IMG/VR virus record: IMGVR_UViG_3300025652_000049
Coordinates: 1 to 64,000 of that record
DNA from: a virus
DNA length: 64,000 nt
Reading direction: 5' to 3' (one strand)
Of this stretch, positions 1 through 64,000 are shown piece by piece. A program made the translations under genes and the position numbers. A model generated the notes under the pieces. It saw only the letters and a program-made list of their open reading frames with translations. It did no database searches and was not told where the DNA came from. The first letter of the stretch is position 1, and the number at the start of each line of letters is the position of its first letter.

Positions 1-3000
1 TGCTATTGTTCTCGTCTGCAATTAAAGCAATATCAATTGCTCCAACTGGAAGGTGCTTAATCTTTTTAAGATTATTAGGAACATAGTAAGCCGTTCTATT
101 AGCTATCTCTCTAATGCGAGTTTCTTTAGCTGTATTGTTGTTCTCTGAATTAATTAAATGTTTTTCATCTAAAGTAAATTTAGGAATATGATATAGAACG
201 CTTTCACCAGTTGATGATTTTACATTTACAAACATACCCTTGCCTTCTTTAAGAACAGCTTTTACAGTAGGGCTATTCATTATATCAGGTAGTGCTTCGT
301 TTTTGTTTTTAACATTAAGCCCTTTCTTAAGAGTAATTTTTGCTAAAGGATTATTTCTTGAAGCAGCCATTTTTAAAGCAATGTTTGTCTCAAGTTTCCT
401 AAGTACATTTCCTGATATAGCTTGGTCTTTATTTTGAGACATTTGATTTGACGCGTAATTAATTAATGAATTAGTTTCTTCATCAAAGAATATAGAAATA
501 CTCTGAGGGCCCGACCAATTATTATTAACGAGGTCATAAAGTATTAATGCATCTTTTATATTATTTGGAAGTTCTGCAAATTCATTCTGAGCAGCTTTAC
601 GTTCTTCAGGGTTCATAGTTGGACCAGAGAAGGATCTATTAGCTGATATATATTGTGAGTTACCAGACAGAGATAAATTAAGAGCCTGGTTAAATAATAT
701 AGAGTTATCATAATCAGAAACAGTTTCTTGATTATTCCCATCAACAGCAGTAATTCCTTTCTGTAACGGATCCAAATATCTTTGTAGCTCTACAAATATA
801 GATTTCGGATTTCCCGGAGTAAGTAAAGCAACAGCTTCATCCATATTAAAATTATTCAACCCCAACAATCTTGCAGTTTGAAAGACTTTAATACTATTTG
901 AAATATCTTCTACTTGAGATGTCGTTAATCTATCAGCACCAATCTTATTCACTAAAGAATTAAGCACTTTATTAGTGGCACCTTGATATACTGGGTTCAA
1001 CACTTTCAAGTGGCTTAAAACCTCTCTTGCTACATTCTCGTAGTTTTTCAAATCAGGGTTTGTTCTAAACTCAGGAGTAAACTTCAAAGTTCTTTTTGCT
1101 ATTTCTTTTTTGGTTTTTGGCGCAGCCATAACCTCATCATAACGATCTAGTTCTTTTTCTAAGACGTGTGGGTTTACATGAATCTTCTTATGACCTCCCA
1201 TTACTTTAGAAACCTTTTGAGTTTCTGAATTCATTTCTTCTAACATTCTAAACAATTCCAAAACATTACCAAATTGCGAACGATTTAATATTTTGCTTTT
1301 TCCTGTTTTTTTATCAATGCTAGTATCAATACTTAATTTTGGTGTTTTAGCTTTCTTAATCTTAAGAGCTTTATAGGCTTGATCAAAAACATTAGAGTAG
1401 TTTGACTCTTCATTATAAATGTTTTTCATTTTAGACTTTAGCTTTCCATATACCTTAGCTGGCTCCGAGTTAAGTATTAAAGCAACTTCCTCTAAACTTA
1501 CCCCTAGGTTCACTAACAATGTAGCTTGTGCTATATTGAAGCTGTCAATACCTAGCTTATCAGCAAAGTGGTGACTTGCATTATCCAATTGGATATTTGC
1601 TAATTCAGCAGATTTTTGATTCCTAGAGTTTTGACCTACCTCAGCATCTCTAAACCTATTGTAAACAGCACCATTTATACTAACTGGTCTAGTAAGTTCA
1701 ATTTCATATGCTGCATATAAGTTCGCAACCTTATGAAGATTGAATATAGGCCCAACATTGTTTTTGGCAACTAGTGTATTATCATAATCTGCGGCTCTCT
1801 GCTCAGGAGAACCGGGCAAATGATACTCTTGATTGTTTTTAAATGTCTGTTCGACTTTCTTAACAACTGCTTCAGTAGAAGCTTTAATATCCATTTTAGC
1901 CTGTATCTGTTCAGCCATAGCACTAGAAGTCCAGTACTTTGTCATTTTATCAAAAGCTTGATTCCATTCAGAGTATTTCTTATTATCTCCTTTGTGCTGA
2001 ATGTAAAGAGCATCACCATCGTTATCAGCTCCAATGATATCATTAAATTCAGAAGATACCATTACTTGATTACCATCACCGTCGTTGTACGCCATAACCT
2101 CAAACACACCTGTTGAAGATGGCCCATGACCAGGAATCCTAGAAGCGATTACAGTTTGCCCTTTTACGTGATATCCAATATGAACACCATTTTCATTGAA
2201 TTCTTCACCAATAAACTTATTAGCTTCTTCATTAGTACTAACACCATGAACGCTTCTAGCTACTTTTAAAGCTGCATATTTAATAGCATTTAAGTCTTGA
2301 AGATGAGTCTGGGTTTCTCTTTTCTTTTTTGGATCACCTGCATTGTAATGATATAAAACACCTTTTCCAGCTTGATTATAAACAGTCATTTTCTGCCTAG
2401 CCATTAAAGGCTTTTGACCTGACTTAGAAACCATACTCATATGACGAGGTAATTCAATTCCAGCAGGATTAATTGAACCGTCGGTATTCTTAGTGTAACC
2501 TTCTAATTTGTCTTTAATACGAACATCTGGCTTTTGGTGAGCGATAGTACCCGGAGTTAACAACTTGTTTCCCGCGACACGTAAAGTCTTAGCTAATTGG
2601 TTTGTTACAATCTCTGTGATATAAGGATGAGACAAAGAACCACCATCTTCAAAGATAATTCTCTGGGCTTGATCCATATCTTCTTTATTAAGACCTGATT
2701 CAATAAGAGCGTGATAATCTTCCATTTTACCACTAGCAATCTTTTCAAGTATTTCATTGAAAGCTTTTTGCTTCTGGTTAGATATGTAGTCTTGTATTTC
2801 AATAGCTAAGTCCATATTACCATTAGCGGTAGCACCTACAATAACCGAGTTAATCATTTGGGTTGGTGTAGTAGATAAACTTTTTACAACGTCCATTAAT
2901 TGTTGAGGTCCGAAATTATAACTTTCTAAACCTACGAAATTTCCTTTTTTGTCATAGAACATTTTATCATAATACTCCATTACACCCTCATGGTCTTGTG

Positions 3001-6000
3001 ACAATGCTTCCATTGTAAACTTAGAACCTAAATCAGTATGTGTTAATTCACCAGTAGTCTTGTTTTCGTCAATAAATTTATCTGGATATAGACTTCCTTT
3101 ATCTGAGGATTGAGTAACAGCAATTGCAATATGATTAAACGACTGATCCGTTAAATCCATACTAGGCTCAACTCCATATTTATCTTTATGTTGCTTATCA
3201 TACTTAGCTTCACGAGCTGTAAGTATATTGTAAAGAGGATGCCCCTTTCTAGCGATTGTTGTGTATCCTTTTAAGTAAGCTAGTTTCCCCGCAAATTGTG
3301 GGTTGTCTTTTTCAACAGAAGCATTTAATAGTTTGAAACCATCGTTCATATCAAATACACCAAGCCCAAGGTTTACTAATTTCTGTGCTGTCTTTTCAGT
3401 AATGTACATAGCACCATCGGTACCAGAAACACTATTGTTTGCAATACTATCAGCTATTGGTATTGCTTCTATTTTGAAGTTCTCATTTTTTGCTGACATA
3501 ATAGGAGAACCGTTAGACTTAAATCTTTTTATTCCTCCGGCCTTTCCTTTGACTCCTGGAATAAATATCTCTCTTGAATAATATCCATTAAGAACACTAT
3601 TGACATATTGTTCAGCAGCTAGGTTTCTACCTTCAGAAGTAAGAACTCCGTCTTTATAGTAATCTGAAAATTGTTTCTTCTTAGAAAAAATATCTGCATT
3701 CTCTCTCATGAATTTAACATTGTTGTTAATTCCTTTAAGAAGATTCTTTTTAAACTCGGCTTTTGTTTGTTTCTCATCAGGAAACAATTCATTGTGCATA
3801 TGAAGTACACTGTTGATCAACTTTCCATCACTGTTAAATTGTAATTTTCTTGATGAAGGAGTTTTTAAAGTTTCTGATATAGTTCCTTTTGGATTACTAC
3901 TAGAAAGAACATTATTAAAAGCATTGTTAAATTCTTTTTCAGTTATCTCCGAAGTATAAGATTGAACAACTGCCTTTGGGTGTGTTCCTACTGGATTCTT
4001 TTTAAAGAACTTCCCGTCTCTTTCGAAAAATTCATAATCAAGCATACCATCACCATCGTAAACTTCTTTTTTAAATGACTTGATTCCTTCTGGAGTTGTT
4101 AAAACATCAAACAAATCTTTAACATCATGTCGTTTCATATTCATATAGAACTTTCTAGGAGAGTCTGAAAAAGCACCCATACTCTGTAAGTATGAACTTG
4201 CTTTTCTTCCATTACCAGACCTCGAGGTAGCAACATACTGTAACATTTCATCAATACGCTGTTCGAATGAAGTACTGTTTTTATAAGTATTCCCTTTGTT
4301 GTTCTGTAAATCTTGAATACCATGAGTTATACTAATGGTTGGCAAGATTCCTAATTGAAACTGGTCGTATATGTGACCTAACAGCAAGTTAGGCTCATAA
4401 GCCTTGCCTAAGAGCTTTGCTTGTTTTTTAGATACATGAGAATACCTGTCAATGAATACCTCTCTAGTAGGCTTGTTTCCGTTGTTGTCTGCTGACATAA
4501 ACTCAATCATGTTATCGACTTCCTTAGTCAAATGATTGTTTGTTATTTTAACAGCCTCCATATTGCCCTCGGCATTTACAACAGTGCTGAGGTTTGTAAA
4601 CTTACGATTTGTAGAAATTAATGCTTCTGCAAGTAATCTACCTTCATATAGATTTACCTGCCCAACAATTCTCTTATTGGTTCCCCTAACCTTCTGATAC
4701 AACAAGTTCTGTTTGATATATCCAGAAATCAAAGTTTCAATTGGTATCATAGTTCCTTTATGAATCAAGACACCTTGCTCCATAACCTTAGAATACTTAA
4801 AGTTTCTAGGGCGATACATGTCGATAACATTAAGATAATCCTGTTCAGTGTCTTTACCTTCTTTAATGTTTTTAACAGACTGTAGAAATGAATTCCACTT
4901 ATCAGAACCTACTTGTTTACCACTAGCATCTTTTACAGATCGCTCTTTGTAAACTCTTGCTAGCACATCTTGTGTATCAGTAATTTCTCTTTGGTTCAAG
5001 GAGTTTACCATCTCATAACTACCATCTGCCTTTAAAGCAGTACGAATACCATTGATATGCTTTCCATTAGAAAATATAAAATGTATTCCAGAAAGCAACT
5101 GCTCATTAGAATCAGGATATACCTTTTTCATAAATCTATTGAAAGCAGCTATCTCCTTAATTTCTGAATTCTCAATATTGTAAATAAACGCTGCTGCGCT
5201 TTTGTTTTCAATAGCAAGATTATACATTACAGACTCCAACAACTCTTGGTTAAGAATAGGAGAGTTTTTACGATTAGTTTTTTGAGTCCTAGTGGCTTTA
5301 AGATGTTTTAACCTGAAAGCCTTATTGTAAATCGTTCCGAATCTTTTTAAAATTCTAGTTGCTGATTTTTTATGAGAATCAAAGTCTTTGTTTTGAAATG
5401 AGATACCATCTTCTACATCATCATCGTAGTCATTGGTTTCTTCGTAAAACTCATCTTGAAAGATGTTTTTTAAAGACCGGCCATTAGTAGCCTTACGTTT
5501 AATTCTCTCTTGAATCTCATTTAAAGCCTCAACATACTGACTGTCATTTTCTCGAGCTCTCTGGTCTAATCCATAAGCATCAAACTTAACTCCTTTGGTT
5601 ACAGCTTTGAATGTATTAAATAAATAGTCCTTCATATTACCTACAGGAAGAGTCTTATCTTCTGCAAGTTCTTTAAGCATTCTATCTACTCCTGTTTCAG
5701 CTTCAATTAATTCGCCTCTTTTCCGAAGCATTCCCCACCATTTCTTAGTATCACGTTTTCTTCTACCTTCATTCTTTAAGGTAAAGACCATATCAAAATT
5801 AGCAGCCAACGGCCCTTCTAAGGTCTTAGCTAACATTTCTTCAATTAAATACTTTTGCTCAGTAAGAGGTACGGTTTTTAAATCACCAGAAGCAACCTCT
5901 TTAGCAATCTGATCATTAAGTTCATCAATTTGAGCTCCATTAAAACCTAGTGCGTTTGCAATCTGTCCTTTTGTAAGTTCTTGGTAGTTTCCTTTTTCAT

Positions 6001-9000
6001 CTAAAACAAGACGATATAGGGTAACATCATCATAACGCTCTCTGATATCTTTAACAAGTTCTTTGTTTGCTAACGATGCTTTAACAAGGGCTTGAGTCTC
6101 TGGCGTATTAATACTAAGTTTAAGATATATATGCGACATCTCGTGCATAAAAGTCTTATCCTGATTAGGAGCCTTTTCATCTATAAAAATAGTCGCGGCC
6201 AATGCATGACCTAAACCTTGTGAACCTACAGATTCAAACAAGTTTCTTACTATAATCAATTGCGCTGGGTCATTGGTGTTTGGAAACATTGTCTTAAGAG
6301 AATGATTCACCACAGCCATTGAGTGCCTTCTTGATGGACTAAGTAAGTTATAGGTTGTGTACCTGTTGAGGTAATTATCTAATTCATTCTGAGAAAGATC
6401 TGTTGCCTCAGTAACCTTAATACCTTTTATCTTATTAAGAACGCTTCGAACAAATCTTGTCTCAAGTATGTTTTGAAGCTTAACCTTTCCTTCAGCTCTT
6501 GATTCACGACTATCAAAAGCTACTGTTTCTGAATTGGCTACTTTCTTAGCATTCTTCTTCCAGTTCTTTTTAGCTTTATCAGCCTTAGCCTCTTCAACGC
6601 TTTCTAAATCTGGTTGTTTCTTTTTATTAGTAACCTCATCTTCTAAAAATGCTTGTTCCTCTTTACTTAAATCTTTATCGACTTCAACCTTCTCTTCGTC
6701 TTTATCGTCGGTATCTTCATCACCTTTTTTAGTTCCATCTTCATTAACACCTGGTTTAATTATCGGCCCCTCTGGAGGATCAATAACTGCATCAGTAGAA
6801 GCATCCTTTTCAATCTTTAAAATTTTTCTAGTTATTTCACTTAAAACAGCATCCGGATTATTTGCACGAATTTCTTCTTCCCTAGTAGAAAGCTTTCCTT
6901 CGGACATAATCTTATCAGCGATATCACTTAAAATACCATCTGGCAAAGTTCCTGTCTCTTCAAAGTTTGACCAAACATCATCACCAATAACTTCATTCTC
7001 ATCAACAGTAGTATCGTCTACCATTTGTTCAGCTTCTTGCTGGGCTTGTTCTTGGGTTTTAGGAGTTCCGTATGCTACACCATCTATAATAGTAGTTCCG
7101 CTAGTTTTTTGTTCTTCTACTTTTTCTATCGGGCCTTCAGCTTCTTCTTGAGCTTTAGCTTGTGCTTCTTCTTCTGCTGCAACTTCACCCGCGGCTTCTT
7201 CATCTATTTCAGGAGTTTTAAACTTATCCTGAATAGACTTAGCCATAGCTTTTACTTTGTCTGTAGCATTTGCAAGAGATGGCATTTCAAATATACCTTT
7301 AGCTTTCTTTTCAGCTTTCTCTGCCAAGTCTAATGCTTCAACGGTAATTCCCATTGCGGTAGCTTTTGCTTTCTTTCCTGCGTTTAAAGCACCATCTATA
7401 AACTTTTTACCTTTACTACGCGTATCTCCTTCACCAGTGTACTCCTTCATTTGTTGAGAAGACAATCCACCAATAACCATTTCATTACCAAATTCATCAA
7501 GTACAATTTCAACCTCTAATGGATTTGCTTTTTTTCCTAGTATTAAATTTTCTTGGTTTTGACGTGCCTCAGCTTTTAATATAGAAAGAGCCTTTACTCT
7601 GGCAGTATATATTTGTTGAGTTTCAGAAATACTCTTTTTCTTATCCTTAATCTCTTGAGCACTCTTAGCATCTATTGCATTTATAACCTCAAGCTTTTCT
7701 TCGGCAATAGCTTTATATTCTTCTAATTTTTTATTGAAATAGTTTTCATCAGCAATATTAGTAAGCAATGCTTTCTTACCTTTTACATTTAAACGATCGG
7801 CTTTTTCAGACTTTTCTTTAAAGCCAAAATACATAGCATCTAAATCAGGTATTTGCTCTTCGTTTATATTTCCATTTTCTAAAAGTGAATTACGAAGGTC
7901 TACATATGCTTGGTCACCATATTTTTCATCAATAGCAATATTACCTACTTGATGCTCTATGTGATATTCTTGATAAGCAAGTTCATCTTTAGTTCCTTGC
8001 TTATTTGTTATGTTAGTTAGGTTTTCAATAGAATTATGTAATCTTAAAGCATCATCAGCTTTTTGATTTACAAGTGTGTTTAAATTAAAAGCACCACCAC
8101 TCACAGCACCCATTACACCAGCTAATACTTTAGTTCCTTTATTCTCTTTAGAATTATAGAAATCCATGAATGAACTTACATCTAACAGGTCTGGATGTGG
8201 AACACCAGTCTTATCAGCAACAGCTTTCTTAGAAGCCCACTCTTCAAATGTTTCTTGAAAGGATTCTTCAATTCCCTCAAAAGCCATTTTCTTTGATAAT
8301 CGACCTAAACCTTTTATTATTGGTGCAACATCATAAGTAAATAAACTAGAAGACATTTTTGCTCTAGCAGCAGCAGTTCTAGGTATGCCACCTTTAGACA
8401 TTGGATTAAGACTTTTTAATGCCTTATACCCACCTCCATAAGTTAAACCCCAAGAAGCCATATCAGCAGCAAGCCAAGCGGAATTATTACGCATAGTTCC
8501 AGCTGCCATATCTCCAAGGTCTTCTTCGGAAAACATTTTTACCTTTTCACCCTGTTCATTTGTATAGGTTAGGTCTTTGTTGTTATTAACGACTCCTGCC
8601 GCGTTTAACATACCTGCATAAACATTACTAGCAATACCCCCACCAATTGCACTAGCAGTTGCATTACCTAATGTAGTAAGCCCTATATCAGTTCCTAGCT
8701 TACCCGCAAGACCTGAACCTTTTCCAGCAGCACCAAATATTTCAGCACCTAAAGCAGTCTTTCCAACTTGCCCTGGTAGTTTTGTAACACCTTTCTTTAA
8801 AAGTGATTTAGCAATAGCTGCACCTCTACCCCCAATATATACAGACTGTACAATCTGAGGTATCATACTAGCTATATTCTGACTCCAAAACTTAGGATTG
8901 GTAACCGAACCCCAACTTAAATTTTCATTCTTTAATTCTTCAGGTATGGCGCTTTTAAAGTTTTCAGCAACATCGGTACCAACATCTTGAAGCATTCTAG

Positions 9001-9439
9001 ATAATACCGTTCCATCAGATATAGTAGGATCAACAATAGCACCCGCCATTTGAACCAAATCACCAGTACCTTTGATAATATAATTACCAACACCTTGCAT
9101 TATATTAACTCCTGCTTCTTCCATCCAACCACGAGCACTATACTCTGGACTCCAAGAATCAGGATCCTCTTCTAAGTCTCTAGTGTTTTGCCCAGCAATA
9201 GTACCTAGCTTTTGATTTGAATATATTTCATTATTAACAGCTTCTTGGTCTTGAGCGTTAGCTTGAACGTTATCAGGTAAGGCTAAATTTTCTTGCTCTT
9301 GCCCTTGCCCTTGTTGTTCTTGCATTTGCTGTCCTCTTTCGGCAGGTGAAAAAGACAAGTCTTGTTCTCTTTCTTCTACTGGTGGAGCAGAACCATTTCC
9401 GTTTTTTGAATTATTAAAAATTTCAAAGATATCTGGCAT
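1..9439 (-). CDS. Giant virion-packaged two-barrel RNA polymerase polyprotein with zincin-like domain (>3146 aa, 3' end beyond window)
   Basis: ATG at 9439 (MPDIFEIF...). In-frame motifs read by hand: HEMSH (6131-6145) with downstream LIEEMLA, GTDGAMYI (~3405-3424), AYLKGYT (~3265), SRIPGHG (~2125-2145), GADNDGD (2012-2032). The ORF track lists no ORF in this frame, consistent with no stop before the window edge. Position after the ejection proteins matches crAss-like vRNAP genes. Confidence 0.9.
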   Translation of the reverse strand, partial: MPDIFEIFNNSKNGNGSAPPVEEREQDLSFSPAERGQQMQEQQGQGQEQENLALPDNVQANAQDQEAVNNEIYSNQKLGTIAGQNTRDLEEDPDSWSPEYSARGWMEEAGVNIMQGVGNYIIKGTGDLVQMAGAIVDPTISDGTVLSRMLQDVGTDVAENFKSAIPEELKNENLSWGSVTNPKFWSQNIASMIPQIVQSVYIGGRGAAIAKSLLKKGVTKLPGQVGKTALGAEIFGAAGKGSGLAGKLGTDIGLTTLGNATASAIGGGIASNVYAGMLNAAGVVNNNKDLTYTNEQGEKVKMFSEEDLGDMAAGTMRNNSAWLAADMASWGLTYGGGYKALKSLNPMSKGGIPRTAAARAKMSSSLFTYDVAPIIKGLGRLSKKMAFEGIEESFQETFEEWASKKAVADKTGVPHPDLLDVSSFMDFYNSKENKGTKVLAGVMGAVSGGAFNLNTLVNQKADDALRLHNSIENLTNITNKQGTKDELAYQEYHIEHQVGNIAIDEKYGDQAYVDLRNSLLENGNINEEQIPDLDAMYFGFKEKSEKADRLNVKGKKALLTNIADENYFNKKLEEYKAIAEEKLEVINAIDAKSAQEIKDKKKSISETQQIYTARVKALSILKAEARQNQENLILGKKANPLEVEIVLDEFGNEMVIGGLSSQQMKEYTGEGDTRSKGKKFIDGALNAGKKAKATAMGITVEALDLAEKAEKKAKGIFEMPSLANATDKVKAMAKSIQDKFKTPEIDEEAAGEVAAEEEAQAKAQEEAEGPIEKVEEQKTSGTTIIDGVAYGTPKTQEQAQQEAEQMVDDTTVDENEVIGDDVWSNFEETGTLPDGILSDIADKIMSEGKLSTREEEIRANNPDAVLSEITRKILKIEKDASTDAVIDPPEGPIIKPGVNEDGTKKGDEDTDDKDEEKVEVDKDLSKEEQAFLEDEVTNKKKQPDLESVEEAKADKAKKNWKKNAKKVANSETVAFDSRESRAEGKVKLQNILETRFVRSVLNKIKGIKVTEATDLSQNELDNYLNRYTTYNLLSPSRRHSMAVVNHSLKTMFPNTNDPAQLIIVRNLFESVGSQGLGHALAATIFIDEKAPNQDKTFMHEMSHIYLKLSINTPETQALVKASLANKELVKDIRERYDDVTLYRLVLDEKGNYQELTKGQIANALGFNGAQIDELNDQIAKEVASGDLKTVPLTEQKYLIEEMLAKTLEGPLAANFDMVFTLKNEGRRKRDTKKWWGMLRKRGELIEAETGVDRMLKELAEDKTLPVGNMKDYLFNTFKAVTKGVKFDAYGLDQRARENDSQYVEALNEIQERIKRKATNGRSLKNIFQDEFYEETNDYDDDVEDGISFQNKDFDSHKKSATRILKRFGTIYNKAFRLKHLKATRTQKTNRKNSPILNQELLESVMYNLAIENKSAAAFIYNIENSEIKEIAAFNRFMKKVYPDSNEQLLSGIHFIFSNGKHINGIRTALKADGSYEMVNSLNQREITDTQDVLARVYKERSVKDASGKQVGSDKWNSFLQSVKNIKEGKDTEQDYLNVIDMYRPRNFKYSKVMEQGVLIHKGTMIPIETLISGYIKQNLLYQKVRGTNKRIVGQVNLYEGRLLAEALISTNRKFTNLSTVVNAEGNMEAVKITNNHLTKEVDNMIEFMSADNNGNKPTREVFIDRYSHVSKKQAKLLGKAYEPNLLLGHIYDQFQLGILPTISITHGIQDLQNNKGNTYKNSTSFEQRIDEMLQYVATSRSGNGRKASSYLQSMGAFSDSPRKFYMNMKRHDVKDLFDVLTTPEGIKSFKKEVYDGDGMLDYEFFERDGKFFKKNPVGTHPKAVVQSYTSEITEKEFNNAFNNVLSSSNPKGTISETLKTPSSRKLQFNSDGKLINSVLHMHNELFPDEKQTKAEFKKNLLKGINNNVKFMRENADIFSKKKQFSDYYKDGVLTSEGRNLAAEQYVNSVLNGYYSREIFIPGVKGKAGGIKRFKSNGSPIMSAKNENFKIEAIPIADSIANNSVSGTDGAMYITEKTAQKLVNLGLGVFDMNDGFKLLNASVEKDNPQFAGKLAYLKGYTTIARKGHPLYNILTAREAKYDKQHKDKYGVEPSMDLTDQSFNHIAIAVTQSSDKGSLYPDKFIDENKTTGELTHTDLGSKFTMEALSQDHEGVMEYYDKMFYDKKGNFVGLESYNFGPQQLMDVVKSLSTTPTQMINSVIVGATANGNMDLAIEIQDYISNQKQKAFNEILEKIASGKMEDYHALIESGLNKEDMDQAQRIIFEDGGSLSHPYITEIVTNQLAKTLRVAGNKLLTPGTIAHQKPDVRIKDKLEGYTKNTDGSINPAGIELPRHMSMVSKSGQKPLMARQKMTVYNQAGKGVLYHYNAGDPKKKRETQTHLQDLNAIKYAALKVARSVHGVSTNEEANKFIGEEFNENGVHIGYHVKGQTVIASRIPGHGPSSTGVFEVMAYNDGDGNQVMVSSEFNDIIGADNDGDALYIQHKGDNKKYSEWNQAFDKMTKYWTSSAMAEQIQAKMDIKASTEAVVKKVEQTFKNNQEYHLPGSPEQRAADYDNTLVAKNNVGPIFNLHKVANLYAAYEIELTRPVSINGAVYNRFRDAEVGQNSRNQKSAELANIQLDNASHHFADKLGIDSFNIAQATLLVNLGVSLEEVALILNSEPAKVYGKLKSKMKNIYNEESNYSNVFDQAYKALKIKKAKTPKLSIDTSIDKKTGKSKILNRSQFGNVLELFRMLEEMNSETQKVSKVMGGHKKIHVNPHVLEKELDRYDEVMAAPKTKKEIAKRTLKFTPEFRTNPDLKNYENVAREVLSHLKVLNPVYQGATNKVLNSLVNKIGADRLTTSQVEDISNSIKVFQTARLLGLNNFNMDEAVALLTPGNPKSIFVELQRYLDPLQKGITAVDGNNQETVSDYDNSILFNQALNLSLSGNSQYISANRSFSGPTMNPEERKAAQNEFAELPNNIKDALILYDLVNNNWSGPQSISIFFDEETNSLINYASNQMSQNKDQAISGNVLRKLETNIALKMAASRNNPLAKITLKKGLNVKNKNEALPDIMNSPTVKAVLKEGKGMFVNVKSSTGESVLYHIPKFTLDEKHLINSENNNTAKETRIREIANRTAYYVPNNLKKIKHLPVGAIDIALIADENNS

Positions 9440-9459
9440 GATATGTTATTTTGTTTTTG

Positions 9460-11538
9460 TTATTGGTTCAACATTTTTACTGTCTGAAACCACTTACTAG
9501 CAACTTCTTTATTTCTTTGGAAAGCTACACTATTTTTATCTAAATCTTCATTTACGTTTAGAAGCCAAGAACCAATAAGCTTTTCGTCTGTATATCCTTG
9601 ATCATAAGACTTAAGATTTTCATCAATATTACCTCCACCTTCACCCATGAGTGTCGTGAACAACTCTGCATCTACTGCTTGTTGAGTAGTTGTCATATTC
9701 ACAGCTGGATTACCATCTGGATAGTCTGCGTTTCTTTGATAGCTATTTCCAACATAATCAAAAGCCATATAAAACCCTTTCATTAAATCAGCTCGGTTAT
9801 CCTCTCCGGCAGAACCTTGCCCCCAATATCTTTCTCCTTCTGTTTTAAAAACATCATCGTTAAAGATTTTTTCATCCAAAGTATTAATAGCTCCTTGAAA
9901 TATGATTTGCTCTTCTTTAGAATTTTTAGCAATATTCTGAAGCATAGCAGCACTATCATTATCCTGTTTTACCGTTTCAGTCAAATCATCATCATCAGCC
10001 AAAGTGTTAGACATTACTGTTTTTATTTGAGGTCTAGAAATATCAATCTCTTTATAGAATAAATCTCCATTTTCATTCTTCATTGCCATAACAGTTGTTA
10101 ATTCAACTTCAGACTTGTAAAATTCGTCTAGCTTCGCTGTTGAACTTTTATCTAAATCCCCATTATCATCATATGCATTTACTAACAGTGCTGGCTTACC
10201 ATCACTTTTCATTGGTGACTTAACCGCTGTTGTAATTCCTAATATTTGATAATTACCTTTATGATCATCTGGGTCTAGTGCATTATCTCCTGTTATCATA
10301 ACTCCGTCCATTCTATACATTTCAGAATCAGGAGTAAAGTTTTGAAGTGTTCCATCTTGAATAGTAAATCCACCATTTTCAGGGAAAACAACAGAGGCAA
10401 TATCAAAAGTATTATGTTCTAGGATTCTTTTAGATTCCTTTAAACCCATATTATCTCTAGTTAAATATATACCGAATTCTCTAGCTTTTGCAAGAGGCCC
10501 AGACTCAGGCATAAAATCAGTTATATCAACACCTTCTTCAGAAAGACTACGGTTTCTAGAGGTTTCAGTAAAGTCTTCTCCAAGTAGTTTTTTAATAGTA
10601 GGGTCATTTTCAGCAAGTGTATCTAATAGTTTTCCATTATAACCACCTTCCTCTTTAGATTTGTTGATGTCAGCAACTTTTAATCCTTTATTTATAATGC
10701 CACTTTTAAGAACATTCACTTCGTTTAAATAACTAGTTGTTGGGTCTTTTTTAGCAAGAGACGATTTTCTGTCATAGACAGCCTTTTGTCTATCTCTAAT
10801 CATTTGCTCACGTATTCTAGTAGTATTGCTACCAGTACCGCCATAACCCATTTTCTTAGCAAATGCAACTATCTTTAAATAATCATCTTGGTTTTTACTA
10901 GGATCTAATGGAGGTCTGTCTGGATAATTAATAGCGTAGTTGTTCATAATCTTCATCATGTTACTACCATTAGATAATATCTTTTCAATAGGAATATCAG
11001 TACCAAAGTCGAAGTTCTTAGAATCAGGTATTTCTACTTCAGACATAATACCATTATAACTAATCGGACCTCCTTCTTCATTAGCATTGTAATCTTCCAA
11101 AGACTTTAAATCTGTTGGAGATATTAAATGACCAAGACCTTTTTCTTTAGCTTCTAATATCTTAGCTAAGTTCTTTTGATTTTCTCCAAACTGAACAGAC
11201 TCATCAGATTGAAGGATATCATTTTTAATTTTATTAAGAGCAGAGAAACCACCTTGTTCCATAAACATTCTCTTAGAACCACCAGTTCTTGCTAAGTGTT
11301 CGGTTACTATTTGTTGAGAAGATGCTATTTTCTTATTTATTCTTTTTCTGTCTTTATCAAGAAAGGTTCCCGCTTTAGCATACATCTGCTCAAACATAAG
11401 TTGCTCTTGCTGTTGCGCTACAACTTCCTTGTCTCTATCTTGCTGGACTTTAGAATCCATTCTTTCCAAGACGTTTAAATCTCGAACCCTACTCTCGGTG
11501 CTATTGATGTTTTGCCTTAAACCTATTAATCCCTCCAT
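9460..11538 (-). CDS. Internal virion (ejection/cargo) protein
   Basis: 692-aa ORF between the muramidase-containing cargo gene and the vRNAP, as in crAss-like gene order. Confidence 0.6.
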   Translation of the reverse strand: MEGLIGLRQNINSTESRVRDLNVLERMDSKVQQDRDKEVVAQQQEQLMFEQMYAKAGTFLDKDRKRINKKIASSQQIVTEHLARTGGSKRMFMEQGGFSALNKIKNDILQSDESVQFGENQKNLAKILEAKEKGLGHLISPTDLKSLEDYNANEEGGPISYNGIMSEVEIPDSKNFDFGTDIPIEKILSNGSNMMKIMNNYAINYPDRPPLDPSKNQDDYLKIVAFAKKMGYGGTGSNTTRIREQMIRDRQKAVYDRKSSLAKKDPTTSYLNEVNVLKSGIINKGLKVADINKSKEEGGYNGKLLDTLAENDPTIKKLLGEDFTETSRNRSLSEEGVDITDFMPESGPLAKAREFGIYLTRDNMGLKESKRILEHNTFDIASVVFPENGGFTIQDGTLQNFTPDSEMYRMDGVMITGDNALDPDDHKGNYQILGITTAVKSPMKSDGKPALLVNAYDDNGDLDKSSTAKLDEFYKSEVELTTVMAMKNENGDLFYKEIDISRPQIKTVMSNTLADDDDLTETVKQDNDSAAMLQNIAKNSKEEQIIFQGAINTLDEKIFNDDVFKTEGERYWGQGSAGEDNRADLMKGFYMAFDYVGNSYQRNADYPDGNPAVNMTTTQQAVDAELFTTLMGEGGGNIDENLKSYDQGYTDEKLIGSWLLNVNEDLDKNSVAFQRNKEVASKWFQTVKMLNQ

Positions 11539-11557
11539 TGTAAGTATTGTTTATATT

Positions 11558-14203
11558 TTAATTTTGATCTATTGGTGTTCCATCTGGCCATAGACCTGCC
11601 GAAGCCATTGTAGCAGATTCAGGAACTACTGTATATGGATTTACCCCTCCAGGAAACACACTAGGGTCAGTATTCTCATCCCTATCTTCCATCAATCCTT
11701 TTTGTAAAGGAAAAGGTGGTGGTGGTCCTGAGTTGTTTTGTTTTATTATAGGTGGCAACCCTGAGTTATTAGGTGTATTTCTAGGGTCTCCACTAATTGA
11801 ATTATTAAAGCCCGGTGTCATAAAACTAAGGTCATTACCAATTGCTGCTCTTTCTTTTTGAGCTTTAGCATTGTTTAATGTCTCTCTGTCCGTAGATAAA
11901 AGACCATAGTTACCTTCTTTAGAAGCTAAATCTATATTATCCATTGATACATTTTCAGGATTTATATCTGGATTCTGTTCTAAGTAATCAATGTATTCAA
12001 AAACTTTCGAAGGATCCTTTACTTGGTCAATAAATTTATTTGCCGCTGCTCTTTGATTAGGGTTGAGGTTTTGCATTTTACCACTATAACCTTGCATTTT
12101 AGCTTCGAGTGCATCCGTTTTAGACTTCTTCATATCAAAAGCGCTTTTTGTTCCTGGTTTACCAGTACCATCATCTTTAGCTTTAGGGTCAAATCCAAAC
12201 ATTCTTTTCATAAGAAAACTTTCGTACATAGAATTTGCACTTCCCGGACCATTGTCGCGTTGGTACTTTAAACCTTCCATGAGTTTTTCCATTCCAGCAG
12301 TAGCTAAATCTCGTCCTCTTTTTTGATTGTCCTTAGCTTCTCCAAATTCAATAGCATGATTTGCTATATCCCTTCTAGTGTCAAACTCATTGATATACTG
12401 CATTACGTTTCCGTATTTTTCAAATGCTTTTTCTTTAGCTGCATAGTCGGCTGCTTGAATTGCAACAAGACCTTTTGTTTGTTGAGCCTGTAATCCAGCA
12501 ACATTTCCAAGTACTACAGCAGCGTTACCACCAGAAGCATTTGTGATAGCCATTAAGCCACCTTGCATCGCATCTGCTAATTCTGCTTTCATAGCTGCTT
12601 CAACCTCAACAGGAAGTCCATGGTGTGCTCTCTTAGACATTTCAGCAGCATATACCTTTATTGCTTCTGAAACTTCTTCAGTACGTAAAGGTATCTTAGC
12701 ATCTTTGGCTTGTTGGTTTCCAATAAGCCCCATTCCTAATCCCATGATAGCATCAATAGGAAGTTCCTGTTTTCTATCATTGTAATCAATACTGCCATCT
12801 TTAACCCCCAACAAACCTAATTGCTGATTGAAGTAATCGGTACCAGTATTATCAAAATCTTCTTTTGCTTTTTCTGCTACTTTTTCTTCTTCAGTTTTTT
12901 CTTCTTCTGCTACTTTTTCCTCTTCTTTAACTGGTGGTTTATAGATTTTTTCTCTTTCAATAGTAATTTCCTTCCTTTTGTTTTTAGGATATATTTTTTC
13001 TAAATTTTTAAATTGGATTTTTGTTTCAGAACCGGGTCCGACATTATGACCAAAAATAGTATCCATAAAATCAATATCAGTATCTACATTAGATTTATCG
13101 TCATTAAGATTAAACGAAATTTCTTTGCCTGACATTTTTTTATACTCACTGGCAAATAGAGTTTGCATTTCATCAATATTAAAAGTAGGAGACATTCCTT
13201 TTTTCCCTTTTGTTAATTCAGGGTATCTCTCTAACATTTTATTATACTGCTCTATGTCTCCGGGCTGTAAGTTTGGAAAAACTGCCGTTTTACCTAAAGT
13301 GTATTTACCATCCTTTCCTTTGATTTTATTTACACGAAGTTTTTCAATAACACTTTGTAGTTCTTCAAACTCAGCAAATTCTTGAGAATTAAATTCATTT
13401 TCAGATTCAATAACTTCATTTAAAAAATCTTGATGACCTGCTTCAGTAGCATCTTTATATAATTGCTTTCTAAGAACTTCACCGGCGCCTTGCTCAATGT
13501 CACCATCTTTAATCATTTGAGTGATCTGCGCATCTCTTTGTCTAAGGTCTTTTTTAGTCACCTCTTTCTTAACCAAAAAACCCTTTTCTTCTTTTGTTAA
13601 TTCAACAGATTTTTTATTGTTAACAGATTCTTCTATTTTTCCAGTAACATAGTCATTTGTTGTTATAGGCGTTCTACCTGCTTCCTTAAGACCTTCGTTG
13701 TATTTTCTAAGATATGTTCTTCCAGAAGCATTTGTTGAGGTTTCTTCTATTAGATTCCCTGAACTAATAGAACTTCTAGCAACGCTTGGAGGTTGAAAAT
13801 GGAATTGACTAGCCATTTCACCCATAGTTAATCCGGCGGGGTTTTTATCTATCATTGATTTAGCTTGAGGTAAAAGAACTTCATTTGCATAATAACCAAA
13901 ATAAGCCTCTTGTAAAGCTGGAGAGTTTTTAAAATCTTCCATAGATTCTACTTTTCCAAAAACACCTTTTTTTGAAGCAGCAAATTCTTTAATACCCATC
14001 ATAGATCCTGTCTTAGAAAACCATTCTTTTAAGAATTGATATTTTCCAGTAGCACTAGAATCTGGCTTGCCATCTTTATTTTTATCACCAGCTAAAGTTG
14101 TATAAGGATTCGGATAACCACCGGTTTCTATTTTAGCAATTCCAACTCTTAAGTTTTCTATAATCGCTTTATCTCTTTCGGATATTGGTTTTTTATCAGG
14201 CAT
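11558..14203 (-). CDS. Internal virion/ejection protein with N-terminal lysozyme-like (lytic transglycosylase/muramidase) domain
   Basis: IAKIETGG...SSATGKYQFL..W motif at the N-terminus; Ala/Gly-rich helical central region; position in the cargo cluster. Confidence 0.72.
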   Translation of the reverse strand: MPDKKPISERDKAIIENLRVGIAKIETGGYPNPYTTLAGDKNKDGKPDSSATGKYQFLKEWFSKTGSMMGIKEFAASKKGVFGKVESMEDFKNSPALQEAYFGYYANEVLLPQAKSMIDKNPAGLTMGEMASQFHFQPPSVARSSISSGNLIEETSTNASGRTYLRKYNEGLKEAGRTPITTNDYVTGKIEESVNNKKSVELTKEEKGFLVKKEVTKKDLRQRDAQITQMIKDGDIEQGAGEVLRKQLYKDATEAGHQDFLNEVIESENEFNSQEFAEFEELQSVIEKLRVNKIKGKDGKYTLGKTAVFPNLQPGDIEQYNKMLERYPELTKGKKGMSPTFNIDEMQTLFASEYKKMSGKEISFNLNDDKSNVDTDIDFMDTIFGHNVGPGSETKIQFKNLEKIYPKNKRKEITIEREKIYKPPVKEEEKVAEEEKTEEEKVAEKAKEDFDNTGTDYFNQQLGLLGVKDGSIDYNDRKQELPIDAIMGLGMGLIGNQQAKDAKIPLRTEEVSEAIKVYAAEMSKRAHHGLPVEVEAAMKAELADAMQGGLMAITNASGGNAAVVLGNVAGLQAQQTKGLVAIQAADYAAKEKAFEKYGNVMQYINEFDTRRDIANHAIEFGEAKDNQKRGRDLATAGMEKLMEGLKYQRDNGPGSANSMYESFLMKRMFGFDPKAKDDGTGKPGTKSAFDMKKSKTDALEAKMQGYSGKMQNLNPNQRAAANKFIDQVKDPSKVFEYIDYLEQNPDINPENVSMDNIDLASKEGNYGLLSTDRETLNNAKAQKERAAIGNDLSFMTPGFNNSISGDPRNTPNNSGLPPIIKQNNSGPPPPFPLQKGLMEDRDENTDPSVFPGGVNPYTVVPESATMASAGLWPDGTPIDQN

Positions 14204-14221
14204 GATACTACATTTTTATTA

Positions 14222-15019
14222 TTAACTAAGACCTAGTTGTTTTTTTCTAAGTTGTTTTAAATTTTCCATTGAAGCAAGACCTTCGGACATTTTATATTCT
14301 TGCTCGCTTTCCTTTCTTTCTAAAAGGGTTTGTTTCTTAAATCTTTTAGCGTATTCTGCCTGACGTGTTTTAAGACGGTCAGCATGTATCATCTGACCAG
14401 CTAGACCAGGTGCAAGAAATGAGGCCGCAGTAGCTAACGCTTTATCACCACCAGACATATTACTTTCTTGAACATTCATAACGCTTGAAGATGGAGAAAA
14501 CATCGCTTGAGATACAGCACCTCCTTCTTCTCCATGAGTGGCTGTTGCAATTCCAATACCTGCTTTTTCAATACCTCTAAAAACTCCTGCCATTGGAATT
14601 GCTTTACCAACGGCATCTTTAGTTGCATTCATTGCATTATTGTATTGCTCTTGTTTGCCCGATCCTTCATACTTGTTTTTTGCATCATAAGCATTGGGAG
14701 ATGGAAGAGCGTTACCCATTTCTCCAGCAGCAGCACCATACTTTTTAAGACCTTCTCTAAAACCATTTTTAGCATCTGGAGGCATGTCAAATTCTTGTCC
14801 GGAAAGCTCGCTGTTGAAATCTTTTCCCATCAAACCTATACCTCCATTAGAAGTATTTGACGTCATGCTCTGTTTTGAATTTTTCTGCCAACCACCATAC
14901 ATACCATCGCTTGTAGAAGACAAAGATTGTGGTGCATTTTCTAATTCTAAACCAGTCGTGTTTGCTTTGTCGGTATCACCAAATCGACCTAAAAAACTAC
15001 TTAATCCTGCTCCTAACAT
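14222..15019 (-). CDS. Small ejection/cargo protein with Gly/Ala-rich putative membrane helices
   Basis: 265 aa; amphipathic G/A-rich segments; directly follows the tail stabiliser gene. Confidence 0.5.
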   Translation of the reverse strand: MLGAGLSSFLGRFGDTDKANTTGLELENAPQSLSSTSDGMYGGWQKNSKQSMTSNTSNGGIGLMGKDFNSELSGQEFDMPPDAKNGFREGLKKYGAAAGEMGNALPSPNAYDAKNKYEGSGKQEQYNNAMNATKDAVGKAIPMAGVFRGIEKAGIGIATATHGEEGGAVSQAMFSPSSSVMNVQESNMSGGDKALATAASFLAPGLAGQMIHADRLKTRQAEYAKRFKKQTLLERKESEQEYKMSEGLASMENLKQLRKKQLGLS

Positions 15020-15029
15020 AATGTTTTAT

Positions 15030-18000
15030 TTAAAGGTGGCTTACTCTTAAACTATTTAATACTGCTAAGATATCAACTTTATTCTGATTTAAGCTCTCAG
15101 CTGTTATTTCAACATACACCCATTTACCTCTAACACTACCTGATTGTTCTATATCATCGGTATCATTAATTGCCGGCACTGTATGTGTTCCTTCTCTGAT
15201 TCTATAAGCATCATGAGTACCTAATATCATTCTGTCATATCCTAGATTAGATTTAAAGAATACAGATTTAATAGGATAATCTAAATTGGTAACCATACCC
15301 CATTGTCTATAAAGAAATATTGTTTCGGTATTCGCGTGAATGTAAAAACCTAATGTAAGTTCTTTTTGTACTTCAAAGAAATTAAGGATATCACCAGCAT
15401 TTAATTGATGTAATCTTGCGCTTTCTAAATCAACTCCCGAAGTACCTGTTGTGATTGGTGCATAAACTTTTTCTTTAAAGGTTATGTACATATCATTATC
15501 ATACTCAAAGTCACCATTAAACTTCTGACTTACTTCATTATAAGATAACATAAAATTAGTTCCATCTTTAGTTCTTAGACGAATACCTGTTTCTTTATTT
15601 TCATGGTCGTAGTAAGCTTCAGTATCTATGACTGGATTTTTCTTTAACTGCTCTAGGTATAATAGATGAAGTAAGTTTTTAACTAACAACGGATCTTTAC
15701 CTCTTACAAACTCATTTTTAGTTTCATCAAAAAATGTAAACCCAAAATCTCCATTAGCAACAGCTCGACGTATAGCAGTACCATATTTACTTATAATCTT
15801 ATGACCGTCTATAATAGTTCCAGAACCTTGCTGTACATTTATAGAGCCTCCATCTTGGTCTGAAATAACTCTATCCATACCAACATAAATAAGTGAAGTC
15901 TGCTTGCCTTGTATTGCGTATACGTTATCATCATATCTAAATATGTTTGAAACATCACCCTTATTCTTTTCTAATAAAGCATAGAAGTTGTTTACTTTAA
16001 AAACTGTCCAAGCATCATAAGGATCTCCAGCTAACTTAACATCGGAAACGGCAATAACGTTACCCCTGTTTGGGTCGTTCTTTAAATCAAATGGTTTCGG
16101 AATATATGTTTTTATATTATTCTCATTAAAGTATGCATTGTTGATTATTTCGTTTCTAGTAGTATTGAAACTGTGTTTTGAATTAACTCTATAAAATTCA
16201 TATCCATAGGTTAACTTAGGCTCTACTTGTGATTCTAAAACAAAAAGATAAGTCCAAGCACCGTTACGTTGCCAAACCTCTATATCTCCTGATTGTCTAC
16301 CATTACCATGATTATTATAACCTCTTTCTTCAACTGGATCAGTACCCCAATCATTTTTAGTTCTAATACTTAAAGTAACATAAACATCAGCACCTACATC
16401 AAAAAACTGTGCATTATTAGAAGATTTTAAAACAGGTATTGTTTTACTAAGTGGTATGTATGTATTTGCAGTATAAGCCTGTTTTGTCCGACCACCAAAT
16501 ATAGATTCTCTGTTGTTTCTAAAAAGAGTTATTAATGGAAGGCTATCATAAACAACATGATTATCATCTCCTAGTCTTATTTGTGAATTTACAGTATGAA
16601 TGTCTGGACCAACCACAACAGGACTAAATACATCTGTAACAGTTTTTATAATAACAGTTGGATAACCAGGGGAAGTAATTGCACCTCCAAATATTTCAGA
16701 TTTTACACGACCATCTATATAATCCCATTTTCTTTGAAAATTACCATAGTACCAAGGCTGCGATTGCATCATAACAGCATTGTTAGAAACATCATTGGTT
16801 ACTCCAAAAGCAAAGCCTGAGATGCTAACACCTCTTTCTAGACTTTCAGCACTATCAATAACATGTTCAATAGGCCCATTAATTACTTGTACGTATTTTG
16901 AAAACACTGAAACATTAACAAAATGAGTTTCCCATGTTTCATTGTAATCTTCTTCTCGTGCAAATCTTGGTAAATCTCCTTGATAGTTTTCTCCATCAAC
17001 TTCTTGTTCAAGTATTTTTCTAGAAAACTTAGGATAAACCTCATCGCCAAAGTTAAAACCACTACCTCCAGAAACATCACCGCCTCTTTCTCTAATAACT
17101 CCGGGTGTGTGATCAGTGTTTAAAACAGCATAGATTTGAAGTTTGCACTTCTCTACATACTGGTCAGATATCTTACCGTAGATTATATCTGGTGAATCAA
17201 AATACATTAAAGACCTATTAACCATAGTTCTTTTTAAATACTCTATATCATCTGTGTATTGATAATCTTCACCATAAGTATCATAATTTATAAGTCCTTG
17301 CTTTTCATATGTAGGGCCTCCATTGTAAGGAATATTCCATTTGTTTTGAATAGCGGTAGGCATTTCGTTTTGTGGCTTACCATTTGTTTGAACTCTAGAT
17401 AATGGGGCTGAGATACCACGACACAAAATAGTTCTATTATCTTCAGTTCTTTCTACATAGACAATTTGATACATTGGTATTACTTCTTGCAACTCACAAG
17501 ACAATCTAACCTCTATATGCATTTTAATTCCATGTCCATAAAGAGTATCACCTACTACGCTTTGATTAAGATACCTACTAGAAGATATGATTATGTTACC
17601 TGAGTCTGTAATTTCTTTTTTTAATTCTCCCATATTCGGAATCATTAAATCTCCTAAAGGAATTACAAAGTATTTTGTAGAATCAGAATTATATATCTGA
17701 AGTCCTATTCTATAAAGTTCACCTTTCATACAAAACTTTACTCCTGTTGGCTCTATATAATCAACCAATGTTCCAGTACCGTCATAAATGCCAGTGGCTT
17801 TTTTCATTAAAGGCTCTGTAAACTCTCTGTAAGTTACACGTAACCCATTTCCTTGGTCGAACCCAATACTTTTACCTCCATATACCAAAGAATCTAAATC
17901 AACCGTTACAGGTAGGAATTGAATGTCATTATCAAATGTTTCTACATACTGATCGTTATTTGATTCAAACACATAACTACTCATGTCTGTTTGAATTAAA

Positions 18001-19682
18001 TCATTAGTTGGTTTTAGTAGCAATTGTCCATTAATTTTCTCAACCGTTAGGTTTGGGAAATATGATGCGAAAAGTATATTATTAGCTTGTTGGTCAATTA
18101 ACCAATCAGCTACTAAAACAGTAATGTTCGTATAATTAGCAAGTCCTAAGTCAGAAAATATAATTGTAACCTCATCCGAAGTTACACTGTTTTTGAAAGT
18201 TAAACCTAATGGCCCAAAGCAAGATATGTTTCTATATACTTTTTGTTTGATATAAACTAAAGGCTCTGTATTTGTAGGGTCTATGTATCTATACTTCCAA
18301 GGCTCTGGATTAAGAATACAGTCATGAGTAGCGCCAGTATCATCCCATCCATGAAGAGGGAATAAGTATTCAAGATTTGCAACAGACGTTGGTATTGGTT
18401 GGTCACGTAGCCCAGCCGCGATTAATTTGTTTTTCTTAGAAGTGAAATCATTACAATACTTCCAAGTGTTTTTATAATTTATAATATCATTAAAAGTAAT
18501 GTTATCGGCAAACTCAGCTTCATTACCAAAGTGATCAAATTCTACAACTGATTTTACCGGCTTACGTCCTAAATTACGAATCGCCGTAGGAGGTCCAAAT
18601 GCCTCTAATTCTATAGCAACACATTCTACTTCCGCAGAATCTTCAGGATCTATAAGATTTACTTTTATTCGAACTTTTTTATCAGTAGCTTCTGAAAAGT
18701 CACCCCCTCTAAATTCAACAGGAGTATTTTCAACAAGTATTCTTTGTACTTCTGAAGTAGGTGAGAATTCACTTAACTGTCCGTTTTCTGAAATAATACG
18801 ATAACTATAAACAACAGTCATTGATTTTATTTGTCCTCCTTCTTCTATGTTTAATACTTCTGGTTGAAGTAATACATTGTTTAATACCTGGTTAAATTCA
18901 TCTGACGTTCTTGATGGCAAATTAACATCATGAAGATTTACAACTCTTCTTACATTAAAAGCATCAGTATAATAAACTGGCTTTCTGAATTTGTTTTCCT
19001 CAACTCCTTCAGTAGTTATTTTTGCTTCTACAGGCCAATTCTGAGCTCCTATCCACCTTAATTCTCCAACAAGGTTGTAATTGTCATTTAATCTCATGCT
19101 GTAAATAGCATCCCAATAAATTTCATTGTTTACTGGAACCTCAGCAATATTAATAGAACATGCAATTGGATTTTGAACATTAGCGTTTACTCCGTAATAT
19201 TCTGAAAAATCAATTTGATCATCAGTACCTCCATCACAAACAAGATTATCTTCGAATTCTGTTTCAGATGGTGGATTTATTATTTTATTATAAGTACTTG
19301 TTGCTTCAATTGAATTAACAGAAAACTCATCTACTATATCTATTTCCGTAGCTCCAACAGAATCTACGGTTATAGTAAATAAGTCACTATTTATTGTTGA
19401 GATATCTTCTGTTATTACAACAGGCTCTTTTGACCCACCTTTTAAAACTTTTGCAAAAACAACTATTTCATCTTCGAAAACATGAACTCCTAGATATTTA
19501 ACTATCTCTGTATTTTGATAAATAAGTTTTGATCCAACACCTCCGGAGAAAGAGAAAACTCCATCTTTAGAATAGAGTCTACCGTTAGTTGCTTTTTGGT
19601 AAGTGTTTTTAGCCTCAGCCGCATTAGTTAAATCTGAAGAGTAACCACCTTCTAATGTTTTGACTAGGTTAAAATTTACCAT
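15030..19682 (-). CDS. Tail stabilisation / muzzle protein (P22 gp10-like, crAss Tstab)
   Basis: 1550 aa, beta-rich; N-terminal GGYSSD..YQKATNGR, YYTD..N..R, and C-terminal REG..VP...VRGKW..V pattern typical of crAss Tstab. Confidence 0.8.
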   Translation of the reverse strand: MVNFNLVKTLEGGYSSDLTNAAEAKNTYQKATNGRLYSKDGVFSFSGGVGSKLIYQNTEIVKYLGVHVFEDEIVVFAKVLKGGSKEPVVITEDISTINSDLFTITVDSVGATEIDIVDEFSVNSIEATSTYNKIINPPSETEFEDNLVCDGGTDDQIDFSEYYGVNANVQNPIACSINIAEVPVNNEIYWDAIYSMRLNDNYNLVGELRWIGAQNWPVEAKITTEGVEENKFRKPVYYTDAFNVRRVVNLHDVNLPSRTSDEFNQVLNNVLLQPEVLNIEEGGQIKSMTVVYSYRIISENGQLSEFSPTSEVQRILVENTPVEFRGGDFSEATDKKVRIKVNLIDPEDSAEVECVAIELEAFGPPTAIRNLGRKPVKSVVEFDHFGNEAEFADNITFNDIINYKNTWKYCNDFTSKKNKLIAAGLRDQPIPTSVANLEYLFPLHGWDDTGATHDCILNPEPWKYRYIDPTNTEPLVYIKQKVYRNISCFGPLGLTFKNSVTSDEVTIIFSDLGLANYTNITVLVADWLIDQQANNILFASYFPNLTVEKINGQLLLKPTNDLIQTDMSSYVFESNNDQYVETFDNDIQFLPVTVDLDSLVYGGKSIGFDQGNGLRVTYREFTEPLMKKATGIYDGTGTLVDYIEPTGVKFCMKGELYRIGLQIYNSDSTKYFVIPLGDLMIPNMGELKKEITDSGNIIISSSRYLNQSVVGDTLYGHGIKMHIEVRLSCELQEVIPMYQIVYVERTEDNRTILCRGISAPLSRVQTNGKPQNEMPTAIQNKWNIPYNGGPTYEKQGLINYDTYGEDYQYTDDIEYLKRTMVNRSLMYFDSPDIIYGKISDQYVEKCKLQIYAVLNTDHTPGVIRERGGDVSGGSGFNFGDEVYPKFSRKILEQEVDGENYQGDLPRFAREEDYNETWETHFVNVSVFSKYVQVINGPIEHVIDSAESLERGVSISGFAFGVTNDVSNNAVMMQSQPWYYGNFQRKWDYIDGRVKSEIFGGAITSPGYPTVIIKTVTDVFSPVVVGPDIHTVNSQIRLGDDNHVVYDSLPLITLFRNNRESIFGGRTKQAYTANTYIPLSKTIPVLKSSNNAQFFDVGADVYVTLSIRTKNDWGTDPVEERGYNNHGNGRQSGDIEVWQRNGAWTYLFVLESQVEPKLTYGYEFYRVNSKHSFNTTRNEIINNAYFNENNIKTYIPKPFDLKNDPNRGNVIAVSDVKLAGDPYDAWTVFKVNNFYALLEKNKGDVSNIFRYDDNVYAIQGKQTSLIYVGMDRVISDQDGGSINVQQGSGTIIDGHKIISKYGTAIRRAVANGDFGFTFFDETKNEFVRGKDPLLVKNLLHLLYLEQLKKNPVIDTEAYYDHENKETGIRLRTKDGTNFMLSYNEVSQKFNGDFEYDNDMYITFKEKVYAPITTGTSGVDLESARLHQLNAGDILNFFEVQKELTLGFYIHANTETIFLYRQWGMVTNLDYPIKSVFFKSNLGYDRMILGTHDAYRIREGTHTVPAINDTDDIEQSGSVRGKWVYVEITAESLNQNKVDILAVLNSLRVSHL

Positions 19683-19705
19683 TTTAAAGTGTTTTATATT
19701 CTATT

Positions 19706-19713
19706 CAAAATTA
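19706..19713 (-). promoter_or_regulatory. Bacteroidota sigma70-type -7 element (TAATTTTG) upstream of Tstab
   Basis: Matches TAnnTTTG, about 25 nt upstream of ATG 19682. Confidence 0.55.
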
Positions 19714-19724
19714 CTAATTTATTT

Positions 19725-20168
19725 TTAGATAAGTATAATCATTAAAGCTGCTGTAATTAATCCTCCAATAAAACCGCTAAGACCCCACCATATCTTTTGT
19801 GACTTCTGTTTCTTAACTTGTCCTTCAAGGCTTCCTATTTCTAATTTATTATTGACATTATTAAGAGAATCTTTTTTAGCCAAACTTCTTATATTCCCTT
19901 CTAAGATGGGAATTGTAACAACTTCTAATTGGTGAATGATTAATTGATCAGAAGCTTCAATCATTTTTAAAGCATCAATACGCATTTCTAACGTAATGAC
20001 CTCTTTCTTTTGCAAGTTATACGCTTCAAGTAATTTAGCGAATTCACCAAGCTTCTCATAAGTAATGTCTCTATTTTCGGAATAGAAAGTCGTTTGCGAG
20101 TGAATCCAAGTACTGTTGAGTATAAAGCTTATAAAGAATAACATCGTAATCTTTTTGAAGGGCTTCAT
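19725..20168 (-). CDS. Putative spanin-like protein (signal peptide, coiled coil, C-terminal TM)
   Basis: Overlaps the preceding TM/coiled-coil ORF in an Rz/Rz1-like manner; no lipobox Cys. Confidence 0.45.
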   Translation of the reverse strand: MKPFKKITMLFFISFILNSTWIHSQTTFYSENRDITYEKLGEFAKLLEAYNLQKKEVITLEMRIDALKMIEASDQLIIHQLEVVTIPILEGNIRSLAKKDSLNNVNNKLEIGSLEGQVKKQKSQKIWWGLSGFIGGLITAALMIILI

Positions 20169-20448
20169 ATTTTCGTTTCCATTTTAAGTCTGCATTAATA
20201 TAAACTATTTTACTTTCTCTAATTTTCCGAATAGAATCATCGCTTTTAAGCCTGTCTCTTTCGCCTCTCGCGATCAAAGTATCTTCTATAACGATTAAGC
20301 TATCATTACTGCTTTTCCATTGCTCTACGATGTCTTTGTGCATTTTCCATCCTAAACCACCGCCACCTAAAGAAAGTAGAAAGAGGCACCCTAAAATCAC
20401 TATCCCGATAATCAAATACTTTTTAGAATTATCCGCTCTCTCTTGCAT
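20071..20448 (-). CDS. Putative i-spanin (Rz-like)
   Basis: N-terminal TM followed by coiled coil; located in the lysis cassette. Confidence 0.55.
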   Translation of the reverse strand: MQERADNSKKYLIIGIVILGCLFLLSLGGGGLGWKMHKDIVEQWKSSNDSLIVIEDTLIARGERDRLKSDDSIRKIRESKIVYINADLKWKRKYEALQKDYDVILYKLYTQQYLDSLANDFLFRK

Positions 20449-20661
20449 CTATTGTTTTGATTTAAAAACGTCCATTGACATTGCTGCAAATCCAGCCGTA
20501 ATTATACCTAGTATTAAAACGTCTGTAACATCCCCTTTCTCTTCTATAAAGTATTTAGCAACTCCCATAGCAAGACCAATAAGAACAGCGATTGTTCCCA
20601 TTACTCTCTTAGGAGATAGTTTCCCACTTGAGTCTGTAAAAAAAGTCTTTTTAGTTTCCAT
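20449..20661 (-). CDS. Putative holin (2 TM)
   Basis: 70 aa, two hydrophobic helices, GKLSPKR N-terminal motif, close to the endolysin. Confidence 0.6.
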   Translation of the reverse strand: METKKTFFTDSSGKLSPKRVMGTIAVLIGLAMGVAKYFIEEKGDVTDVLILGIITAGFAAMSMDVFKSKQ

Positions 20662-20977
20662 TTCTATGATATATTAATTCGTGATTTTTAACCTTTCTAT
20701 CTGTTCTAGAATTAATCCATCCTTGTCTAGTAACACCATCCTCTCTAACATCTGTTATTTCTCCACGAATATATTTGTCCTCTTTAATTACCTCTCCACG
20801 CAAAAGACTTATTTCTCTGTCCATATCATTGCGTAATCCTCCTACTTCAGCATCAATCTTACTACTTATCCCAACTAAACCAACCCAGATACCTCCTAAA
20901 CTAAAAGCTGCTACTATTAACATAGCTATTGCCCCTATACTTATATTTATTTTATTGTTAAATTCTGGTGGTGGCAT
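20651..20977 (-). CDS. Single-TM coiled-coil membrane protein (lysis accessory)
   Basis: N-terminal TM; lies between endolysin and holin. Confidence 0.45.
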   Translation of the reverse strand: MPPPEFNNKINISIGAIAMLIVAAFSLGGIWVGLVGISSKIDAEVGGLRNDMDREISLLRGEVIKEDKYIRGEITDVREDGVTRQGWINSRTDRKVKNHELIYHRNGN

Positions 20978-20980
20978 ATC

Positions 20981-21430
20981 TTATGGATTGAATAAATAAA
21001 CTTTTGAGTTTTTTTCCTCGTCGATGTCGTCTAAATGTACCCAAGAAACACCGTCCTCTAATCTAATTTTGAATGGGAATAATTCTGAATTACTTACAAT
21101 CCAATCCCTGACCTCCTTTGCCGTCATTTCTTTTACATCAAAATCGAACGCCCTTCCAAGTATATGCGCTGATATATATAACTGGTTTCTTTCCGCTTTA
21201 TCTCTTACAAGTGGTTGGATATTTGTCCTAAGACCTCTCTGCTCTCTACTTCCGCTATTTACTGTAATAGGCTTATCTATATTAACTCTTACAATAAGCA
21301 ATGCGTGTAGTGCATTCGTTCCAAAGAACCTCCACGCTTTATCACCGTACTTCTTAAAAGTTCTACTACCTACAAGTTCGTGTATTCCAAAATACTTTTT
21401 AATTTCAGTTAAAATTTCTGTTCTTGTCAT
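20981..21430 (-). CDS. Endolysin, peptidase M15 (Zn D-Ala/L-Ala-D-Glu peptidase fold)
   Basis: SAHILGRAFDF and WVHLD zinc-ligand motifs. Confidence 0.85.
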   Translation of the reverse strand: MTRTEILTEIKKYFGIHELVGSRTFKKYGDKAWRFFGTNALHALLIVRVNIDKPITVNSGSREQRGLRTNIQPLVRDKAERNQLYISAHILGRAFDFDVKEMTAKEVRDWIVSNSELFPFKIRLEDGVSWVHLDDIDEEKNSKVYLFNP

Positions 21431-21879
21431 TGTTTTTTATTTAAAAATTCAGCTTCCCAACCATTCATTTTAGGTTTCCACATTACTATAAATTCTACCC
21501 TCTTACCACTTTTATTTACAATAGCGTGTTTTTCTCCTTTTTTAAAGTGGCAACTATTTGGAAACTCAATAAGACATTCTTTTTCTTCTGTTATAACCTC
21601 CCAAATAGCCCCTTTAGTTATCGGTATAAACTGTTCGCAACTATCTAAATGAAAGTGGGGAGGAAACACACTATCTATACCAAACTCATAAACACAAGCT
21701 GTTACGTTATCATTTCCTGTAATATCTAGTTCATACCAATAATCGTCTTTTGTACCCGGAAACTTGGTTCTTTTTTTCGGTATTACAGGAATGCTAACTT
21801 GGGGGATCTCCCGAAACCCTGCCATCATATTGAGCCGAAACCCTGCCCTTTTTTTTGATAATTCCTTTTTGTGTTTCAT
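21427..21879 (-). CDS. Cupin-domain protein
   Basis: FPPHFHLDSCEQF...KKGEKHAIVN matches cupin motifs 1 and 2. Confidence 0.75.
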   Translation of the reverse strand: MKHKKELSKKRAGFRLNMMAGFREIPQVSIPVIPKKRTKFPGTKDDYWYELDITGNDNVTACVYEFGIDSVFPPHFHLDSCEQFIPITKGAIWEVITEEKECLIEFPNSCHFKKGEKHAIVNKSGKRVEFIVMWKPKMNGWEAEFLNKKQ

Positions 21880-22166
21880 TCTTTTAACTTGTCAATCTTG
21901 TCAGAATTTTTATCTATAATCTTAACTAATTGTGTCAAAGTTATATTTACGTTTTCAATTAAAGCTATATTCTTTTCTCCCTGTAACCTTGAATAATCTC
22001 TCTCATCCTTTAATTCTGTCTTTAATAATTTATGCTCTACTTTAACGTAAGCCAATAATCCTAAAATAAAAACTATTAAAGAGTATATAATCCAAACATA
22101 TAATTGAGCTGTTCCCTCGCTTGCTGGTGGCATCGGCTCTAATTGCCACATTAAGGTTAATATCAT
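21876..22166 (-). CDS. Single-TM coiled-coil protein (possible holin/antiholin)
   Basis: One TM plus coiled coil, 96 aa. Confidence 0.4.
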   Translation of the reverse strand: MILTLMWQLEPMPPASEGTAQLYVWIIYSLIVFILGLLAYVKVEHKLLKTELKDERDYSRLQGEKNIALIENVNITLTQLVKIIDKNSDKIDKLKE

Positions 22167-22194
22167 ATTTTATTATTATGTGCTCGCTTGCTAC

Positions 22195-22563
22195 TCACAC
22201 GTTATTAAAATCATTTATTGATTTTAAACAATGATCCTTATCTAATATATCCAAAAACAAACACATCCCAGAGCCTATTTTAGTTAGTGTTCCGTCCCTT
22301 TGGTTTTTACCTAAAGCGCTGGAAATAGTTTCTCTTTTGTCTCCAAAAAGATAACCGCCTTCTTTCCTAAAAAGTAGATTCCAAGTTGCTCTGTAAGCAT
22401 AGTTCCCAAAGACGTCAACTGCGATAGCGTGTTGCTTCCAGTACTCATTAGTAACTATAAAGAACCCTTTCGCTTTGACGTGTTGAATCAAAACGATAGG
22501 GAAATTTATAATCCACATTATTGAGAATAAAATATATGATATGAAGGCTAAAATAAATCCCAA
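22195..22563 (-). CDS. Hypothetical phage membrane protein
   Basis: N-terminal TM; D..GN...ETISSALGK...LD.DHC motif recurrent in tail/lysis-associated phage proteins. Confidence 0.5.
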   Translation of the reverse strand: MGFILAFISYILFSIMWIINFPIVLIQHVKAKGFFIVTNEYWKQHAIAVDVFGNYAYRATWNLLFRKEGGYLFGDKRETISSALGKNQRDGTLTKIGSGMCLFLDILDKDHCLKSINDFNNV

Positions 22564-22974
22564 TTAAACCAATATCTCCCAATCCTGAGCCGTTGTTCCG
22601 TATATTGGCTCTCCTTGCGTTACAATTAACATCGCTCTTCCTTGCAAAATACTTAATTGTGAACTAAAACTTTCACCTATTTCTATTGGGTCTCCAATTG
22701 CAACAAATAGCCCATCAATCATTTCGTAAGAATAAAACACTGCTCTACTAACAAGTTTTTCAACAACTGTCAAAACATCTATTAAAATCGTTTCTTCTGG
22801 ATTGTCAGGGTCAACCACTTCTGTTTCTATGTATTTAACTGCTGTATCTGTTACAATAGCATTGAACCCGTTTTTTCCTTTTATCTCGTCAAAGCTGTCA
22901 ATTGCTACTTGAACTAGACAAGCCTTTCCATCCCTAGTCGTGTATGCATTTACTTTTGTTATGATTTTGCTCAT
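22564..22974 (-). CDS. Hypothetical protein, possible tail fibre assembly chaperone
   Basis: 136-aa acidic ORF immediately after a tail fibre gene. Confidence 0.35.
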   Translation of the reverse strand: MSKIITKVNAYTTRDGKACLVQVAIDSFDEIKGKNGFNAIVTDTAVKYIETEVVDPDNPEETILIDVLTVVEKLVSRAVFYSYEMIDGLFVAIGDPIEIGESFSSQLSILQGRAMLIVTQGEPIYGTTAQDWEILV

Positions 22975-22994
22975 TTTAATATTTGTTATTTAAT

Positions 22995-25900
22995 TTACGT
23001 TAATCTTCTATGAACGGCGCCCGTGGAACTATTTATATAGCCGAAGCCTACCGCTACCCCGCCAGTATTTGCGGCCGCGTCGTCGGCGTACGAACCTAGG
23101 CCGGTAAGGTCTAGTTTTCCCATTTTCACAATACCGGGAAATTCTGCTTTTGCGCCGTTGGCGTCCGAAGTTGTCATTATTAGGACTTCGTCTTCGGAGG
23201 AGGGAAGGTCTTTTCTGTTTTGTATAGTAAAAATAGTTTTCGCCGTTCTACCTGAGTATGACCCCCTATTTCTAAACCGTATAATTTTTTCGTTTGTGTC
23301 TACGCCAGATAAGGCTTGAAGCAAAAAGTCGTGTCCGTTATTTTCGTCTTCGTGTCTTAAAACCGCTATAACTACTAATTTGCTTTCTGCTTTGCTGTAA
23401 AAGCCGCCCGTACTTTGGAACCTATCCGAAGTAAACCCCAAATAGGAATGTACCCCAGCCGCTGCAACTAGCAAAGCGTTAACTTTTGCCCCGTTATTAT
23501 AAATAGCGGTATATAGTTCGGAATAGTAGCCCGCCTGTAGCCTGTTAGACATTGCGTATATCTCATATTGAGTTATCGGGACGTTTGCGGACACGCTGTC
23601 GCCCATTGTTACCCCCTTAATAGTTAAGCGGTCGCCCCTTGAATTGTTATCGTTGTCAAAGGCGTTAAAACCTATCTCTAGTTCTCCAAGTATCCCAAAA
23701 TAATCGACTAAAAGCTTCGCTAGTACTTTATTGTTTGGGGCGTCGAAAGTGAAACCATCAAAAAGAATTTCATCACCAATGAATTGTGAAATTCCACTTC
23801 CATCTTTTACATTTAATTGGGTTCCTTTGTAATTGTAAAGGTATTTTGTGACAACCATAGTTGCCTTTTTTTCGTTTATCATTTCCGCATTTGTGGAAAA
23901 TTCACCATATAAACTGACAATAATATTGTTAATGTCAACAATAATACTTGACATCAAAGGACTGTTTGGTGTTTTTGCCTGATATGAACAATGACCAACA
24001 GTTGCCAAAATAACGCCTGTGTAATTGATTGTAGTTCCACCACCACCATCATAAATCAGAAAACCGCTTGCATTGTCTTGATAAATATATGTATTTGTCA
24101 GTACATTGTAATAGTTTGAGTTTCCTCTTAAAACTCCTTTGACTGCACCGTAAACCTTTATCACACAATCAATCAACTTGACTTGATTTGAAAAAACCCA
24201 ACTTCCTGATGTATTTATGAAAGTGGCGTTTCCTTCAAAATTCCAATTTGTTCCGTTAAATTCAACAATTCCGTCAATAATAGAATCTTTAAATTTTACA
24301 AAACAATTAGTACTTGAACTCCTGACTAGTAAACTTTTAGCACCAACAGTGACATCTCCTAATTCAATTTCAATATTATTTGCTATATAAGTAATTTGAA
24401 ATGAATTTGCAGCTTCAATCTTTCCTATTTTTATTTTTACACCTAATCCCGTTGTGTCTGATTCAATAAGTTTTGATGCAGTTGTTGAAATTATTGTTCC
24501 AAAGGTTAAATTGCAAATTCTTAATACATCAAAAGGTCTGTAAAGTGCAGTGCCTTCAAGATACAATGTTTCAACATTCATGTCAAGTGCTTTTGGAAGT
24601 TCAAGTCTTGTGTTTGAACCAATAAACATTGTTTTGACGCTGAAAGTCCAATCAGAACGAACCATGTAAATTTCTGCAACATTTGGTGTTGACATTCTTA
24701 AAGTTCCATTTGGAAGGTCAAACATCATGAAGGTGTTTGATTGAACAATTGGTTCATATAAGTCACCAACAATTGGACTTCCATCAAATGAAATTGTTGC
24801 AGTTTCCTTTGTGAAAAATCTGATGTTTTTATTTGCAGGAATAATTGCGTTTATTGGATATGTTCCACTTGTTAAAAGTTCGACTGTCCAAAATTTTGTT
24901 CCTGTTGGAATTGCTGAAATTGCTGAATCAATTGTTTCATATGGAAAAGTCACTGAATTTGGTTCTGCAGTTGCATCATTTCCATTTGCTTCATCAACAA
25001 ATAATGTGTTTGCAAGGCTCACACTTGTCACAAAAGGATTTATACCATCTTCACCAACATTGTTTAATGTAGACGTTTTGTCTCGAACATCTTTGTCGGC
25101 TCCTGCTGTTGACAAATCAATATATTTAATATTTACAGTGTCCATAACAGGACTTATAATTTTAAGCCTTAGATTTTCTGTAAGAGTAATGGGGGTTAAG
25201 GTATCCTTTAAAACCCCATCCCACAATACTGTCATCAATCCACCTACATACTTAAAAGTAAAAGTAGTATTGAAAAAATCTGCATAATCTAAAGCAGCAA
25301 AATCCGATTGTACACCATTAACGTAATAAACACTTAAAACAGAGGTCGGATTTGGACGAAATTCAGCCCCATAGACTTGACTTCCAGCACCATTAATTAA
25401 CTGTAGGTCTGAAATGTAATCGCCATTTCCTGAAGCACCAGCATCTCCAAGTGGAGTCTCCTGCATTTTCCATTCAAAAAGCCAATCTTTAGTATAGTCA
25501 AGTTCTTGTGTCCAAATTCCTATTCCATTTTGTTGAAAAACAGTAATTTTTGCTGCCCCTTCTTGCGAAACATCTAACCTTGTAAGGTCAATCCATTCAC
25601 CACTAGAAGGGATATATAATGTTCCGCTTACAATTTGAATCTTATCTACGTAAGTAATAGCACCTGTTCCATTATTGTTATCCAAAGTAAGGTCATAACT
25701 ACCTTCAGTAGCTATAGTTGTCAAATTAACCCTAAATGTATTATCGTCTATAAATAAAGTACTTGTAATAGTATTTCCCTCAATAACGACAGTCATATTT
25801 TCGGTAAAATAAGAACCTTTTAAAATGAAGTACGTGGGATTTGATGGTAAAGTACTAACTTGCCTAACCTCTTCTAAATAAGGAGCTTGTAAACTTGTTG

Positions 25901-26810
25901 TATCTATAAAAGGATTTATACCGTCATCACCATTATTGATAAGCTGATTTGTGTAAGCAGGAACTTCGGGGTCTGTAGAATCTCCCGCAGGAAAAATTCT
26001 AAAGTCTGTCGTAAATACTGTTGCAAATCCTGTACCTATCTCCTCTCCTTGACCTAAGTACAACCAAAGAGTTTCAGTACCATTTTGAATAGCTCTGAAA
26101 ATAACTGTTGCACTATTAGGAGTACTGTAAGGACCATTGGCAGTAACAAAATCCCAGACATCTGCTGCTCCTATATCTCCAAGATCAAACTCAGTGGGTG
26201 CAACATTACGAGAGTCAATCGTATTAAAATATTGGACATCTACTTCGGTTAATACTGTTCCAGAACCTATATTTACATACGGTTTTGTTAGAGTATAAAG
26301 AGTTCTTACAATAGCATAGTCGGGTTGCCCTGTTAATTCTATACCTTCTCCATTAGCTAATACAATTCGAGTAGTTACAAAGATTGCTACAGCACCCACA
26401 GTTAGGGGAGTAGAGGGTAAAGCATTTAAGGCTATAATTGTTTTTGCCTTCTCTGTTTTAGTAGCATCATTAAAGTCAATTTCAACTCCTATTGAACTAA
26501 CAGGAACATTAGTAGTACTAGCCCCGTTACCTCCCGAGGCCTCAAGAAAAAAACCATTAGAAGCACAGTAATCTACGAAAGCTTCAGCATTGGCTGTTCC
26601 ATAATTATTATCTAAGTCTGCGAAAGCTATTGATAATACAGGATTAGATTTAGAAGGTGGTTCAATATTAAACGTTCCTTCTCTATTGGAATTATATGTT
26701 ATTTGAGCCCCATCATTGTAGACATATACCTCTTTTTTTGTTGGATCAGCGGTATTCCACGTTTTTATAACGGTAGCTCCCGGCTTTGTGATTGATACTA
26801 CTTGTGACAT
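22995..26810 (-). CDS. Tail fibre/spike receptor-binding protein (mosaic)
   Basis: 1271 aa; Ig/IPT-like segment, LFVDEANGND..PYETIDSAI beta-helix start motif, C-terminal YADDAAA..GGVAVG..Y trimerisation-like tail. Confidence 0.75.
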   Translation of the reverse strand: MSQVVSITKPGATVIKTWNTADPTKKEVYVYNDGAQITYNSNREGTFNIEPPSKSNPVLSIAFADLDNNYGTANAEAFVDYCASNGFFLEASGGNGASTTNVPVSSIGVEIDFNDATKTEKAKTIIALNALPSTPLTVGAVAIFVTTRIVLANGEGIELTGQPDYAIVRTLYTLTKPYVNIGSGTVLTEVDVQYFNTIDSRNVAPTEFDLGDIGAADVWDFVTANGPYSTPNSATVIFRAIQNGTETLWLYLGQGEEIGTGFATVFTTDFRIFPAGDSTDPEVPAYTNQLINNGDDGINPFIDTTSLQAPYLEEVRQVSTLPSNPTYFILKGSYFTENMTVVIEGNTITSTLFIDDNTFRVNLTTIATEGSYDLTLDNNNGTGAITYVDKIQIVSGTLYIPSSGEWIDLTRLDVSQEGAAKITVFQQNGIGIWTQELDYTKDWLFEWKMQETPLGDAGASGNGDYISDLQLINGAGSQVYGAEFRPNPTSVLSVYYVNGVQSDFAALDYADFFNTTFTFKYVGGLMTVLWDGVLKDTLTPITLTENLRLKIISPVMDTVNIKYIDLSTAGADKDVRDKTSTLNNVGEDGINPFVTSVSLANTLFVDEANGNDATAEPNSVTFPYETIDSAISAIPTGTKFWTVELLTSGTYPINAIIPANKNIRFFTKETATISFDGSPIVGDLYEPIVQSNTFMMFDLPNGTLRMSTPNVAEIYMVRSDWTFSVKTMFIGSNTRLELPKALDMNVETLYLEGTALYRPFDVLRICNLTFGTIISTTASKLIESDTTGLGVKIKIGKIEAANSFQITYIANNIEIELGDVTVGAKSLLVRSSSTNCFVKFKDSIIDGIVEFNGTNWNFEGNATFINTSGSWVFSNQVKLIDCVIKVYGAVKGVLRGNSNYYNVLTNTYIYQDNASGFLIYDGGGGTTINYTGVILATVGHCSYQAKTPNSPLMSSIIVDINNIIVSLYGEFSTNAEMINEKKATMVVTKYLYNYKGTQLNVKDGSGISQFIGDEILFDGFTFDAPNNKVLAKLLVDYFGILGELEIGFNAFDNDNNSRGDRLTIKGVTMGDSVSANVPITQYEIYAMSNRLQAGYYSELYTAIYNNGAKVNALLVAAAGVHSYLGFTSDRFQSTGGFYSKAESKLVVIAVLRHEDENNGHDFLLQALSGVDTNEKIIRFRNRGSYSGRTAKTIFTIQNRKDLPSSEDEVLIMTTSDANGAKAEFPGIVKMGKLDLTGLGSYADDAAANTGGVAVGFGYINSSTGAVHRRLT

Positions 26811-26813
26811 AAT

Positions 26814-27806
26814 TTAAAGATTTGTTATTAATTGAACTGTGTTTGTTGCACTAACTAATGCTGGATTACCGTCTATGCTTATAAGATTCACGTCTATTTG
26901 ACCTGTCTTTGCTCCTGGTGCATCCACCACAATTATATTGCTTATTTTAATTTTAGCATTTCCGTTGACATCTAATTTTGCGTTGAGGTTAAAAGTTCCG
27001 TCAACTGTATATAGTGTTTCATCGCCATTTATATTTACAATAATATTATTCCAAACATTTAACGCAAGATACGGAGATAAAATAACAACGTCAATATTCG
27101 ATATTCCAAGAGAAGATCCTTTTGTAATATCAATAAATAAACTTTGATTTTTTACTGGGTAAACCGTAGGGATACCACCATCATCAAAAGTGTCTGAATA
27201 CTCTGTTACAAACTCCACACCATCAGCTGCAATTTCAGCTAAGGAATCGACATTAAGCTCGTAAGTATATATAGCTGGCTCTATTGCATTAAACTGTCCA
27301 ACTTTATAAGTCATACTAAAATATGGTAGTCCACCTCCAGTTGCTCCAACTGTATAGATTGCATAAAATAAATATTGAACATTTATAATTTGTCCAACAT
27401 AAACATTTGAACCATTAAAAACTAATGAGGGAACGCCTGACAGTGAAACTATCTCGATAACCTCCACAGTTCCGTTTATAGGAAAAGCATCAAGGAGGCT
27501 CTCTGTAAATGAATTTAAAACTGTTTTAACAACTGATACAGATTCAGGACTATCTTCGATTATAGACTTCCATTCTAGGTAAGAAACGGTTTCGGATCCA
27601 ATCGTTTCAGAAACATCGTTAATAGCTCTCCATTTAAAAGGTGCTTTTACATAGAATTCATCTAACAATGCTATTCTTTTAAAATTAACATTACTCTGGT
27701 CTGTTATAGGATAACGAGTGTCAATCAACAAAGGAGTTGCTGAAATTTCACTGATAACAATGTTTTCATCTGGTAACTCTAATATTTCGAAATGAGTAAT
27801 TGCCAT
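26814..27806 (-). CDS. Beta-rich structural tail protein
   Basis: 330 aa between two fibre genes. Confidence 0.5.
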   Translation of the reverse strand: MAITHFEILELPDENIVISEISATPLLIDTRYPITDQSNVNFKRIALLDEFYVKAPFKWRAINDVSETIGSETVSYLEWKSIIEDSPESVSVVKTVLNSFTESLLDAFPINGTVEVIEIVSLSGVPSLVFNGSNVYVGQIINVQYLFYAIYTVGATGGGLPYFSMTYKVGQFNAIEPAIYTYELNVDSLAEIAADGVEFVTEYSDTFDDGGIPTVYPVKNQSLFIDITKGSSLGISNIDVVILSPYLALNVWNNIIVNINGDETLYTVDGTFNLNAKLDVNGNAKIKISNIIVVDAPGAKTGQIDVNLISIDGNPALVSATNTVQLITNL

Positions 27807-27833
27807 TATATTGTTATATTGATTTGATCACTA

Positions 27834-30800
27834 TTATCTTTCTTCTACTGTAATATCTGAATTTAATTCAGCAGTTATATTATTAGTGGCTGCTACGTTT
27901 GCTACTTGTAGCTTAACATAGTCATTTTTATCTAAAATGATATTTGTTATTATCGTATAAAAAGCCACATCTCTACCGCCTTGCAAATTATTAACCACTC
28001 TTCTTGTAATTTTATAATCTACAAATCCGCTTGCTGAATCATCCCATACAACTACTTTTAAATCTAATTCATCTCCAGAAGTAGAAACTAATATTCCTTC
28101 AAATATAACCTTAAACTCTCTTGGTGAATTCCCTAAGTGTCTAAGTTGTCCATTTAAGGGAACATCAAAATGTTGTAAATCTGAATCTACAAAAGTTCCA
28201 AGTAAATCTACAAATACTCCTGGAGTAGTTATGACGCTTTCCACTTCTACTGTTAAGCTTAGACTACCTCCTACAAAAGTGTTTTGTATTCCTACATTAC
28301 CTTGCCATATACTTTCAAGATTAGTTTGTGATATATTAGGGATTAATGTTGCATCACCAGCATTTATAACACCATTTCGAGTTACTAAACATTTATCTAA
28401 TTGCAATGTACTAGGATTTGTAAAATTAGCTGGGGCAAAGTCTAATAAAGCAACTGTAGCATTTAAGTCTACATTCTGATTAGACCTAAACCTTGATGCC
28501 ATTGTAAATCCTGTTCCTGCTTCATATAGTGCATAAGCTCCGTCTGTTAAACCCCTAACTATTGAAGCATCTATAAAAAAGCCACCTGACCAAACACCTG
28601 ATAAAATCAAATTTGGAGTACCACCAAATCTACCTGTTCCTGTTTCTAACCCTTGTCTGTAGTTATCAATTTCACCTAATGAAGTACAATTATTAAAATT
28701 TATTCTATCTATTTCAAATGCTTCATTCCCAGTATCACTTACAATATCTAAAACCTGTGAGCCTGCACCAGTAACTTCTATTTTAAAATCTTTCCAAAGA
28801 ATATCACCAGAACCTCCGATAGGACTTGTAAACATAGTATAAGCTGCTTCTGAAGATGTTAGTCCACTTATATTAAAATCATATCCTTTAATATTCATCC
28901 CTCCAGCAGGAACTTCTATTGATACTGCTCCCAAATCTATTACACCATCAAGAAAATATTCCTTCGTAGAGTCTATTGTAGCACCTAGTGTAGTTGCTAT
29001 ATTTGCTTGATTACAAATAATTTGATTACTAAAAGTCATTGGCAACAACTTAGAGAGAATCCACTCAACAGTTGTAAGTTCTTTTCCTGAAGCTGCGTTT
29101 AAAACAGCTGTAGTCATCATATCTGCTGTTATGGTACCTGTAACTCCTTGAACTTGAAATGCCTCATTAAATATATTAAGATCACCTAATGAGTTTCCAA
29201 TCAAAATTTTATAATCTCCATTTTGACCAACAGTATCGAATCTATCTCCATAAGATTGAACAGTAGTTTTCTCTCTTAGATTTGCTTGAGCATTAGTTTT
29301 TGAAAATACAAACATTCCAATATAAGGAGTTGCGTAAAGCTCTGGGCTACTTAACCTAGCTTTAAATCCTGCTATAGCAGAAGCTCCTTCATTTCCATTT
29401 GCAACATCATACCCAACATATCCATTAGTGTCTTTTTCAACCATAAACCCATGTAAGTCTGTTTTGACTGGCTTTAATCTATCTCCAGTAAAAGAGTCAT
29501 TTGTTTTTCTTTCAAGAGGTTCTATTACAGAAACAATAGGTCTTTCTGGATCTGTTGAATCAATAGATATTCCACTACCAGGTAAAACTTCTTTTACAAA
29601 GATATCCGGAGATGTAACTACAGGTACGCCACCTTGTATGTTTACTCTATCAATATTAATATCATTGTTGTTTGTAAAGGATATAGAAATTCCATCGTAT
29701 TGTGTTTCTCCTGAATTATCAACAACAAATAATGAAAGTGGTATATTGATTACATGCCAGTCTGTGCTTTGGATAATAAAACCATAACTCTGCATTTCAA
29801 ATAAAGATACAGTTTTAATGAAATTAGCCCCACTAACACTGTTAGTAAGTTTAAACTCAAATACTGTATCTCTGAAACTAGTAACATTATTTATAATACT
29901 AAATATAAAATTGTTTTCTCTAACATAAGTAGTTAGTGAACCTCTATCCCAAAATATTGTTCTAGGAAAAGTATTTGCTAATGTTTCGGGTATATTTACG
30001 CTTTTAGTTCCAGTAAATGGAGCTATTGAAACGTCATTAAAGTTTATTCCAGCTGAACTTGTTCCTGTCCATTCAATATTTTCATCAAAAACAAGGTCAA
30101 TAGTTGCTGTTGGGTCTACAACAGCATTAGCTAGTACGGTTCTTCTTGAAAGAATAACTTCCCTGGTTAAATCTATAGTTGGCTCAACAGGATCTCCAGA
30201 CGGGTCTCCTTCACGAACTGTAATTATAGGATTACTCAGGTTTAAATCTAATCGAAGTATAATGAGGTCAATTCTATTAAATGTAACGTCTCCATTAGTA
30301 AGTGTGATTCTTTTTGATGCAAATAAATTGTAATCTAACTGATTTATAATATACTTAGAACAAAAGACGTCATATACAAATCCAGAAACCCAAGATACTC
30401 CAAAATCAATAGGTGCATTAGCTCTGTAAATATCAGCTAGGGTTAATGCTTTTTTAAGTTGAAGATAATAATCACCTTCTAAAAGAGGATTTGCAGTTAC
30501 TATAGGGGCGTAGCCCTCTTTGCCATAATATGTACTATCTAAAACATCATGTAAGTCTACAAAAGATTTTACACTATAAACAAAGAAATTAAACGATCTA
30601 CCACTATAATCTATACCATCAACAATAGGTGTACTAGGATAAGTATAATCTTGAGCCATAACAGAAATTCCTGTCTCTGACACTTTTCTTTCTCTCCAAA
30701 TATATGCATATTCATTATTAGCAACATAAGCGATCATACCTTCATAGAAGGTATAAAAATCAGAACTTTCAGTTCCACTAAGGTCTTGTATTTCTTGAAG

Positions 30801-30878
30801 TGTTTGAAAATGTTCTTTTGGATTTAACGGAGTTTGTGTTATCGGCCGTATTCCAGTTGTTAAGTCTATAAATGGCAT
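27834..30878 (-). CDS. Tail fibre / tail hub structural protein
   Basis: 1014 aa; N-terminal YEGMI.YV..E..YIW and NRIDLI motifs; carbohydrate-binding-like WHVINIPLS; beta-helix-like C-terminal half. Confidence 0.65.
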   Translation of the reverse strand: MPFIDLTTGIRPITQTPLNPKEHFQTLQEIQDLSGTESSDFYTFYEGMIAYVANNEYAYIWRERKVSETGISVMAQDYTYPSTPIVDGIDYSGRSFNFFVYSVKSFVDLHDVLDSTYYGKEGYAPIVTANPLLEGDYYLQLKKALTLADIYRANAPIDFGVSWVSGFVYDVFCSKYIINQLDYNLFASKRITLTNGDVTFNRIDLIILRLDLNLSNPIITVREGDPSGDPVEPTIDLTREVILSRRTVLANAVVDPTATIDLVFDENIEWTGTSSAGINFNDVSIAPFTGTKSVNIPETLANTFPRTIFWDRGSLTTYVRENNFIFSIINNVTSFRDTVFEFKLTNSVSGANFIKTVSLFEMQSYGFIIQSTDWHVINIPLSLFVVDNSGETQYDGISISFTNNNDINIDRVNIQGGVPVVTSPDIFVKEVLPGSGISIDSTDPERPIVSVIEPLERKTNDSFTGDRLKPVKTDLHGFMVEKDTNGYVGYDVANGNEGASAIAGFKARLSSPELYATPYIGMFVFSKTNAQANLREKTTVQSYGDRFDTVGQNGDYKILIGNSLGDLNIFNEAFQVQGVTGTITADMMTTAVLNAASGKELTTVEWILSKLLPMTFSNQIICNQANIATTLGATIDSTKEYFLDGVIDLGAVSIEVPAGGMNIKGYDFNISGLTSSEAAYTMFTSPIGGSGDILWKDFKIEVTGAGSQVLDIVSDTGNEAFEIDRINFNNCTSLGEIDNYRQGLETGTGRFGGTPNLILSGVWSGGFFIDASIVRGLTDGAYALYEAGTGFTMASRFRSNQNVDLNATVALLDFAPANFTNPSTLQLDKCLVTRNGVINAGDATLIPNISQTNLESIWQGNVGIQNTFVGGSLSLTVEVESVITTPGVFVDLLGTFVDSDLQHFDVPLNGQLRHLGNSPREFKVIFEGILVSTSGDELDLKVVVWDDSASGFVDYKITRRVVNNLQGGRDVAFYTIITNIILDKNDYVKLQVANVAATNNITAELNSDITVEER

Positions 30879-30883
30879 AATTC

Positions 30884-31936
30884 TTAGATAAATTTATAAT
30901 AGATTTCACCTTCAATATAATGAACTTTAGATATATAAATCTGTAACTCTAAAGTAGGATTGTAATATTTATCAAATACAACATCTGTAATATCAGCTCC
31001 TAAAGAATCCATGATTCTATATACATCTTCTGCAACGTTTGTAATTCCAAAAGCTACTCGCCCTACGTTTACGTATGGAATTATTTGACCTAGTTCAAGA
31101 TTAGCTATTGGTACTTGAGATTGATTGTTTAGAAACGCTTGATCTATTGATGGCGCGTTTGAAATATCTGAAAACAATTCATCATATTGCCAATAATAAA
31201 CATCAACATCAACGACTGTTGATGGTATAGAAGGATTTATGTGTTCTGGAATAGAACAGAAACATTTTCCCCTATCATCACTGTAAATCAATATATCTCT
31301 ATAACTCATTTTCCACAAATCAGCTATCTTATTCCACTCTAATTCTGTAGACGGCCACATGTCGTCACCTCTTGCCTCGGCAAGCCTATCGTGATAAAAC
31401 CTTTCAAACTCTCTGTAAACATTTAAAGAGCCTTCTTTTCCATTCCATATCTTAGGACGATATAGCATATAGGTTAATCCAGCAACAACTGCTTCAGTAT
31501 GATTCTCTGTAGTTACAGGATTACCCTCATTGTCTAGAATTAAAGTCCAATAAATAAGGCTAAACTCTTCAATAGGTTTACATATGAAAATATAATTACC
31601 TTGTACCGTATAGTCTCCTGGACAAAGCCCTTCATTACACATACCGACTTCTTCAAGATAAAGAATATCTACGGGTAGCTTGGCTCTATATTGAGTTGTT
31701 CCTAGCGTATCGTCTACGATAATAGTATTCCCTAAAGGCGCATCAGTTTTAATACTGTCGTTAAGGACTTTGTAAGTAATTCTTTTGAGTATTGCGGTTC
31801 CACCATATCCTAAATCTTTTTCGACTTGGAATATCATTCGTCGAAGTTTTGGATAATGATTGCGAAGGTTAGTTATACCGGTGCTATCTTTAACGCGCTC
31901 GACAATGGTTTCGAATGGTACTAAGTTAGAGTACAT
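30884..31936 (-). CDS. Tubular tail / ring protein (P22 gp4-like, crAss Ttub) with C-terminal extension
   Basis: KLPVD, Y.VQGNYI and D.EGNP motifs; position after the IHF-like gene. Confidence 0.7.
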   Translation of the reverse strand: MYSNLVPFETIVERVKDSTGITNLRNHYPKLRRMIFQVEKDLGYGGTAILKRITYKVLNDSIKTDAPLGNTIIVDDTLGTTQYRAKLPVDILYLEEVGMCNEGLCPGDYTVQGNYIFICKPIEEFSLIYWTLILDNEGNPVTTENHTEAVVAGLTYMLYRPKIWNGKEGSLNVYREFERFYHDRLAEARGDDMWPSTELEWNKIADLWKMSYRDILIYSDDRGKCFCSIPEHINPSIPSTVVDVDVYYWQYDELFSDISNAPSIDQAFLNNQSQVPIANLELGQIIPYVNVGRVAFGITNVAEDVYRIMDSLGADITDVVFDKYYNPTLELQIYISKVHYIEGEIYYKFI

Positions 31937-32445
31937 ATAAAAAACATATTTTTATGACGAAATTTCCGCGTTTCATTGGTAAAGATAGGTAATATATCTT
32001 TATCATTTGCAGCAAGCCAAGAAGCTTCCATAAGCGGTATTTGATTGGTACTTCCAGTTAGCTTGTGTATATCTACCATATAAAATACATGTCTTGACGG
32101 ACGAAGGTACCAAAACCAACCTATTGAACCATCTGAACGAACGACCTGAGCATCTTGGTTTCCTCTTTTTTGTAAATTAATAAATGGTCTAAAAAGAACT
32201 TTTTTCATCCAACCACCAAGAGGGAAATAAATTGGAAACTTACTACTGTAGAAATCAAAAAAATAAAATTTCAAATACTGCTTAATGATTGTTTTAAATA
32301 AGGTAAACGGTACTAAGGTTTTTCTTTTTAATTTGGTTTTCTTACTAACAGCAAAATACCCCGGAGGGTATTTCAACTTTCTTTTCTCAAAAGTTTTGTG
32401 AAAATCTTTTATGTTTAAAACCTTATTAGTCGAGCTCTTTTCCAT
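31921..32445 (-). CDS. IHF/HU-like basic protein (crAss IHF_54-like)
   Basis: Very basic; FKTIIK...FPLGG pattern; conserved slot between gene 73 and Ttub; likely start MEKSS at 32445. Confidence 0.5.
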   Translation of the reverse strand: MEKSSTNKVLNIKDFHKTFEKRKLKYPPGYFAVSKKTKLKRKTLVPFTLFKTIIKQYLKFYFFDFYSSKFPIYFPLGGWMKKVLFRPFINLQKRGNQDAQVVRSDGSIGWFWYLRPSRHVFYMVDIHKLTGSTNQIPLMEASWLAANDKDILPIFTNETRKFRHKNMFFICTLT

Positions 32446-33160
32446 TTTGATATTGACCAGGGTTATCACGACCGTCACCTACCTCATCAGATTTTGTTCT
32501 TAAAAAAACATTGAAATCTCTAGCCGTTACTGAATTAATTAATTTGTCTAAAAGTTCATTAGGAAATGGATAAGCCGAAGTATTGAAGTCATAAAGAGCA
32601 TCATCATCTGGATTGACTAACACACCTCTCATTTTAATTGTTATTTTATTACCCAAAGCCTCTGTTGCTATGGCAGCAACAGCATTGTTTAAAACAGAAG
32701 GTAGATCTCCTAGTGGATTTCCAGTTTGCTGTATGCCTGTATATAAAATCATTTCTCTTCCAATGTATTGTATAGATGGATGAAATTTACCATAACGGTC
32801 ATACTTGTTATTTCTAAATTCTTCAGAATTTAAGAAAGAAACTATATAATGTTCTTTTTCAGCCATGAAGCCAAAATTTTCTTTAAATCTAATTACCGTA
32901 GGTATTGCGCTAGTGGCAATCCATTGGTTTCTTGTTAATGAGAATGTTACATCTCCTTGATTTGGACCTACGGCACCAAAGTTCTGAAAAACCTCATCTG
33001 GCAATTGCCTAGCATTTACATAATGCTCATTTAATATTCTACCTCTATGAGAAGCTAGATAAGCACGCATTAATCTTTCATTGATAGGATCGTCTTGGTT
33101 TTTTAAGCCAGCTCTTACAGTATCCCAAATTGTATTGATTATGTGTAGTTCGGTCTGCAT
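32426..33160 (-). CDS. crAss gene 73-like tail ring protein
   Basis: Gene order; GVLVNP...YPFP...I C-terminal motif. Confidence 0.65.
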   Translation of the reverse strand: MQTELHIINTIWDTVRAGLKNQDDPINERLMRAYLASHRGRILNEHYVNARQLPDEVFQNFGAVGPNQGDVTFSLTRNQWIATSAIPTVIRFKENFGFMAEKEHYIVSFLNSEEFRNNKYDRYGKFHPSIQYIGREMILYTGIQQTGNPLGDLPSVLNNAVAAIATEALGNKITIKMRGVLVNPDDDALYDFNTSAYPFPNELLDKLINSVTARDFNVFLRTKSDEVGDGRDNPGQYQNGKELD

Positions 33161-33840
33161 TATCTAAATATTTTTCTAAAAGATTCTTCTACTTCATAAC
33201 TTGATTTACTTCTCTCGTCACCTGTATTGACAAATAAAGAGGTTACAACATCAAGTAGTATTTTTTCAATAGCATCATCTGGCAAGTTTATTATTCTTCC
33301 ATCTGGAGTACTAGTTGTTCCGAAGGTTGGTTTTTTACAATATGTCAATCTAAACGTACTAGCAACAGCTTCGCCGCAGTCTATTTGAAATTGACTTGCC
33401 TCTTGAAGTATAAGAGGGTATTGCTTATTAGCAGATTTATTTGGGTTTCTAAGCGCTACTCTGTATTCTGATTGCGCAATCTTATCTGCTCTAAGAGCTT
33501 TTGTTCCATCATTATAATAAACATCATAAGCAACTGTCCTGTGGTAGTCTGACGGCTCAGCAGATAAATATCTTGGTTTAATAATAACACCGGTAGGAAC
33601 TGCATCTACTACCGACTCATCTAAGACAGCAAGATTCCTAGTAACTATTAAGGGTCTTATATCGTCTGTTATAGTTTGAGTTGTTTCAATTAACTTTAAC
33701 TTCTCTCCTATGAAATCCCAAGCTGAGGTTTCAAATTTATTTAAAAGGACTGGCAATGTAAAATAATCAGAGCCTAGTTTGTCAGCGAACTGATTGATTT
33801 TATTCTTTACTTCAGATACAGTATATATAATACTTGCCAT
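33160..33840 (-). CDS. crAss gene 74-like ring/adaptor protein
   Basis: Gene order; DKLGS, DDIRPL, TYCKKP...LPD motifs. Confidence 0.65.
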   Translation of the reverse strand: MASIIYTVSEVKNKINQFADKLGSDYFTLPVLLNKFETSAWDFIGEKLKLIETTQTITDDIRPLIVTRNLAVLDESVVDAVPTGVIIKPRYLSAEPSDYHRTVAYDVYYNDGTKALRADKIAQSEYRVALRNPNKSANKQYPLILQEASQFQIDCGEAVASTFRLTYCKKPTFGTTSTPDGRIINLPDDAIEKILLDVVTSLFVNTGDERSKSSYEVEESFRKIFR

Positions 33841-33860
33841 TATCAGTCCTTTTAAATTAT

Positions 33861-34703
33861 TTACTCTTTTTTCAACTCATTGTAAAGCTTTTCAGTAAGC
33901 TCTACTTTTAAGTCTGGATTGTTACCGAAATAATCTCTAACACTCTCTTTAGACATTCCTAAAGGATTACCAAGGTAAAGATACATACCATTACTGATAT
34001 CTAAAACTCCCACGCGAAGCATTTCCTTTAATTCAAATTCAAACTGTGCTGCATCAAGGTTATCTAAAATCAATTCAACCTTTTGAGCATTAGCAAGTGA
34101 AGATCTAACAAATGTTTTAAGAGTCTTTCTTAGCTTTTGCTTTTCAATAACCGGTTGAGTTAAATACTTAGCTTCTCGATAAGTCATGTTAAGCTGGGCT
34201 AACACGTAACGAAGCTTTTTTAATCCAACAGATTTTGCTCCAGTATCTAATGATAAAAGACCAATAAGCTTATCGATAAAATCTTCTTGTTCTAAATCTT
34301 CTATTTCTTCGAAATCCAAATTAACTAATTTAATTCTTGGATTACTTCTTTTGTCCTCAATGTATCTTGCAGATAATTTTGTTTGAGATACTTCTACACC
34401 AACTTCAGGGTGGCCAACAAGCCAGTCAATGACTTTACGATGCTCCCTGTTAGTTGTGGGATGCAACATTGTGACTATTTTTTGAATAAAATAACCAGGA
34501 ACGAATTGACCGTTTCTATTTTCAAGATGTCGGTCTTGACCTGTTATCGCATCTGGATAAGAAGATAAAAATCTTCCTGAAAATCCAGCGACTCCAAGAT
34601 TGTTTGTTGTTTTGTAAACTAGTTTCCAAGTTCCATTAATAGCCTCTTCGGTCATTAACTGTTCTGGTCTGTCTAACTTTACTACATTTTTCTGTGCATT
34701 CAT
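33861..34703 (-). CDS. crAss gene 75-like protein
   Basis: Immediately downstream of the MCP; C-terminal Y.Y...LG.....V..Y...N pattern. Confidence 0.6.
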   Translation of the reverse strand: MNAQKNVVKLDRPEQLMTEEAINGTWKLVYKTTNNLGVAGFSGRFLSSYPDAITGQDRHLENRNGQFVPGYFIQKIVTMLHPTTNREHRKVIDWLVGHPEVGVEVSQTKLSARYIEDKRSNPRIKLVNLDFEEIEDLEQEDFIDKLIGLLSLDTGAKSVGLKKLRYVLAQLNMTYREAKYLTQPVIEKQKLRKTLKTFVRSSLANAQKVELILDNLDAAQFEFELKEMLRVGVLDISNGMYLYLGNPLGMSKESVRDYFGNNPDLKVELTEKLYNELKKE

Positions 34704-34714
34704 TATTTATAGTT

Positions 34715-34743
34715 TAAAAACCCCCCTCGTGAGAAGGGGGTAA
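34715..34743 (-). terminator. Rho-independent terminator after MCP
   Basis: ACCCCCTTCTCACGAGGGGGG hairpin followed by a T tract on the minus strand. Confidence 0.75.
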
Positions 34744-34761
34744 TGTTAATACTCAATACTA

Positions 34762-36438
34762 CTAGAACGTGAACGTATTCGCTCCCGCATCTGCAATAGC
34801 AGTTCCAGTTAAAGCACCTCCTGTAAAAGGAGTTGTAGCTTTAAGAATTCCGCATGAGCGAACATCATAAAGAACAGCCATTAACTCAGAAAGCATGTGT
34901 GTTTGACATCCGTCAAATCCACTTGCAGCTGTATTACCTTGGTCAGAACTTGGATCAAAAGAATGCATTCCATCTACGTTCTTTCTGATCATATTACGAC
35001 CTGAACGAGAAAGCACCTCAAAATTCGGTACACCATCGATATCTGTTGCGTTCAGAATATAAATGTGACCTGTTCCTACCAATCCACCATTCACTGGGAA
35101 TAATCCCGGGTGGTTTAATAACTCGTCTTCAATGATTACGAATTCGTTACCAAGATACTTGTAAATAGTAACTTCGAATCCAAGAGTCATTTTCTCTCCA
35201 GAAGCAACATTGTAAACAATGTTTGAAGCCCCCGAAGTTGCAGTGTTCAAATCAAACTGCATCAATTGCTTCATTCCATAATCAAAAGCAGTACAACCGA
35301 TACGGTCAGTAACTCCTAAGAATACATTACCTCTATTCCCTTTTGGAGAACGAGTTGCAAGTACATTAGTAATCGCTTCAATAATCGTATGCGATAAACC
35401 GTTGTTTGGATTGTAATCGAAAGTCGCATTATCTTCGATTTCTGGAATCCAACCATTACCGATAACCGGAGCTTCGATACCTGACTCAGCTTGGAACCCA
35501 CTTACAGTAAGTGCATTTGTTCCATAGTTTTCAAACCATGCGTGAGTTGATGGATCCATAGAGATACGTGAATAACGTAACGCTAATTCATTCATCATAC
35601 GGAAAACGCTTTCCCCACGAAGAACCTCATCAAATTCCCACATCTTACTATCTCTCTTGTCAGAGTTATAGATGTAAGCGATTTTTTGCTTTTTAGCAGA
35701 ACCAGTCATTGTCAAACTGTAACGAGTAATAAAAGAATAGTTAATTCTCCACTTGTTACGGTTGGTTCTTTGTGAACCTTTCAATGAACCTTCTCCGAAA
35801 GCAGAACCAGCTTCAGTAAGAACATTCCCATCAGCCAAATGACTTGTGCTAAACAAAGCAGCAGGTCCAATGGTTTTTCCATCATACACATAATGGTCAT
35901 TTGTAGAAGCTCTACGACCTGGTGAAACTATGATAACGTTCACACCTAAACCATTGTCTAAAACAATTTTGTCGTTAGGATTGAATTTGTCACCATAAAT
36001 TTCAGAAGTCGGATCGTGAGTTACCGAAAATGAAATTAACGTGTCTGTTGCAACATTGGTAAAACCAGCATTGACAGTTCCAGTATTTGTAAATCCATTA
36101 CCCGTCATATCAGGGTTTGGATTGGCGGCATCAAAAAGAGTACCTATTTGTGCTTGACCAAATGAATATGCAGGTAAGATGTCCATACCTTCGTAATTAA
36201 CACGATATGCATTGTCATTGATATCATTAGAGGCAGCCTTAAGCTTTCCTTTTTTGATACCTTGGTTTACACGACCAGAGTAATACATCCAAGATTGAAA
36301 CTTGTTGTATTTTGTAAATAAGTCAAAAGTCTTTCTTTTGACTGCGAAGTCTTTCTTCATCAACGTTGTTAATGAATTTGCTTCTGTGTGAATTTGGGGA
36401 TTAAACCTTTCTTGGCTCCCTCTTAATAAAACTCCCAT
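34762..36438 (-). CDS. Major capsid protein (HK97 fold, crAss-type)
   Basis: 558 aa; SAFGEGS..G, NY..ITRY, GNGWIPEI and SGFDG motifs; position after portal and scaffold; followed by a terminator. Confidence 0.85.
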   Translation of the reverse strand: MGVLLRGSQERFNPQIHTEANSLTTLMKKDFAVKRKTFDLFTKYNKFQSWMYYSGRVNQGIKKGKLKAASNDINDNAYRVNYEGMDILPAYSFGQAQIGTLFDAANPNPDMTGNGFTNTGTVNAGFTNVATDTLISFSVTHDPTSEIYGDKFNPNDKIVLDNGLGVNVIIVSPGRRASTNDHYVYDGKTIGPAALFSTSHLADGNVLTEAGSAFGEGSLKGSQRTNRNKWRINYSFITRYSLTMTGSAKKQKIAYIYNSDKRDSKMWEFDEVLRGESVFRMMNELALRYSRISMDPSTHAWFENYGTNALTVSGFQAESGIEAPVIGNGWIPEIEDNATFDYNPNNGLSHTIIEAITNVLATRSPKGNRGNVFLGVTDRIGCTAFDYGMKQLMQFDLNTATSGASNIVYNVASGEKMTLGFEVTIYKYLGNEFVIIEDELLNHPGLFPVNGGLVGTGHIYILNATDIDGVPNFEVLSRSGRNMIRKNVDGMHSFDPSSDQGNTAASGFDGCQTHMLSELMAVLYDVRSCGILKATTPFTGGALTGTAIADAGANTFTF

Positions 36439-36554
36439 GTTAAAATAGATTTTTAAAATTAATAATTTGTTTTAAAAACCTCCTACTTAATTGCCCTTGG
36501 CCACTTTGCAAAAGGATACATAATTTTGAAAAATAACTAGAACATTGTTCATGT

Positions 36555-37616
36555 TTACTCTTCTCTTTTCACAGGTGCGTTATAAAGCACATCTGCAATT
36601 AGTCCATCTTGTGTTGAAGCGCTGCTTGCTGGGGAACTTCGTCTACTACTAGTTCCGGGAATTGGCTTAGAATCCTTGTTGTTTTTGAATTCGTCCAACA
36701 TGGCCTTAATACCATCCTCATACTTCATCCCTGTCGAAGATTTAAAGATTTCCTCTTTGTATATTCGGAACAGGGCGAGCTCAGCTAAAGCTTCTTTATC
36801 GGCTTTCAACTCATCGATAAACTTACCCGACTGTACATCCTTGTACGTATCGACTATTTTTTTGTTGTCAAGATTAACCCCAAAAAAACTTTGTTGTTTA
36901 GATATCTTGGCAAATACATTTTGTAATTCTTCTTTTTCTGTTTTTTCTAATACCGCCGCAGCAGCTTCACGTTGAGAGACAACCCCACGCTTTGCCTCTA
37001 TAGCTGGATTTACTTTTAAGTTTTCTATCTCACCTCTTAATTTAGCAGCTTGAAGGCTTAGTGTTCTTGAATCTATTAAATCTTGAACTTGCTCTTCAAT
37101 ATCAATTTTTACATCTTCGTCATTCAGATTTTGCTTATTGTTGATAGCAATCATTTCAAACTGCTTAGTCATAAGAGCTTCGTCCTCTAACTTTAATAAA
37201 GGCTCATAAAAGTCAAGGGTAAGTTCAGCATCTTCTAGAATTTTCTCATTAGTTTCTTTTTCTTCTTCTTCTTTTTTTCCATCTAAAAATGATTTAAACT
37301 CAGCTTCATTCTCGAAGTTAGTATCCATTTTTTTATTCAAAGCTTCAATATCAAAGTCTCCTCCTTTATCTTCTTCTCCTTTATCTTCAAAGTTTAACCC
37401 AGTTTGCTCTTCCTCTTCTTCTTCATTTTCTTTAGCTTCTTCAGCAGCAACTAACAATGGGTCTTTATCTAAAACTACACCATCGTAATCTTCTGGATCA
37501 AAAGTATCATCTTTATCGTCCAAGTCGTCTTGGTCAAATTCAAATAACTCATTTGCATCGCTTTTGGGAAACATGTCTTCTTGGAAATCTAGGTTTTCTG
37601 TGCCTTGCTTATTCAT
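36555..37616 (-). CDS. Scaffolding-like acidic protein (crAss gene 77)
   Basis: Highly acidic, helical; between portal and MCP. Confidence 0.7.
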   Translation of the reverse strand: MNKQGTENLDFQEDMFPKSDANELFEFDQDDLDDKDDTFDPEDYDGVVLDKDPLLVAAEEAKENEEEEEEQTGLNFEDKGEEDKGGDFDIEALNKKMDTNFENEAEFKSFLDGKKEEEEKETNEKILEDAELTLDFYEPLLKLEDEALMTKQFEMIAINNKQNLNDEDVKIDIEEQVQDLIDSRTLSLQAAKLRGEIENLKVNPAIEAKRGVVSQREAAAAVLEKTEKEELQNVFAKISKQQSFFGVNLDNKKIVDTYKDVQSGKFIDELKADKEALAELALFRIYKEEIFKSSTGMKYEDGIKAMLDEFKNNKDSKPIPGTSSRRSSPASSASTQDGLIADVLYNAPVKREE

Positions 37617-37629
37617 AGTTTAGTTTTAA

Positions 37630-37637
37630 CAAATTTA
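37630..37637 (-). promoter_or_regulatory. Bacteroidota -7 element (TAAATTTG) upstream of scaffold/MCP
   Basis: TAnnTTTG match 14 nt upstream of ATG 37616. Confidence 0.55.
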
Positions 37638-37644
37638 TAAAAAA

Positions 37645-39891
37645 TTATTTTACTGATTCTTTTTGCCTACTCTGCTCTCTAGATTTTTCTAAATCAACAT
37701 CAAGCTTTGCTGCTGTTTGACGTTCTTGAGATTGATTTTTCTGAAGACCATCTTGCGCTTTACCATCTTTATAAATGTATGCCACATCTTTGTCTTTTTG
37801 ATAACCATCCCTAGTAAGAGTTCTATCATCTTCCTTGCTTTTGGCTTCTGCTTCCATAGCAGCTTGTGCTTGTTCTGCATCTGCCTTAGCTTGTTCCTCT
37901 CTAAGTTTAGCCATAGAATTAACCATTCTTTGGAAAACAGCTTTCTTTTCATTTGCGCTATCTCCCTCAAATACTTCAATAAGACCTAAAGCCATTTCTG
38001 GCGCCGAGCTATTACCTAATGCAACCTCAGCAGCTCTATCTATGATATCGCTCATTTCTTGGTCTTTTCTTGCATCACCTAGATATATACCCATGTCAGC
38101 AAGGAAAAACTCTTTAAATAATTTTAAGAATTTTGTTTTAAACTCTCCAACTACATACTGCAACACTTCACCTTCTTCATAATCAAATTTCATTTTCATG
38201 ATAGCCTTGCTTAAAATAGCCTGGACAAACTCATCGAATGGTGTATAGAACACTTCAGTACGCGCAGCCGAAGCTCTAATAGCTTTGTCGGTTCCTGTCG
38301 CTGTTTGGTATTGACCAATGTTACCTTCCCTCTCTGGTGTAAACCCAGTGAACTTAGCAGCTAAGTCTTCTATAATAGCAAGACCATTAAATAAATCTTG
38401 AATAACTCCTTTTTGACTGAGGTCTAAACTTGTGAATTGATTGAAGTTTTGTTTTGCTCCTTTGTCTTTAGAATTAAACATAAGAAACTGATCCTTCTTA
38501 ACATGGTGCATTACTCTGTTAAGACCATTTTCATAACCACCTTTAGTAAATGCTTTTGGTGTTTGGGCAGTATCGTATAAAAGAACTTTTGAATTACCAA
38601 CTTTCTTAAGAGCAAGACGAATTTCAAATAACGTTTCCGAAGCTAGTTCTTGAAGCTGATATAATTTAGAAGCCATTGATTTAACTTGAGATGTACCACT
38701 GTCATTATCTCTTACAATAGAAATAACAGGCAGTGTACATGACCAAGGAGCATCTTTCCTTGATAGTCTCTGTTCCATTACCCCCCACTCTAATACAATC
38801 TCTGGGCCCAACATAATACAATGTCTAGGAACTTCACCAATGTATTTTTTGATAGTATCAGTTTTTCTAATTCTATCTCCTTCTTTTAATTTTTTATGAA
38901 ATTTCTGACCTTCCTTATTTTCATTAACCTTAATGTTAACTGTCTTTTGAGACTTCCACATACATTTACTTAAACGAATGCGATTCACTTTGTTGTCAGT
39001 CTTATACCAACCATCATATTTCATTGAAGATGATAGTTGCTCCGAGTCATGAGAGCTAGTGCTTAAAGATGTCATATTCGTGAACATGATATTTATAGAC
39101 TCTTTTTGCCCTTTGTCAAGTTCTGGAAATGTATTGTAAATTTCATTCTGAGTAAGCCACCAACTTTGATAAAAGAACTCATGGTCGTCTTGAACAACTT
39201 TATAAGGATCTAAATCATAGTCACAATCTAAAGGATGTGTGCCGTACATTGTCGTATGTCCTTTAGCTTTATCTAATACAGCGTGTCCTCTATCAGAAAT
39301 AAGGTAATTTCTAAACATACCTTTAAGTTTTTTCTTTTCTCCACGTACATCTAAGAATAAATCTATTAAATCGTTAGCTACTGTTTCAGCTACAGATTTG
39401 AAGTCTTGTGAAAAGAATTCTTCTACATCTTCAGGAAGATCTAAATCTTTTAATGGAGTTTCCGGAGTATAACCCAAATCAGGATTTAACTGTTCGGCTA
39501 TGTCTCTCATAATTTCTTCACCGAGCATTTCAAGTTTCTTCTGAAACTTAGCATTCTTAGAAGATTTGTCCATTGCGTAGGCTCTACTTTTTATAGGTCT
39601 ACGAATAAAATCACCGATCGCTTGTTCTATTTTTGATTGAATAAGAGGGTAAACTATATACTCAATACCTAAATCATATCCATTTGGACAAGTAATTGCT
39701 TGTGCTAATTTAGTTTCTGCAGGGCCAAGTTCGGCATTATAACCGCGAAACATCTTTAAAATATATTTTCTTTGGTCGTCGTAATTAGTGCTTAATGTAA
39801 AAGCAGAGTGAGCAAGATTGTGGTTTACATGCCACTGCTTGTCCTTTAACGATTCTGGTATCGTCTGGTCTGGAATTCCTAAAACACTCAT
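37645..39891 (-). CDS. Portal protein
   Basis: 748 aa; PDQTIPESLKDKQW N-terminus, YPLIQSKI..IGD, G.TPEREG.I...T motifs; directly after TerL. Confidence 0.88.
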   Translation of the reverse strand: MSVLGIPDQTIPESLKDKQWHVNHNLAHSAFTLSTNYDDQRKYILKMFRGYNAELGPAETKLAQAITCPNGYDLGIEYIVYPLIQSKIEQAIGDFIRRPIKSRAYAMDKSSKNAKFQKKLEMLGEEIMRDIAEQLNPDLGYTPETPLKDLDLPEDVEEFFSQDFKSVAETVANDLIDLFLDVRGEKKKLKGMFRNYLISDRGHAVLDKAKGHTTMYGTHPLDCDYDLDPYKVVQDDHEFFYQSWWLTQNEIYNTFPELDKGQKESINIMFTNMTSLSTSSHDSEQLSSSMKYDGWYKTDNKVNRIRLSKCMWKSQKTVNIKVNENKEGQKFHKKLKEGDRIRKTDTIKKYIGEVPRHCIMLGPEIVLEWGVMEQRLSRKDAPWSCTLPVISIVRDNDSGTSQVKSMASKLYQLQELASETLFEIRLALKKVGNSKVLLYDTAQTPKAFTKGGYENGLNRVMHHVKKDQFLMFNSKDKGAKQNFNQFTSLDLSQKGVIQDLFNGLAIIEDLAAKFTGFTPEREGNIGQYQTATGTDKAIRASAARTEVFYTPFDEFVQAILSKAIMKMKFDYEEGEVLQYVVGEFKTKFLKLFKEFFLADMGIYLGDARKDQEMSDIIDRAAEVALGNSSAPEMALGLIEVFEGDSANEKKAVFQRMVNSMAKLREEQAKADAEQAQAAMEAEAKSKEDDRTLTRDGYQKDKDVAYIYKDGKAQDGLQKNQSQERQTAAKLDVDLEKSREQSRQKESVK

Positions 39892-39912
39892 AATATATTT
39901 TTTATAAAGGTA

Positions 39913-42090
39913 TTAATTTTCATTCAATTTATTGTGATGCTGTTCAAGTACAAAAGCCATTGGGTCATTTCCGTACTTTTTAAGGATATCTTCACGTTCT
40001 TTTTTAATCTTATTTATAGAACTTACTTTAGCCTGTTCGTAGCTTTTCTTATCTTCTCCGCTGAGGTCGTACTCTGGATTCCATACATTAATCTTCTCTT
40101 GATCAAACCCATCATCATAGTCCTGAGTTTCAGCGTAGGTCTTAAAGATACGAATACCATCTTCAATAACCCAATGCCCCATGTTATCTAAAATATCACC
40201 TTCATACTGAGTATCTTCATCAATACCATCGGTTAAATCTCCAAAACTATCAAGTCTAGAAATAAGAACCATTCCGTAAGCTGAAGCTAAATCGGCATTG
40301 GCATCACCAAAATCAATCAAGTGGTCTAGTATTTCTTCAAACCATATGTTGTTGAAATTCTCATTAACCTCTTTCTTTAGTAATCTTACAATTATTTTAA
40401 AAGCATGTTGGTTAGACATTTTAAATCCATACTGGTTTACTGCTTTTGAATTATAGCCCTCACCACTTAAGTCCGGCCGACCTTTTAAATGCTGTAAAGC
40501 TCCGACATCTTCGAAATGAGTTTTAATTAAAATCTTAGTCCATTCTAACAATACCTCTGAATCATAATAGATAGCAAGTCTTAATGTGTTAGAATAGAAT
40601 TCATCATCATTATCAGAAGTACCCCTATCCATTACATACGCGATAGGCATATTGTAAGGATGAGTAACCCCATGAAAACAACGATATACGATAGTAGCTC
40701 CTAATGAACCAGTACCTTCTGCAACCTCATCATCATAACTATCACAACCGATAATATCAGGATTGTACGCAACCTTTTTCTGATCAACTGGGTCCAGAAG
40801 TTTTTTAATAGTACCAAGTTCTTCATCTTCAATAAATTTAATCTTAGAACCTCTTTGGAAATGAATTTTATCTTCTTCCTTTATGTTTTTTGCTCGAGCA
40901 ATAAGCCTAAGTGTTGTTGGGTCTTTAGTGGTCCACTCTAATCTACCTGTTTGAATTAGGTAAGGACAGTTTTCTAAATTGTTACGTTGCGCATTTAACT
41001 TCTGACGGTTTAATAAACCTCCTGAGTTTTTAATAAAGATTTCAGACTCTTTAAGTGGGTATGACTGAATATGTTTTACGAAGCCTTCTGAATTCTTTTT
41101 TGCTTCACGCTCTGCCTCAATATGTATTCTTGCAGCTTTATGATTGGTACGTCCTGTTCTGAAATCAAAGAATGAAATTGTTTTCTTAGTTTCTTTATCT
41201 GGAATACCATCACCAGGGTAAAAGTCAGTCGCAGAAATAAATACTTTTTTAAGATTGTACACATCCTTATCAGCGTACCACATTTTCTTGTAACCTTTAG
41301 ATCCTTTCTCGATATCACCACCGGTACCATAAACGATTGGAGTTCCAAACTGATTTGAACCATCTTTGAAACAAGGTTCGGTAGATTTGAAAGCTGCTAC
41401 TATATCCGCGAATAAACCAGCCTCTTCAAAAATTACTAATGCTAACGATTTACCCTCAAACCCTGTTGGCTTGGCATACATCGTTTTCATAAACATTTGA
41501 GATAGCAAACCACCTTCCTTTGGTTGCTTGTTATCAATGTACTTATATCCTAGTTTTATTTCCTCACTATTTTTAGTAATGATACCTGAAGCATACTCTG
41601 GACGTACATTATCTAGAAGCGCTTTTACTTTCTCATAGAAATCTTGAGCTTTATCATCTTGCCCAGCTGCTACACCAATCTTACCGTTTTTGTAAAATAA
41701 CAACTCATAGGTTGATGTTGTAGCACCTACCCAAGACAATCCTACCCTACGAGGCTTTCCAACAATAAGACCATGCTTGTGTCTTTTAGCTCCTTTTATT
41801 TCATCAAAAAGCCTACGATCTAACTCCCGATAAAATGGGTAATCATAGGACTTTCTTGTAGCTCCTTTTTTAAGAAGCTCAATTTTACACATGTTCAAAT
41901 AGAAGTAATGCTCATTGGATATCGATGGCATAAACCTCGAAGGCTTATATCCATTAAGACAGCGATTATCCTGTTCATCCCAAAAATCATCATATGCTAA
42001 AGTACCAGGATTAAAATCTGGTATTGGCATTTCGACTAATGGCCGATAAAGAGTACTATCAAATTTATTCCAATCTATATTTACTTCCAT
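39913..42090 (-). CDS. terL: Terminase large subunit
   Basis: GKPRRVGLS (Walker A), VIFEEAG (Walker B), YGTGG coupling motif, IIGCDSY nuclease Asp. Confidence 0.93.
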   Translation of the reverse strand: MEVNIDWNKFDSTLYRPLVEMPIPDFNPGTLAYDDFWDEQDNRCLNGYKPSRFMPSISNEHYFYLNMCKIELLKKGATRKSYDYPFYRELDRRLFDEIKGAKRHKHGLIVGKPRRVGLSWVGATTSTYELLFYKNGKIGVAAGQDDKAQDFYEKVKALLDNVRPEYASGIITKNSEEIKLGYKYIDNKQPKEGGLLSQMFMKTMYAKPTGFEGKSLALVIFEEAGLFADIVAAFKSTEPCFKDGSNQFGTPIVYGTGGDIEKGSKGYKKMWYADKDVYNLKKVFISATDFYPGDGIPDKETKKTISFFDFRTGRTNHKAARIHIEAEREAKKNSEGFVKHIQSYPLKESEIFIKNSGGLLNRQKLNAQRNNLENCPYLIQTGRLEWTTKDPTTLRLIARAKNIKEEDKIHFQRGSKIKFIEDEELGTIKKLLDPVDQKKVAYNPDIIGCDSYDDEVAEGTGSLGATIVYRCFHGVTHPYNMPIAYVMDRGTSDNDDEFYSNTLRLAIYYDSEVLLEWTKILIKTHFEDVGALQHLKGRPDLSGEGYNSKAVNQYGFKMSNQHAFKIIVRLLKKEVNENFNNIWFEEILDHLIDFGDANADLASAYGMVLISRLDSFGDLTDGIDEDTQYEGDILDNMGHWVIEDGIRIFKTYAETQDYDDGFDQEKINVWNPEYDLSGEDKKSYEQAKVSSINKIKKEREDILKKYGNDPMAFVLEQHHNKLNEN

Positions 42091-42099
42091 ATAGTGACA

Positions 42100-42141
42100 C
42101 TAAAAAAACAAAGACACCAGCAGTCTCCCACCGATGCCCCT
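42100..42141 (-). terminator. Hairpin plus U tract between putative TerS and TerL
   Basis: GGCATCGGTG-GGAGA-CTGCTGGTGTC followed by TTTGTTTTTTT on the minus strand. Confidence 0.5.
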
Positions 42142-42170
42142 GCACAGAAAACTGATAAAACGCGAATTTC

Positions 42171-42767
42171 TCATCTGACTTTCTGATAAAAAGAATTCTT
42201 CTTATCTACAAGCTGTTCCAATCTAGACAAAGTATATCCTTGCTTAACTGGTGACTTCTCATAAATATCTTTTCCTTGTACTTGTTCTTCAAAATATTTT
42301 ATATCTGCATTTATATCACGAAGCTCTTTAGCTACGGTTGCAGGATTTCTAAATGTAAGTTCTTCCCCATTAGGACCTTTATGGCCTTTGCCATACATTT
42401 TCTCAGACTCACTAAACTCCCTAAGCTTATTCACTTTCCTTTGGTAATGTATCTTACCTTCCTCAAGAGTTGGGTCGTATTGCAAAGCATCGTATTTAAT
42501 CAACGCGTCCTGAATCTCCTTTCTTTTCCAAATAAACTTGTCACGCTCGCCAGTAACCTCTTCCATTGCAGCTCTAGGTCTGTCCTTCATGTTATAGAAT
42601 CTCTTCGGAGATTGATAGTCAGCTACGAGAGCAATCGCAGTTAAGCACTGAAGACCTAATTCTTCAATGTCTAATATAACACGAAATTCTTTAATAGCAA
42701 GTAAACCATCATTGTTTTCTCCAAGCTCTAAAAGACCGGTCTTTGGGTTTATGGATACTAAATACAT
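42171..42767 (-). CDS. Putative terminase small subunit
   Basis: 198-aa helical protein directly upstream of TerL; DYQSP motif. Confidence 0.5.
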   Translation of the reverse strand: MYLVSINPKTGLLELGENNDGLLAIKEFRVILDIEELGLQCLTAIALVADYQSPKRFYNMKDRPRAAMEEVTGERDKFIWKRKEIQDALIKYDALQYDPTLEEGKIHYQRKVNKLREFSESEKMYGKGHKGPNGEELTFRNPATVAKELRDINADIKYFEEQVQGKDIYEKSPVKQGYTLSRLEQLVDKKNSFYQKVR

Positions 42768-42780
42768 TTGTCAAATTTAT

Positions 42781-42812
42781 AAAAAAATAAGGGAACCATT
42801 TGGATCCCCTGT
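42781..42812 (-). terminator. Rho-independent terminator
   Basis: GGGGATCCAAATGGTTCCC hairpin plus TTATTTTTTT; abuts a TAAATTTG -7 element at 42772-42779. Confidence 0.6.
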
Positions 42813-42815
42813 TTT

Positions 42816-43136
42816 TCATTTGAATATATCATTACTGGCATACTCTTTCATTTTTCTTTCTATTGCACGACGATCTAAAAAGACTTGGTATCTTTCATTT
42901 ATTATTTCACAGAAATCAGCAATTTTTTTTTCAGGATATATAAATTTTAAAAACTCCACAAGCCAACCTATTTTATAAATAGTCTTGTTTTTATTGCTTT
43001 TGAACTTAGAAGGAATGATAAAAATTAAATCTCCTTTCATTTCACTTTTAAGTAAAGTTTCTAAATCTTGAGGAAAAAGCCTTTCAATATCAGAAACATT
43101 TTCTATTATAAATCCTGTGTGTTTAAATGAAATCAT
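42816..43136 (-). CDS. Hypothetical protein
   Basis: 106-aa ORF in the operon. Confidence 0.6.
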   Translation of the reverse strand: MISFKHTGFIIENVSDIERLFPQDLETLLKSEMKGDLIFIIPSKFKSNKNKTIYKIGWLVEFLKFIYPEKKIADFCEIINERYQVFLDRRAIERKMKEYASNDIFK

Positions 43137-43534
43137 TAATCGTCTTTTACAATTTTAAAATTAGATTTAGGCTTAGATTTTATAGAAGGTTTTAAGTCCT
43201 TTTTTTCTTTAAGCTTAAACATCCTGTCTCTTTCTTGCTCAAAAGCTTCTGAGATCCTAGCCATATCATCAGACAAAGTTACATCTTTTCCGAATTGTCC
43301 TCTTACACGTTTGCAAATTTCTTTATCAATCGATGCGCTGGCTTCATTATTCTTTCCAAGCTTAAAGTGAAATTCTTTTTCAATCTTACTTACATATCCC
43401 GGACTTACCTCGCCAGTCTTTGCTAATGTTTCAGCTTCTTGAAATAAACCATATAGTGATCTACTTGTAAACTCAAGTAACTGTTGGTAATTTAATAATA
43501 CGGATGTTGGTATTTCTGTTATTTTTTTAGCCAT
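43136..43534 (-). CDS. Hypothetical protein
   Basis: 132-aa ORF, translationally coupled. Confidence 0.6.
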   Translation of the reverse strand: MAKKITEIPTSVLLNYQQLLEFTSRSLYGLFQEAETLAKTGEVSPGYVSKIEKEFHFKLGKNNEASASIDKEICKRVRGQFGKDVTLSDDMARISEAFEQERDRMFKLKEKKDLKPSIKSKPKSNFKIVKDD

Positions 43535-43775
43535 TGTGAATTTTTGTTGCGTTAATACTTCTTTTTATAACACTATGAAAATGCTTTCCTTTACTTTCGG
43601 ATTCATAGAAATTATCATAATCTTCTTGAGTTGATGGACTGTATCTATAAATACTTCCATTACCAAATCTAATATATATTGCTTTTCCTGAAGCAGTATG
43701 TCCAATCTCTTTAATTTGAGAACTTGCAACTTCCTCTGTTTGCAAGTCCTCTTCTTTTGCGTAGCTACTTATCAT
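43527..43775 (-). CDS. KTSC-domain protein
   Basis: SSQIKEIGH...IRFGNGSIYRY...SESKGKHFH..IK. Confidence 0.85.
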   Translation of the reverse strand: MISSYAKEEDLQTEEVASSQIKEIGHTASGKAIYIRFGNGSIYRYSPSTQEDYDNFYESESKGKHFHSVIKRSINATKIHNG

Positions 43776-45430
43776 CCGAACATTGGATTAGGACTCGTAG
43801 TTTTACTGTAAACCGATGGGTCAATTATTACACACTCTGTTGTCAATAGCATTCCAGAAATAGAACCTGCGTTTTGCAAAGCTACTCGCGTAACCTTTAC
43901 TGGATCTATAATTCCTTGTTTAATCATACTCTCAACAAAGACACCAGCTCTAGCATCATAACCATGTTCCCAATTATTTTGACAATTGTCAAAATCTTCT
44001 AAATCTATTTCTTCAACTCCTACATTACTTATTATCTGATTAAATGGAGATTTAATAGCTTCCATCACAATATCAATACCAGCCTGTAAAGATGGATTAT
44101 TGTTTCTTGTTTCAATTTCCATCTTGCTTAATGATAGCAAAGCCGTTCCACCACCGGGAATAATACCTTCCTGAACAGCGTTCTTAGTCGCGTGCAAAGC
44201 ATCGTTAATCCTATGCTGCTTTTCTAGAAACTCTGTGTCTGAATAAGCACCAAGATTTATATAAGCTACACCATCAGTAAGCCTAGAGATACGCATATGT
44301 AATATGTTTTTCTCATAAGGAGTTGTTACAGTTTTTATTTTTTCTCGTAAAGAATCTGCTCTTTCTTCCATTTGCTTACGAACCTTCGCTCTGTATTCTT
44401 TTGTTCCAGCTACGCCTTTAATGGAAGTATATTGTAAACCAACACTAATGCCTTTTGCTTTTGGTAAAGAAGCCATTACATCCTCTTTAGCAAGACTATT
44501 AAACTGAACACCTTCTTCTTTAAGAAACGGAGCTTTGCCAAGGGCAGAACCTATATCTCTAAGAGTATGCATTTGCTCATCACCGAAGTCTGGAGCTACA
44601 CACACGCATACTTTAAAGTTTGCCTTTGCGACATTAGTAACTAACATTGACAATACAACATCATCGATTTTAGGAACTACAATAAGTAAATTAGCCGTTT
44701 CTTCATTAACAGTTTCTAACAAATGATTGAAGTTCTCACTTACATCTGTAAGAGGCTCATTACTAAGATACACATAGGTTTCGTCAAACTCACAAGTCTC
44801 GTTCTTCATGTCTGTCATAAAGTAAGGAGAAGCTAACCCCATTGGTAAGTTCATTCCTTGAATTGTAGTCAAATACGTTTCATATGTTCTAGATCGTTTG
44901 ATGTTTACGATACCTTGCTTTCCAGCAGCTTCGTAAGCTTGAATAACTAAATCTGCAATTTCCTCATCGTTATTAGAAGATATCAAAGCAACTTGCTTTA
45001 ACATTTTTGGAGAATCTTTAACCGAAATAGATTTTGACTCTAAGGCATCTACAATTAATGAAATACACTTATCAATACCTCTTTTAACTTCTAAGCGGTT
45101 GAGGTTTTTATCTAAGTTAACTCCAGCTTTGAAAATAGCTGCGGCCAAAACTGTTGCAGTCGTGGTACCATCTCCTGCTAGTTCATCAGATTTGTTGGCA
45201 ACATCCTGAACCGATTCTATAGCAACCATCTCAATAGGTACGTCAGAGAAAACTTCTCTAGCAACTGTTACTCCATCCTTAACCGAGAAAGGACGAGCCT
45301 CACCTTTTACCCTAATCAGAACATTAGATCCGCTTGGACCCAATGTAACCTTTACCGCTTTTTCAATTTGTTCAAGACCCGAAAGCAATCCTTTACGAGC
45401 CTCATCACCATATATAATATTTTTGTTCAT
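43772..45430 (-). CDS. groL: Chaperonin GroEL (group I)
   Basis: VKVTLGPSG.NV, KDGVTVARE, AGDGTTTATV, APDFGD, EGIIPGGG, IIDPVKVTR.AL.NA. Confidence 0.96.
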   Translation of the reverse strand: MNKNIIYGDEARKGLLSGLEQIEKAVKVTLGPSGSNVLIRVKGEARPFSVKDGVTVAREVFSDVPIEMVAIESVQDVANKSDELAGDGTTTATVLAAAIFKAGVNLDKNLNRLEVKRGIDKCISLIVDALESKSISVKDSPKMLKQVALISSNNDEEIADLVIQAYEAAGKQGIVNIKRSRTYETYLTTIQGMNLPMGLASPYFMTDMKNETCEFDETYVYLSNEPLTDVSENFNHLLETVNEETANLLIVVPKIDDVVLSMLVTNVAKANFKVCVCVAPDFGDEQMHTLRDIGSALGKAPFLKEEGVQFNSLAKEDVMASLPKAKGISVGLQYTSIKGVAGTKEYRAKVRKQMEERADSLREKIKTVTTPYEKNILHMRISRLTDGVAYINLGAYSDTEFLEKQHRINDALHATKNAVQEGIIPGGGTALLSLSKMEIETRNNNPSLQAGIDIVMEAIKSPFNQIISNVGVEEIDLEDFDNCQNNWEHGYDARAGVFVESMIKQGIIDPVKVTRVALQNAGSISGMLLTTECVIIDPSVYSKTTSPNPMFG

Positions 45431-46147
45431 TTATTTTCTAAGTTTTGCGAGTTTATATCCTAATTCAAAACGTGCTTCACAATAATGTGACCAAGCATTA
45501 GTAATACTAACATTTACTTTAACTGCATCTTTAAAATAACCGTTTGTACCATTTTCATAACAAGCAGCAATTAAAGAATATATAGACTTTTTAATACTAG
45601 ATATTCCTTCGCGTGCTTCTAATGTAGCTTCTAAAGAACCAAGAAGACTAAACTCACGAACATCAGCAGCAATCTCTTTATCTTCTTTTACAACATCTGT
45701 AGTAGCAGGAATATCAAATGCTGTTTTAACCTCAACATTATAAGGATTCTGTGTTCCAATAGCACCAAGTAGTTGGCCCAACCAAGCTCTACCGTTATTC
45801 ATAGAATCATTTAAAGAAGCACTAAAAATGTTTCGATTTCCTAAAATAATCTTTTGCATCCTGTCAGCATTCTTACGAATCTCTTTGATGTGCTCAATTA
45901 ATTCTGAATTAGGATTAATAGTTTCATCACTAAGGTCTGGAGATTTTGTTTCACTCATTGCCTTAGCAATCTGAGCATTCTCTTTAGCACCATCGATAAC
46001 CTGTTCTTCATCAAGAATAATAGGATCCACAACTGGAACATCAAATGCAACCACATCTTCTTTTTTAACCATAGCTTTCTTTTTAGCTACTGGCTTTTTA
46101 GCTACTGGCTTTTTTGCTTTGTCTTCATTACTTTTTTTAGCAGACAT
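45431..46147 (-). CDS. Hypothetical protein with Lys-rich KKPVAKKPVA N-terminal tail
   Basis: 238-aa ORF; 15-nt tandem repeat at ~46080-46112. Confidence 0.6.
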   Translation of the reverse strand: MSAKKSNEDKAKKPVAKKPVAKKKAMVKKEDVVAFDVPVVDPIILDEEQVIDGAKENAQIAKAMSETKSPDLSDETINPNSELIEHIKEIRKNADRMQKIILGNRNIFSASLNDSMNNGRAWLGQLLGAIGTQNPYNVEVKTAFDIPATTDVVKEDKEIAADVREFSLLGSLEATLEAREGISSIKKSIYSLIAACYENGTNGYFKDAVKVNVSITNAWSHYCEARFELGYKLAKLRK

Positions 46148-46163
46148 AATAAATTATTTTAAA

Positions 46164-46499
46164 TTAAACTTCCTTGAAAATATACTCATCTAAACGAATA
46201 GCAATAACAGCTTCTTTCGTTACATTTAAAAAACGCTCCCTTTCTCCAACACCAGGAAACTTCATCATCGTTGAAACATGACTGTGATAAAAAACAACAC
46301 AACCAACTGCCGCCGCATTACCCTGTTCACCAACAGCCTCAATCACTCCTACATCATATAGATACTCTTCCGCATCCGATGTAGAGAACTGACTAGAATT
46401 CTTATTCTTATAATAATCTTCTAGAGGGGTAACCAATAAATTAGTCTCTCCGACCCAAATACCTTCTAGCCCTTTAATAACACTCATTACTTTATTCAT
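46164..46499 (-). CDS. Divergent GroES-like co-chaperonin
   Basis: LLVTP...GVIEAVGE...VGCVVFY...FLNVTKEAVIA mirrors the GroES G.V.AVG / VGD.V / L...DILA pattern; one gene upstream of groL. Confidence 0.72.
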   Translation of the reverse strand: MNKVMSVIKGLEGIWVGETNLLVTPLEDYYKNKNSSQFSTSDAEEYLYDVGVIEAVGEQGNAAAVGCVVFYHSHVSTMMKFPGVGERERFLNVTKEAVIAIRLDEYIFKEV

Positions 46500-46522
46500 A
46501 AAATATTATTTATAATTTTTAA

Positions 46523-46554
46523 CAAATCTACGCCTATTAGACGTAATCCGCAAA
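46523..46554 (-). promoter_or_regulatory. Bacteroidota sigma70 promoter (TTTG-N20-TAGATTTG) containing palindromic operator TACGCC-N5-GACGTA
   Basis: -33 and -7 elements with canonical spacing upstream of the GroES-like gene. Confidence 0.7.
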
Positions 46555-46766
46555 CTTTTATAATAGTACATCCATACATCCCCTTTTCCTCCACATACAT
46601 CATAACCTATTATAATAAAAAACCACCTGCCGAAACAGGTGGAAAAAGTATTGAGTTAATTAAAACTACATTCATTATAGCAAGTGCAAGATACAAAAAA
46701 AAGCCTAACACGAATGCAAGGCTTTAAATTCAAATATTTAGATATCCATTATGTCCTTAGACGCAC

Positions 46767-47120
46767 CTAATTATAAACCGAGCGAAAGCTCGACAATCTA
46801 TTGGGGAGGGTTTCTAATGGTGGCTTCTCGATAATGCTTATGTAATTATATTTATAACGACTCCTTCGAAACAAGTCTGGGCCCATATACGAGGGAACAA
46901 AAAACGTGCGATCAATACGATTAATCTTTTCTAAGGTAGAAGCACTTGTTATCTGATAATCAAAACTCTCTGTTTGATTAAGGACAACTGCATCCGGTGA
47001 AACTGAATCAACGAATGATACTAGCTCAATGCCAACATCATCATCTAATAGCTTAGGAACCTCTGCCGAAGCAATGGAAAACGTAAAAGCCATTAGGAGT
47101 ACTACAAGGAAATTTTTCAT
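46767..47120 (-). CDS. Secreted hypothetical protein (Sec signal peptide)
   Basis: MKNFLVVLLMAFTFSIASA signal peptide from ATG 47120; flanked by terminator-like hairpins (~46620-46650, ~46700-46726, ~47166-47196). Confidence 0.6.
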   Translation of the reverse strand: MKNFLVVLLMAFTFSIASAEVPKLLDDDVGIELVSFVDSVSPDAVVLNQTESFDYQITSASTLEKINRIDRTFFVPSYMGPDLFRRSRYKYNYISIIEKPPLETLPNRLSSFRSVYN

Positions 47121-47261
47121 TGTATTTCTGTATTTAATGATTAATAAAGTATAAATATATAAAAAAAATGCTTCCCTACTACAAGAAGCATTTTTCATAT
47201 CAACTAATTAACTAAAAAACATACCAACCAAATATGTCTTATGAAAACATAAATATACAAC

Positions 47262-47465
47262 TTATTTCGGAACTGTATAATCAAGGATAATATGAACCAT
47301 AGCCTCAAATTTAAAATTGTCAGCAATCTCACTCGCGCTATTTTTGTGAAAAGTAGGATATAAAAAAATATTGCAGTACCCATGAATCTCAGCACCATCC
47401 ATACCCTTATCTATCATACGAGCAATAATATCATCATTCCAATATGGCGTCTTACACCTACTCAT
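47262..47465 (-). CDS. Hypothetical protein
   Basis: 67-aa ORF followed by a terminator hairpin. Confidence 0.45.
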   Translation of the reverse strand: MSRCKTPYWNDDIIARMIDKGMDGAEIHGYCNIFLYPTFHKNSASEIADNFKFEAMVHIILDYTVPK

Positions 47466-47587
47466 ATTTCTTATTCTTTAATCTGAAACATTCCTCAGTA
47501 AAACCTCGCATCAATAAACGATTCCGAATACGCCTCTCTAAACATAATTCTACCATAACACCACTATTTATATTAATATCTATTAAG

Positions 47588-47610
47588 CAAAACTACGTCA
47601 AATAGACGTA
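47588..47610 (-). promoter_or_regulatory. -7 element TAGTTTTG with perfect palindrome TACGTC-N5-GACGTA
   Basis: Same arrangement as at 46523-46545; first leftward promoter at the strand switch. Confidence 0.6.
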
Positions 47611-47677
47611 ACAAAAAAACCAAACATAAAATAAAAAATTTCCAAAATTTATTCGCTCGTTTGCTTAATAGTAAAAT

Positions 47678-47713
47678 TCCCCCTACCATAATCTTGTTTA
47701 TGGGGTAGGGGGG
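47678..47713. repeat. GC-rich inverted repeat at the strand-switch point
   Basis: CCCCCTACC-ATAA...TTAT-GG-GGTAGGGG. Confidence 0.7.
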
Positions 47714-47722
47714 TCTCTATTA

Positions 47723-47738
47723 AAAACTCATAAAAGAG
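47723..47738 (+). promoter_or_regulatory. Repeated early motif AAAACTCATAAAAGAG, copy 1
   Basis: Recurs at 48198, 50541, 53971 and 56274. Confidence 0.7.
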
Positions 47739-47781
47739 AGTCCTAATCGTTAGTGTCTCTTTATAATTTAATTTATTTACT

Positions 47782-47940
47782 ATGTCTTATTTATCATCAC
47801 TTCGTACCAAAGTATCGACCCTTAATGCACAACCTGTGCCTAACTCTTACACCAAGCTTGACATCTTTCGTGTTAAAGCTACAGTTGTTGCTGGCTTTAC
47901 TGTGGGGTATATTCAAGGATCATTAACTAAAACTAAATAG
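47782..47940 (+). CDS. Small early protein, 52 aa (not in ORF track)
   Basis: MSYLSSLRTKVSTLNAQPVPNSYTKLDIFRVKATVVAGFTVGYIQGSLTKTK; AT-rich leader; ends 4 nt before the next ATG. Confidence 0.6.
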   Translation: MSYLSSLRTKVSTLNAQPVPNSYTKLDIFRVKATVVAGFTVGYIQGSLTKTK

Positions 47941-47944
47941 ACTC

Positions 47945-48199
47945 ATGGCTATCAAGAAATCTACTACCATTGCATCAGCTGTCGCTGCTGCTGGAACTAC
48001 TGCATCCATCTGGCATGCCTCTACTGCCACTACTATGGCTGTCACATCTACTGCTGGCGCTACCGCCGGCTCAGGCACAATGGTCTTTAAGACTGTTGCC
48101 GCAGGCTTGGGCTCCAAGCTTCTCATCGGTGCTTTATGCATCGGTGCTACTGCTGCCGTCACCTACATGGTTTACACTCACCTAGAGAGTAAATCATAA
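47945..48199 (+). CDS. Ala/Thr/Gly-rich small membrane protein
   Basis: 84 aa with a hydrophobic C-terminal helix. Confidence 0.65.
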   Translation: MAIKKSTTIASAVAAAGTTASIWHASTATTMAVTSTAGATAGSGTMVFKTVAAGLGSKLLIGALCIGATAAVTYMVYTHLESKS

Positions 48200-48212
48200 A
48201 CTCATAAAAGAG
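48198..48212 (+). promoter_or_regulatory. Repeated early motif, copy 2
   Basis: AAACTCATAAAAGAG overlapping the stop codon. Confidence 0.65.
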
Positions 48213-48224
48213 AACTTTTGTTCA

Positions 48225-48265
48225 TCCTCTTGCTCATCCTCTTGGATAGGCAAGGGGCTTTTTCT
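48225..48265 (+). terminator. Terminator-like hairpin
   Basis: CCTCTTGC...GCAAGGGG followed by CTTTTTCT. Confidence 0.55.
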
Positions 48266-48269
48266 AATT

Positions 48270-48318
48270 CTGTCGTGTAGTATGTGCTACACCTGATGAG
48301 GTTGTTAGACCGAAACAG
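48270..48318 (+). ncRNA. Type III hammerhead ribozyme
   Basis: CUGUC (GUC cleavage triplet, cut after 48274) - stem I GUGUAG/CUACAC - CUGAUGA - stem II GGUU(GUUA)GACC - GAAA - CAG closing stem III. Confidence 0.88.
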
Positions 48319-48337
48319 TTACTTAATACTTATTCTA

Positions 48338-48613
48338 ATGGTACATTCCTTCTCATCCGACTATAAGAACGGCAACATCACTATCACCTTCACCGATGGT
48401 GATGAGGTTAAGACGATCTTCTTTGTTAATAGCACTGTCGCATACGACATCGCTTATAACACACTTCAATGGCGATATGATATGTCTGGTTACACAGAAT
48501 ATCAAGGAGACTCTGGCTACTTAAAAGCCATCACACACATGCGCAAATGTGGTCTCTCATTCATGAAGCATCCACAAGATTGCGACATGTTTATTCCCCA
48601 CTATAAAGCATGA
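48338..48613 (+). CDS. Hypothetical early protein (91 aa)
   Basis: ATG 48338 just downstream of the ribozyme; the ORF-track start at 48284 lies inside the ribozyme. Confidence 0.65.
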   Translation: MVHSFSSDYKNGNITITFTDGDEVKTIFFVNSTVAYDIAYNTLQWRYDMSGYTEYQGDSGYLKAITHMRKCGLSFMKHPQDCDMFIPHYKA

Positions 48614-48652
48614 CATCATGTCAATTTATAGCCTTCAAACTACATCTGTAGA

Positions 48653-48714
48653 GTAAGCGAGATCTGTTTACCCAAATCTATTAATCTATTTTGGGTAAGC
48701 AGGATCTGTTTACC
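48653..48714 (+). repeat. Two copies of 20-nt GTAAGCRRGATCTGTTTACC hairpin motif
   Basis: Copies at 48653-48672 and 48695-48714; third copy at 52297-52316. Confidence 0.75.
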
Positions 48715-49180
48715 GCCCGATTACGATGATGCCAATGTTTACAGGGCTTCACACGTTTTACCTAAAAAAGTCGTATAGTATATACTATATATACCGACGG
48801 ACTAGGACGTGGCAGAGACTGACAGAGTGTGCTCAATCAGTATGTGTCCTCTTAGTCTAACTTGGTAAACCACTGCGGTTCTCTGCGGTGTTATACTAAT
48901 GTTATCTGTCTTATTATAAGCTGTCATTGTTTGTTATTAAAAAGGCGTAGTTATGTGCCTACTATGGTGCATTACTATTTTGTTATTTATAAACATCTTT
49001 TACTTTATTAACGTAGTGATTGCTTGCGGTCACTATGTTGATTTATTTAAGTTACTGCGGTAGTTTACTATCGCTTCGTCTTCGTTCGGTGCTACGCACC
49101 TCTCTCATCCTCGCTAGGGGATATTATTTAATTTATTATTTATTTATTTAAAATCATCTGATTCCAAGGATGTAAAATAC

Positions 49181-49477
49181 TTGGTCACTATTGTTATGAT
49201 ATCTATATCGCTTGATGATGTTGTTATTGCGAAGCAATCTGCTACTGGTTATGCACCTCTATGTATGGAGGTTGCTAACGTTGCAATATATCTTCATCGT
49301 GAGAGAACACATGGGTTCTCTAACTACTCTTTCAGGTTATGTCCTGACGACAACTGCTATTATGGTAAGATTCGAGGCTCTGTTCAAGGGCTTGAGCTTG
49401 CTATGGCAGATATTGAATTCTTTGGTATTTCTATCAAAGACTTCGACAGATACCTACGTCCTCTTTTAGACGACTAG
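49181..49477 (+). CDS. Hypothetical early protein
   Basis: 98-aa ORF, start uncertain. Confidence 0.55.
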   Translation: MVTIVMISISLDDVVIAKQSATGYAPLCMEVANVAIYLHRERTHGFSNYSFRLCPDDNCYYGKIRGSVQGLELAMADIEFFGISIKDFDRYLRPLLDD

Positions 49478-49484
49478 GTATCAA

Positions 49485-49534
49485 TGCATGTATGGTATGA
49501 TTACCTAGAGGTTCGATTCCTCTTCATGCAGCTA
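49485..49534 (+). ncRNA. tRNA-like mini-element (acceptor-like stem, one short hairpin, canonical T-arm)
   Basis: TGCATG/CATGCA stem, GGTA-TGAT-TACC hairpin, AGAGG-TTCGATT-CCTCT T-arm, then GCTA. Confidence 0.62.
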
Positions 49535-49576
49535 ACTTTAAATCTAAAAGGTTGTGACTTACCACACACATTTATT

Positions 49577-49948
49577 ATGAGAAAATTATCTTTATTACGT
49601 GAATCTCTTATGCAGTCTAAGACTGCTGCTACTTCTATGGAAACCTTCAACAACTTAAGGTTTACTAGTCTATCCTCTGCTTATGAACATAAGATTGTTG
49701 CTGACAAAATCAACTCAAACAATTACAAAACTATGCTTACTGCTAGTGGTATTGTTTGGGGTGCTGCTATTGGAACTTATGTTGCAGGCTCAACACTACT
49801 TGTTGCAGGCGCAGTATTAGCAGGAACTACTGTTGTTGGCACTGCTACTGCTCTTGCTGTTAACAACAGGCGTATTATTAAAAACTCTAATGAGTTTTTG
49901 AATAACGGAGATTACATTACTCCTGAGCCTATAACTATTAATCTTTAA
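49577..49948 (+). CDS. Early membrane protein with glycine-zipper-like helices
   Basis: Start MRKLS after ACATTTATT leader; GAAIG/AGAVLAG/VGTATA hydrophobic stretch. Confidence 0.65.
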   Translation: MRKLSLLRESLMQSKTAATSMETFNNLRFTSLSSAYEHKIVADKINSNNYKTMLTASGIVWGAAIGTYVAGSTLLVAGAVLAGTTVVGTATALAVNNRRIIKNSNEFLNNGDYITPEPITINL

Positions 49949-49958
49949 TCTATAAACT

Positions 49959-50114
49959 ATGTACAATCCTCGTCTTATTATCTCAGCTATGAGAACTTAT
50001 GGTTGCTCTGCTATTGAAGCTATTCAATGGCTTGGGCAACCTCATGAAAATGCATTCTTATTTACTAACGGCAATGTTCATATTCCAGAGTGCTGGAATA
50101 CTGATGCCATTTAA
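49959..50114 (+). CDS. Small early protein, 51 aa (not in ORF track)
   Basis: MYNPRLIISAMRTYGCSAIEAIQWLGQPHENAFLFTNGNVHIPECWNTDAI; fills the gap between neighbours, TAAACT leader. Confidence 0.6.
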   Translation: MYNPRLIISAMRTYGCSAIEAIQWLGQPHENAFLFTNGNVHIPECWNTDAI

Positions 50115-50126
50115 AACCTATCTATT

Positions 50127-50369
50127 ATGGATTCTTATTTCCTTGCACAGTTATTACGTCTAAAGATACACCTAATCACTATCAATGATTGTGATGATGT
50201 TGTTGCCTACTATACTGAAAAGTTTGTCAATACTGATAAACACGTCTTCATTTATACTCATGGGTACTTCAGTACCAATTCTAATAGTTGGGTTAATAAA
50301 ACCCATATCGTCACCTCCAGTGAGGATCTTGAGTATCACCTAAAGAACTTTGGTAAATCTTTTTACTAA
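50127..50369 (+). CDS. Hypothetical early protein
   Basis: 80-aa ORF in the operon. Confidence 0.6.
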   Translation: MDSYFLAQLLRLKIHLITINDCDDVVAYYTEKFVNTDKHVFIYTHGYFSTNSNSWVNKTHIVTSSEDLEYHLKNFGKSFY

Positions 50370-50383
50370 AAACTATATAAACT

Positions 50384-50551
50384 ATGAATTATAATATTCC
50401 TGTTATTGAATTAGACCTATCCATTCGGCTTCTCAATGTGTTAAAGCGTAATGGTATATTCTTTTTGTCTGACATTAAAAACATCGATAATGTTAAATGG
50501 CTTGACAAACGTACCAAAGATGAGCTATTGTTAGCTCTCAAAAACTCATAA
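50384..50551 (+). CDS. RNA polymerase alpha-CTD-like miniprotein, 55 aa (not in ORF track)
   Basis: PVIELDLSIRLLNVLKRNGIFFLSDI...WLDKRTKDELLLAL resembles alpha-CTD (LELTVRSANCLKAEAI..IGDL...LGKKSLTEIKDVL). Confidence 0.65.
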   Translation: MNYNIPVIELDLSIRLLNVLKRNGIFFLSDIKNIDNVKWLDKRTKDELLLALKNS

Positions 50552-50556
50552 AAGAG
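50541..50556 (+). promoter_or_regulatory. Repeated early motif, copy 3
   Basis: AAAACTCATAAAAGAG, identical to copy 1. Confidence 0.7.
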
Positions 50557-50559
50557 TAC

Positions 50560-50629
50560 CACGTATTAAAGAGTTTCTTGCGTGTCTAAATAACGAAGCC
50601 TCTTAACCCTAGCCCTCTTTTGGGGGCTA
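50560..50629 (+). ncRNA. Candidate H-type pseudoknot plus hairpin in a 5' leader
   Basis: CACGTA/TGCGTG stem; its loop AAGAGTTTC can pair with GAAG-C-CTCTT; AAATA linker; TAGCCCTC-TTTT-GGGGGCTA hairpin. Confidence 0.45.
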
Positions 50630-50674
50630 ACATTGCGCGATGTCAAGCGCATTATAAGTGTGACCACATTTATT

Positions 50675-51004
50675 ATGAAAGCACCTGCTTTTAAATCAAT
50701 CCTAGCTACGGCTATTGGGTATGCCTCTGGCGATGCCCACATTATTGTTCAATCAATGGCTGACGGTATCGTTCGCTTTGAGTCTAAGCTTGTTAACAAG
50801 CTGACCAAAGAATCACGTCACGACATTGAAAAACAACGTCATCAGCACACAGTTGAGACACAAGAGCTTGTTAAAGCCACTACTGCTAGAGCTGTAGGCT
50901 TTATCGGAGCGATATTCAAAGCTTCTACTAAACCATTAGTTAGTGGTGAGAATATAAATTTCGAGGAAGGACAAACCATTTATGCTCCTGAATCAAATGC
51001 GTAA
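50675..51004 (+). CDS. Hypothetical early protein
   Basis: Start MKAPAF after ACATTTATT leader. Confidence 0.6.
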   Translation: MKAPAFKSILATAIGYASGDAHIIVQSMADGIVRFESKLVNKLTKESRHDIEKQRHQHTVETQELVKATTARAVGFIGAIFKASTKPLVSGENINFEEGQTIYAPESNA

Positions 51005-51377
51005 CTCTCACAAGGGAGCTATATTATTTATAGCCATCTGTATATTGGCATTCCTAATTGGCAGTTATATCTTAACTGCTACATTCTTTGGAGTGCTAAT
51101 ATTAGTTGGTTTAATAGTGCTCATCGAAAGCATCCCACCTTTACGGTGGTTGATGGCAAAGACCTCAAGAGTCGTAGACATATGCATCTTTGTATTCTCC
51201 ATTATAGCAATGGCATCTTATGGCTTAAACATCACCGCTGCGCTTACCGTAGCTGGTGTTGGTTACACATTGATATATGCACCCCATTTAAGGGAGCAGA
51301 GTATCATTAATAAAAACAAAACTAACCGATCCGCAGCGGCCGGTTATAAATCTAAATTTAATCACAATCCAAAATAA
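50997..51377 (+). CDS. Multi-pass membrane protein (about 4 TM)
   Basis: Long hydrophobic segments. Confidence 0.7.
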   Translation: MRNSHKGAILFIAICILAFLIGSYILTATFFGVLILVGLIVLIESIPPLRWLMAKTSRVVDICIFVFSIIAMASYGLNITAALTVAGVGYTLIYAPHLREQSIINKNKTNRSAAAGYKSKFNHNPK

Positions 51378-51385
51378 GTATTATT

Positions 51386-51721
51386 ATGAGAACTAAATTC
51401 GTACCAGTTACATTAGTAACATCTTCGGACCAGCAAGACGCTATAATGTCTTCAACATTTCCAATCTTCAGCTCTAATGAGTTTAAAGAAACAAGATCTT
51501 CTGTCTTAGAATTCTTAGACTCATGTGTCTATATCACTAGACCTATGAGCATACCTAACCAGTATTCTAAATTTATCAATCGATACTTTCCTGTCTCTGA
51601 AGCAGGAGTAGAATCACTGATAAAGTTTCGTAAGCATAACCGTCAATCGATTAAGCAACGAAACAAAGGCGCTGTTAAAGCGCAAGCTATGTTTGTTCGT
51701 GATATAAAACAAACAGCTTAA
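51386..51721 (+). CDS. Hypothetical protein
   Basis: 111-aa ORF. Confidence 0.6.
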   Translation: MRTKFVPVTLVTSSDQQDAIMSSTFPIFSSNEFKETRSSVLEFLDSCVYITRPMSIPNQYSKFINRYFPVSEAGVESLIKFRKHNRQSIKQRNKGAVKAQAMFVRDIKQTA

Positions 51722-51763
51722 AAACAACAAAGCCCAGTTCTACAGAGAGCTGGGCTTGTTTTC
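51722..51763. terminator. Bidirectional intrinsic terminator
   Basis: AAGCCCAGTTCT/AGAGCTGGGCTT stem with A and T tracts on either side. Confidence 0.75.
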
Positions 51764-51845
51764 ATATATGAAGATAATGTCAATAACCTAAAATATATGA
51801 ACACTACAAATATATGCTATTTATACTTACGAGTTATAACTAGTA

Positions 51846-52250
51846 CTAAAATTCTTTGTGTGTCCATCTACCTAATGGTACATGATATTTACATTCTTTT
51901 TTAAGATTATCCATATCAGGCTTTCCAATGTAATGCATTGCCCAAGGTAGTACTACAAAGTATCTAACCGCATCAATGGTATATTCATTCATAAAGCCAA
52001 TACCTATTAACTTGTTTTTGTCTCGGTGAAATGACTGCTTGTGTTTATAATTATAACTCAAGTAGTCGCCGGGCAAGAACATCTTTTCTACCGTATGACC
52101 TTGCTTTGGTCTACGGTTCCAGACATCCCTCAACAGCTTGTTAGAAGTGGCTGATAGTTGATACATATTATCAATCAATTCATCACTGATAACTCGTGCG
52201 TACTTACTACTGTATTCTTTGAGAAGGGTTCGGACTATTTGTTGTTTCAT
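51846..52250 (-). CDS. Hypothetical protein, lone reverse-oriented gene
   Basis: 134 aa; own TATATTTG -7 element at 52278-52285. Confidence 0.65.
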   Translation of the reverse strand: MKQQIVRTLLKEYSSKYARVISDELIDNMYQLSATSNKLLRDVWNRRPKQGHTVEKMFLPGDYLSYNYKHKQSFHRDKNKLIGIGFMNEYTIDAVRYFVVLPWAMHYIGKPDMDNLKKECKYHVPLGRWTHKEF

Positions 52251-52296
52251 ATTGCTTATTCTAAGTTATTGACACTACAAATATATATAATTCTCG

Positions 52297-52316
52297 GTAA
52301 GCAAGATCTGTTTACC
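52297..52316 (+). repeat. Third copy of GTAAGCRRGATCTGTTTACC motif
   Basis: GTAAGCAAGATCTGTTTACC upstream of gene 52355. Confidence 0.75.
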
Positions 52317-52354
52317 GTACTACATTTATTAATTAATTATTTAATACATTTATT

Positions 52355-52780
52355 ATGAGAAATTTAAGCTTAATGATTGTCGGATTTAAAATAACTAGCT
52401 ATGTATCATCAACACGTAAAGCTAATGTTAGCGTGGTCTTCGGAGAAGAAGGAGACTTGAAGCGTAAGCTATTCAAGAACATGACCATTAGTGGTCTATT
52501 GCGTTCACGTCTGGATAGACAAACGCAAGGATATGAGGTAGGCACTCAATATTTATCTGTAAACAATAGTACAGATTGGAAAGAGAATCCTTTTCAACTA
52601 ATTCGCTATGGTTCTAAAGAATCTCCTGAGTACATGCTTGACTGCGTAGATAAACGCAACAGCAGTAAGAAGGTATCTCAAAGCCCTATCGATGGTAGTA
52701 ATGTTATTACCTATAAGAACAGATGGCACAAGCCAGAGTTTTACTTACGTTACAGAGATAATACTAAAGCTACTGTATAA
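52355..52780 (+). CDS. Hypothetical protein
   Basis: 141-aa ORF. Confidence 0.65.
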   Translation: MRNLSLMIVGFKITSYVSSTRKANVSVVFGEEGDLKRKLFKNMTISGLLRSRLDRQTQGYEVGTQYLSVNNSTDWKENPFQLIRYGSKESPEYMLDCVDKRNSSKKVSQSPIDGSNVITYKNRWHKPEFYLRYRDNTKATV

Positions 52781-52895
52781 TGAAGCATCTAAATAAGACC
52801 GAAAAGGTCTACATAGCCAGCATCGTAGTTATATCTACGGTGCTTGTCGCTGTATGCGCATACAAAATCATTATTCATAATCTAAACATACTCTA

Positions 52896-53408
52896 ATGGC
52901 AAAGCCACTATACCGAATACTAAGTCCTGATGGTTTTGATATTTATCAAAACAAGCTATATCTTAAGTCTGAGATTAACGATGCTTATCAAAAATGGAGC
53001 GATGGCTTCAAACATCAAGGCTATTATAGTTTATTAAGAACTAAAATACCACTTGACAAACTCAAAGACTATTGTATAATAAATAAAACAAGAGCCAAGC
53101 GTTACAAATCTAAAGAGATTTTGAAGCTTGATGATTTGTATGAACTACAAGACTCATTCTGTAGTTCTGGTATTACATTCCAATACAGGTTAACTGCCGG
53201 TGAACTTAAATGGGCAAGACATATTAATGGTAAATACCTTATTGCTGATTTTGTTTTCGAAAATATTGACGAAAACAACATACTTACTTTCTGGGATCCT
53301 GAAGAACTTAAACAAGTTATCGAGGACGATGGCATGCCTCCGAAAGCTGTAATGCTTTCTGATGATACGGCTTTACAGAAATTATTCTTTTGGTTATCGA
53401 ACAATTAA
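52896..53408 (+). CDS. Hypothetical protein
   Basis: 170-aa ORF; LSPDGF...QGYYS N-terminal module. Confidence 0.65.
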   Translation: MAKPLYRILSPDGFDIYQNKLYLKSEINDAYQKWSDGFKHQGYYSLLRTKIPLDKLKDYCIINKTRAKRYKSKEILKLDDLYELQDSFCSSGITFQYRLTAGELKWARHINGKYLIADFVFENIDENNILTFWDPEELKQVIEDDGMPPKAVMLSDDTALQKLFFWLSNN

Positions 53409-53419
53409 ATCTTAAACTT

Positions 53420-53752
53420 ATGGAAACTCTATCAATTGTTTTGACAATACTTTACATTTTAATGAACCTCATCTATATGATTAAAAGCCACAGGTTTTTA
53501 GGTTGTATTTATGGAAAATACAATTCACCCATACATATTCTTTCATTTGTTCTTATATTAGCATACTTCTATGTGATTGTGTTTCGAACAGATTGGTATT
53601 TGTATAATATCATTAGCATTTTAATAGGAGCTCTAATAGGTGCCTGGGCTACATTCTTTGCGAAGCGATTCATAAAACATAACGATCTTGTAGAAAATGC
53701 TTATAAGAATTATACTCATATTAAAAAAGATGATAATGAAATTAACAGCTAG
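53420..53752 (+). CDS. Membrane protein (3 TM)
   Basis: Hydrophobic helices; start METLS. Confidence 0.65.
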   Translation: METLSIVLTILYILMNLIYMIKSHRFLGCIYGKYNSPIHILSFVLILAYFYVIVFRTDWYLYNIISILIGALIGAWATFFAKRFIKHNDLVENAYKNYTHIKKDDNEINS

Positions 53753-53981
53753 GCAAATAATAACCAGCAAGGTCTTACATATCAACGGAACTAATCGCAC
53801 ATATTCAATGACTCCAGAAGGTCAAGTTTATAATCGTTTTACCAAAAAGATTCTCAAAGAGCTTGAGCATTCTTCTGGTAGTGGAAACAAATACGTTTCT
53901 ATTCGAATAGCAAAAGATAAAACTAGCTTCAAGGTTTATATTGATAAATGGCGTAATGAATTGTTTCCTAAAAACTCATAA
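53736..53981 (+). CDS. NUMOD4-like small DNA-binding protein
   Basis: YSMTPEGQVYN...KILK....GNKYVSI pattern; no HNH domain. Confidence 0.5.
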   Translation: MKLTARQIITSKVLHINGTNRTYSMTPEGQVYNRFTKKILKELEHSSGSGNKYVSIRIAKDKTSFKVYIDKWRNELFPKNS

Positions 53982-53985
53982 AATG
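53971..53985 (+). promoter_or_regulatory. Repeated early motif, copy 4
   Basis: AAAACTCATAAAATG. Confidence 0.6.
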
Positions 53986-54146
53986 AAATACATGCATTCT
54001 AAAGCCCTAACTATAGGCAAAAGGATACTAGGGTATCTTTTAACGTCAGGATGGTTTATAATAGCCATCTACTGGATGTCGAGAGCATATATCTGTTAAG
54101 ATATATTCCTTATCTTTGAATATATTAATATATAAATCTATTCAAA

Positions 54147-54518
54147 ATGAGTGCATCTGCAAGAAAAGATTACGGAGCTGGAGCCGTAATCGACCCTTCA
54201 CAAGAAACGGTGAAGCGTATTAACAACATGAATAACCCATATAGTGTTCAGCAACTAGGGTTAGACAAAAGTGATGATAACGGAGCATCGCCTAAATACA
54301 TCGCGATTACATCCGAATCATTAGATGCTTTAACAGCTAACACCAGAGTATTACTTGGTAACCGAGAGGGAGTTGTTAAAAGCGTAAATACACCAGTGGC
54401 AACGCTAGTGGATTGTGTTATCACTATTCGTGATAAAGAAAAAGTTGATATTGACACAACCTACACAAAGGCTGAACTGTTGGCATCACCAATTATATTC
54501 TTTGCGACGAACGCATAG
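54147..54518 (+). CDS. Hypothetical protein in a stand-alone transcription unit
   Basis: TATCTTTG -7 element at 54111-54118; terminator at 54541-54568. Confidence 0.65.
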   Translation: MSASARKDYGAGAVIDPSQETVKRINNMNNPYSVQQLGLDKSDDNGASPKYIAITSESLDALTANTRVLLGNREGVVKSVNTPVATLVDCVITIRDKEKVDIDTTYTKAELLASPIIFFATNA

Positions 54519-54540
54519 AATACATTTTAACTTATGAATT

Positions 54541-54568
54541 AAGCTACCATTCTTTGGTGGCTTTTTTT
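54541..54568 (+). terminator. Intrinsic terminator
   Basis: AAGCTACCA-TTCTT-TGGTGGCTT followed by a T tract. Confidence 0.7.
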
Positions 54569-54586
54569 ATGCAATAAATTATAGCA

Positions 54587-55129
54587 ATGAGTCAAACAAT
54601 TAAAAAGTTAGATCTTCTCAATGAGAAGACAACAGTAGACAACTACCCTTACGGTAGAAAACAATGCGAAATGACATTCGCAGTTGAGCATAAAACAGGT
54701 AAAGGATTTCGTACTTGGAGACAATCCAAGAACCCTACAACTGGTAGATTAAACAAACCAAAGCTTAGTACATACTACAGTTTCTTGGCAATGTATATGA
54801 ATGAAGATAATCACGTAAAATATTACGCGAATAATATTCGAGGTATTGATGATGTTAAAAATCTACAGCAATGGCTTAAAGTACACGCTGATCAGATTAA
54901 TTTAACAGACGAAGAATCACAAACCTTATGGTGTACCATTGTAGCATCGTATAAAATTAGCATGGCTTGGTTCGACTGCAAGGAGGGATTTACTATTAAA
55001 GATGCACTAGAGGCTTCCCCAATCAAAGACCTCATCACTTGCTACGGTTCTCATGCACCTATCCAACAATTAATTGATGTAGAACTAGACCGACCTGAAA
55101 TGGAGGCTATGCGTAAAACTAAATCGTAA
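54587..55129 (+). CDS. Hypothetical protein
   Basis: 180 aa; VDNYPYG...E...GKGFR...NP.TGR.NKPK.STY motif. Confidence 0.65.
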   Translation: MSQTIKKLDLLNEKTTVDNYPYGRKQCEMTFAVEHKTGKGFRTWRQSKNPTTGRLNKPKLSTYYSFLAMYMNEDNHVKYYANNIRGIDDVKNLQQWLKVHADQINLTDEESQTLWCTIVASYKISMAWFDCKEGFTIKDALEASPIKDLITCYGSHAPIQQLIDVELDRPEMEAMRKTKS

Positions 55130-55130
55130 A

Positions 55131-55637
55131 ATGAAAAACCTCATAATAGTTTTATTGTTTACTTGCATGCAAGTAATGCAATCACAGAATGCTGTTGGTT
55201 TTAGCGCAAGCTTAGACAACAAGCTGACATTCCTAGAAGACAATCATGGCAATATGCCATTTACTCTTGACTTATCTACAAAGATGTCGCTACAAGGGTA
55301 TCAGAAAAAGCTAGGTTACTTACAAATTGCTATTAAATATGAATATGCAGATTTGTCTAGTGGAGACTTCCATAGATATGCAGCAGAAGTAGGATACGTA
55401 TTTACCAATGGAGCATTAGGATTAATGCCTTCGGTTGGTTACGGATTTATAGGGCGCGAAAATAGAGGCTCTACTCAATCTTGGGAGTTTGGTATAATGC
55501 CATCGTTCTTAATAATCCCTAACTTAAAGCTTATTGTTGGATTTGTTTGGACAGAGAGAACAGACCTTCTAGGTCAATACAGATTTAATATTAACACAGG
55601 CTTACAATTTGATATAGCCTTAAAAGACTACAGATAA
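55131..55637 (+). CDS. Outer-membrane beta-barrel-like protein
   Basis: Signal peptide ending SQ; about eight amphipathic beta-strands with aromatic girdles (EVGYVF, SVGYGF, NTGLQF). Confidence 0.6.
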   Translation: MKNLIIVLLFTCMQVMQSQNAVGFSASLDNKLTFLEDNHGNMPFTLDLSTKMSLQGYQKKLGYLQIAIKYEYADLSSGDFHRYAAEVGYVFTNGALGLMPSVGYGFIGRENRGSTQSWEFGIMPSFLIIPNLKLIVGFVWTERTDLLGQYRFNINTGLQFDIALKDYR

Positions 55638-55639
55638 CT

Positions 55640-55969
55640 ATGGACAATTTAATATTTATATTAATAGCAATAATATCATTCGCGTTAGGCTTTACAGTAG
55701 CCTCAAGAATGATGAGAGAAAGAATGGAAGAATCTATTGATGCTTTAGACGATTACTATCTTAAGGAAAACCAGAGCTTGATCAGTAAGCTCCATAAAAT
55801 GAGATTGAGAAGAAATGAAATAGTATCATTTGTAGACAGCAGTGAGTTTGCTGACCTGCTCCATAAGTTTCGACATGGAGACAGGGCTAACATTAAACAA
55901 AATGCTGACAGATTCAGAGCATTAAAAATATCATTAATTTCTAAACTAAACGATTATAATGAGAACTGA
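55640..55969 (+). CDS. Single-TM hypothetical protein
   Basis: N-terminal TM. Confidence 0.6.
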   Translation: MDNLIFILIAIISFALGFTVASRMMRERMEESIDALDDYYLKENQSLISKLHKMRLRRNEIVSFVDSSEFADLLHKFRHGDRANIKQNADRFRALKISLISKLNDYNEN

Positions 55970-56609
55970 AACGATAGTGATATACGAGTTTCATGAGCTT
56001 GACATACCTGTTCAACAAAGTCTTGTTGATAAAGTTGAGGTATCCACTGAGTTTATATATCAAGACGCAGAAGAAACTGTCAAATCTTTTTGTAAAGCAT
56101 TTGACGTTAAAACACACATAAACAATTGGCTTCAATTTGCTTGTTGGAATCCTTATCTAGATCACGAATATGAACAAGAAGTTTGTGAGCTTACAGGTAT
56201 GCGATTAAGAACATATCTAATTAATAACTATGGACATGTTTTGTACAAAGGTAAATACTATGGTAACCTTTCTAAAACTCATAAAAATGGAACTCCTATA
56301 CTTGTATGTAAAGCACATCCGGCTGGAATGAGACATATCAAAAGATATTCAAAAGTTATTTTTGAAAGAGATTGTAGTTTAACTGGAGTTTGTTATGACA
56401 TTTCTATAATGAAACCAATTTATAATTTCATTGACAACCCTAATGAAGTTGATACTATCGATGTATTATTTGACAATTGCTTCACTTCACTTGAAATAGA
56501 CATTAAAGGTCAAGAAGATTATTATCATACAGATGATGCTAAAGCGGAGCAAGTAGAGATTAACGATAACGAATATTTAAAAGATGGAACAATATGGATA
56601 AACGAATAG
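55959..56609 (+). CDS. Hypothetical protein
   Basis: 216 aa; IYEFHEL...CSLTGVCYD...EYLKDG. Confidence 0.65.
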   Translation: MRTETIVIYEFHELDIPVQQSLVDKVEVSTEFIYQDAEETVKSFCKAFDVKTHINNWLQFACWNPYLDHEYEQEVCELTGMRLRTYLINNYGHVLYKGKYYGNLSKTHKNGTPILVCKAHPAGMRHIKRYSKVIFERDCSLTGVCYDISIMKPIYNFIDNPNEVDTIDVLFDNCFTSLEIDIKGQEDYYHTDDAKAEQVEINDNEYLKDGTIWINE

Positions 56610-57265
56610 TAAATTTTCTAGGATTTAATTGCATAGTACAAATAGGTGCTTATGGCAATGGTAGAATGGCAATATCATTGGTGTCTAAAAAAGACCATGA
56701 ACCAGTGGCTACAGCAACAGTAAACTTGCCGGCCGAACCTATTATGGGAGGTCATGTTTTCATTAAAGATTATTCTGAAAACAAAGGAATGCTTGATGCA
56801 TTAGTTAGTGCTGGTATTGTTATTTTTGACGAGCATGACCAGCATGCAATTGATACAACAGGACGAAGTGACATGGCTTGGATGGTAAAATATGTACCAC
56901 CAGGACAAATACCTAAACCACCTAAAGCAGAATCAATTCCAAGTCCTGAAACCTTTTTAAAGACATTAGGTTTTAAACCATATATAAATGCTTTTCCTGA
57001 TACACATCAATGGAAAGTTCATGATAATTATATGGACAATGAGTTTTGGATTGTACATGATATTGAGATTCTAATGAAAATAGCATATACTGATTCAACT
57101 AGAAAGGATCAACAAGCATTTGCTAATCTTGTTTCTAATATGCCCAACCTAATTGCATGCACAGAAATATTGCATGACATACAATATGTTGGTGCCGAGA
57201 AAGAAAACTTAGTGGGCCTAATGGTTAGAAACTTTCTAATAGAACTGGGTACTATTAAAAAATGA
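56594..57265 (+). CDS. DUF4313-like N-terminal domain protein
   Basis: YGNGRMAI.L....EP.ATATVNL...FIKDYSEN.G.LD.L..AGI. Confidence 0.5.
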   Translation: MDKRIVNFLGFNCIVQIGAYGNGRMAISLVSKKDHEPVATATVNLPAEPIMGGHVFIKDYSENKGMLDALVSAGIVIFDEHDQHAIDTTGRSDMAWMVKYVPPGQIPKPPKAESIPSPETFLKTLGFKPYINAFPDTHQWKVHDNYMDNEFWIVHDIEILMKIAYTDSTRKDQQAFANLVSNMPNLIACTEILHDIQYVGAEKENLVGLMVRNFLIELGTIKK

Positions 57266-57278
57266 TAAAATATGAAGA

Positions 57279-59813
57279 ATGACACTTAATTTTACAGATG
57301 ATACTGTATATAACTATGAACCTGGGAGCATTGACAACATACGTCGTATGCTCCCTAAGTTATATGAGGAACAAGTTGAAGATGTTCTTAGAGCTGAAAA
57401 CAGATACCTATCAGGTGGAAAAGGATATCTGTTCACAAATGGAACAGGTACCGGAAAAACCTATGTAGGTCTTGGTGTAGCTAAGAGATTTTGGGCTCAA
57501 AACAAAAGAGATATATTGATTGTTGTTCCAACAGAACAGAAGTGTATTGACTGGATTTCAGAAGGTAGTGTTTTAAACCTTACGATATCTATGCTCAAAG
57601 ACACAAACGACGGAGGTAGTTTGTTTTGCGTAACTACTTATGCAAACTTCTACCAGAACGATGCATTGATTATGAGAAATTTTGATTTAATAATATATGA
57701 CGAATCTCATTATTTGAATCAGAACCAACAAGGCAAAGAGACAAGCTACCTATCTAAACACAAGTTAATATCAAAGCTACCATCTGCTTGCAAGGAGTTA
57801 GCAAAGGGTGTTATTTCAGAATACCCGCAGTTTAATGATGGTGATGATTATGAAACTTGGAGATGGCAATTAGATGCTTGGAACAAACAGCTTACTCACC
57901 ATACTGTTAGTCTGGTTGGTAGTACTAAGGTTTTGTTTCTATCAGCAACTCCTTTTGCTTATCACAAGTCTATTAAATATGCTGATGGTTGTTTGTTTGA
58001 TATAAACGAAACCATTAACGAAGGTTATAAGGATCATCCTTCATACAATGAGCCAGTAGGCTTTGACAATTTCCTTGTACAAAACTTTGGATATCGTATG
58101 CGTTACAATAAAGTGACCATACCCGAAAGTGGTGTAGATGTAAATCTTTTAGAACGACAGTTCTTTGAGAAACATAGAGAAATGGGTGTAATGTCTACAA
58201 GAGTTTTAAAGCTTGATGTAGATTATTCTAGAGATTTCATAACCGTAGAAAGTGAGATAGGAACTTTCATTAATAGTGGTATGGAACTTTTTCATCATTC
58301 AGATTTCAGAGAGAAATATAAATACTTATCTGAAGTTGCAAGTAAAAAATACAATTACTTGTATGTGAATCAACTTTTAGAAGCTGTTAAAGCTCAAGAA
58401 GTAATTCCACGAATTCAATCTCATTTAAACTTAGGAAGGAAAGTTGTTATATTTCATGGATATAATAACTCCGTAGTATCACACCCATTTCATTTCGATT
58501 TAGACAAGCTTCTTACATCTGACACTGAATGGATGTTTTCTTTGATTACCAAAGAGATTGCTCGTTTCAATATGGAATATCCTGAATATGTAAATCTTGA
58601 CTTATCTAGGTTAGGAAACACCAGAGAAGTTATCTCTAGTGCATTTTATAATATGAAGCAATACAATGGTACTGTTTCTAAAAAGAAACGGAAAGATTAC
58701 ATAATTGACTTTAATCATGGAGAAACCTATTCTATTCTAGTACAAACTAGAGCAGGTAGAGAAGGTATATCACTACATGATACTGTTGGTGATAAACAGC
58801 GTGTTCTTATCAATCTAGGGCTTCCAGTCGCTCCTACCGAAGCTATTCAAACCGAAGGTAGAATATACAGAAGTGGAAGCAAGAGCGATGCTATCTATGA
58901 ATACATAACGCTTCAAACTAATTTTGAGCGATATGCATTTGCAACCAAGATAGCAGAGAGGTCACGTACTGCCGAAAACCTAGCTATGGGTAACTTAGCT
59001 AGGGATTTACATACTGGCTTTACCGAGGGTTACTTAAACTCTCACTATGAACCTCCTACCTTAGACCAAGGTAAAGGCGGTAAAGAATCAGATAGGCAGT
59101 TGCTAGACATTACAGATTTCGATAGAGCAAAAACATATTATTTTGCTAAAGGAAAGAAAACATCTAGTAATAAGTCTAGAGAAGGTACAGATTACTATGC
59201 GACTCCTGAGCCATTAGGATATAAGATGGCAGAGTGGTTAGATATTAAAGCTGACAAACGAGCATTAGAACCTAGTGCTGGTCATGGTGCAATCGCGAGA
59301 TGGTTTCCTGAACACTGTAACAATACATTTATTGAACCTAGTTATGACTTACAATCACAATTAGTTATCAATTCAGGAAAAGCAAGAGTTATTCAAGACA
59401 GTTTTGAGAACTTTAATAATCATAACAAGTTTGAGTACATAGCAATGAATCCTCCTTTTGGACAAGCTGGTAAAACAGCTATGGAGCATATTGACAAAGC
59501 TGTTACTATGCATATGTTTCGATATAGTCAAGAAGGATCTAAGTTGCTTGCTATCGTGCCTCAAGGTAATTCAATGCAAAAGAGATTAGATGCTTTTTAT
59601 GAAAGCGTTCTCTTTGATGATTTCATAATGACAGGTGAAATTATATTACCTAGTTGCACATTCTCTAGAGCAGGAACTAATGTACATTGTAAAATAATAC
59701 GAATAGTACATAAAAATACTCCTGGTGCAACATACAATCTAAAGTCAAAGGATTTTAGTTACTGTAAAGACATCGGAGAATTCTTCGATGAAATAGAACA
59801 TTTTAATTTTTAG
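57279..59813 (+). CDS. SF2 (strawberry-notch-like) helicase fused to C-terminal N6-adenine DNA methyltransferase
   Basis: TGTGKT, DESH, SAT, GREGISL, QTEGRIYR; then YYATP, LEPSAGHGAI, MNPPF. Confidence 0.85.
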   Translation: MTLNFTDDTVYNYEPGSIDNIRRMLPKLYEEQVEDVLRAENRYLSGGKGYLFTNGTGTGKTYVGLGVAKRFWAQNKRDILIVVPTEQKCIDWISEGSVLNLTISMLKDTNDGGSLFCVTTYANFYQNDALIMRNFDLIIYDESHYLNQNQQGKETSYLSKHKLISKLPSACKELAKGVISEYPQFNDGDDYETWRWQLDAWNKQLTHHTVSLVGSTKVLFLSATPFAYHKSIKYADGCLFDINETINEGYKDHPSYNEPVGFDNFLVQNFGYRMRYNKVTIPESGVDVNLLERQFFEKHREMGVMSTRVLKLDVDYSRDFITVESEIGTFINSGMELFHHSDFREKYKYLSEVASKKYNYLYVNQLLEAVKAQEVIPRIQSHLNLGRKVVIFHGYNNSVVSHPFHFDLDKLLTSDTEWMFSLITKEIARFNMEYPEYVNLDLSRLGNTREVISSAFYNMKQYNGTVSKKKRKDYIIDFNHGETYSILVQTRAGREGISLHDTVGDKQRVLINLGLPVAPTEAIQTEGRIYRSGSKSDAIYEYITLQTNFERYAFATKIAERSRTAENLAMGNLARDLHTGFTEGYLNSHYEPPTLDQGKGGKESDRQLLDITDFDRAKTYYFAKGKKTSSNKSREGTDYYATPEPLGYKMAEWLDIKADKRALEPSAGHGAIARWFPEHCNNTFIEPSYDLQSQLVINSGKARVIQDSFENFNNHNKFEYIAMNPPFGQAGKTAMEHIDKAVTMHMFRYSQEGSKLLAIVPQGNSMQKRLDAFYESVLFDDFIMTGEIILPSCTFSRAGTNVHCKIIRIVHKNTPGATYNLKSKDFSYCKDIGEFFDEIEHFNF

Positions 59814-59818
59814 AAATT

Positions 59819-60058
59819 ATGGCAAATACATTGAATAGTAGAGAATCTATAAAAGGATTTGATTTTGAATATAGTAAAGAACATAACTTCTACGAGTGTA
59901 GAGGTGAAGTGATGTACGACGATGACCACGATCAAATGCCTGAACCAGCTCTTTGGAGAGCTGCTGGAATATTAATTGAAAGACTAAAAGAAAGAGGTAT
60001 CCAATCTCTTCGTAATCATTCTGAAAAAGGATGGGTAGAAGTTTTAATAAATGATTAG
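59819..60058 (+). CDS. Hypothetical protein
   Basis: 79-aa ORF. Confidence 0.6.
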   Translation: MANTLNSRESIKGFDFEYSKEHNFYECRGEVMYDDDHDQMPEPALWRAAGILIERLKERGIQSLRNHSEKGWVEVLIND

Positions 60059-60266
60059 TGGTTCTGATATCTTATACCTTCAAATAAACAAGAAGGTCAT
60101 TGTATTGAATCACCAATGCAAAACAGAAAACGGTATTGAAAGTGATGAAGATTTTACTGTCTCTAAAATAATAGGGAATTATGAACAACTGGAAATAGTA
60201 AACCAGTACAATCAAAAATATATTATTAATCCAAATCAAATAATAAATAATATATATGGCAAATAA
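60051..60266 (+). CDS. Hypothetical protein
   Basis: 71-aa ORF. Confidence 0.55.
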   Translation: MISGSDILYLQINKKVIVLNHQCKTENGIESDEDFTVSKIIGNYEQLEIVNQYNQKYIINPNQIINNIYGK

Positions 60267-60390
60267 TATAGTACCAAGTCCAATGAGTGATGCTTTTCAC
60301 GATTGGCTAGAACAATGCCCTAACGGATGGGTTCGATTAGATGTTCATGAAGATTGGGTAGATTATCAATTTGATATAAAAGAAAAATAA
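60256..60390 (+). CDS. Small hypothetical protein, 44 aa (not in ORF track)
   Basis: MANNIVPSPMSDAFHDWLEQCPNGWVRLDVHEDWVDYQFDIKEK fills the operon gap. Confidence 0.55.
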   Translation: MANNIVPSPMSDAFHDWLEQCPNGWVRLDVHEDWVDYQFDIKEK

Positions 60391-60392
60391 TT

Positions 60393-60731
60393 ATGGCAAT
60401 AGAAATTAAAGTAGACGAGAAACGTGAAAGAATAATTTTCGGAATTGAACACATCTCTGACGAAATGATTGACTTCATTGATAAGCTAGTAAGTATGCCT
60501 AGCTTTCCAAACAAGAATGACCTACGAGTACTTGCCGGTATTGAAGATAAAGACTGGCGCGTAGACACTGCAACTCCAATCGATTACTACCGAAGAATTG
60601 AAGAGCTATACCCTAACTTTAATAAGGGTAATATGGTTTATGATTATAGCGAGCCTAATACATATGGGGCAATGCTTAACGTAAACGATTTGCTTGCTCA
60701 TGCAATTATTAAACTTTGTAAAACAAACTAG
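60393..60731 (+). CDS. Hypothetical protein
   Basis: 112-aa ORF. Confidence 0.6.
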   Translation: MAIEIKVDEKRERIIFGIEHISDEMIDFIDKLVSMPSFPNKNDLRVLAGIEDKDWRVDTATPIDYYRRIEELYPNFNKGNMVYDYSEPNTYGAMLNVNDLLAHAIIKLCKTN

Positions 60732-60732
60732 C

Positions 60733-60957
60733 ATGCACTACACAACGGTACATATCGATGTAGCTGCTCAAAAAGCAGAGCAGTGGAGAAAAGAAGCACA
60801 AGCTGAGGTAGACGAGCAAAAAGAAATGCTTAGTCTAGCTATTGCAGAGATCTGGGAACTATTAAGCCTAGAGTCATTTAGAGGTTACAGTGATATCGAA
60901 GATATAGCTAGTAGCTACGGAGTTTCAGAAGAAGATTTAATCTTCGGTTTAATTTAA
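60733..60957 (+). CDS. Hypothetical acidic protein
   Basis: Likely start MHYTT. Confidence 0.55.
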   Translation: MHYTTVHIDVAAQKAEQWRKEAQAEVDEQKEMLSLAIAEIWELLSLESFRGYSDIEDIASSYGVSEEDLIFGLI

Positions 60958-60967
60958 AATTATAACT

Positions 60968-61465
60968 ATGTTCTACGAAGGAAGAGTAAATCAAATATGG
61001 AATATTGATGGAGATGAAATATTATCAGTATTAGGACAAGGACAAGAAGTAGAATTGAAGCATGTTAAAAAGAAAGATGGAACTCCATATCAGGCTGGTC
61101 TATATGCTGAGATTTTATATGTGTTCGAACATAACGGCAAAAAATATGCTTTTGCAAACGATGCTAGTAGCTGTAATGGAATTGTAGAACTTGCTATACT
61201 AGATTTTGATAAAATGATTCAAATCGAAAGCCTAACAATTGGTTGGGTTAAAGGAGATAAGCTAAATTCTATATTAAGCTGTTGCGATAATCCTATGCTT
61301 TCTAGAAAAGTTGATATTACATTCGACGAATCAGGGAAAGTAACCAGACAACCCGAAACATACTTTGAGTGTGGTTGTTGTGGTGAAGGATTTAAGAGTA
61401 CTGCTAAACTACAAGCAATACACGATCAAGACATGGGTTATGGAATCTGCGAAGATTGTGAATGA
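60968..61465 (+). CDS. Hypothetical protein with C-terminal zinc ribbon
   Basis: CGCCG...GICEDC. Confidence 0.65.
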   Translation: MFYEGRVNQIWNIDGDEILSVLGQGQEVELKHVKKKDGTPYQAGLYAEILYVFEHNGKKYAFANDASSCNGIVELAILDFDKMIQIESLTIGWVKGDKLNSILSCCDNPMLSRKVDITFDESGKVTRQPETYFECGCCGEGFKSTAKLQAIHDQDMGYGICEDCE

Positions 61466-61682
61466 AACTCCTAAACGATGTTTCCTTGTTGATGGCAAGA
61501 GAGTAAGTATCATAACTTCCACCTCACATACATACAATGTGAGGTTTGTGAAGTCTGGTATATTCATGGATGTAAAGAAGTGCTACGTAAAGACGTGGTA
61601 CCCTAAACCCAAGAAGGTAATACCAAAGAAACCAATTATTAAAACCGAGATTAAAAACTCACAAACTGAATTAAAATTTTAA
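61458..61682 (+). CDS. Small basic hypothetical protein
   Basis: Likely GTG start overlapping the upstream stop. Confidence 0.45.
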   Translation: MNETPKRCFLVDGKRVSIITSTSHTYNVRFVKSGIFMDVKKCYVKTWYPKPKKVIPKKPIIKTEIKNSQTELKF

Positions 61683-61693
61683 TACAATTTATT

Positions 61694-63418
61694 ATGGAAA
61701 AATCTGAATATTTAAAAATGTTACGATGGCCGGAGGCTGAATGGGATTTACTAACTGCTGAAGAAGCTGTACCATTTGTGACCCTTGATGGTCATACTAA
61801 CAACATGTATGCTGTTGGTGACCCACAAGGAAAAAAGGCATTCGGTTCTGGTGCATTCGTTGTTAAAAAAGAATGGATTGCAAAGAACCTTACTCCTGTT
61901 ACTAATACAGAAGTAGTTGTTCCACCACCTCCTGTTGAGGAAGTTATTGTTCCTGCATTGTCAGAGTTCTTGAAAGCTCGTATTGCCAACCTCATCAAAA
62001 TAGGATGGGAACAAATGGATAATTCCGATATGCTTGTCAATACACCTGTAGATGGTGAACTGCTTACATATACGCAGATTGATGATATGGACAATCCAAC
62101 TTGGTTTTCTAGGATTACACCTAAGCCTAATCCAGTAGCGGAAGTTGTTGAGGTTATTAAAGAGGTTGTAAAAAAAGTAGAGGAAGCACCAGTAGAAATA
62201 ACTATTGATGCTCCTACAATGTCTAGAGTAAAAAGACTATTGGCTTTGGATCCTTCTTACAGACTTACAGACGACCAAGAAGAAGTTGTTTTTGGTGTCA
62301 ACAAATCCGTAAAAGTTTCAGTCGTTAAGGTTATGCCTGATTCAGTATTTGAGAACTTGCTTCAAAAATATCTTCCAACAACTGTTGAGACTGGTAATTC
62401 TATTGCTGAGAGAATAAAAGACTCAGCTGCGAAAGTAGAAGCCAAAGAAAAGATTGCTAAAATTGCTAAGGCTTCTGGTATTCCTGATTCCAATATTGTG
62501 ATAGCATCTCCTAAGCCATTGCCTTCAATTGATGCTGTTGATGAACCATACGTAAAAGCAACTCGTAAAAACGTGTTTGAATATCGCAAAGGTGTTTTAG
62601 TAGAATGGGGCTATACGCATGTGCCTGAGAAAAATCACATTAGCTTTGGTGGAGTAGCAATTGATGATAAAGAGCTTTCCGAACTATTAGTTCCAGATTG
62701 GGAAATATTACTGAATCGATGGAGACCTAAAGCAGAACCAGTACCGGCTAGTATTCCAGTTGTAGATGCAGAGGAAGTTGAGCCAATTCCTAGCGAAATT
62801 ATTGAAGAGCAAGCTGCCGATATAACAGAGTTTGAGAATAGAGCTCATGCTGCCAATGCTAAAGCTGAAATTGAGAACGAAGAAAAAGCCTTGGAAGCCC
62901 TTCGTGAAAATCGTATTGAGGAACTTGCACGTCATGGATTTGTGTATCATGAAGAAAATGATTTATTCGAACATGAAGCTGACCAAGATTTCAAACCTAA
63001 TTGTATAGAAGTTGAAGGTGAGGCTGCTTGGGAAAAAGTTGTTGTTGATGCTAAACAAATTAATGATGCTCATAATCTTGCTTTAGAGGAAGAGAAGTAT
63101 CGTGAACTTGAGAAAGATAATCTTCTTGATGAAAAAGTAATCGATGGTACTGATCTGCTTGAAAAGAAAGAAGCTTCTGTTTCTGATGGAGTTACAACTT
63201 CTGTTATTGTTGAAGGACATATAGATGAATTAATTAGTCCTCTTCCAAATAAGGAAAGAATGCTTGAGCAATTCGAAGTTCTTGACCAGGTAATGAATGC
63301 GGCGAAAACTTTCAAAGAAGTTTACTATGCAGTTCATTTAATTAAGCTGACTCTTGAAACAGATGAAATTCCATCTAAAAAGATAGCAGCTATCAAACGA
63401 GCAGTTAGAAAACTGTAG
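61694..63418 (+). CDS. Large acidic hypothetical protein with internal domain repeats
   Basis: 574 aa; four R...L...G[WYF]-like units separated by Pro/Glu/Val linkers. Confidence 0.7.
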   Translation: MEKSEYLKMLRWPEAEWDLLTAEEAVPFVTLDGHTNNMYAVGDPQGKKAFGSGAFVVKKEWIAKNLTPVTNTEVVVPPPPVEEVIVPALSEFLKARIANLIKIGWEQMDNSDMLVNTPVDGELLTYTQIDDMDNPTWFSRITPKPNPVAEVVEVIKEVVKKVEEAPVEITIDAPTMSRVKRLLALDPSYRLTDDQEEVVFGVNKSVKVSVVKVMPDSVFENLLQKYLPTTVETGNSIAERIKDSAAKVEAKEKIAKIAKASGIPDSNIVIASPKPLPSIDAVDEPYVKATRKNVFEYRKGVLVEWGYTHVPEKNHISFGGVAIDDKELSELLVPDWEILLNRWRPKAEPVPASIPVVDAEEVEPIPSEIIEEQAADITEFENRAHAANAKAEIENEEKALEALRENRIEELARHGFVYHEENDLFEHEADQDFKPNCIEVEGEAAWEKVVVDAKQINDAHNLALEEEKYRELEKDNLLDEKVIDGTDLLEKKEASVSDGVTTSVIVEGHIDELISPLPNKERMLEQFEVLDQVMNAAKTFKEVYYAVHLIKLTLETDEIPSKKIAAIKRAVRKL

Positions 63419-63427
63419 TTATTAACT

Positions 63428-63449
63428 AGCGGGGGTTTCGGCTCCCGCT
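63428..63449 (+). terminator. Hairpin (terminator or processing stem)
   Basis: AGCGGGGGT-TTCG-GCTCCCGCT; weak U tract. Confidence 0.5.
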
Positions 63450-63462
63450 TAATACATTTATT

Positions 63463-64000
63463 ATGGCAAAAGGAAACAAAGGAACTCAGAACTTCCAAGA
63501 TGAAGTTGAGTCACATTTAGAAGAACGAGCTTTTAAAGAACCATTGTTCGCAAAAGCTTATGCTAACAAAGATAAGAGCATTGACAAATGCATTGCTTAT
63601 ATGCTAAATGAAATCAAAGCAAGCGGTAAGCAAGGTTGGACAGATAACGAAGTATTTAGCTTGGCTATACATTATTATAGCGAGCCCAATCTTAAGTCTG
63701 GCTCTAAACCAACAGGAACAATTATAATCAATCATCACGTAGAGCTTACTGATGCTGAAATAGCTAAGGCTAAGTCTGATGCTAAGATTCACATTACTAA
63801 GACTGAGGAAAGCAGTCTTAAAAAAATAGCTATGGATAAAAAAGCTGAGGAGATAAAAAATAATTTAACTCCAGATGATATTGCTCTAGCTAAAAAGAAA
63901 GCTCTTAAAGAAGTTGTTGAAGAAACTAAAACAGCTATGACAACTAAGACCAGTAAGAAACCTATCCAATCGCTTGCTGAAAATGCAGCTATGGATTTAT
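63463..64000 (+). CDS. PcfK-like (AcrIIA9-related) protein, 3' end beyond window (not in ORF track)
   Basis: MAKGNKGTQNFQDEVESHLEERAFKEPLFAKAYANKDKSIDKCIAYMLNEIKASGKQGWTDNEVFSLAIHYYSE... Confidence 0.75.
   Translation, partial: MAKGNKGTQNFQDEVESHLEERAFKEPLFAKAYANKDKSIDKCIAYMLNEIKASGKQGWTDNEVFSLAIHYYSEPNLKSGSKPTGTIIINHHVELTDAEIAKAKSDAKIHITKTEESSLKKIAMDKKAEEIKNNLTPDDIALAKKKALKEVVEETKTAMTTKTSKKPIQSLAENAAMDL

What the first reader, a model, noticed from the sequence alone, without database searches (positions are those of the whole stretch)
47723..56286. Repeated AAAACTCATAAAA(GAG) motif: candidate virion-RNAP promoter or antitermination site
Five same-strand copies were found (47723, 48198, 50541, 53971, 56274), all in the early region; the first lies immediately after the strand-switch hairpin. 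Three overlap stop codons, and two unrelated ORFs both end in KNS*, so the constraint appears to be on the nucleic acid. It does not resemble the host TAnnTTTG promoter. Copies 1, 3 and 4 have short complementary flanks (CTCT/AGAG, GCTCT/AGAGT, TTTC/GAAA). Several copies precede hairpins, which leaves a nut/boxA-like role open.
Basis: partly seen in the sequence, partly recalled or inferred. Interest (0 to 1): 0.72.

Follow-up and report, generated by a model that had tools for sequence, protein, structure and literature searches.

The report
Repeated early-promoter-like motif in crAss-related phage
A 12-13 base motif repeated five times on one strand at the start of this phage's early genes belongs to a signal conserved at the same place in at least 20 related phages, and it is most likely the early promoter read by the phage's own giant RNA polymerase, a signal never yet defined for crAss-type phages.

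Summary
AAACTCATAAAA occurs five times, all on the + strand between 47.7 and 56.3 kb, and nowhere else in the 76.4-kb genome (about 0.01 expected).

Copy 1 is part of a module at the head of the early arm in 20 related phages (40-68% terminase identity). The module is a GC-rich hairpin, then a lineage-specific core of about 13 nt, then an invariant AAAAGAGAGTC. In closer relatives a small hairpin follows, and its stems differ between phages.

Several relatives repeat their own core downstream, never on the opposite strand. Fifteen of 23 secondary copies lie in non-coding DNA or at stop codons (background 18%, p = 7e-7).

In a 92-97% identical TARA relative, copies 1-4 are intact and gene-cassette junctions fall at copies 2 and 3.

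The giant late-arm ORF folds like the phi14:2 crAss-type virion RNA polymerase (Foldseek E = 1e-16).

Best reading: a phage-specific early promoter, probably for that polymerase, that also serves as a cassette junction as PeSLs do in T4-type phages. No transcript data could be obtained, so function is inferred. The nut/boxA idea gains little support.

The scan had noted this motif before only on this same genome.

The parts
47679..47713 (+). GC-rich hairpin (CCCCCTACC...GGGGTAGGGGGG) at the divergent strand switch, at a near-constant distance upstream of the invariant block
   Evidence: Read directly. The equivalent C-run/TTTTGGGG/G-run element is present in all 20 aligned relatives.
47723..47735 (+). 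Copy 1 of the core AAAACTCATAAAA, positions -13 to -1 if the G at 47736 is taken as +1
   Evidence: It aligns with the lineage-specific cores of relatives.
47732..47742 (+). AAAAGAGAGTC block: AAAAGAGAGT is invariant in 20 related phages and the final C is kept in at least 90%. Proposed melting and initiation region.
   Evidence: Alignment A2, invariant columns A96-T105 and C106 at 90% or more.
47733..47762 (+). Small hairpin (AAAGAGA...TCTCTTT with inner CTAA/TTAG) that would sit at the 5' end of the proposed transcript; the first ATG is at 47782
   Evidence: Fold, -7.5 kcal/mol. By eye, closer relatives have hairpins at the same place with different stem sequences. RNAalifold gave no consensus structure.
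48197..48209 (+). Copy 2 (TAAACTCATAAAA); its first TAA is the stop codon of ORF 47945-48199
   Evidence: The block of about 95 nt running from the upstream hairpin to the end of the terminator is identical in relative L299, while both flanks differ.
48238..48263 (+). Terminator-like hairpin plus T-run, 29 nt after copy 2
   Evidence: z = -3.2.
50368..50382 (+). Decayed motif copy (AAAAACTATATAAAC) directly before the ATG of the 55-aa ORF 50384-50551
   Evidence: Alignment with L299, where one intact motif stands at this position and the ORF is absent.
50541..50553 (+). Copy 3; it encodes the KNS* end of ORF 50384-50551 and is preceded by hairpin 50522-50537
   Evidence: Identity with L299 starts exactly at the 5' edge of the motif.
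53971..53983 (+). Copy 4; it encodes the KNS* end of ORF 53697-53981, 163 nt before the next ORF
   Evidence: Conserved in L299.
56274..56286 (+). Copy 5, in frame (KTHK) inside ORF 55959-56609
61654..61666 (+). Weak copy (AAAACTCACAAAC, 2 mismatches) next to the stop codon of ORF 61440-61682, 40 nt before the 574-aa gene. Similar weak copies lie at gene junctions at 55136 and 57258.
   Evidence: These may owe their resemblance to the A-rich composition of gene junctions.
2..9439 (-). Giant ORF (more than 3146 aa, cut by the contig end) carrying a crAss-type two-barrel RNA polymerase; the catalytic DNDGD is at 2012-2026
   Evidence: Invariant R-x-P-x-x-G (TRIPxHGP) and D-x-D-x-D columns in 32 homologues. 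AlphaFold model with pLDDT 81. Best PDB match is 6VR4, the phi14:2 virion RNAP, E = 1.3e-16, followed by RDR2 and QDE-1.

Best explanation
The motif is the recognition core of a phage-specific early promoter. In copy 1 the layout is: GC-rich hairpin, 9-nt spacer, core AAAACTCAT, an A-tract (AAAA) that would melt, then GAGAGTC, where transcription would start. A small hairpin at the 5' end of the RNA follows, and the first early gene begins 46 nt downstream.

The other copies would be secondary promoters. They sit right at or after the stop codon of the preceding gene and drive the next block of small early genes in the same direction.

The enzyme that reads them is most probably the crAss-type RNA polymerase carried in the giant late-arm protein, delivered with the DNA as in phi14:2.

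Because the same short sequence stands between many early genes, it also acts as a site where gene cassettes are gained, lost or swapped by recombination.

Shown here: the repetition, the strand bias, the positions, the conservation, the lineage-specific cores, the cassette junctions and the polymerase fold. Inferred: promoter activity, the start point at the G of GAGAG, and which polymerase reads it.
For: (1) There are 5 exact 12-mers, all on the + strand within 8.6 kb at the head of the early arm, and none elsewhere in the genome.

(2) Copy 1 aligns with a module found at the divergent switch of 20 phages with 40-68% terminase identity. AAAAGAGAGT is invariant and lies at a near-constant distance from an upstream GC hairpin.

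(3) The roughly 13 nt before GAGAG differ between lineages, and several genomes repeat their own version downstream: G001 TTAAAGTATG x5, G003 GAACATCAA x3, G004 AATTCAA[CA]AA x6, G005 AAAACAAATT[AC]A x7. None of these patterns occurs on the opposite strand.

(4) Fifteen of 23 secondary copies lie in non-coding DNA or within 12 nt of a stop codon, against an 18% background (p = 7e-7). They lie typically 43-190 nt before the next ORF.

(5) No host-type TAnnTTTG box lies near any copy.

(6) In the 92-97% identical TARA scaffold L299, copies 1-4 are intact.

(7) The giant ORF has invariant TRIPxHGP and DxDGD motifs, and its model matches the phi14:2 virion RNAP best.

(8) In L119 a hairpin plus T-run ends directly before the core, which argues against the motif being carried on an upstream transcript.

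(9) P23-45 offers a precedent: its virion two-barrel RNAP uses a conserved AT-rich motif at 14 mapped start sites (10.1101/2022.12.01.518664).
Against: There are no transcript 5' ends.

In phi14:2, the only crAss-like phage studied this way, early transcripts showed no common upstream motif (10.1101/2020.03.07.982082). Its genome lacks the AAAAGAGAG module and has no strongly repeated motif.

Copy 2 lies 29 nt upstream of a strong terminator-like hairpin. That is an odd place for a promoter unless the phage enzyme ignores the hairpin.

Copy 5 lies inside a conserved gene.

In the more distant relatives only the first copy was found, though only 3-8 kb of each early arm was available.

Virion packaging of the giant protein is inferred by analogy.
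Confidence: 0.55

Rival explanations
1. The motif acts in the RNA. It would be an antitermination (nut/put-like) or processing signal in the early transcript. It would modify the polymerase so that it reads through downstream terminators, or mark cleavage points that separate the early mRNAs.
For: All copies are on the sense strand. Copy 2 stands 29 nt before a strong terminator-like hairpin. Copies 1-3 are followed within a few nt by small stems. Most copies lie at gene ends. A hammerhead ribozyme candidate lies 58 nt downstream of copy 2, which suggests RNA processing in this region.
Against: Apart from copy 2, the downstream regions are not more stable than shuffled sequence. The core does not resemble boxA, judged by eye against the consensus recalled from memory. 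Copy 1 sits at the very head of the arm, and no host-type promoter was recognised upstream of it. In L119 a hairpin with a T-run lies just before the core. A lineage-specific core next to an invariant A-tract and GAGAG resembles a promoter that combines a specificity region with an initiation region more than it resembles a structured RNA.
Confidence: 0.15
2. The motif is only a recombination linker: a short shared sequence between early-gene cassettes that persists because it mediates gain and loss of genes, with no role in transcription.
For: In L299 the 55-aa ORF 50384-50551 is absent, and identity resumes exactly at the 5' edge of copy 3. In G000 that ORF is flanked by a decayed copy and an intact copy. 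The block of about 95 nt around copy 2 is identical while both flanks differ. One 78.9-kb contig carries the module twice, and the two copies diverge exactly 6 nt after AAAAGAGAGTC; two other contigs end at that same base.
Against: A linker alone does not explain the strict single orientation, the invariant AAAAGAGAGT at the head of the arm across phages as distant as 40% terminase identity, or the near-constant spacing to the hairpin. In T4-type phages the comparable repeats (PeSLs) are promoters as well (PMC2839356, PMC4122927, listed and described here from my own knowledge).
Confidence: 0.1
3. The motif is a binding site for a phage-encoded DNA-binding regulator, or a promoter for host RNA polymerase redirected by a phage factor or an alternative sigma factor, rather than for the giant phage polymerase.
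For: Lineage-specific cores fit any co-evolving protein-DNA pair. The early arm encodes many small proteins of unknown function.
Against: Non-palindromic regulator sites need not all share one orientation, yet no core pattern occurs on the opposite strand in six genomes. There is no resemblance to the host -33 and -7 elements. The first early promoter must work before any phage protein has been made, which favours an injected enzyme.
Confidence: 0.12

Closest known systems
PeSL (promoter-early stem-loop) cassettes of T4-type phages (PMC2839356, PMC4122927; found, content from my own knowledge)
   Same: Both are a short repeated intergenic signal among small early genes of unknown function. In both, insertions, deletions and replacements between close relatives have their junctions at the repeats. 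Stem-loops are often adjacent: 8 of 29 upstream windows fall in the most stable decile, p = 0.006.
   Different: PeSL promoters are host sigma-70 early promoters. This motif has no host-type promoter boxes and is lineage-specific. The stem-loop is not a constant part of the repeat.
AT-rich promoters of the virion (tape-measure-fused) two-barrel RNA polymerase of Thermus phage P23-45 (10.1101/2022.12.01.518664)
   Same: [quoted passage not shown] Both phages carry a single-polypeptide two-barrel RNAP in the virion. In both, the motif is shared by related phages that have the polymerase.
   Different: The P23-45 sites are backed by mapped start sites and ChIP-seq, whereas these have no transcript data. 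The polymerases are only distantly related, and the sequences were not compared.
Coliphage N4 virion RNAP early promoters (PMC4496689; known to me, not read here)
   Same: Both give several co-oriented promoters at the head of the early region for an injected giant polymerase. The overall strategy matches, as the Crassvirales review notes (PMC10136315).
   Different: N4 promoters are DNA hairpins with a 5-7 bp stem and a 3-nt loop, read by a T7-like single-subunit enzyme. Here the conserved part is a linear A-rich sequence, hairpins are variable and lie further upstream, and the enzyme has a two-barrel fold.
T7-group phage promoters (textbook knowledge)
   Same: Both are a compact signal of about 17-20 nt with a lineage-specific upstream part, an AT-rich stretch before the start, and a purine-rich conserved start region (TATA/GGGAGA in T7, AAAA/GAGAGTC here). 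Both are followed by a hairpin at the 5' end of the RNA, are repeated in one orientation, and often lie at gene ends.
   Different: The polymerase class differs, there is no sequence similarity, and initiation at GAGAG has not been shown.
phi14:2 (crAss-like) early transcription by gp66 (10.1101/2020.03.07.982082)
   Same: The polymerase fold is the same, and so is the genome layout, with divergent early and late arms.
   Different: No common motif was found upstream of phi14:2 early transcripts, and its genome has no AAAAGAGAG module. Terminase identity between this clade and crAss-like phages is only about 24%.

Membership tests
Host (Bacteroidota) sigma-A promoter | -7 box TAnnTTTG with a -33 TTTG about 19-21 nt upstream | tested here: not met
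   No TAnnTTTG lies within 60 nt of any of the five copies. The genome-wide scan places none of the paired boxes at a copy.
N4-type virion RNAP promoter | DNA hairpin with a 5-7 bp stem and a 3-nt loop just upstream of the start | tested here: not met
   The core is linear and unpaired in the folds. Upstream hairpins are enriched but variable in size and position.
N4-type virion RNAP promoter | Read by a T7-like single-subunit virion RNAP | tested here: not met
   The giant ORF has a two-barrel crAss/QDE-1-type fold.
N4-type virion RNAP promoter | Several co-oriented copies at the head of the early region | tested here: met
Lambda-type nut site | boxA-like linear sequence followed by a boxB hairpin, carried on a transcript that starts upstream | tested here: inconclusive
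   The core is unlike boxA by eye. Small stems follow copies 1-3 only. No upstream promoter was recognised for copy 1. RNA data are lacking.
Intrinsic terminator | GC-rich stem followed by a T-run on the transcribed strand | tested here: not met
   The motif is A-rich and unpaired. Terminator-like sites lie beside some copies (48238-48257; 47679-47713 upstream of copy 1) but are separate elements.
PeSL-like promoter/cassette-junction repeats | Repeated intergenic signal among small early ORFs of unknown function | tested here: met
PeSL-like promoter/cassette-junction repeats | Indel and replacement junctions between close relatives coincide with the repeats | tested here: met
   Junctions lie at copy 3 (exactly at the motif edge) and around the copy 2 block in L299. 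A branch point lies 6 nt after the AAAAGAGAGTC block of the first copy in another lineage.
PeSL-like promoter/cassette-junction repeats | The repeat contains a functional early promoter | not testable with these tools
Promoter of a crAss-type virion RNAP | The phage encodes a two-barrel RNAP with a DxDxD catalytic loop in a giant late-arm protein | tested here: met
Promoter of a crAss-type virion RNAP | Rifampicin-resistant initiation at the motif by that enzyme | not testable with these tools
   This needs infection or in vitro transcription. No consensus is known for any crAss-type vRNAP to compare with.

The most novel reading that the evidence does not exclude
The module (lineage-specific core of about 9-13 nt, then an A-tract, then the invariant GAGAGTC) is the so far undefined promoter of crAss-type virion RNA polymerases in this roughly 80-kb clade. 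Its specificity co-evolves with the polymerase. The same element is the junction at which early, probably anti-host, gene cassettes are exchanged.
Probability: 0.4. Interest if true: 0.75.

Novelty: new variant of a known kind. Interest (0 to 1): 0.62.

Why it matters
Which DNA signal crAss-type virion RNA polymerases recognise is an open question. The one biochemical study found no motif upstream of early transcripts, and the enzyme was active only on single-stranded DNA. The 2023 Crassvirales review does not use the word promoter at all.

This work gives a short, precisely bounded candidate with an invariant start region in 20 genomes and natural specificity variants. The question therefore becomes testable with synthetic templates and a recombinant polymerase, without needing a cultured host.

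It also shows that a promoter-linked cassette-shuffling pattern known from T4-type phages recurs in an unrelated phage group.

Tried and rejected
- **Searches that found nothing.** Megablast of the early region against GenBank phages found nothing. An exact-peptide search with the 844-aa protein found nothing in IMG/VR; that protein turned out to be a DarB-like helicase/methylase.
- **Exact motif in public collections.** The exact 16-mer gave only single, chance matches in IMG/VR. The 12-mer with one mismatch is not enriched in five relatives, which is what led me to look for lineage-specific versions. Four of five metagenome hits to the 20-mer are unrelated DNA.
- **Consensus folding.** RNAalifold on the module alignment gave no consensus structure. 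The statements that stems differ between phages rest on inspection only.
- **Own core versus other phages' cores.** The test at 2 or fewer mismatches is noisy because of the A-tracts. I relied instead on near-exact cores.
- **Contig ends near the module.** I considered these as evidence for physical genome ends and rejected the idea. The ends are scattered. One is a 127-nt assembly overlap. Others are explained by an assembly branch just after the module and by G-runs.
- **DFDxD motif.** The motif expected from crAss phages is absent. The catalytic loop here is DNDGD.
- **Giant ORF by sequence.** PHROGs, Pfam and PDB sequence searches gave nothing.
- **phi14:2.** It has no comparable module.


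Full report
**What the window is.** The window is bases 1-64000 of a 76,423-bp IMG/VR phage contig estimated 94% complete.
- Genes left of about 47.4 kb run leftward. They include the terminase, portal, major head protein, a GroEL-like gene and very large virion-type proteins.
- Genes right of 47.75 kb run rightward. First come about 9 kb of small ORFs of unknown function. Then follow a DarB-like helicase/methylase, DnaB, a UvrD-like helicase and a 5'-3' exonuclease.
- The terminase is only about 24% identical to those of crAss-like phages. It has many closer relatives (40-83%) on contigs of 76-85 kb, so this is a distinct clade.

**The observation.**
- AAAACTCATAAAA is exact at 47723, 50541, 53971 and 56274, and has one mismatch at 48197. 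All are on the + strand, against 0.01 expected.
- The 12-mer occurs 5 times forward and 0 times reverse in the whole genome, and it is the genome's most repeated 12-mer.
- Copy 1 lies 9 nt after a GC-rich hairpin in the divergent intergenic region and 46 nt before the first early ATG.
- Copies 2-4 overlap stop codons, and two ORFs end in KNS* encoded by the motif. They open non-coding gaps of 86-163 nt.
- Copy 5 is in frame inside a gene that matches phrog_10310.
- Three weaker copies, each with 2 mismatches, lie at other gene junctions (55136, 57258, 61654). They may owe part of their resemblance to A-rich junction composition.

**Comparative evidence, first copy.** From a terminase alignment I fetched 78 related loci. 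At the divergent switch of these phages there is a conserved non-coding module. It consists of a C-run/TTTTGGGG/G-run hairpin region, a near-constant spacer, about 13 variable nt, and then AAAAGAGAGTC.
- In an alignment of 20 phages the ten bases AAAAGAGAGT are invariant, although terminase identity to G000 falls to about 40%.
- The G000 motif is the variable part plus the A-tract: AAAACTCAT-AAAA-GAGAGTCC.
- Its counterparts are AAAATTCAT (L119), GAAACTCAA (G002), GAAATTCAA (G004), AAAACACAA (L125), GAACATCAA (G003) and AAGTATGAA (G001).
- In the closer relatives a hairpin begins at +2 to +4 of GAGAGTC, and its stem sequences differ from phage to phage. This is by inspection only, because RNAalifold found no consensus structure.
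- The module is not a known Rfam family.

**Comparative evidence, dispersed copies.** I fetched the early arms of five complete relatives. Several genomes repeat their own core downstream: G001 x5, G003 x3, G004 x6, and G005 (a more distant subgroup with a different module) x7. L147 has three and L182 two.
- None of the six core patterns occurs on the opposite strand.
- Of 23 secondary copies, 15 lie in non-coding DNA or within 12 nt of a stop codon, against an 18% background (binomial p = 7e-7).
- Six of the seven G005 copies lie 43-97 nt before the next ORF.
- Stable hairpins in the 36 nt upstream are enriched but not universal: 8 of 29 fall in the lowest decile, p = 0.006.
- Downstream, only copy 2 of G000 is followed by a significantly stable hairpin.

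**A close relative.** A metagenome scan with the first-copy 20-mer found TARA scaffold L299, which is 92-97% identical over the region and mosaic.
- Copies 1-4 are all intact there.
- Around copy 2, about 95 nt are identical, running from the upstream hairpin through the motif to the end of the terminator. Both flanks differ, and the following 325 nt of G000 (a hammerhead candidate plus an ORF) are absent in L299.
- At copy 3, the 55-aa ORF 50384-50551 is absent from L299, and identity resumes exactly at the 5' edge of the motif. In G000 that ORF is preceded by a decayed motif (50368-50382) and ends in the intact one. So the motif marks cassette junctions.
- In another lineage, one contig carries the module twice, with divergence starting 6 nt after AAAAGAGAGTC. 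Two independent contigs end at that same base.

**The polymerase.** The giant ORF (2-9439, minus strand, cut by the contig end) has no DFDxD and no Pfam, PHROG or PDB sequence match.
- Aligned with its homologues in G002 and G004 it shows a conserved IGxDNDGDxLxIQ.
- In 32 homologues, R685, P687, G690, D723, D725 and D727 of the folded segment are invariant. From my knowledge, this recalls the R-x-P-x-x-H and NADFDGD pair of the catalytic double-psi beta-barrel.
- An AlphaFold model of residues 1750-2900 (pLDDT 81, pTM 0.79) matches the phi14:2 virion RNAP best (6VR4, E = 1.3e-16, TM 0.52), followed by RDR2 and QDE-1.
Packaging itself is inferred from the gene's place in the structural arm and from analogy.

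**Interpretation.** Five features fit a compact promoter made of a specificity region and an initiation region, as in the T7 group and as reported for the P23-45 virion RNAP:
- the position at the head of the early arm;
- the single orientation;
- intergenic placement before blocks of early genes;
- an invariant A-tract plus purine start region next to a lineage-specific core;
- the absence of host promoter boxes.

The cassette junctions add a second role like that of PeSLs in T4-type phages.

I put this reading at 0.55. The rivals are an RNA-level signal (0.15), a regulator site or redirected host polymerase (0.12) and a pure recombination linker (0.10).

Three points weigh against the promoter reading. 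There are no transcript data. phi14:2 shows no early motif and lacks the module. Copy 2 sits just before a terminator-like hairpin.

**Novelty.** No promoter consensus for a crAss-type virion RNAP is reported in the literature I could search. The kind of element, a phage-polymerase promoter that doubles as a cassette junction, is known. This would be a new variant of it.

Noticed in passing
window 48267-48321 (+): A type III hammerhead ribozyme candidate scores 32.3 bits (E = 0.0014), below Rfam's gathering score of 48.5. It has an intact CUGAUGA...GAAAC core. The ATG of ORF 48296-48613 lies inside that core. The whole 325-nt block (48265-48589) is absent from the 92-97% identical TARA relative L299.
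   Followed up: partly
window 49568, 50666, 52346, 63454 (+): A second repeated motif, ACATTTATTATG, occurs four times. Each copy ends in an ATG that is, or could be, an ORF start codon. It may be a translation-start context or a promoter for a nearly leaderless mRNA (TAcaTTTA resembles the host -7 box).
   Followed up: no
window 2-9439 (-); catalytic loop at 2012-2026: The giant RNAP-bearing protein belongs to a family of about 88 cluster representatives, mostly 3,700-4,350 aa long. Their catalytic loop is DxDGD (DNDGD here), not the DFDxD described for crAss-like phages. No sequence library recognises it; only the fold does.
   Followed up: yes
L255 and L279 (both ends of IMGVR_UViG_3300027751_000009); L158, L159: The module stands at both ends of a 78.9-kb contig, and the two copies diverge exactly after AAAAGAGAGTCTTTTAT. 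Two contigs from other samples stop at that same base. This suggests co-existing strains that differ in their first early genes.
   Followed up: partly
relatives G004 (arm 8673-8760) and G002 (arm 9126-9206); arm coordinates count from just upstream of the terminase start, early strand: Both relatives carry three tandem repeats of about 34-35 nt in the early arm, 1.5-2 kb after the first promoter-like copy. In G004 each repeat is a hairpin (TGTAGCCT...AGGCTACA). G000 has no counterpart.
   Followed up: no
window 43772-45430 (-) and 57279-59813 (+): The late arm encodes a GroEL-like chaperonin (phrog_5725, E = 1e-117). The early arm encodes an 844-aa DarB-like helicase/methylase that is about 40% identical to proteins of Ruegeria, Serratia, Klebsiella and Pseudomonas phages.
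   Followed up: no
L299 3731-5765: The TARA relative has about 2 kb at the start of the late arm, next to the strand switch, with no counterpart in G000. It lies between G000 positions 47494 and 47500.
   Followed up: no
window 46523-46554 (-): A full host-type promoter match (TTTG-N20-TAGATTTG) lies just upstream of ORF 46164-46499. This suggests that late-arm genes use the host polymerase, in contrast with the early arm.
   Followed up: no

Follow-up and report, generated by a model that had tools for sequence, protein, structure and literature searches.

A compact type III hammerhead ribozyme upstream of a small gene in a phage distantly related to crAss-like phages

The phage and the locus

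The DNA that we analysed, which we call the window, is a stretch of 64,000 nucleotides: the first 64 kb of IMG/VR virus record IMGVR_UViG_3300025652_000049. The record itself is 76,423 bp long, is estimated to be 94% complete and has a G+C content of about 35%. Large genes on the minus strand occupy positions 1 to 46.5 kb, among them those for the portal and the large terminase (TerL), both assigned through PHROGs, and for a GroEL-like chaperonin. From about 47.7 kb small genes run rightward on the plus strand, and then comes a helicase. At about 24% identity, the terminase resembles those of crAss-like phages, Cellulophaga phage phi14:2 and Flavobacterium phages, so we regard the phage as a distant relative of the crAss-like phages; its host is probably a Bacteroidota bacterium. 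A blastn search of INPHARED phages with positions 47700-48700 returned no match. An N4-like phage had been suspected from a giant open reading frame (ORF; 2-9439, minus strand, more than 3146 codons), an idea that we dropped, as the similarities of both TerL and portal point to the distant crAss-like, Flavobacterium and Cellulophaga phages.

Between two of the small rightward genes lies a 49-nt type III hammerhead. Its parts and its surroundings, together with the chaperonin gene on the opposite strand, are listed here in the numbering of the window.

43772-45430, minus strand: GroEL-like chaperonin (Pfam Cpn60_TCP1, E = 7e-47)
47945-48199, plus strand: upstream gene, 84 aa, rich in Ala, Thr and Gly, with a hydrophobic C-terminal segment
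48198-48212, plus strand: second copy of the repeated motif AAACTCATAAAAGAG, overlapping the stop codon of the 84-aa gene; candidate promoter or regulatory signal
48226-48267, plus strand: upstream hairpin of 13 bp with one interior mismatch pair, followed by a U-rich tail, CUUUUUCUAA
48270-48273 with 48315-48318, plus strand: stem III, 4 bp, CUGU/ACAG
48274, plus strand: cleavage-site nucleotide C17; cut predicted, from alignment, between 48274 and 48275
48275-48280 with 48287-48292, plus strand: stem I, 6 bp
48281-48286, plus strand: loop 1, UAUGUG
48293-48299, plus strand: core CUGAUGA
48300-48303 with 48308-48311, plus strand: stem II, 4 bp
48304-48307, plus strand: loop 2, GUUA
48312-48314, plus strand: GAA
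48319-48337, plus strand: spacer of 19 nt, A/U-rich, presumed translation-initiation region
48338-48613, plus strand: downstream gene, 91 aa, from the list of ORFs; likely beneficiary of the predicted cleavage

A preliminary description of this DNA had put the ribozyme 20 nt upstream of an early gene. Upstream of a gene it certainly is, with 19 nt between its last nucleotide and ATG 48338; that the rightward arm is early is presumed from the layout of the genome. No frame of the 76-kb record contains the DFDxD motif, a hallmark of the virion RNA polymerase of crAss-like phages, nor does the giant ORF match any PHROG, so the early reading lacks the support that a virion polymerase might have lent it.

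Neither of the flanking genes, the 84-aa one upstream and the 91-aa one downstream, has a match in Pfam or PHROGs. When the 91-aa protein was used in a search for homologous proteins it found itself alone, and neither it nor the chaperonin, as single queries against viral contigs, turned up related loci. The sole homologue of the 91-aa protein that we found is in locus L003, at 36% identity. The spacer ahead of the gene contains no Shine-Dalgarno sequence. The reading frame of the gene is also open upstream, right through the ribozyme, and includes both a GTG (48284) and, within the CUGAUGA core, an AUG in frame at 48296; gene callers may therefore annotate here a protein of 105-109 aa that overlaps the ribozyme. 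Similarity to the L003 homologue begins only near ATG 48338.

On the other side of the ribozyme the previous stop codon is 70 nt away. Within this interval a terminator-like signal is called, made up of a hairpin at 48238-48257 and the tail CUUUUUCUAA; in a fold of 146 nt the helix has its full 13 bp and spans 48226-48257. The hairpin ends 12 nt before the ribozyme, with the U-tract in between.

The hammerhead element

Read from the sequence, positions 48270-48318 of the plus strand hold a complete hammerhead of 49 nt, which as RNA consists of CUGUC, GUGUAG-UAUGUG-CUACAC, CUGAUGA, GGUU-GUUA-GACC, GAAA and CAG. The nucleotides by which a type III hammerhead core is recognised (C3-U4-G5-A6-N7-G8-A9, G12-A13-A14, the pair A15.1-U16.1, and at position 17 an H, which is to say not G) are all there, and the core is canonical throughout: C3 U4 G5 A6 U7 G8 A9, G12 A13 A14, A15.1-U16.1 (A48315 with U48273) and C17. 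The pairs that adjoin the core (G10.1-C11.1, G1.1-C2.1 and A15.1-U16.1) are intact, as indeed are all 14 pairs of the element, counting a G.U next to loop 2. Stem III is limited to 4 bp, since the oppositions beyond it are U.U, U.U and A.A. With stems I and II capped and stem III open, the element is of type III. The coordinates and features in the preliminary description (a type III hammerhead with complete core, three stems and a 4-bp stem III) are borne out by the sequence and by the covariance model R1 introduced below, and the cut that it placed after C48274, giving G48275 as the new 5' end, is the position that alignment predicts.

Rfam's Hammerhead_3 family (RF00008), which had been proposed as a check on the motif, gives a divided answer. 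The model aligns with the element from end to end at 32.3 bits, and the match is significant: E = 1.4e-6 when the whole 76-kb record is searched with RF00008 alone, 1.4e-3 for the 17.5-kb arm (46500-64000) and 2.4e-5 for a 301-nt segment searched with all 4227 families. It nevertheless misses the gathering score of 48.5 bits, and at gathering scores Rfam finds nothing in the entire window. In Rfam scans by E-value, covering 46500-64000 and the last 12.4 kb of the record, no other ribozyme came to light, and a search for tRNA genes was also negative. We discarded a Flavi_CRE match (17.7 bits, E = 1) as noise.

How readily might such a motif arise by accident? A loose type III descriptor, with the core fixed and stems of at least 4, 3 and 3 bp, matches 0.03 times per random 64-kb Markov-1 window and had no match across 987 kb of related phage DNA. 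Once the stems are required to be as long as those observed (at least 6, 4 and 4 bp), 400 random windows gave 0 matches. In a very large scan chance figures of this kind are not decisive alone, and so we sought relatives of the element.

A family of compact phage hammerheads

Viral contigs were searched with the pattern CTGTC-N14-22-CTGATGAG-N8-16-CGAAACAG, which fixes only stem III and the core. At least 119 contigs matched, against a chance expectation of a few (a rough figure from 21 fixed bases, 81 gap combinations and a collection assumed to hold about 1e11 bases). Since the window supplied the pattern, agreement at 21 of the 49 positions is built in; what window and family share independently of it is length, helix registers, pairing and loop motifs. 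Among the matches listed are 98 unique sequences (97 family members and the window's own), and 74 of 129 matches are 49 nt long, as in the window. The usual member among these matches has a 6-bp stem I, a loop 1 of UGUGUG, a stem II formed by G-C plus 3 bp, and a loop 2 of AAAA. Stem III is 4 bp long in 12 of the 98 unique sequences listed.

We aligned 49 unique members of 49 nt without gaps, the window excluded. In this alignment 99.9% of cells are paired, compared with about 40% in slid registers, and covariation is plain: all six pairs of stem I and two of stem II change on both sides, with 195 cells showing double-sided changes where shuffled alignments have 54.6 +/- 9. The covariance model built from these 49 members, R1 (again without the window), recognises the window's element over its full length at 56.7 bits, E = 3.2e-13. 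That is its only match in the 76-kb genome, the second-best score being 10.8 bits, and it falls in the middle of the 30-77 bits spanned by the family itself. When R1 was run over 100 family loci it returned 176 matches, many of them with different sequences in stem III. In A3, the wider alignment drawn from R1 matches, covariation extends to stem III, with U-A replaced by C-G in 16 rows, and in alignment A4 compensatory changes are found in all three stems.

The family also accounts for the behaviour of Rfam. All 12 of the 12 members tested score between 33 and 47 bits with RF00008, below the gathering score, so the window's sub-threshold score is no argument against the element. The gathering score leaves out a whole subfamily; the window has not been singled out.

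Two further observations on these alignments and contigs may be recorded here. The pair 10.1-11.1, usually regarded as important, is unpaired in 23 of 121 distinct rows of A3 (columns 42 and 71). And in one unrelated viral contig (L087) a DUF805b RNA (RF02914; 3733-3765, plus strand, 42.7 bits against a gathering score of 35.6) lies some 530 nt downstream of a family hammerhead.

Could the window's motif nonetheless resemble the hammerhead consensus by accident and mean nothing biologically? Rfam places it below the gathering score, a very large scan is bound to yield some 32-bit matches, and the loose descriptor does have a random rate of 0.03 per window. Stems as good as these were seen in 0 of 400 random windows, however, and a model that had never seen the window finds it with E = 3e-13. 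The length, the loop motifs, the strand, the distance from the start codon, the preceding hairpin and the synteny with GroEL (the last four taken up below) all fit the family as well, and these features had no place in the preliminary description's criteria or in the search pattern. We consider a chance match very improbable.

Peripheral loops and the question of activity

In one respect the window's element is not a typical member. It departs from the main 49-nt family at four of seven near-invariant peripheral positions: G13A in loop 1, and C34U, A36U and A37U in or next to loop 2. The outcome is a loop pair of UAUGUG and GUUA in place of UGUGUG and AAAA. With four peripheral positions deviating, the contact between the two loops may be weaker, but the same states are found in a subfamily with GUUA in loop 2. 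A scan of viral contigs for this loop 2 uncovered independent hammerheads of type III that share the U-GUUA-G arrangement. One of them (L208) has the window's exact loop pair, UAUGUG and GUUA, and differs from it by compensatory changes in all three stems; a GUUA loop 2 also occurs in L203 and L205, on different stems. Judged by these sequences, the window's peripheral elements are a recurring natural variant.

These facts bear on a second alternative, namely that the element is a slow or inactive member of the family, a recently acquired or decaying copy whose loops would not support fast cleavage at cellular Mg2+ and which would have little effect on expression. It is the single copy in its genome and sporadic in its lineage (see below), loop 2 and one position of loop 1 are off the main consensus, stem III is minimal, and slow phage variants are on record in Perreault et al. 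(PMC3088659). Set against this, the catalytic core and the pairs beside it are perfect and all 14 pairs are intact; the placement relative to hairpin and start codon is retained; and three independent hammerheads (L208, L203 and L205) have the same variant of loop 2 on other stems. The recurrence of a loop pair on different stems argues that the variant is under selection. A slow or dead copy thus seems to us improbable, if less so than a chance match. We put at about 0.85 the probability that 48270-48318 is a genuine, self-cleaving member of the family that acts in mRNA processing, a judgement founded on sequence comparison.

Placement in the family and the link to GroEL

The members of the family are not scattered at random among phage genes. 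Among 132 unique family contexts listed, 77% have an ORF of at least 40 codons starting with ATG no more than 40 nt downstream, compared with 19% of random same-strand positions; the spacing to the ORF start has its mode at 21-25 nt, and in the window it is 19 nt. A strong hairpin (one for which the preceding 40 nt have a folding energy of -8 kcal/mol or lower) precedes the ribozyme in 78% of the family contexts listed and 17% of random positions. The upstream helix of the family has a median length of 10 bp and no U-tract, and in 86 of 102 family cases listed the hairpin stands only 0-2 nt before the ribozyme, whereas the window's is 12 nt away and has a U-tract. The stop codon of a preceding same-strand ORF lies within 60 nt in 78% of the family contexts listed and within 100 nt in 89%.

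The window therefore has the module of its family (a stop codon, a hairpin, the hammerhead, a short spacer and a start codon) with one difference, the U-tract and the 12-nt gap that goes with it. The preliminary description had the ribozyme sitting right after a terminator-like hairpin. Hairpin and U-tract are both present, and the hairpin looks to be more than a terminator, resembling as it does the recurrent pairing of hairpin and hammerhead. The hairpin at 48226-48257 is terminator-like, and probably serves also as a protective 3'-terminal hairpin on the upstream product of cleavage.

Many loci have more than one copy. Among the multi-copy loci listed, all copies were on one strand in 37 of 37, and the number per locus rises to six (L166), with five in L111 and in L173 and four in L102 and in L152. 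In these five contigs the co-oriented hammerheads lie within a few kilobases, about one per gene junction, and most of them adjoin an upstream hairpin of about 10 bp.

A further regularity concerns the chaperonin. The window's hammerhead is 2.84 kb upstream of the start of groEL, on the opposite strand. In at least 22 family loci there is a gene for a GroEL-like protein that shares 31-40% identity with the window's, and wherever groEL and scored hammerheads occur together among the loci listed (19 of 19), the ribozymes lie 1.3-6.7 kb upstream of it and point away from it. This shared divergent layout suggests a broad group of phages with a common genome plan. The loci in question (L102, L152, L153, L179 and 15 others) are on contigs that look unrelated to one another.

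Within the phage's own lineage the ribozyme is far less constant. Relatives by terminase are plentiful; the nearest, with TerL 72-83% identical, belong to other collections (Logan and ENA), and the 80 loci compared here are from viral contigs. Further contigs of this same phage exist as well, 8 with the identical TerL and 12 with the identical 91-aa protein. GroEL and two neighbours are syntenic across these loci; the small rightward genes are not conserved. R1 made one match in the 80 loci, L048:5323-5275 (minus strand), at 55.8 bits. This hammerhead has a GUA cleavage site and U.U in place of G-C at 10.1/11.1, and it sits in the equivalent arm between two small ORFs, some 1 kb away from the strand switch, with a different gene downstream. 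Scans of whole records gave the same picture, one complete TerL relative out of ten having a hammerhead (G005, which is L048) and nine having none. L003, with the homologue of the 91-aa gene, has no hammerhead before it; what precedes the gene there is a terminator, the motif AAATTCATAAAAGAG and a leader of 80 nt. With one in ten relatives carrying a copy and none in L003, the ribozyme is sporadic in this lineage, with repeated gain or loss, and belongs to no one gene.

Which RNA is cut?

The rightward arm contains a repeated motif, AAACTCATAAAAGAG, in three exact copies on the plus strand (47724-47738, 48198-48212 and 50542-50556), with variants at 56275 and 53971; 0.66 matches with up to two mismatches would be expected by chance. 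The first copy directly follows the strand-switch hairpin, leaving 44 nt to the first rightward ORF, and the second, ahead of the ribozyme, is the one at the end of the 84-aa gene, whose stop codon it overlaps. In L003, at about 3181-3167 on the minus strand, AAATTCATAAAAGAGAGTCC follows a terminator and precedes the 91-aa homologue by some 80 nt. The motif is probably a promoter of this phage lineage, but it fits no promoter type known to us.

Were the copy at 48198-48212 a promoter, the ribozyme might have a humbler task, chiefly removing from the 91-aa mRNA a leader of some 60-75 nt (the triphosphate end and the hairpin), and not separating coding regions. In favour of this are the three exact coding-strand copies, of which the first lies past the strand-switch hairpin and ahead of the rightward ORFs, and the near-identical motif in L003, which comes directly behind a terminator with about 80 nt left to the homologous gene. 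Against it stands the family, in which 78% of the hammerheads listed are within 60 nt of an upstream same-strand stop codon, an indication that the cut falls between cistrons; and the early transcripts of phi14:2 have no common upstream motif. That trimming a leader is the ribozyme's main work in the window strikes us as possible but doubtful. Leader trimming and the splitting of an operon are in any case compatible and not exclusive. The alternative substrate would be a polycistronic RNA that starts at the first copy of the motif (47724) and reads through the hairpin and U-tract.

A proposed mechanism

Cleavage by a hammerhead leaves a 2',3'-cyclic phosphate on the upstream fragment and a 5'-OH on the downstream one. 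We propose that RNA from the rightward arm forms a three-helix junction at 48270-48318 and self-cleaves between C48274 and G48275. The upstream RNA would carry the 52-aa and 84-aa genes, or, should the motif at 48198 prove to be a promoter, be no more than a leader, and would end in its cyclic phosphate a few bases past the strong hairpin. Since the hammerhead is of type III, only 5 nt of it would stay behind on this fragment. The downstream RNA would begin with a 5'-OH at G48275 and retain the 44-nt body of the ribozyme (stem I, core and stem II), followed by 19 nt of spacer and the ATG that opens the 91-aa gene.

Each of these ends may have its use. The hairpin would shield the new 3' end from exonucleases, while the 5'-OH, together with a stem I at the very 5' terminus, would shield the downstream message from decay that depends on the 5' end, and the start region of the 91-aa gene would be freed from the sequence context upstream. 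The short stem III would favour release of the products. The net effect would be a message cut into defined units with protected ends and insulated translation starts. The three claims made in the preliminary description, that the RNA cleaves itself, that a 5'-OH would stabilise the downstream mRNA and that the latter would be uncoupled from the genes upstream, are consistent with the proposal of Perreault et al. 2011 (PMC3088659).

We would go one step further, though in a speculative vein, to an idea that we hold to be rather unlikely as a whole. The hairpin (with its protected upstream 3' end), the ribozyme and a constrained spacer of about 19-30 nt may together be a fixed module that punctuates the messages of phage early operons, in which the ribozyme body retained at the 5'-OH would set translation initiation and mRNA lifetime downstream, and which would mark the arm divergent from the phage GroEL across a broad group of phages. 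If true, such punctuation may matter most in hosts whose initiation is not led by Shine-Dalgarno sequences, and it would give the widespread phage hammerheads a defined and testable job.

Significance and relation to known systems

Hammerheads between phage genes have been known since 2011, when Perreault et al. (PMC3088659) described hammerheads in bacteria by the hundreds, many from prophages, and the window's copy adds one to thousands. The same authors found clusters of hammerheads flanking single genes, from which processing of long phage transcripts was proposed, and saw constructs of phage and prophage hammerheads cleave both in vitro and in vivo (PMC3088659). What phage hammerheads do was still an open question in a 2019 review (PMC6765202). 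In the literature we found no paper on hammerheads in crAss-like phages, and the text of Perreault et al. (PMC3088659) mentions neither an upstream hairpin nor a fixed spacing.

The value of the present work lies more in the regular module and the arm linked to GroEL than in the window's copy alone. A regular layout, on an arm divergent from the phage GroEL, amounts to a concrete hypothesis for what phage hammerheads are for. There is a practical side too. A covarying subfamily lies below the Rfam gathering score, so standard annotation misses its members, and gene callers may run ORFs straight through such sub-threshold hammerheads.

The nearest known relatives are the phage and prophage hammerheads of Perreault et al. 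(RF00008, clan CL00010). They share with the window's element a canonical core and three-helix junction, an intergenic position and the coding strand, and they share the proposed role, the processing of long phage transcripts into gene-length mRNAs; clusters flanking single genes are found in the window's family as well. The window's copy and the 12 family members tested differ in scoring below the Rfam gathering score, and the window's differs further in being a single copy in a distantly crAss-like phage and in a regular layout (hairpin, ribozyme, spacer and ATG) on which the text of Perreault et al. is silent.

A closer parallel in position is HHphage of haloviruses HF1 and HF2 (PMC3088659), a hammerhead 13 nt before the start codon of an early-region gene, for which primer extension mapped a 5' end no more than 3 nt from where the RNA is cut. 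The window's copy precedes a presumably early gene by 19 nt. HHphage, a structural variant from an archaeal virus, needs very high Mg2+, whereas the window's element has a standard core and probably a Bacteroidota host.

There is, finally, an engineered counterpart. Insulators of the RiboJ type place the hammerhead of satellite tobacco ringspot virus before a ribosome-binding site, with an extra hairpin downstream of the ribozyme. As proposed for the phage module, a hammerhead directly before the translation start removes the upstream context and leaves a structured 5'-OH end. The difference is in where the hairpin sits: in the natural module it is upstream, on the 5' product of cleavage.
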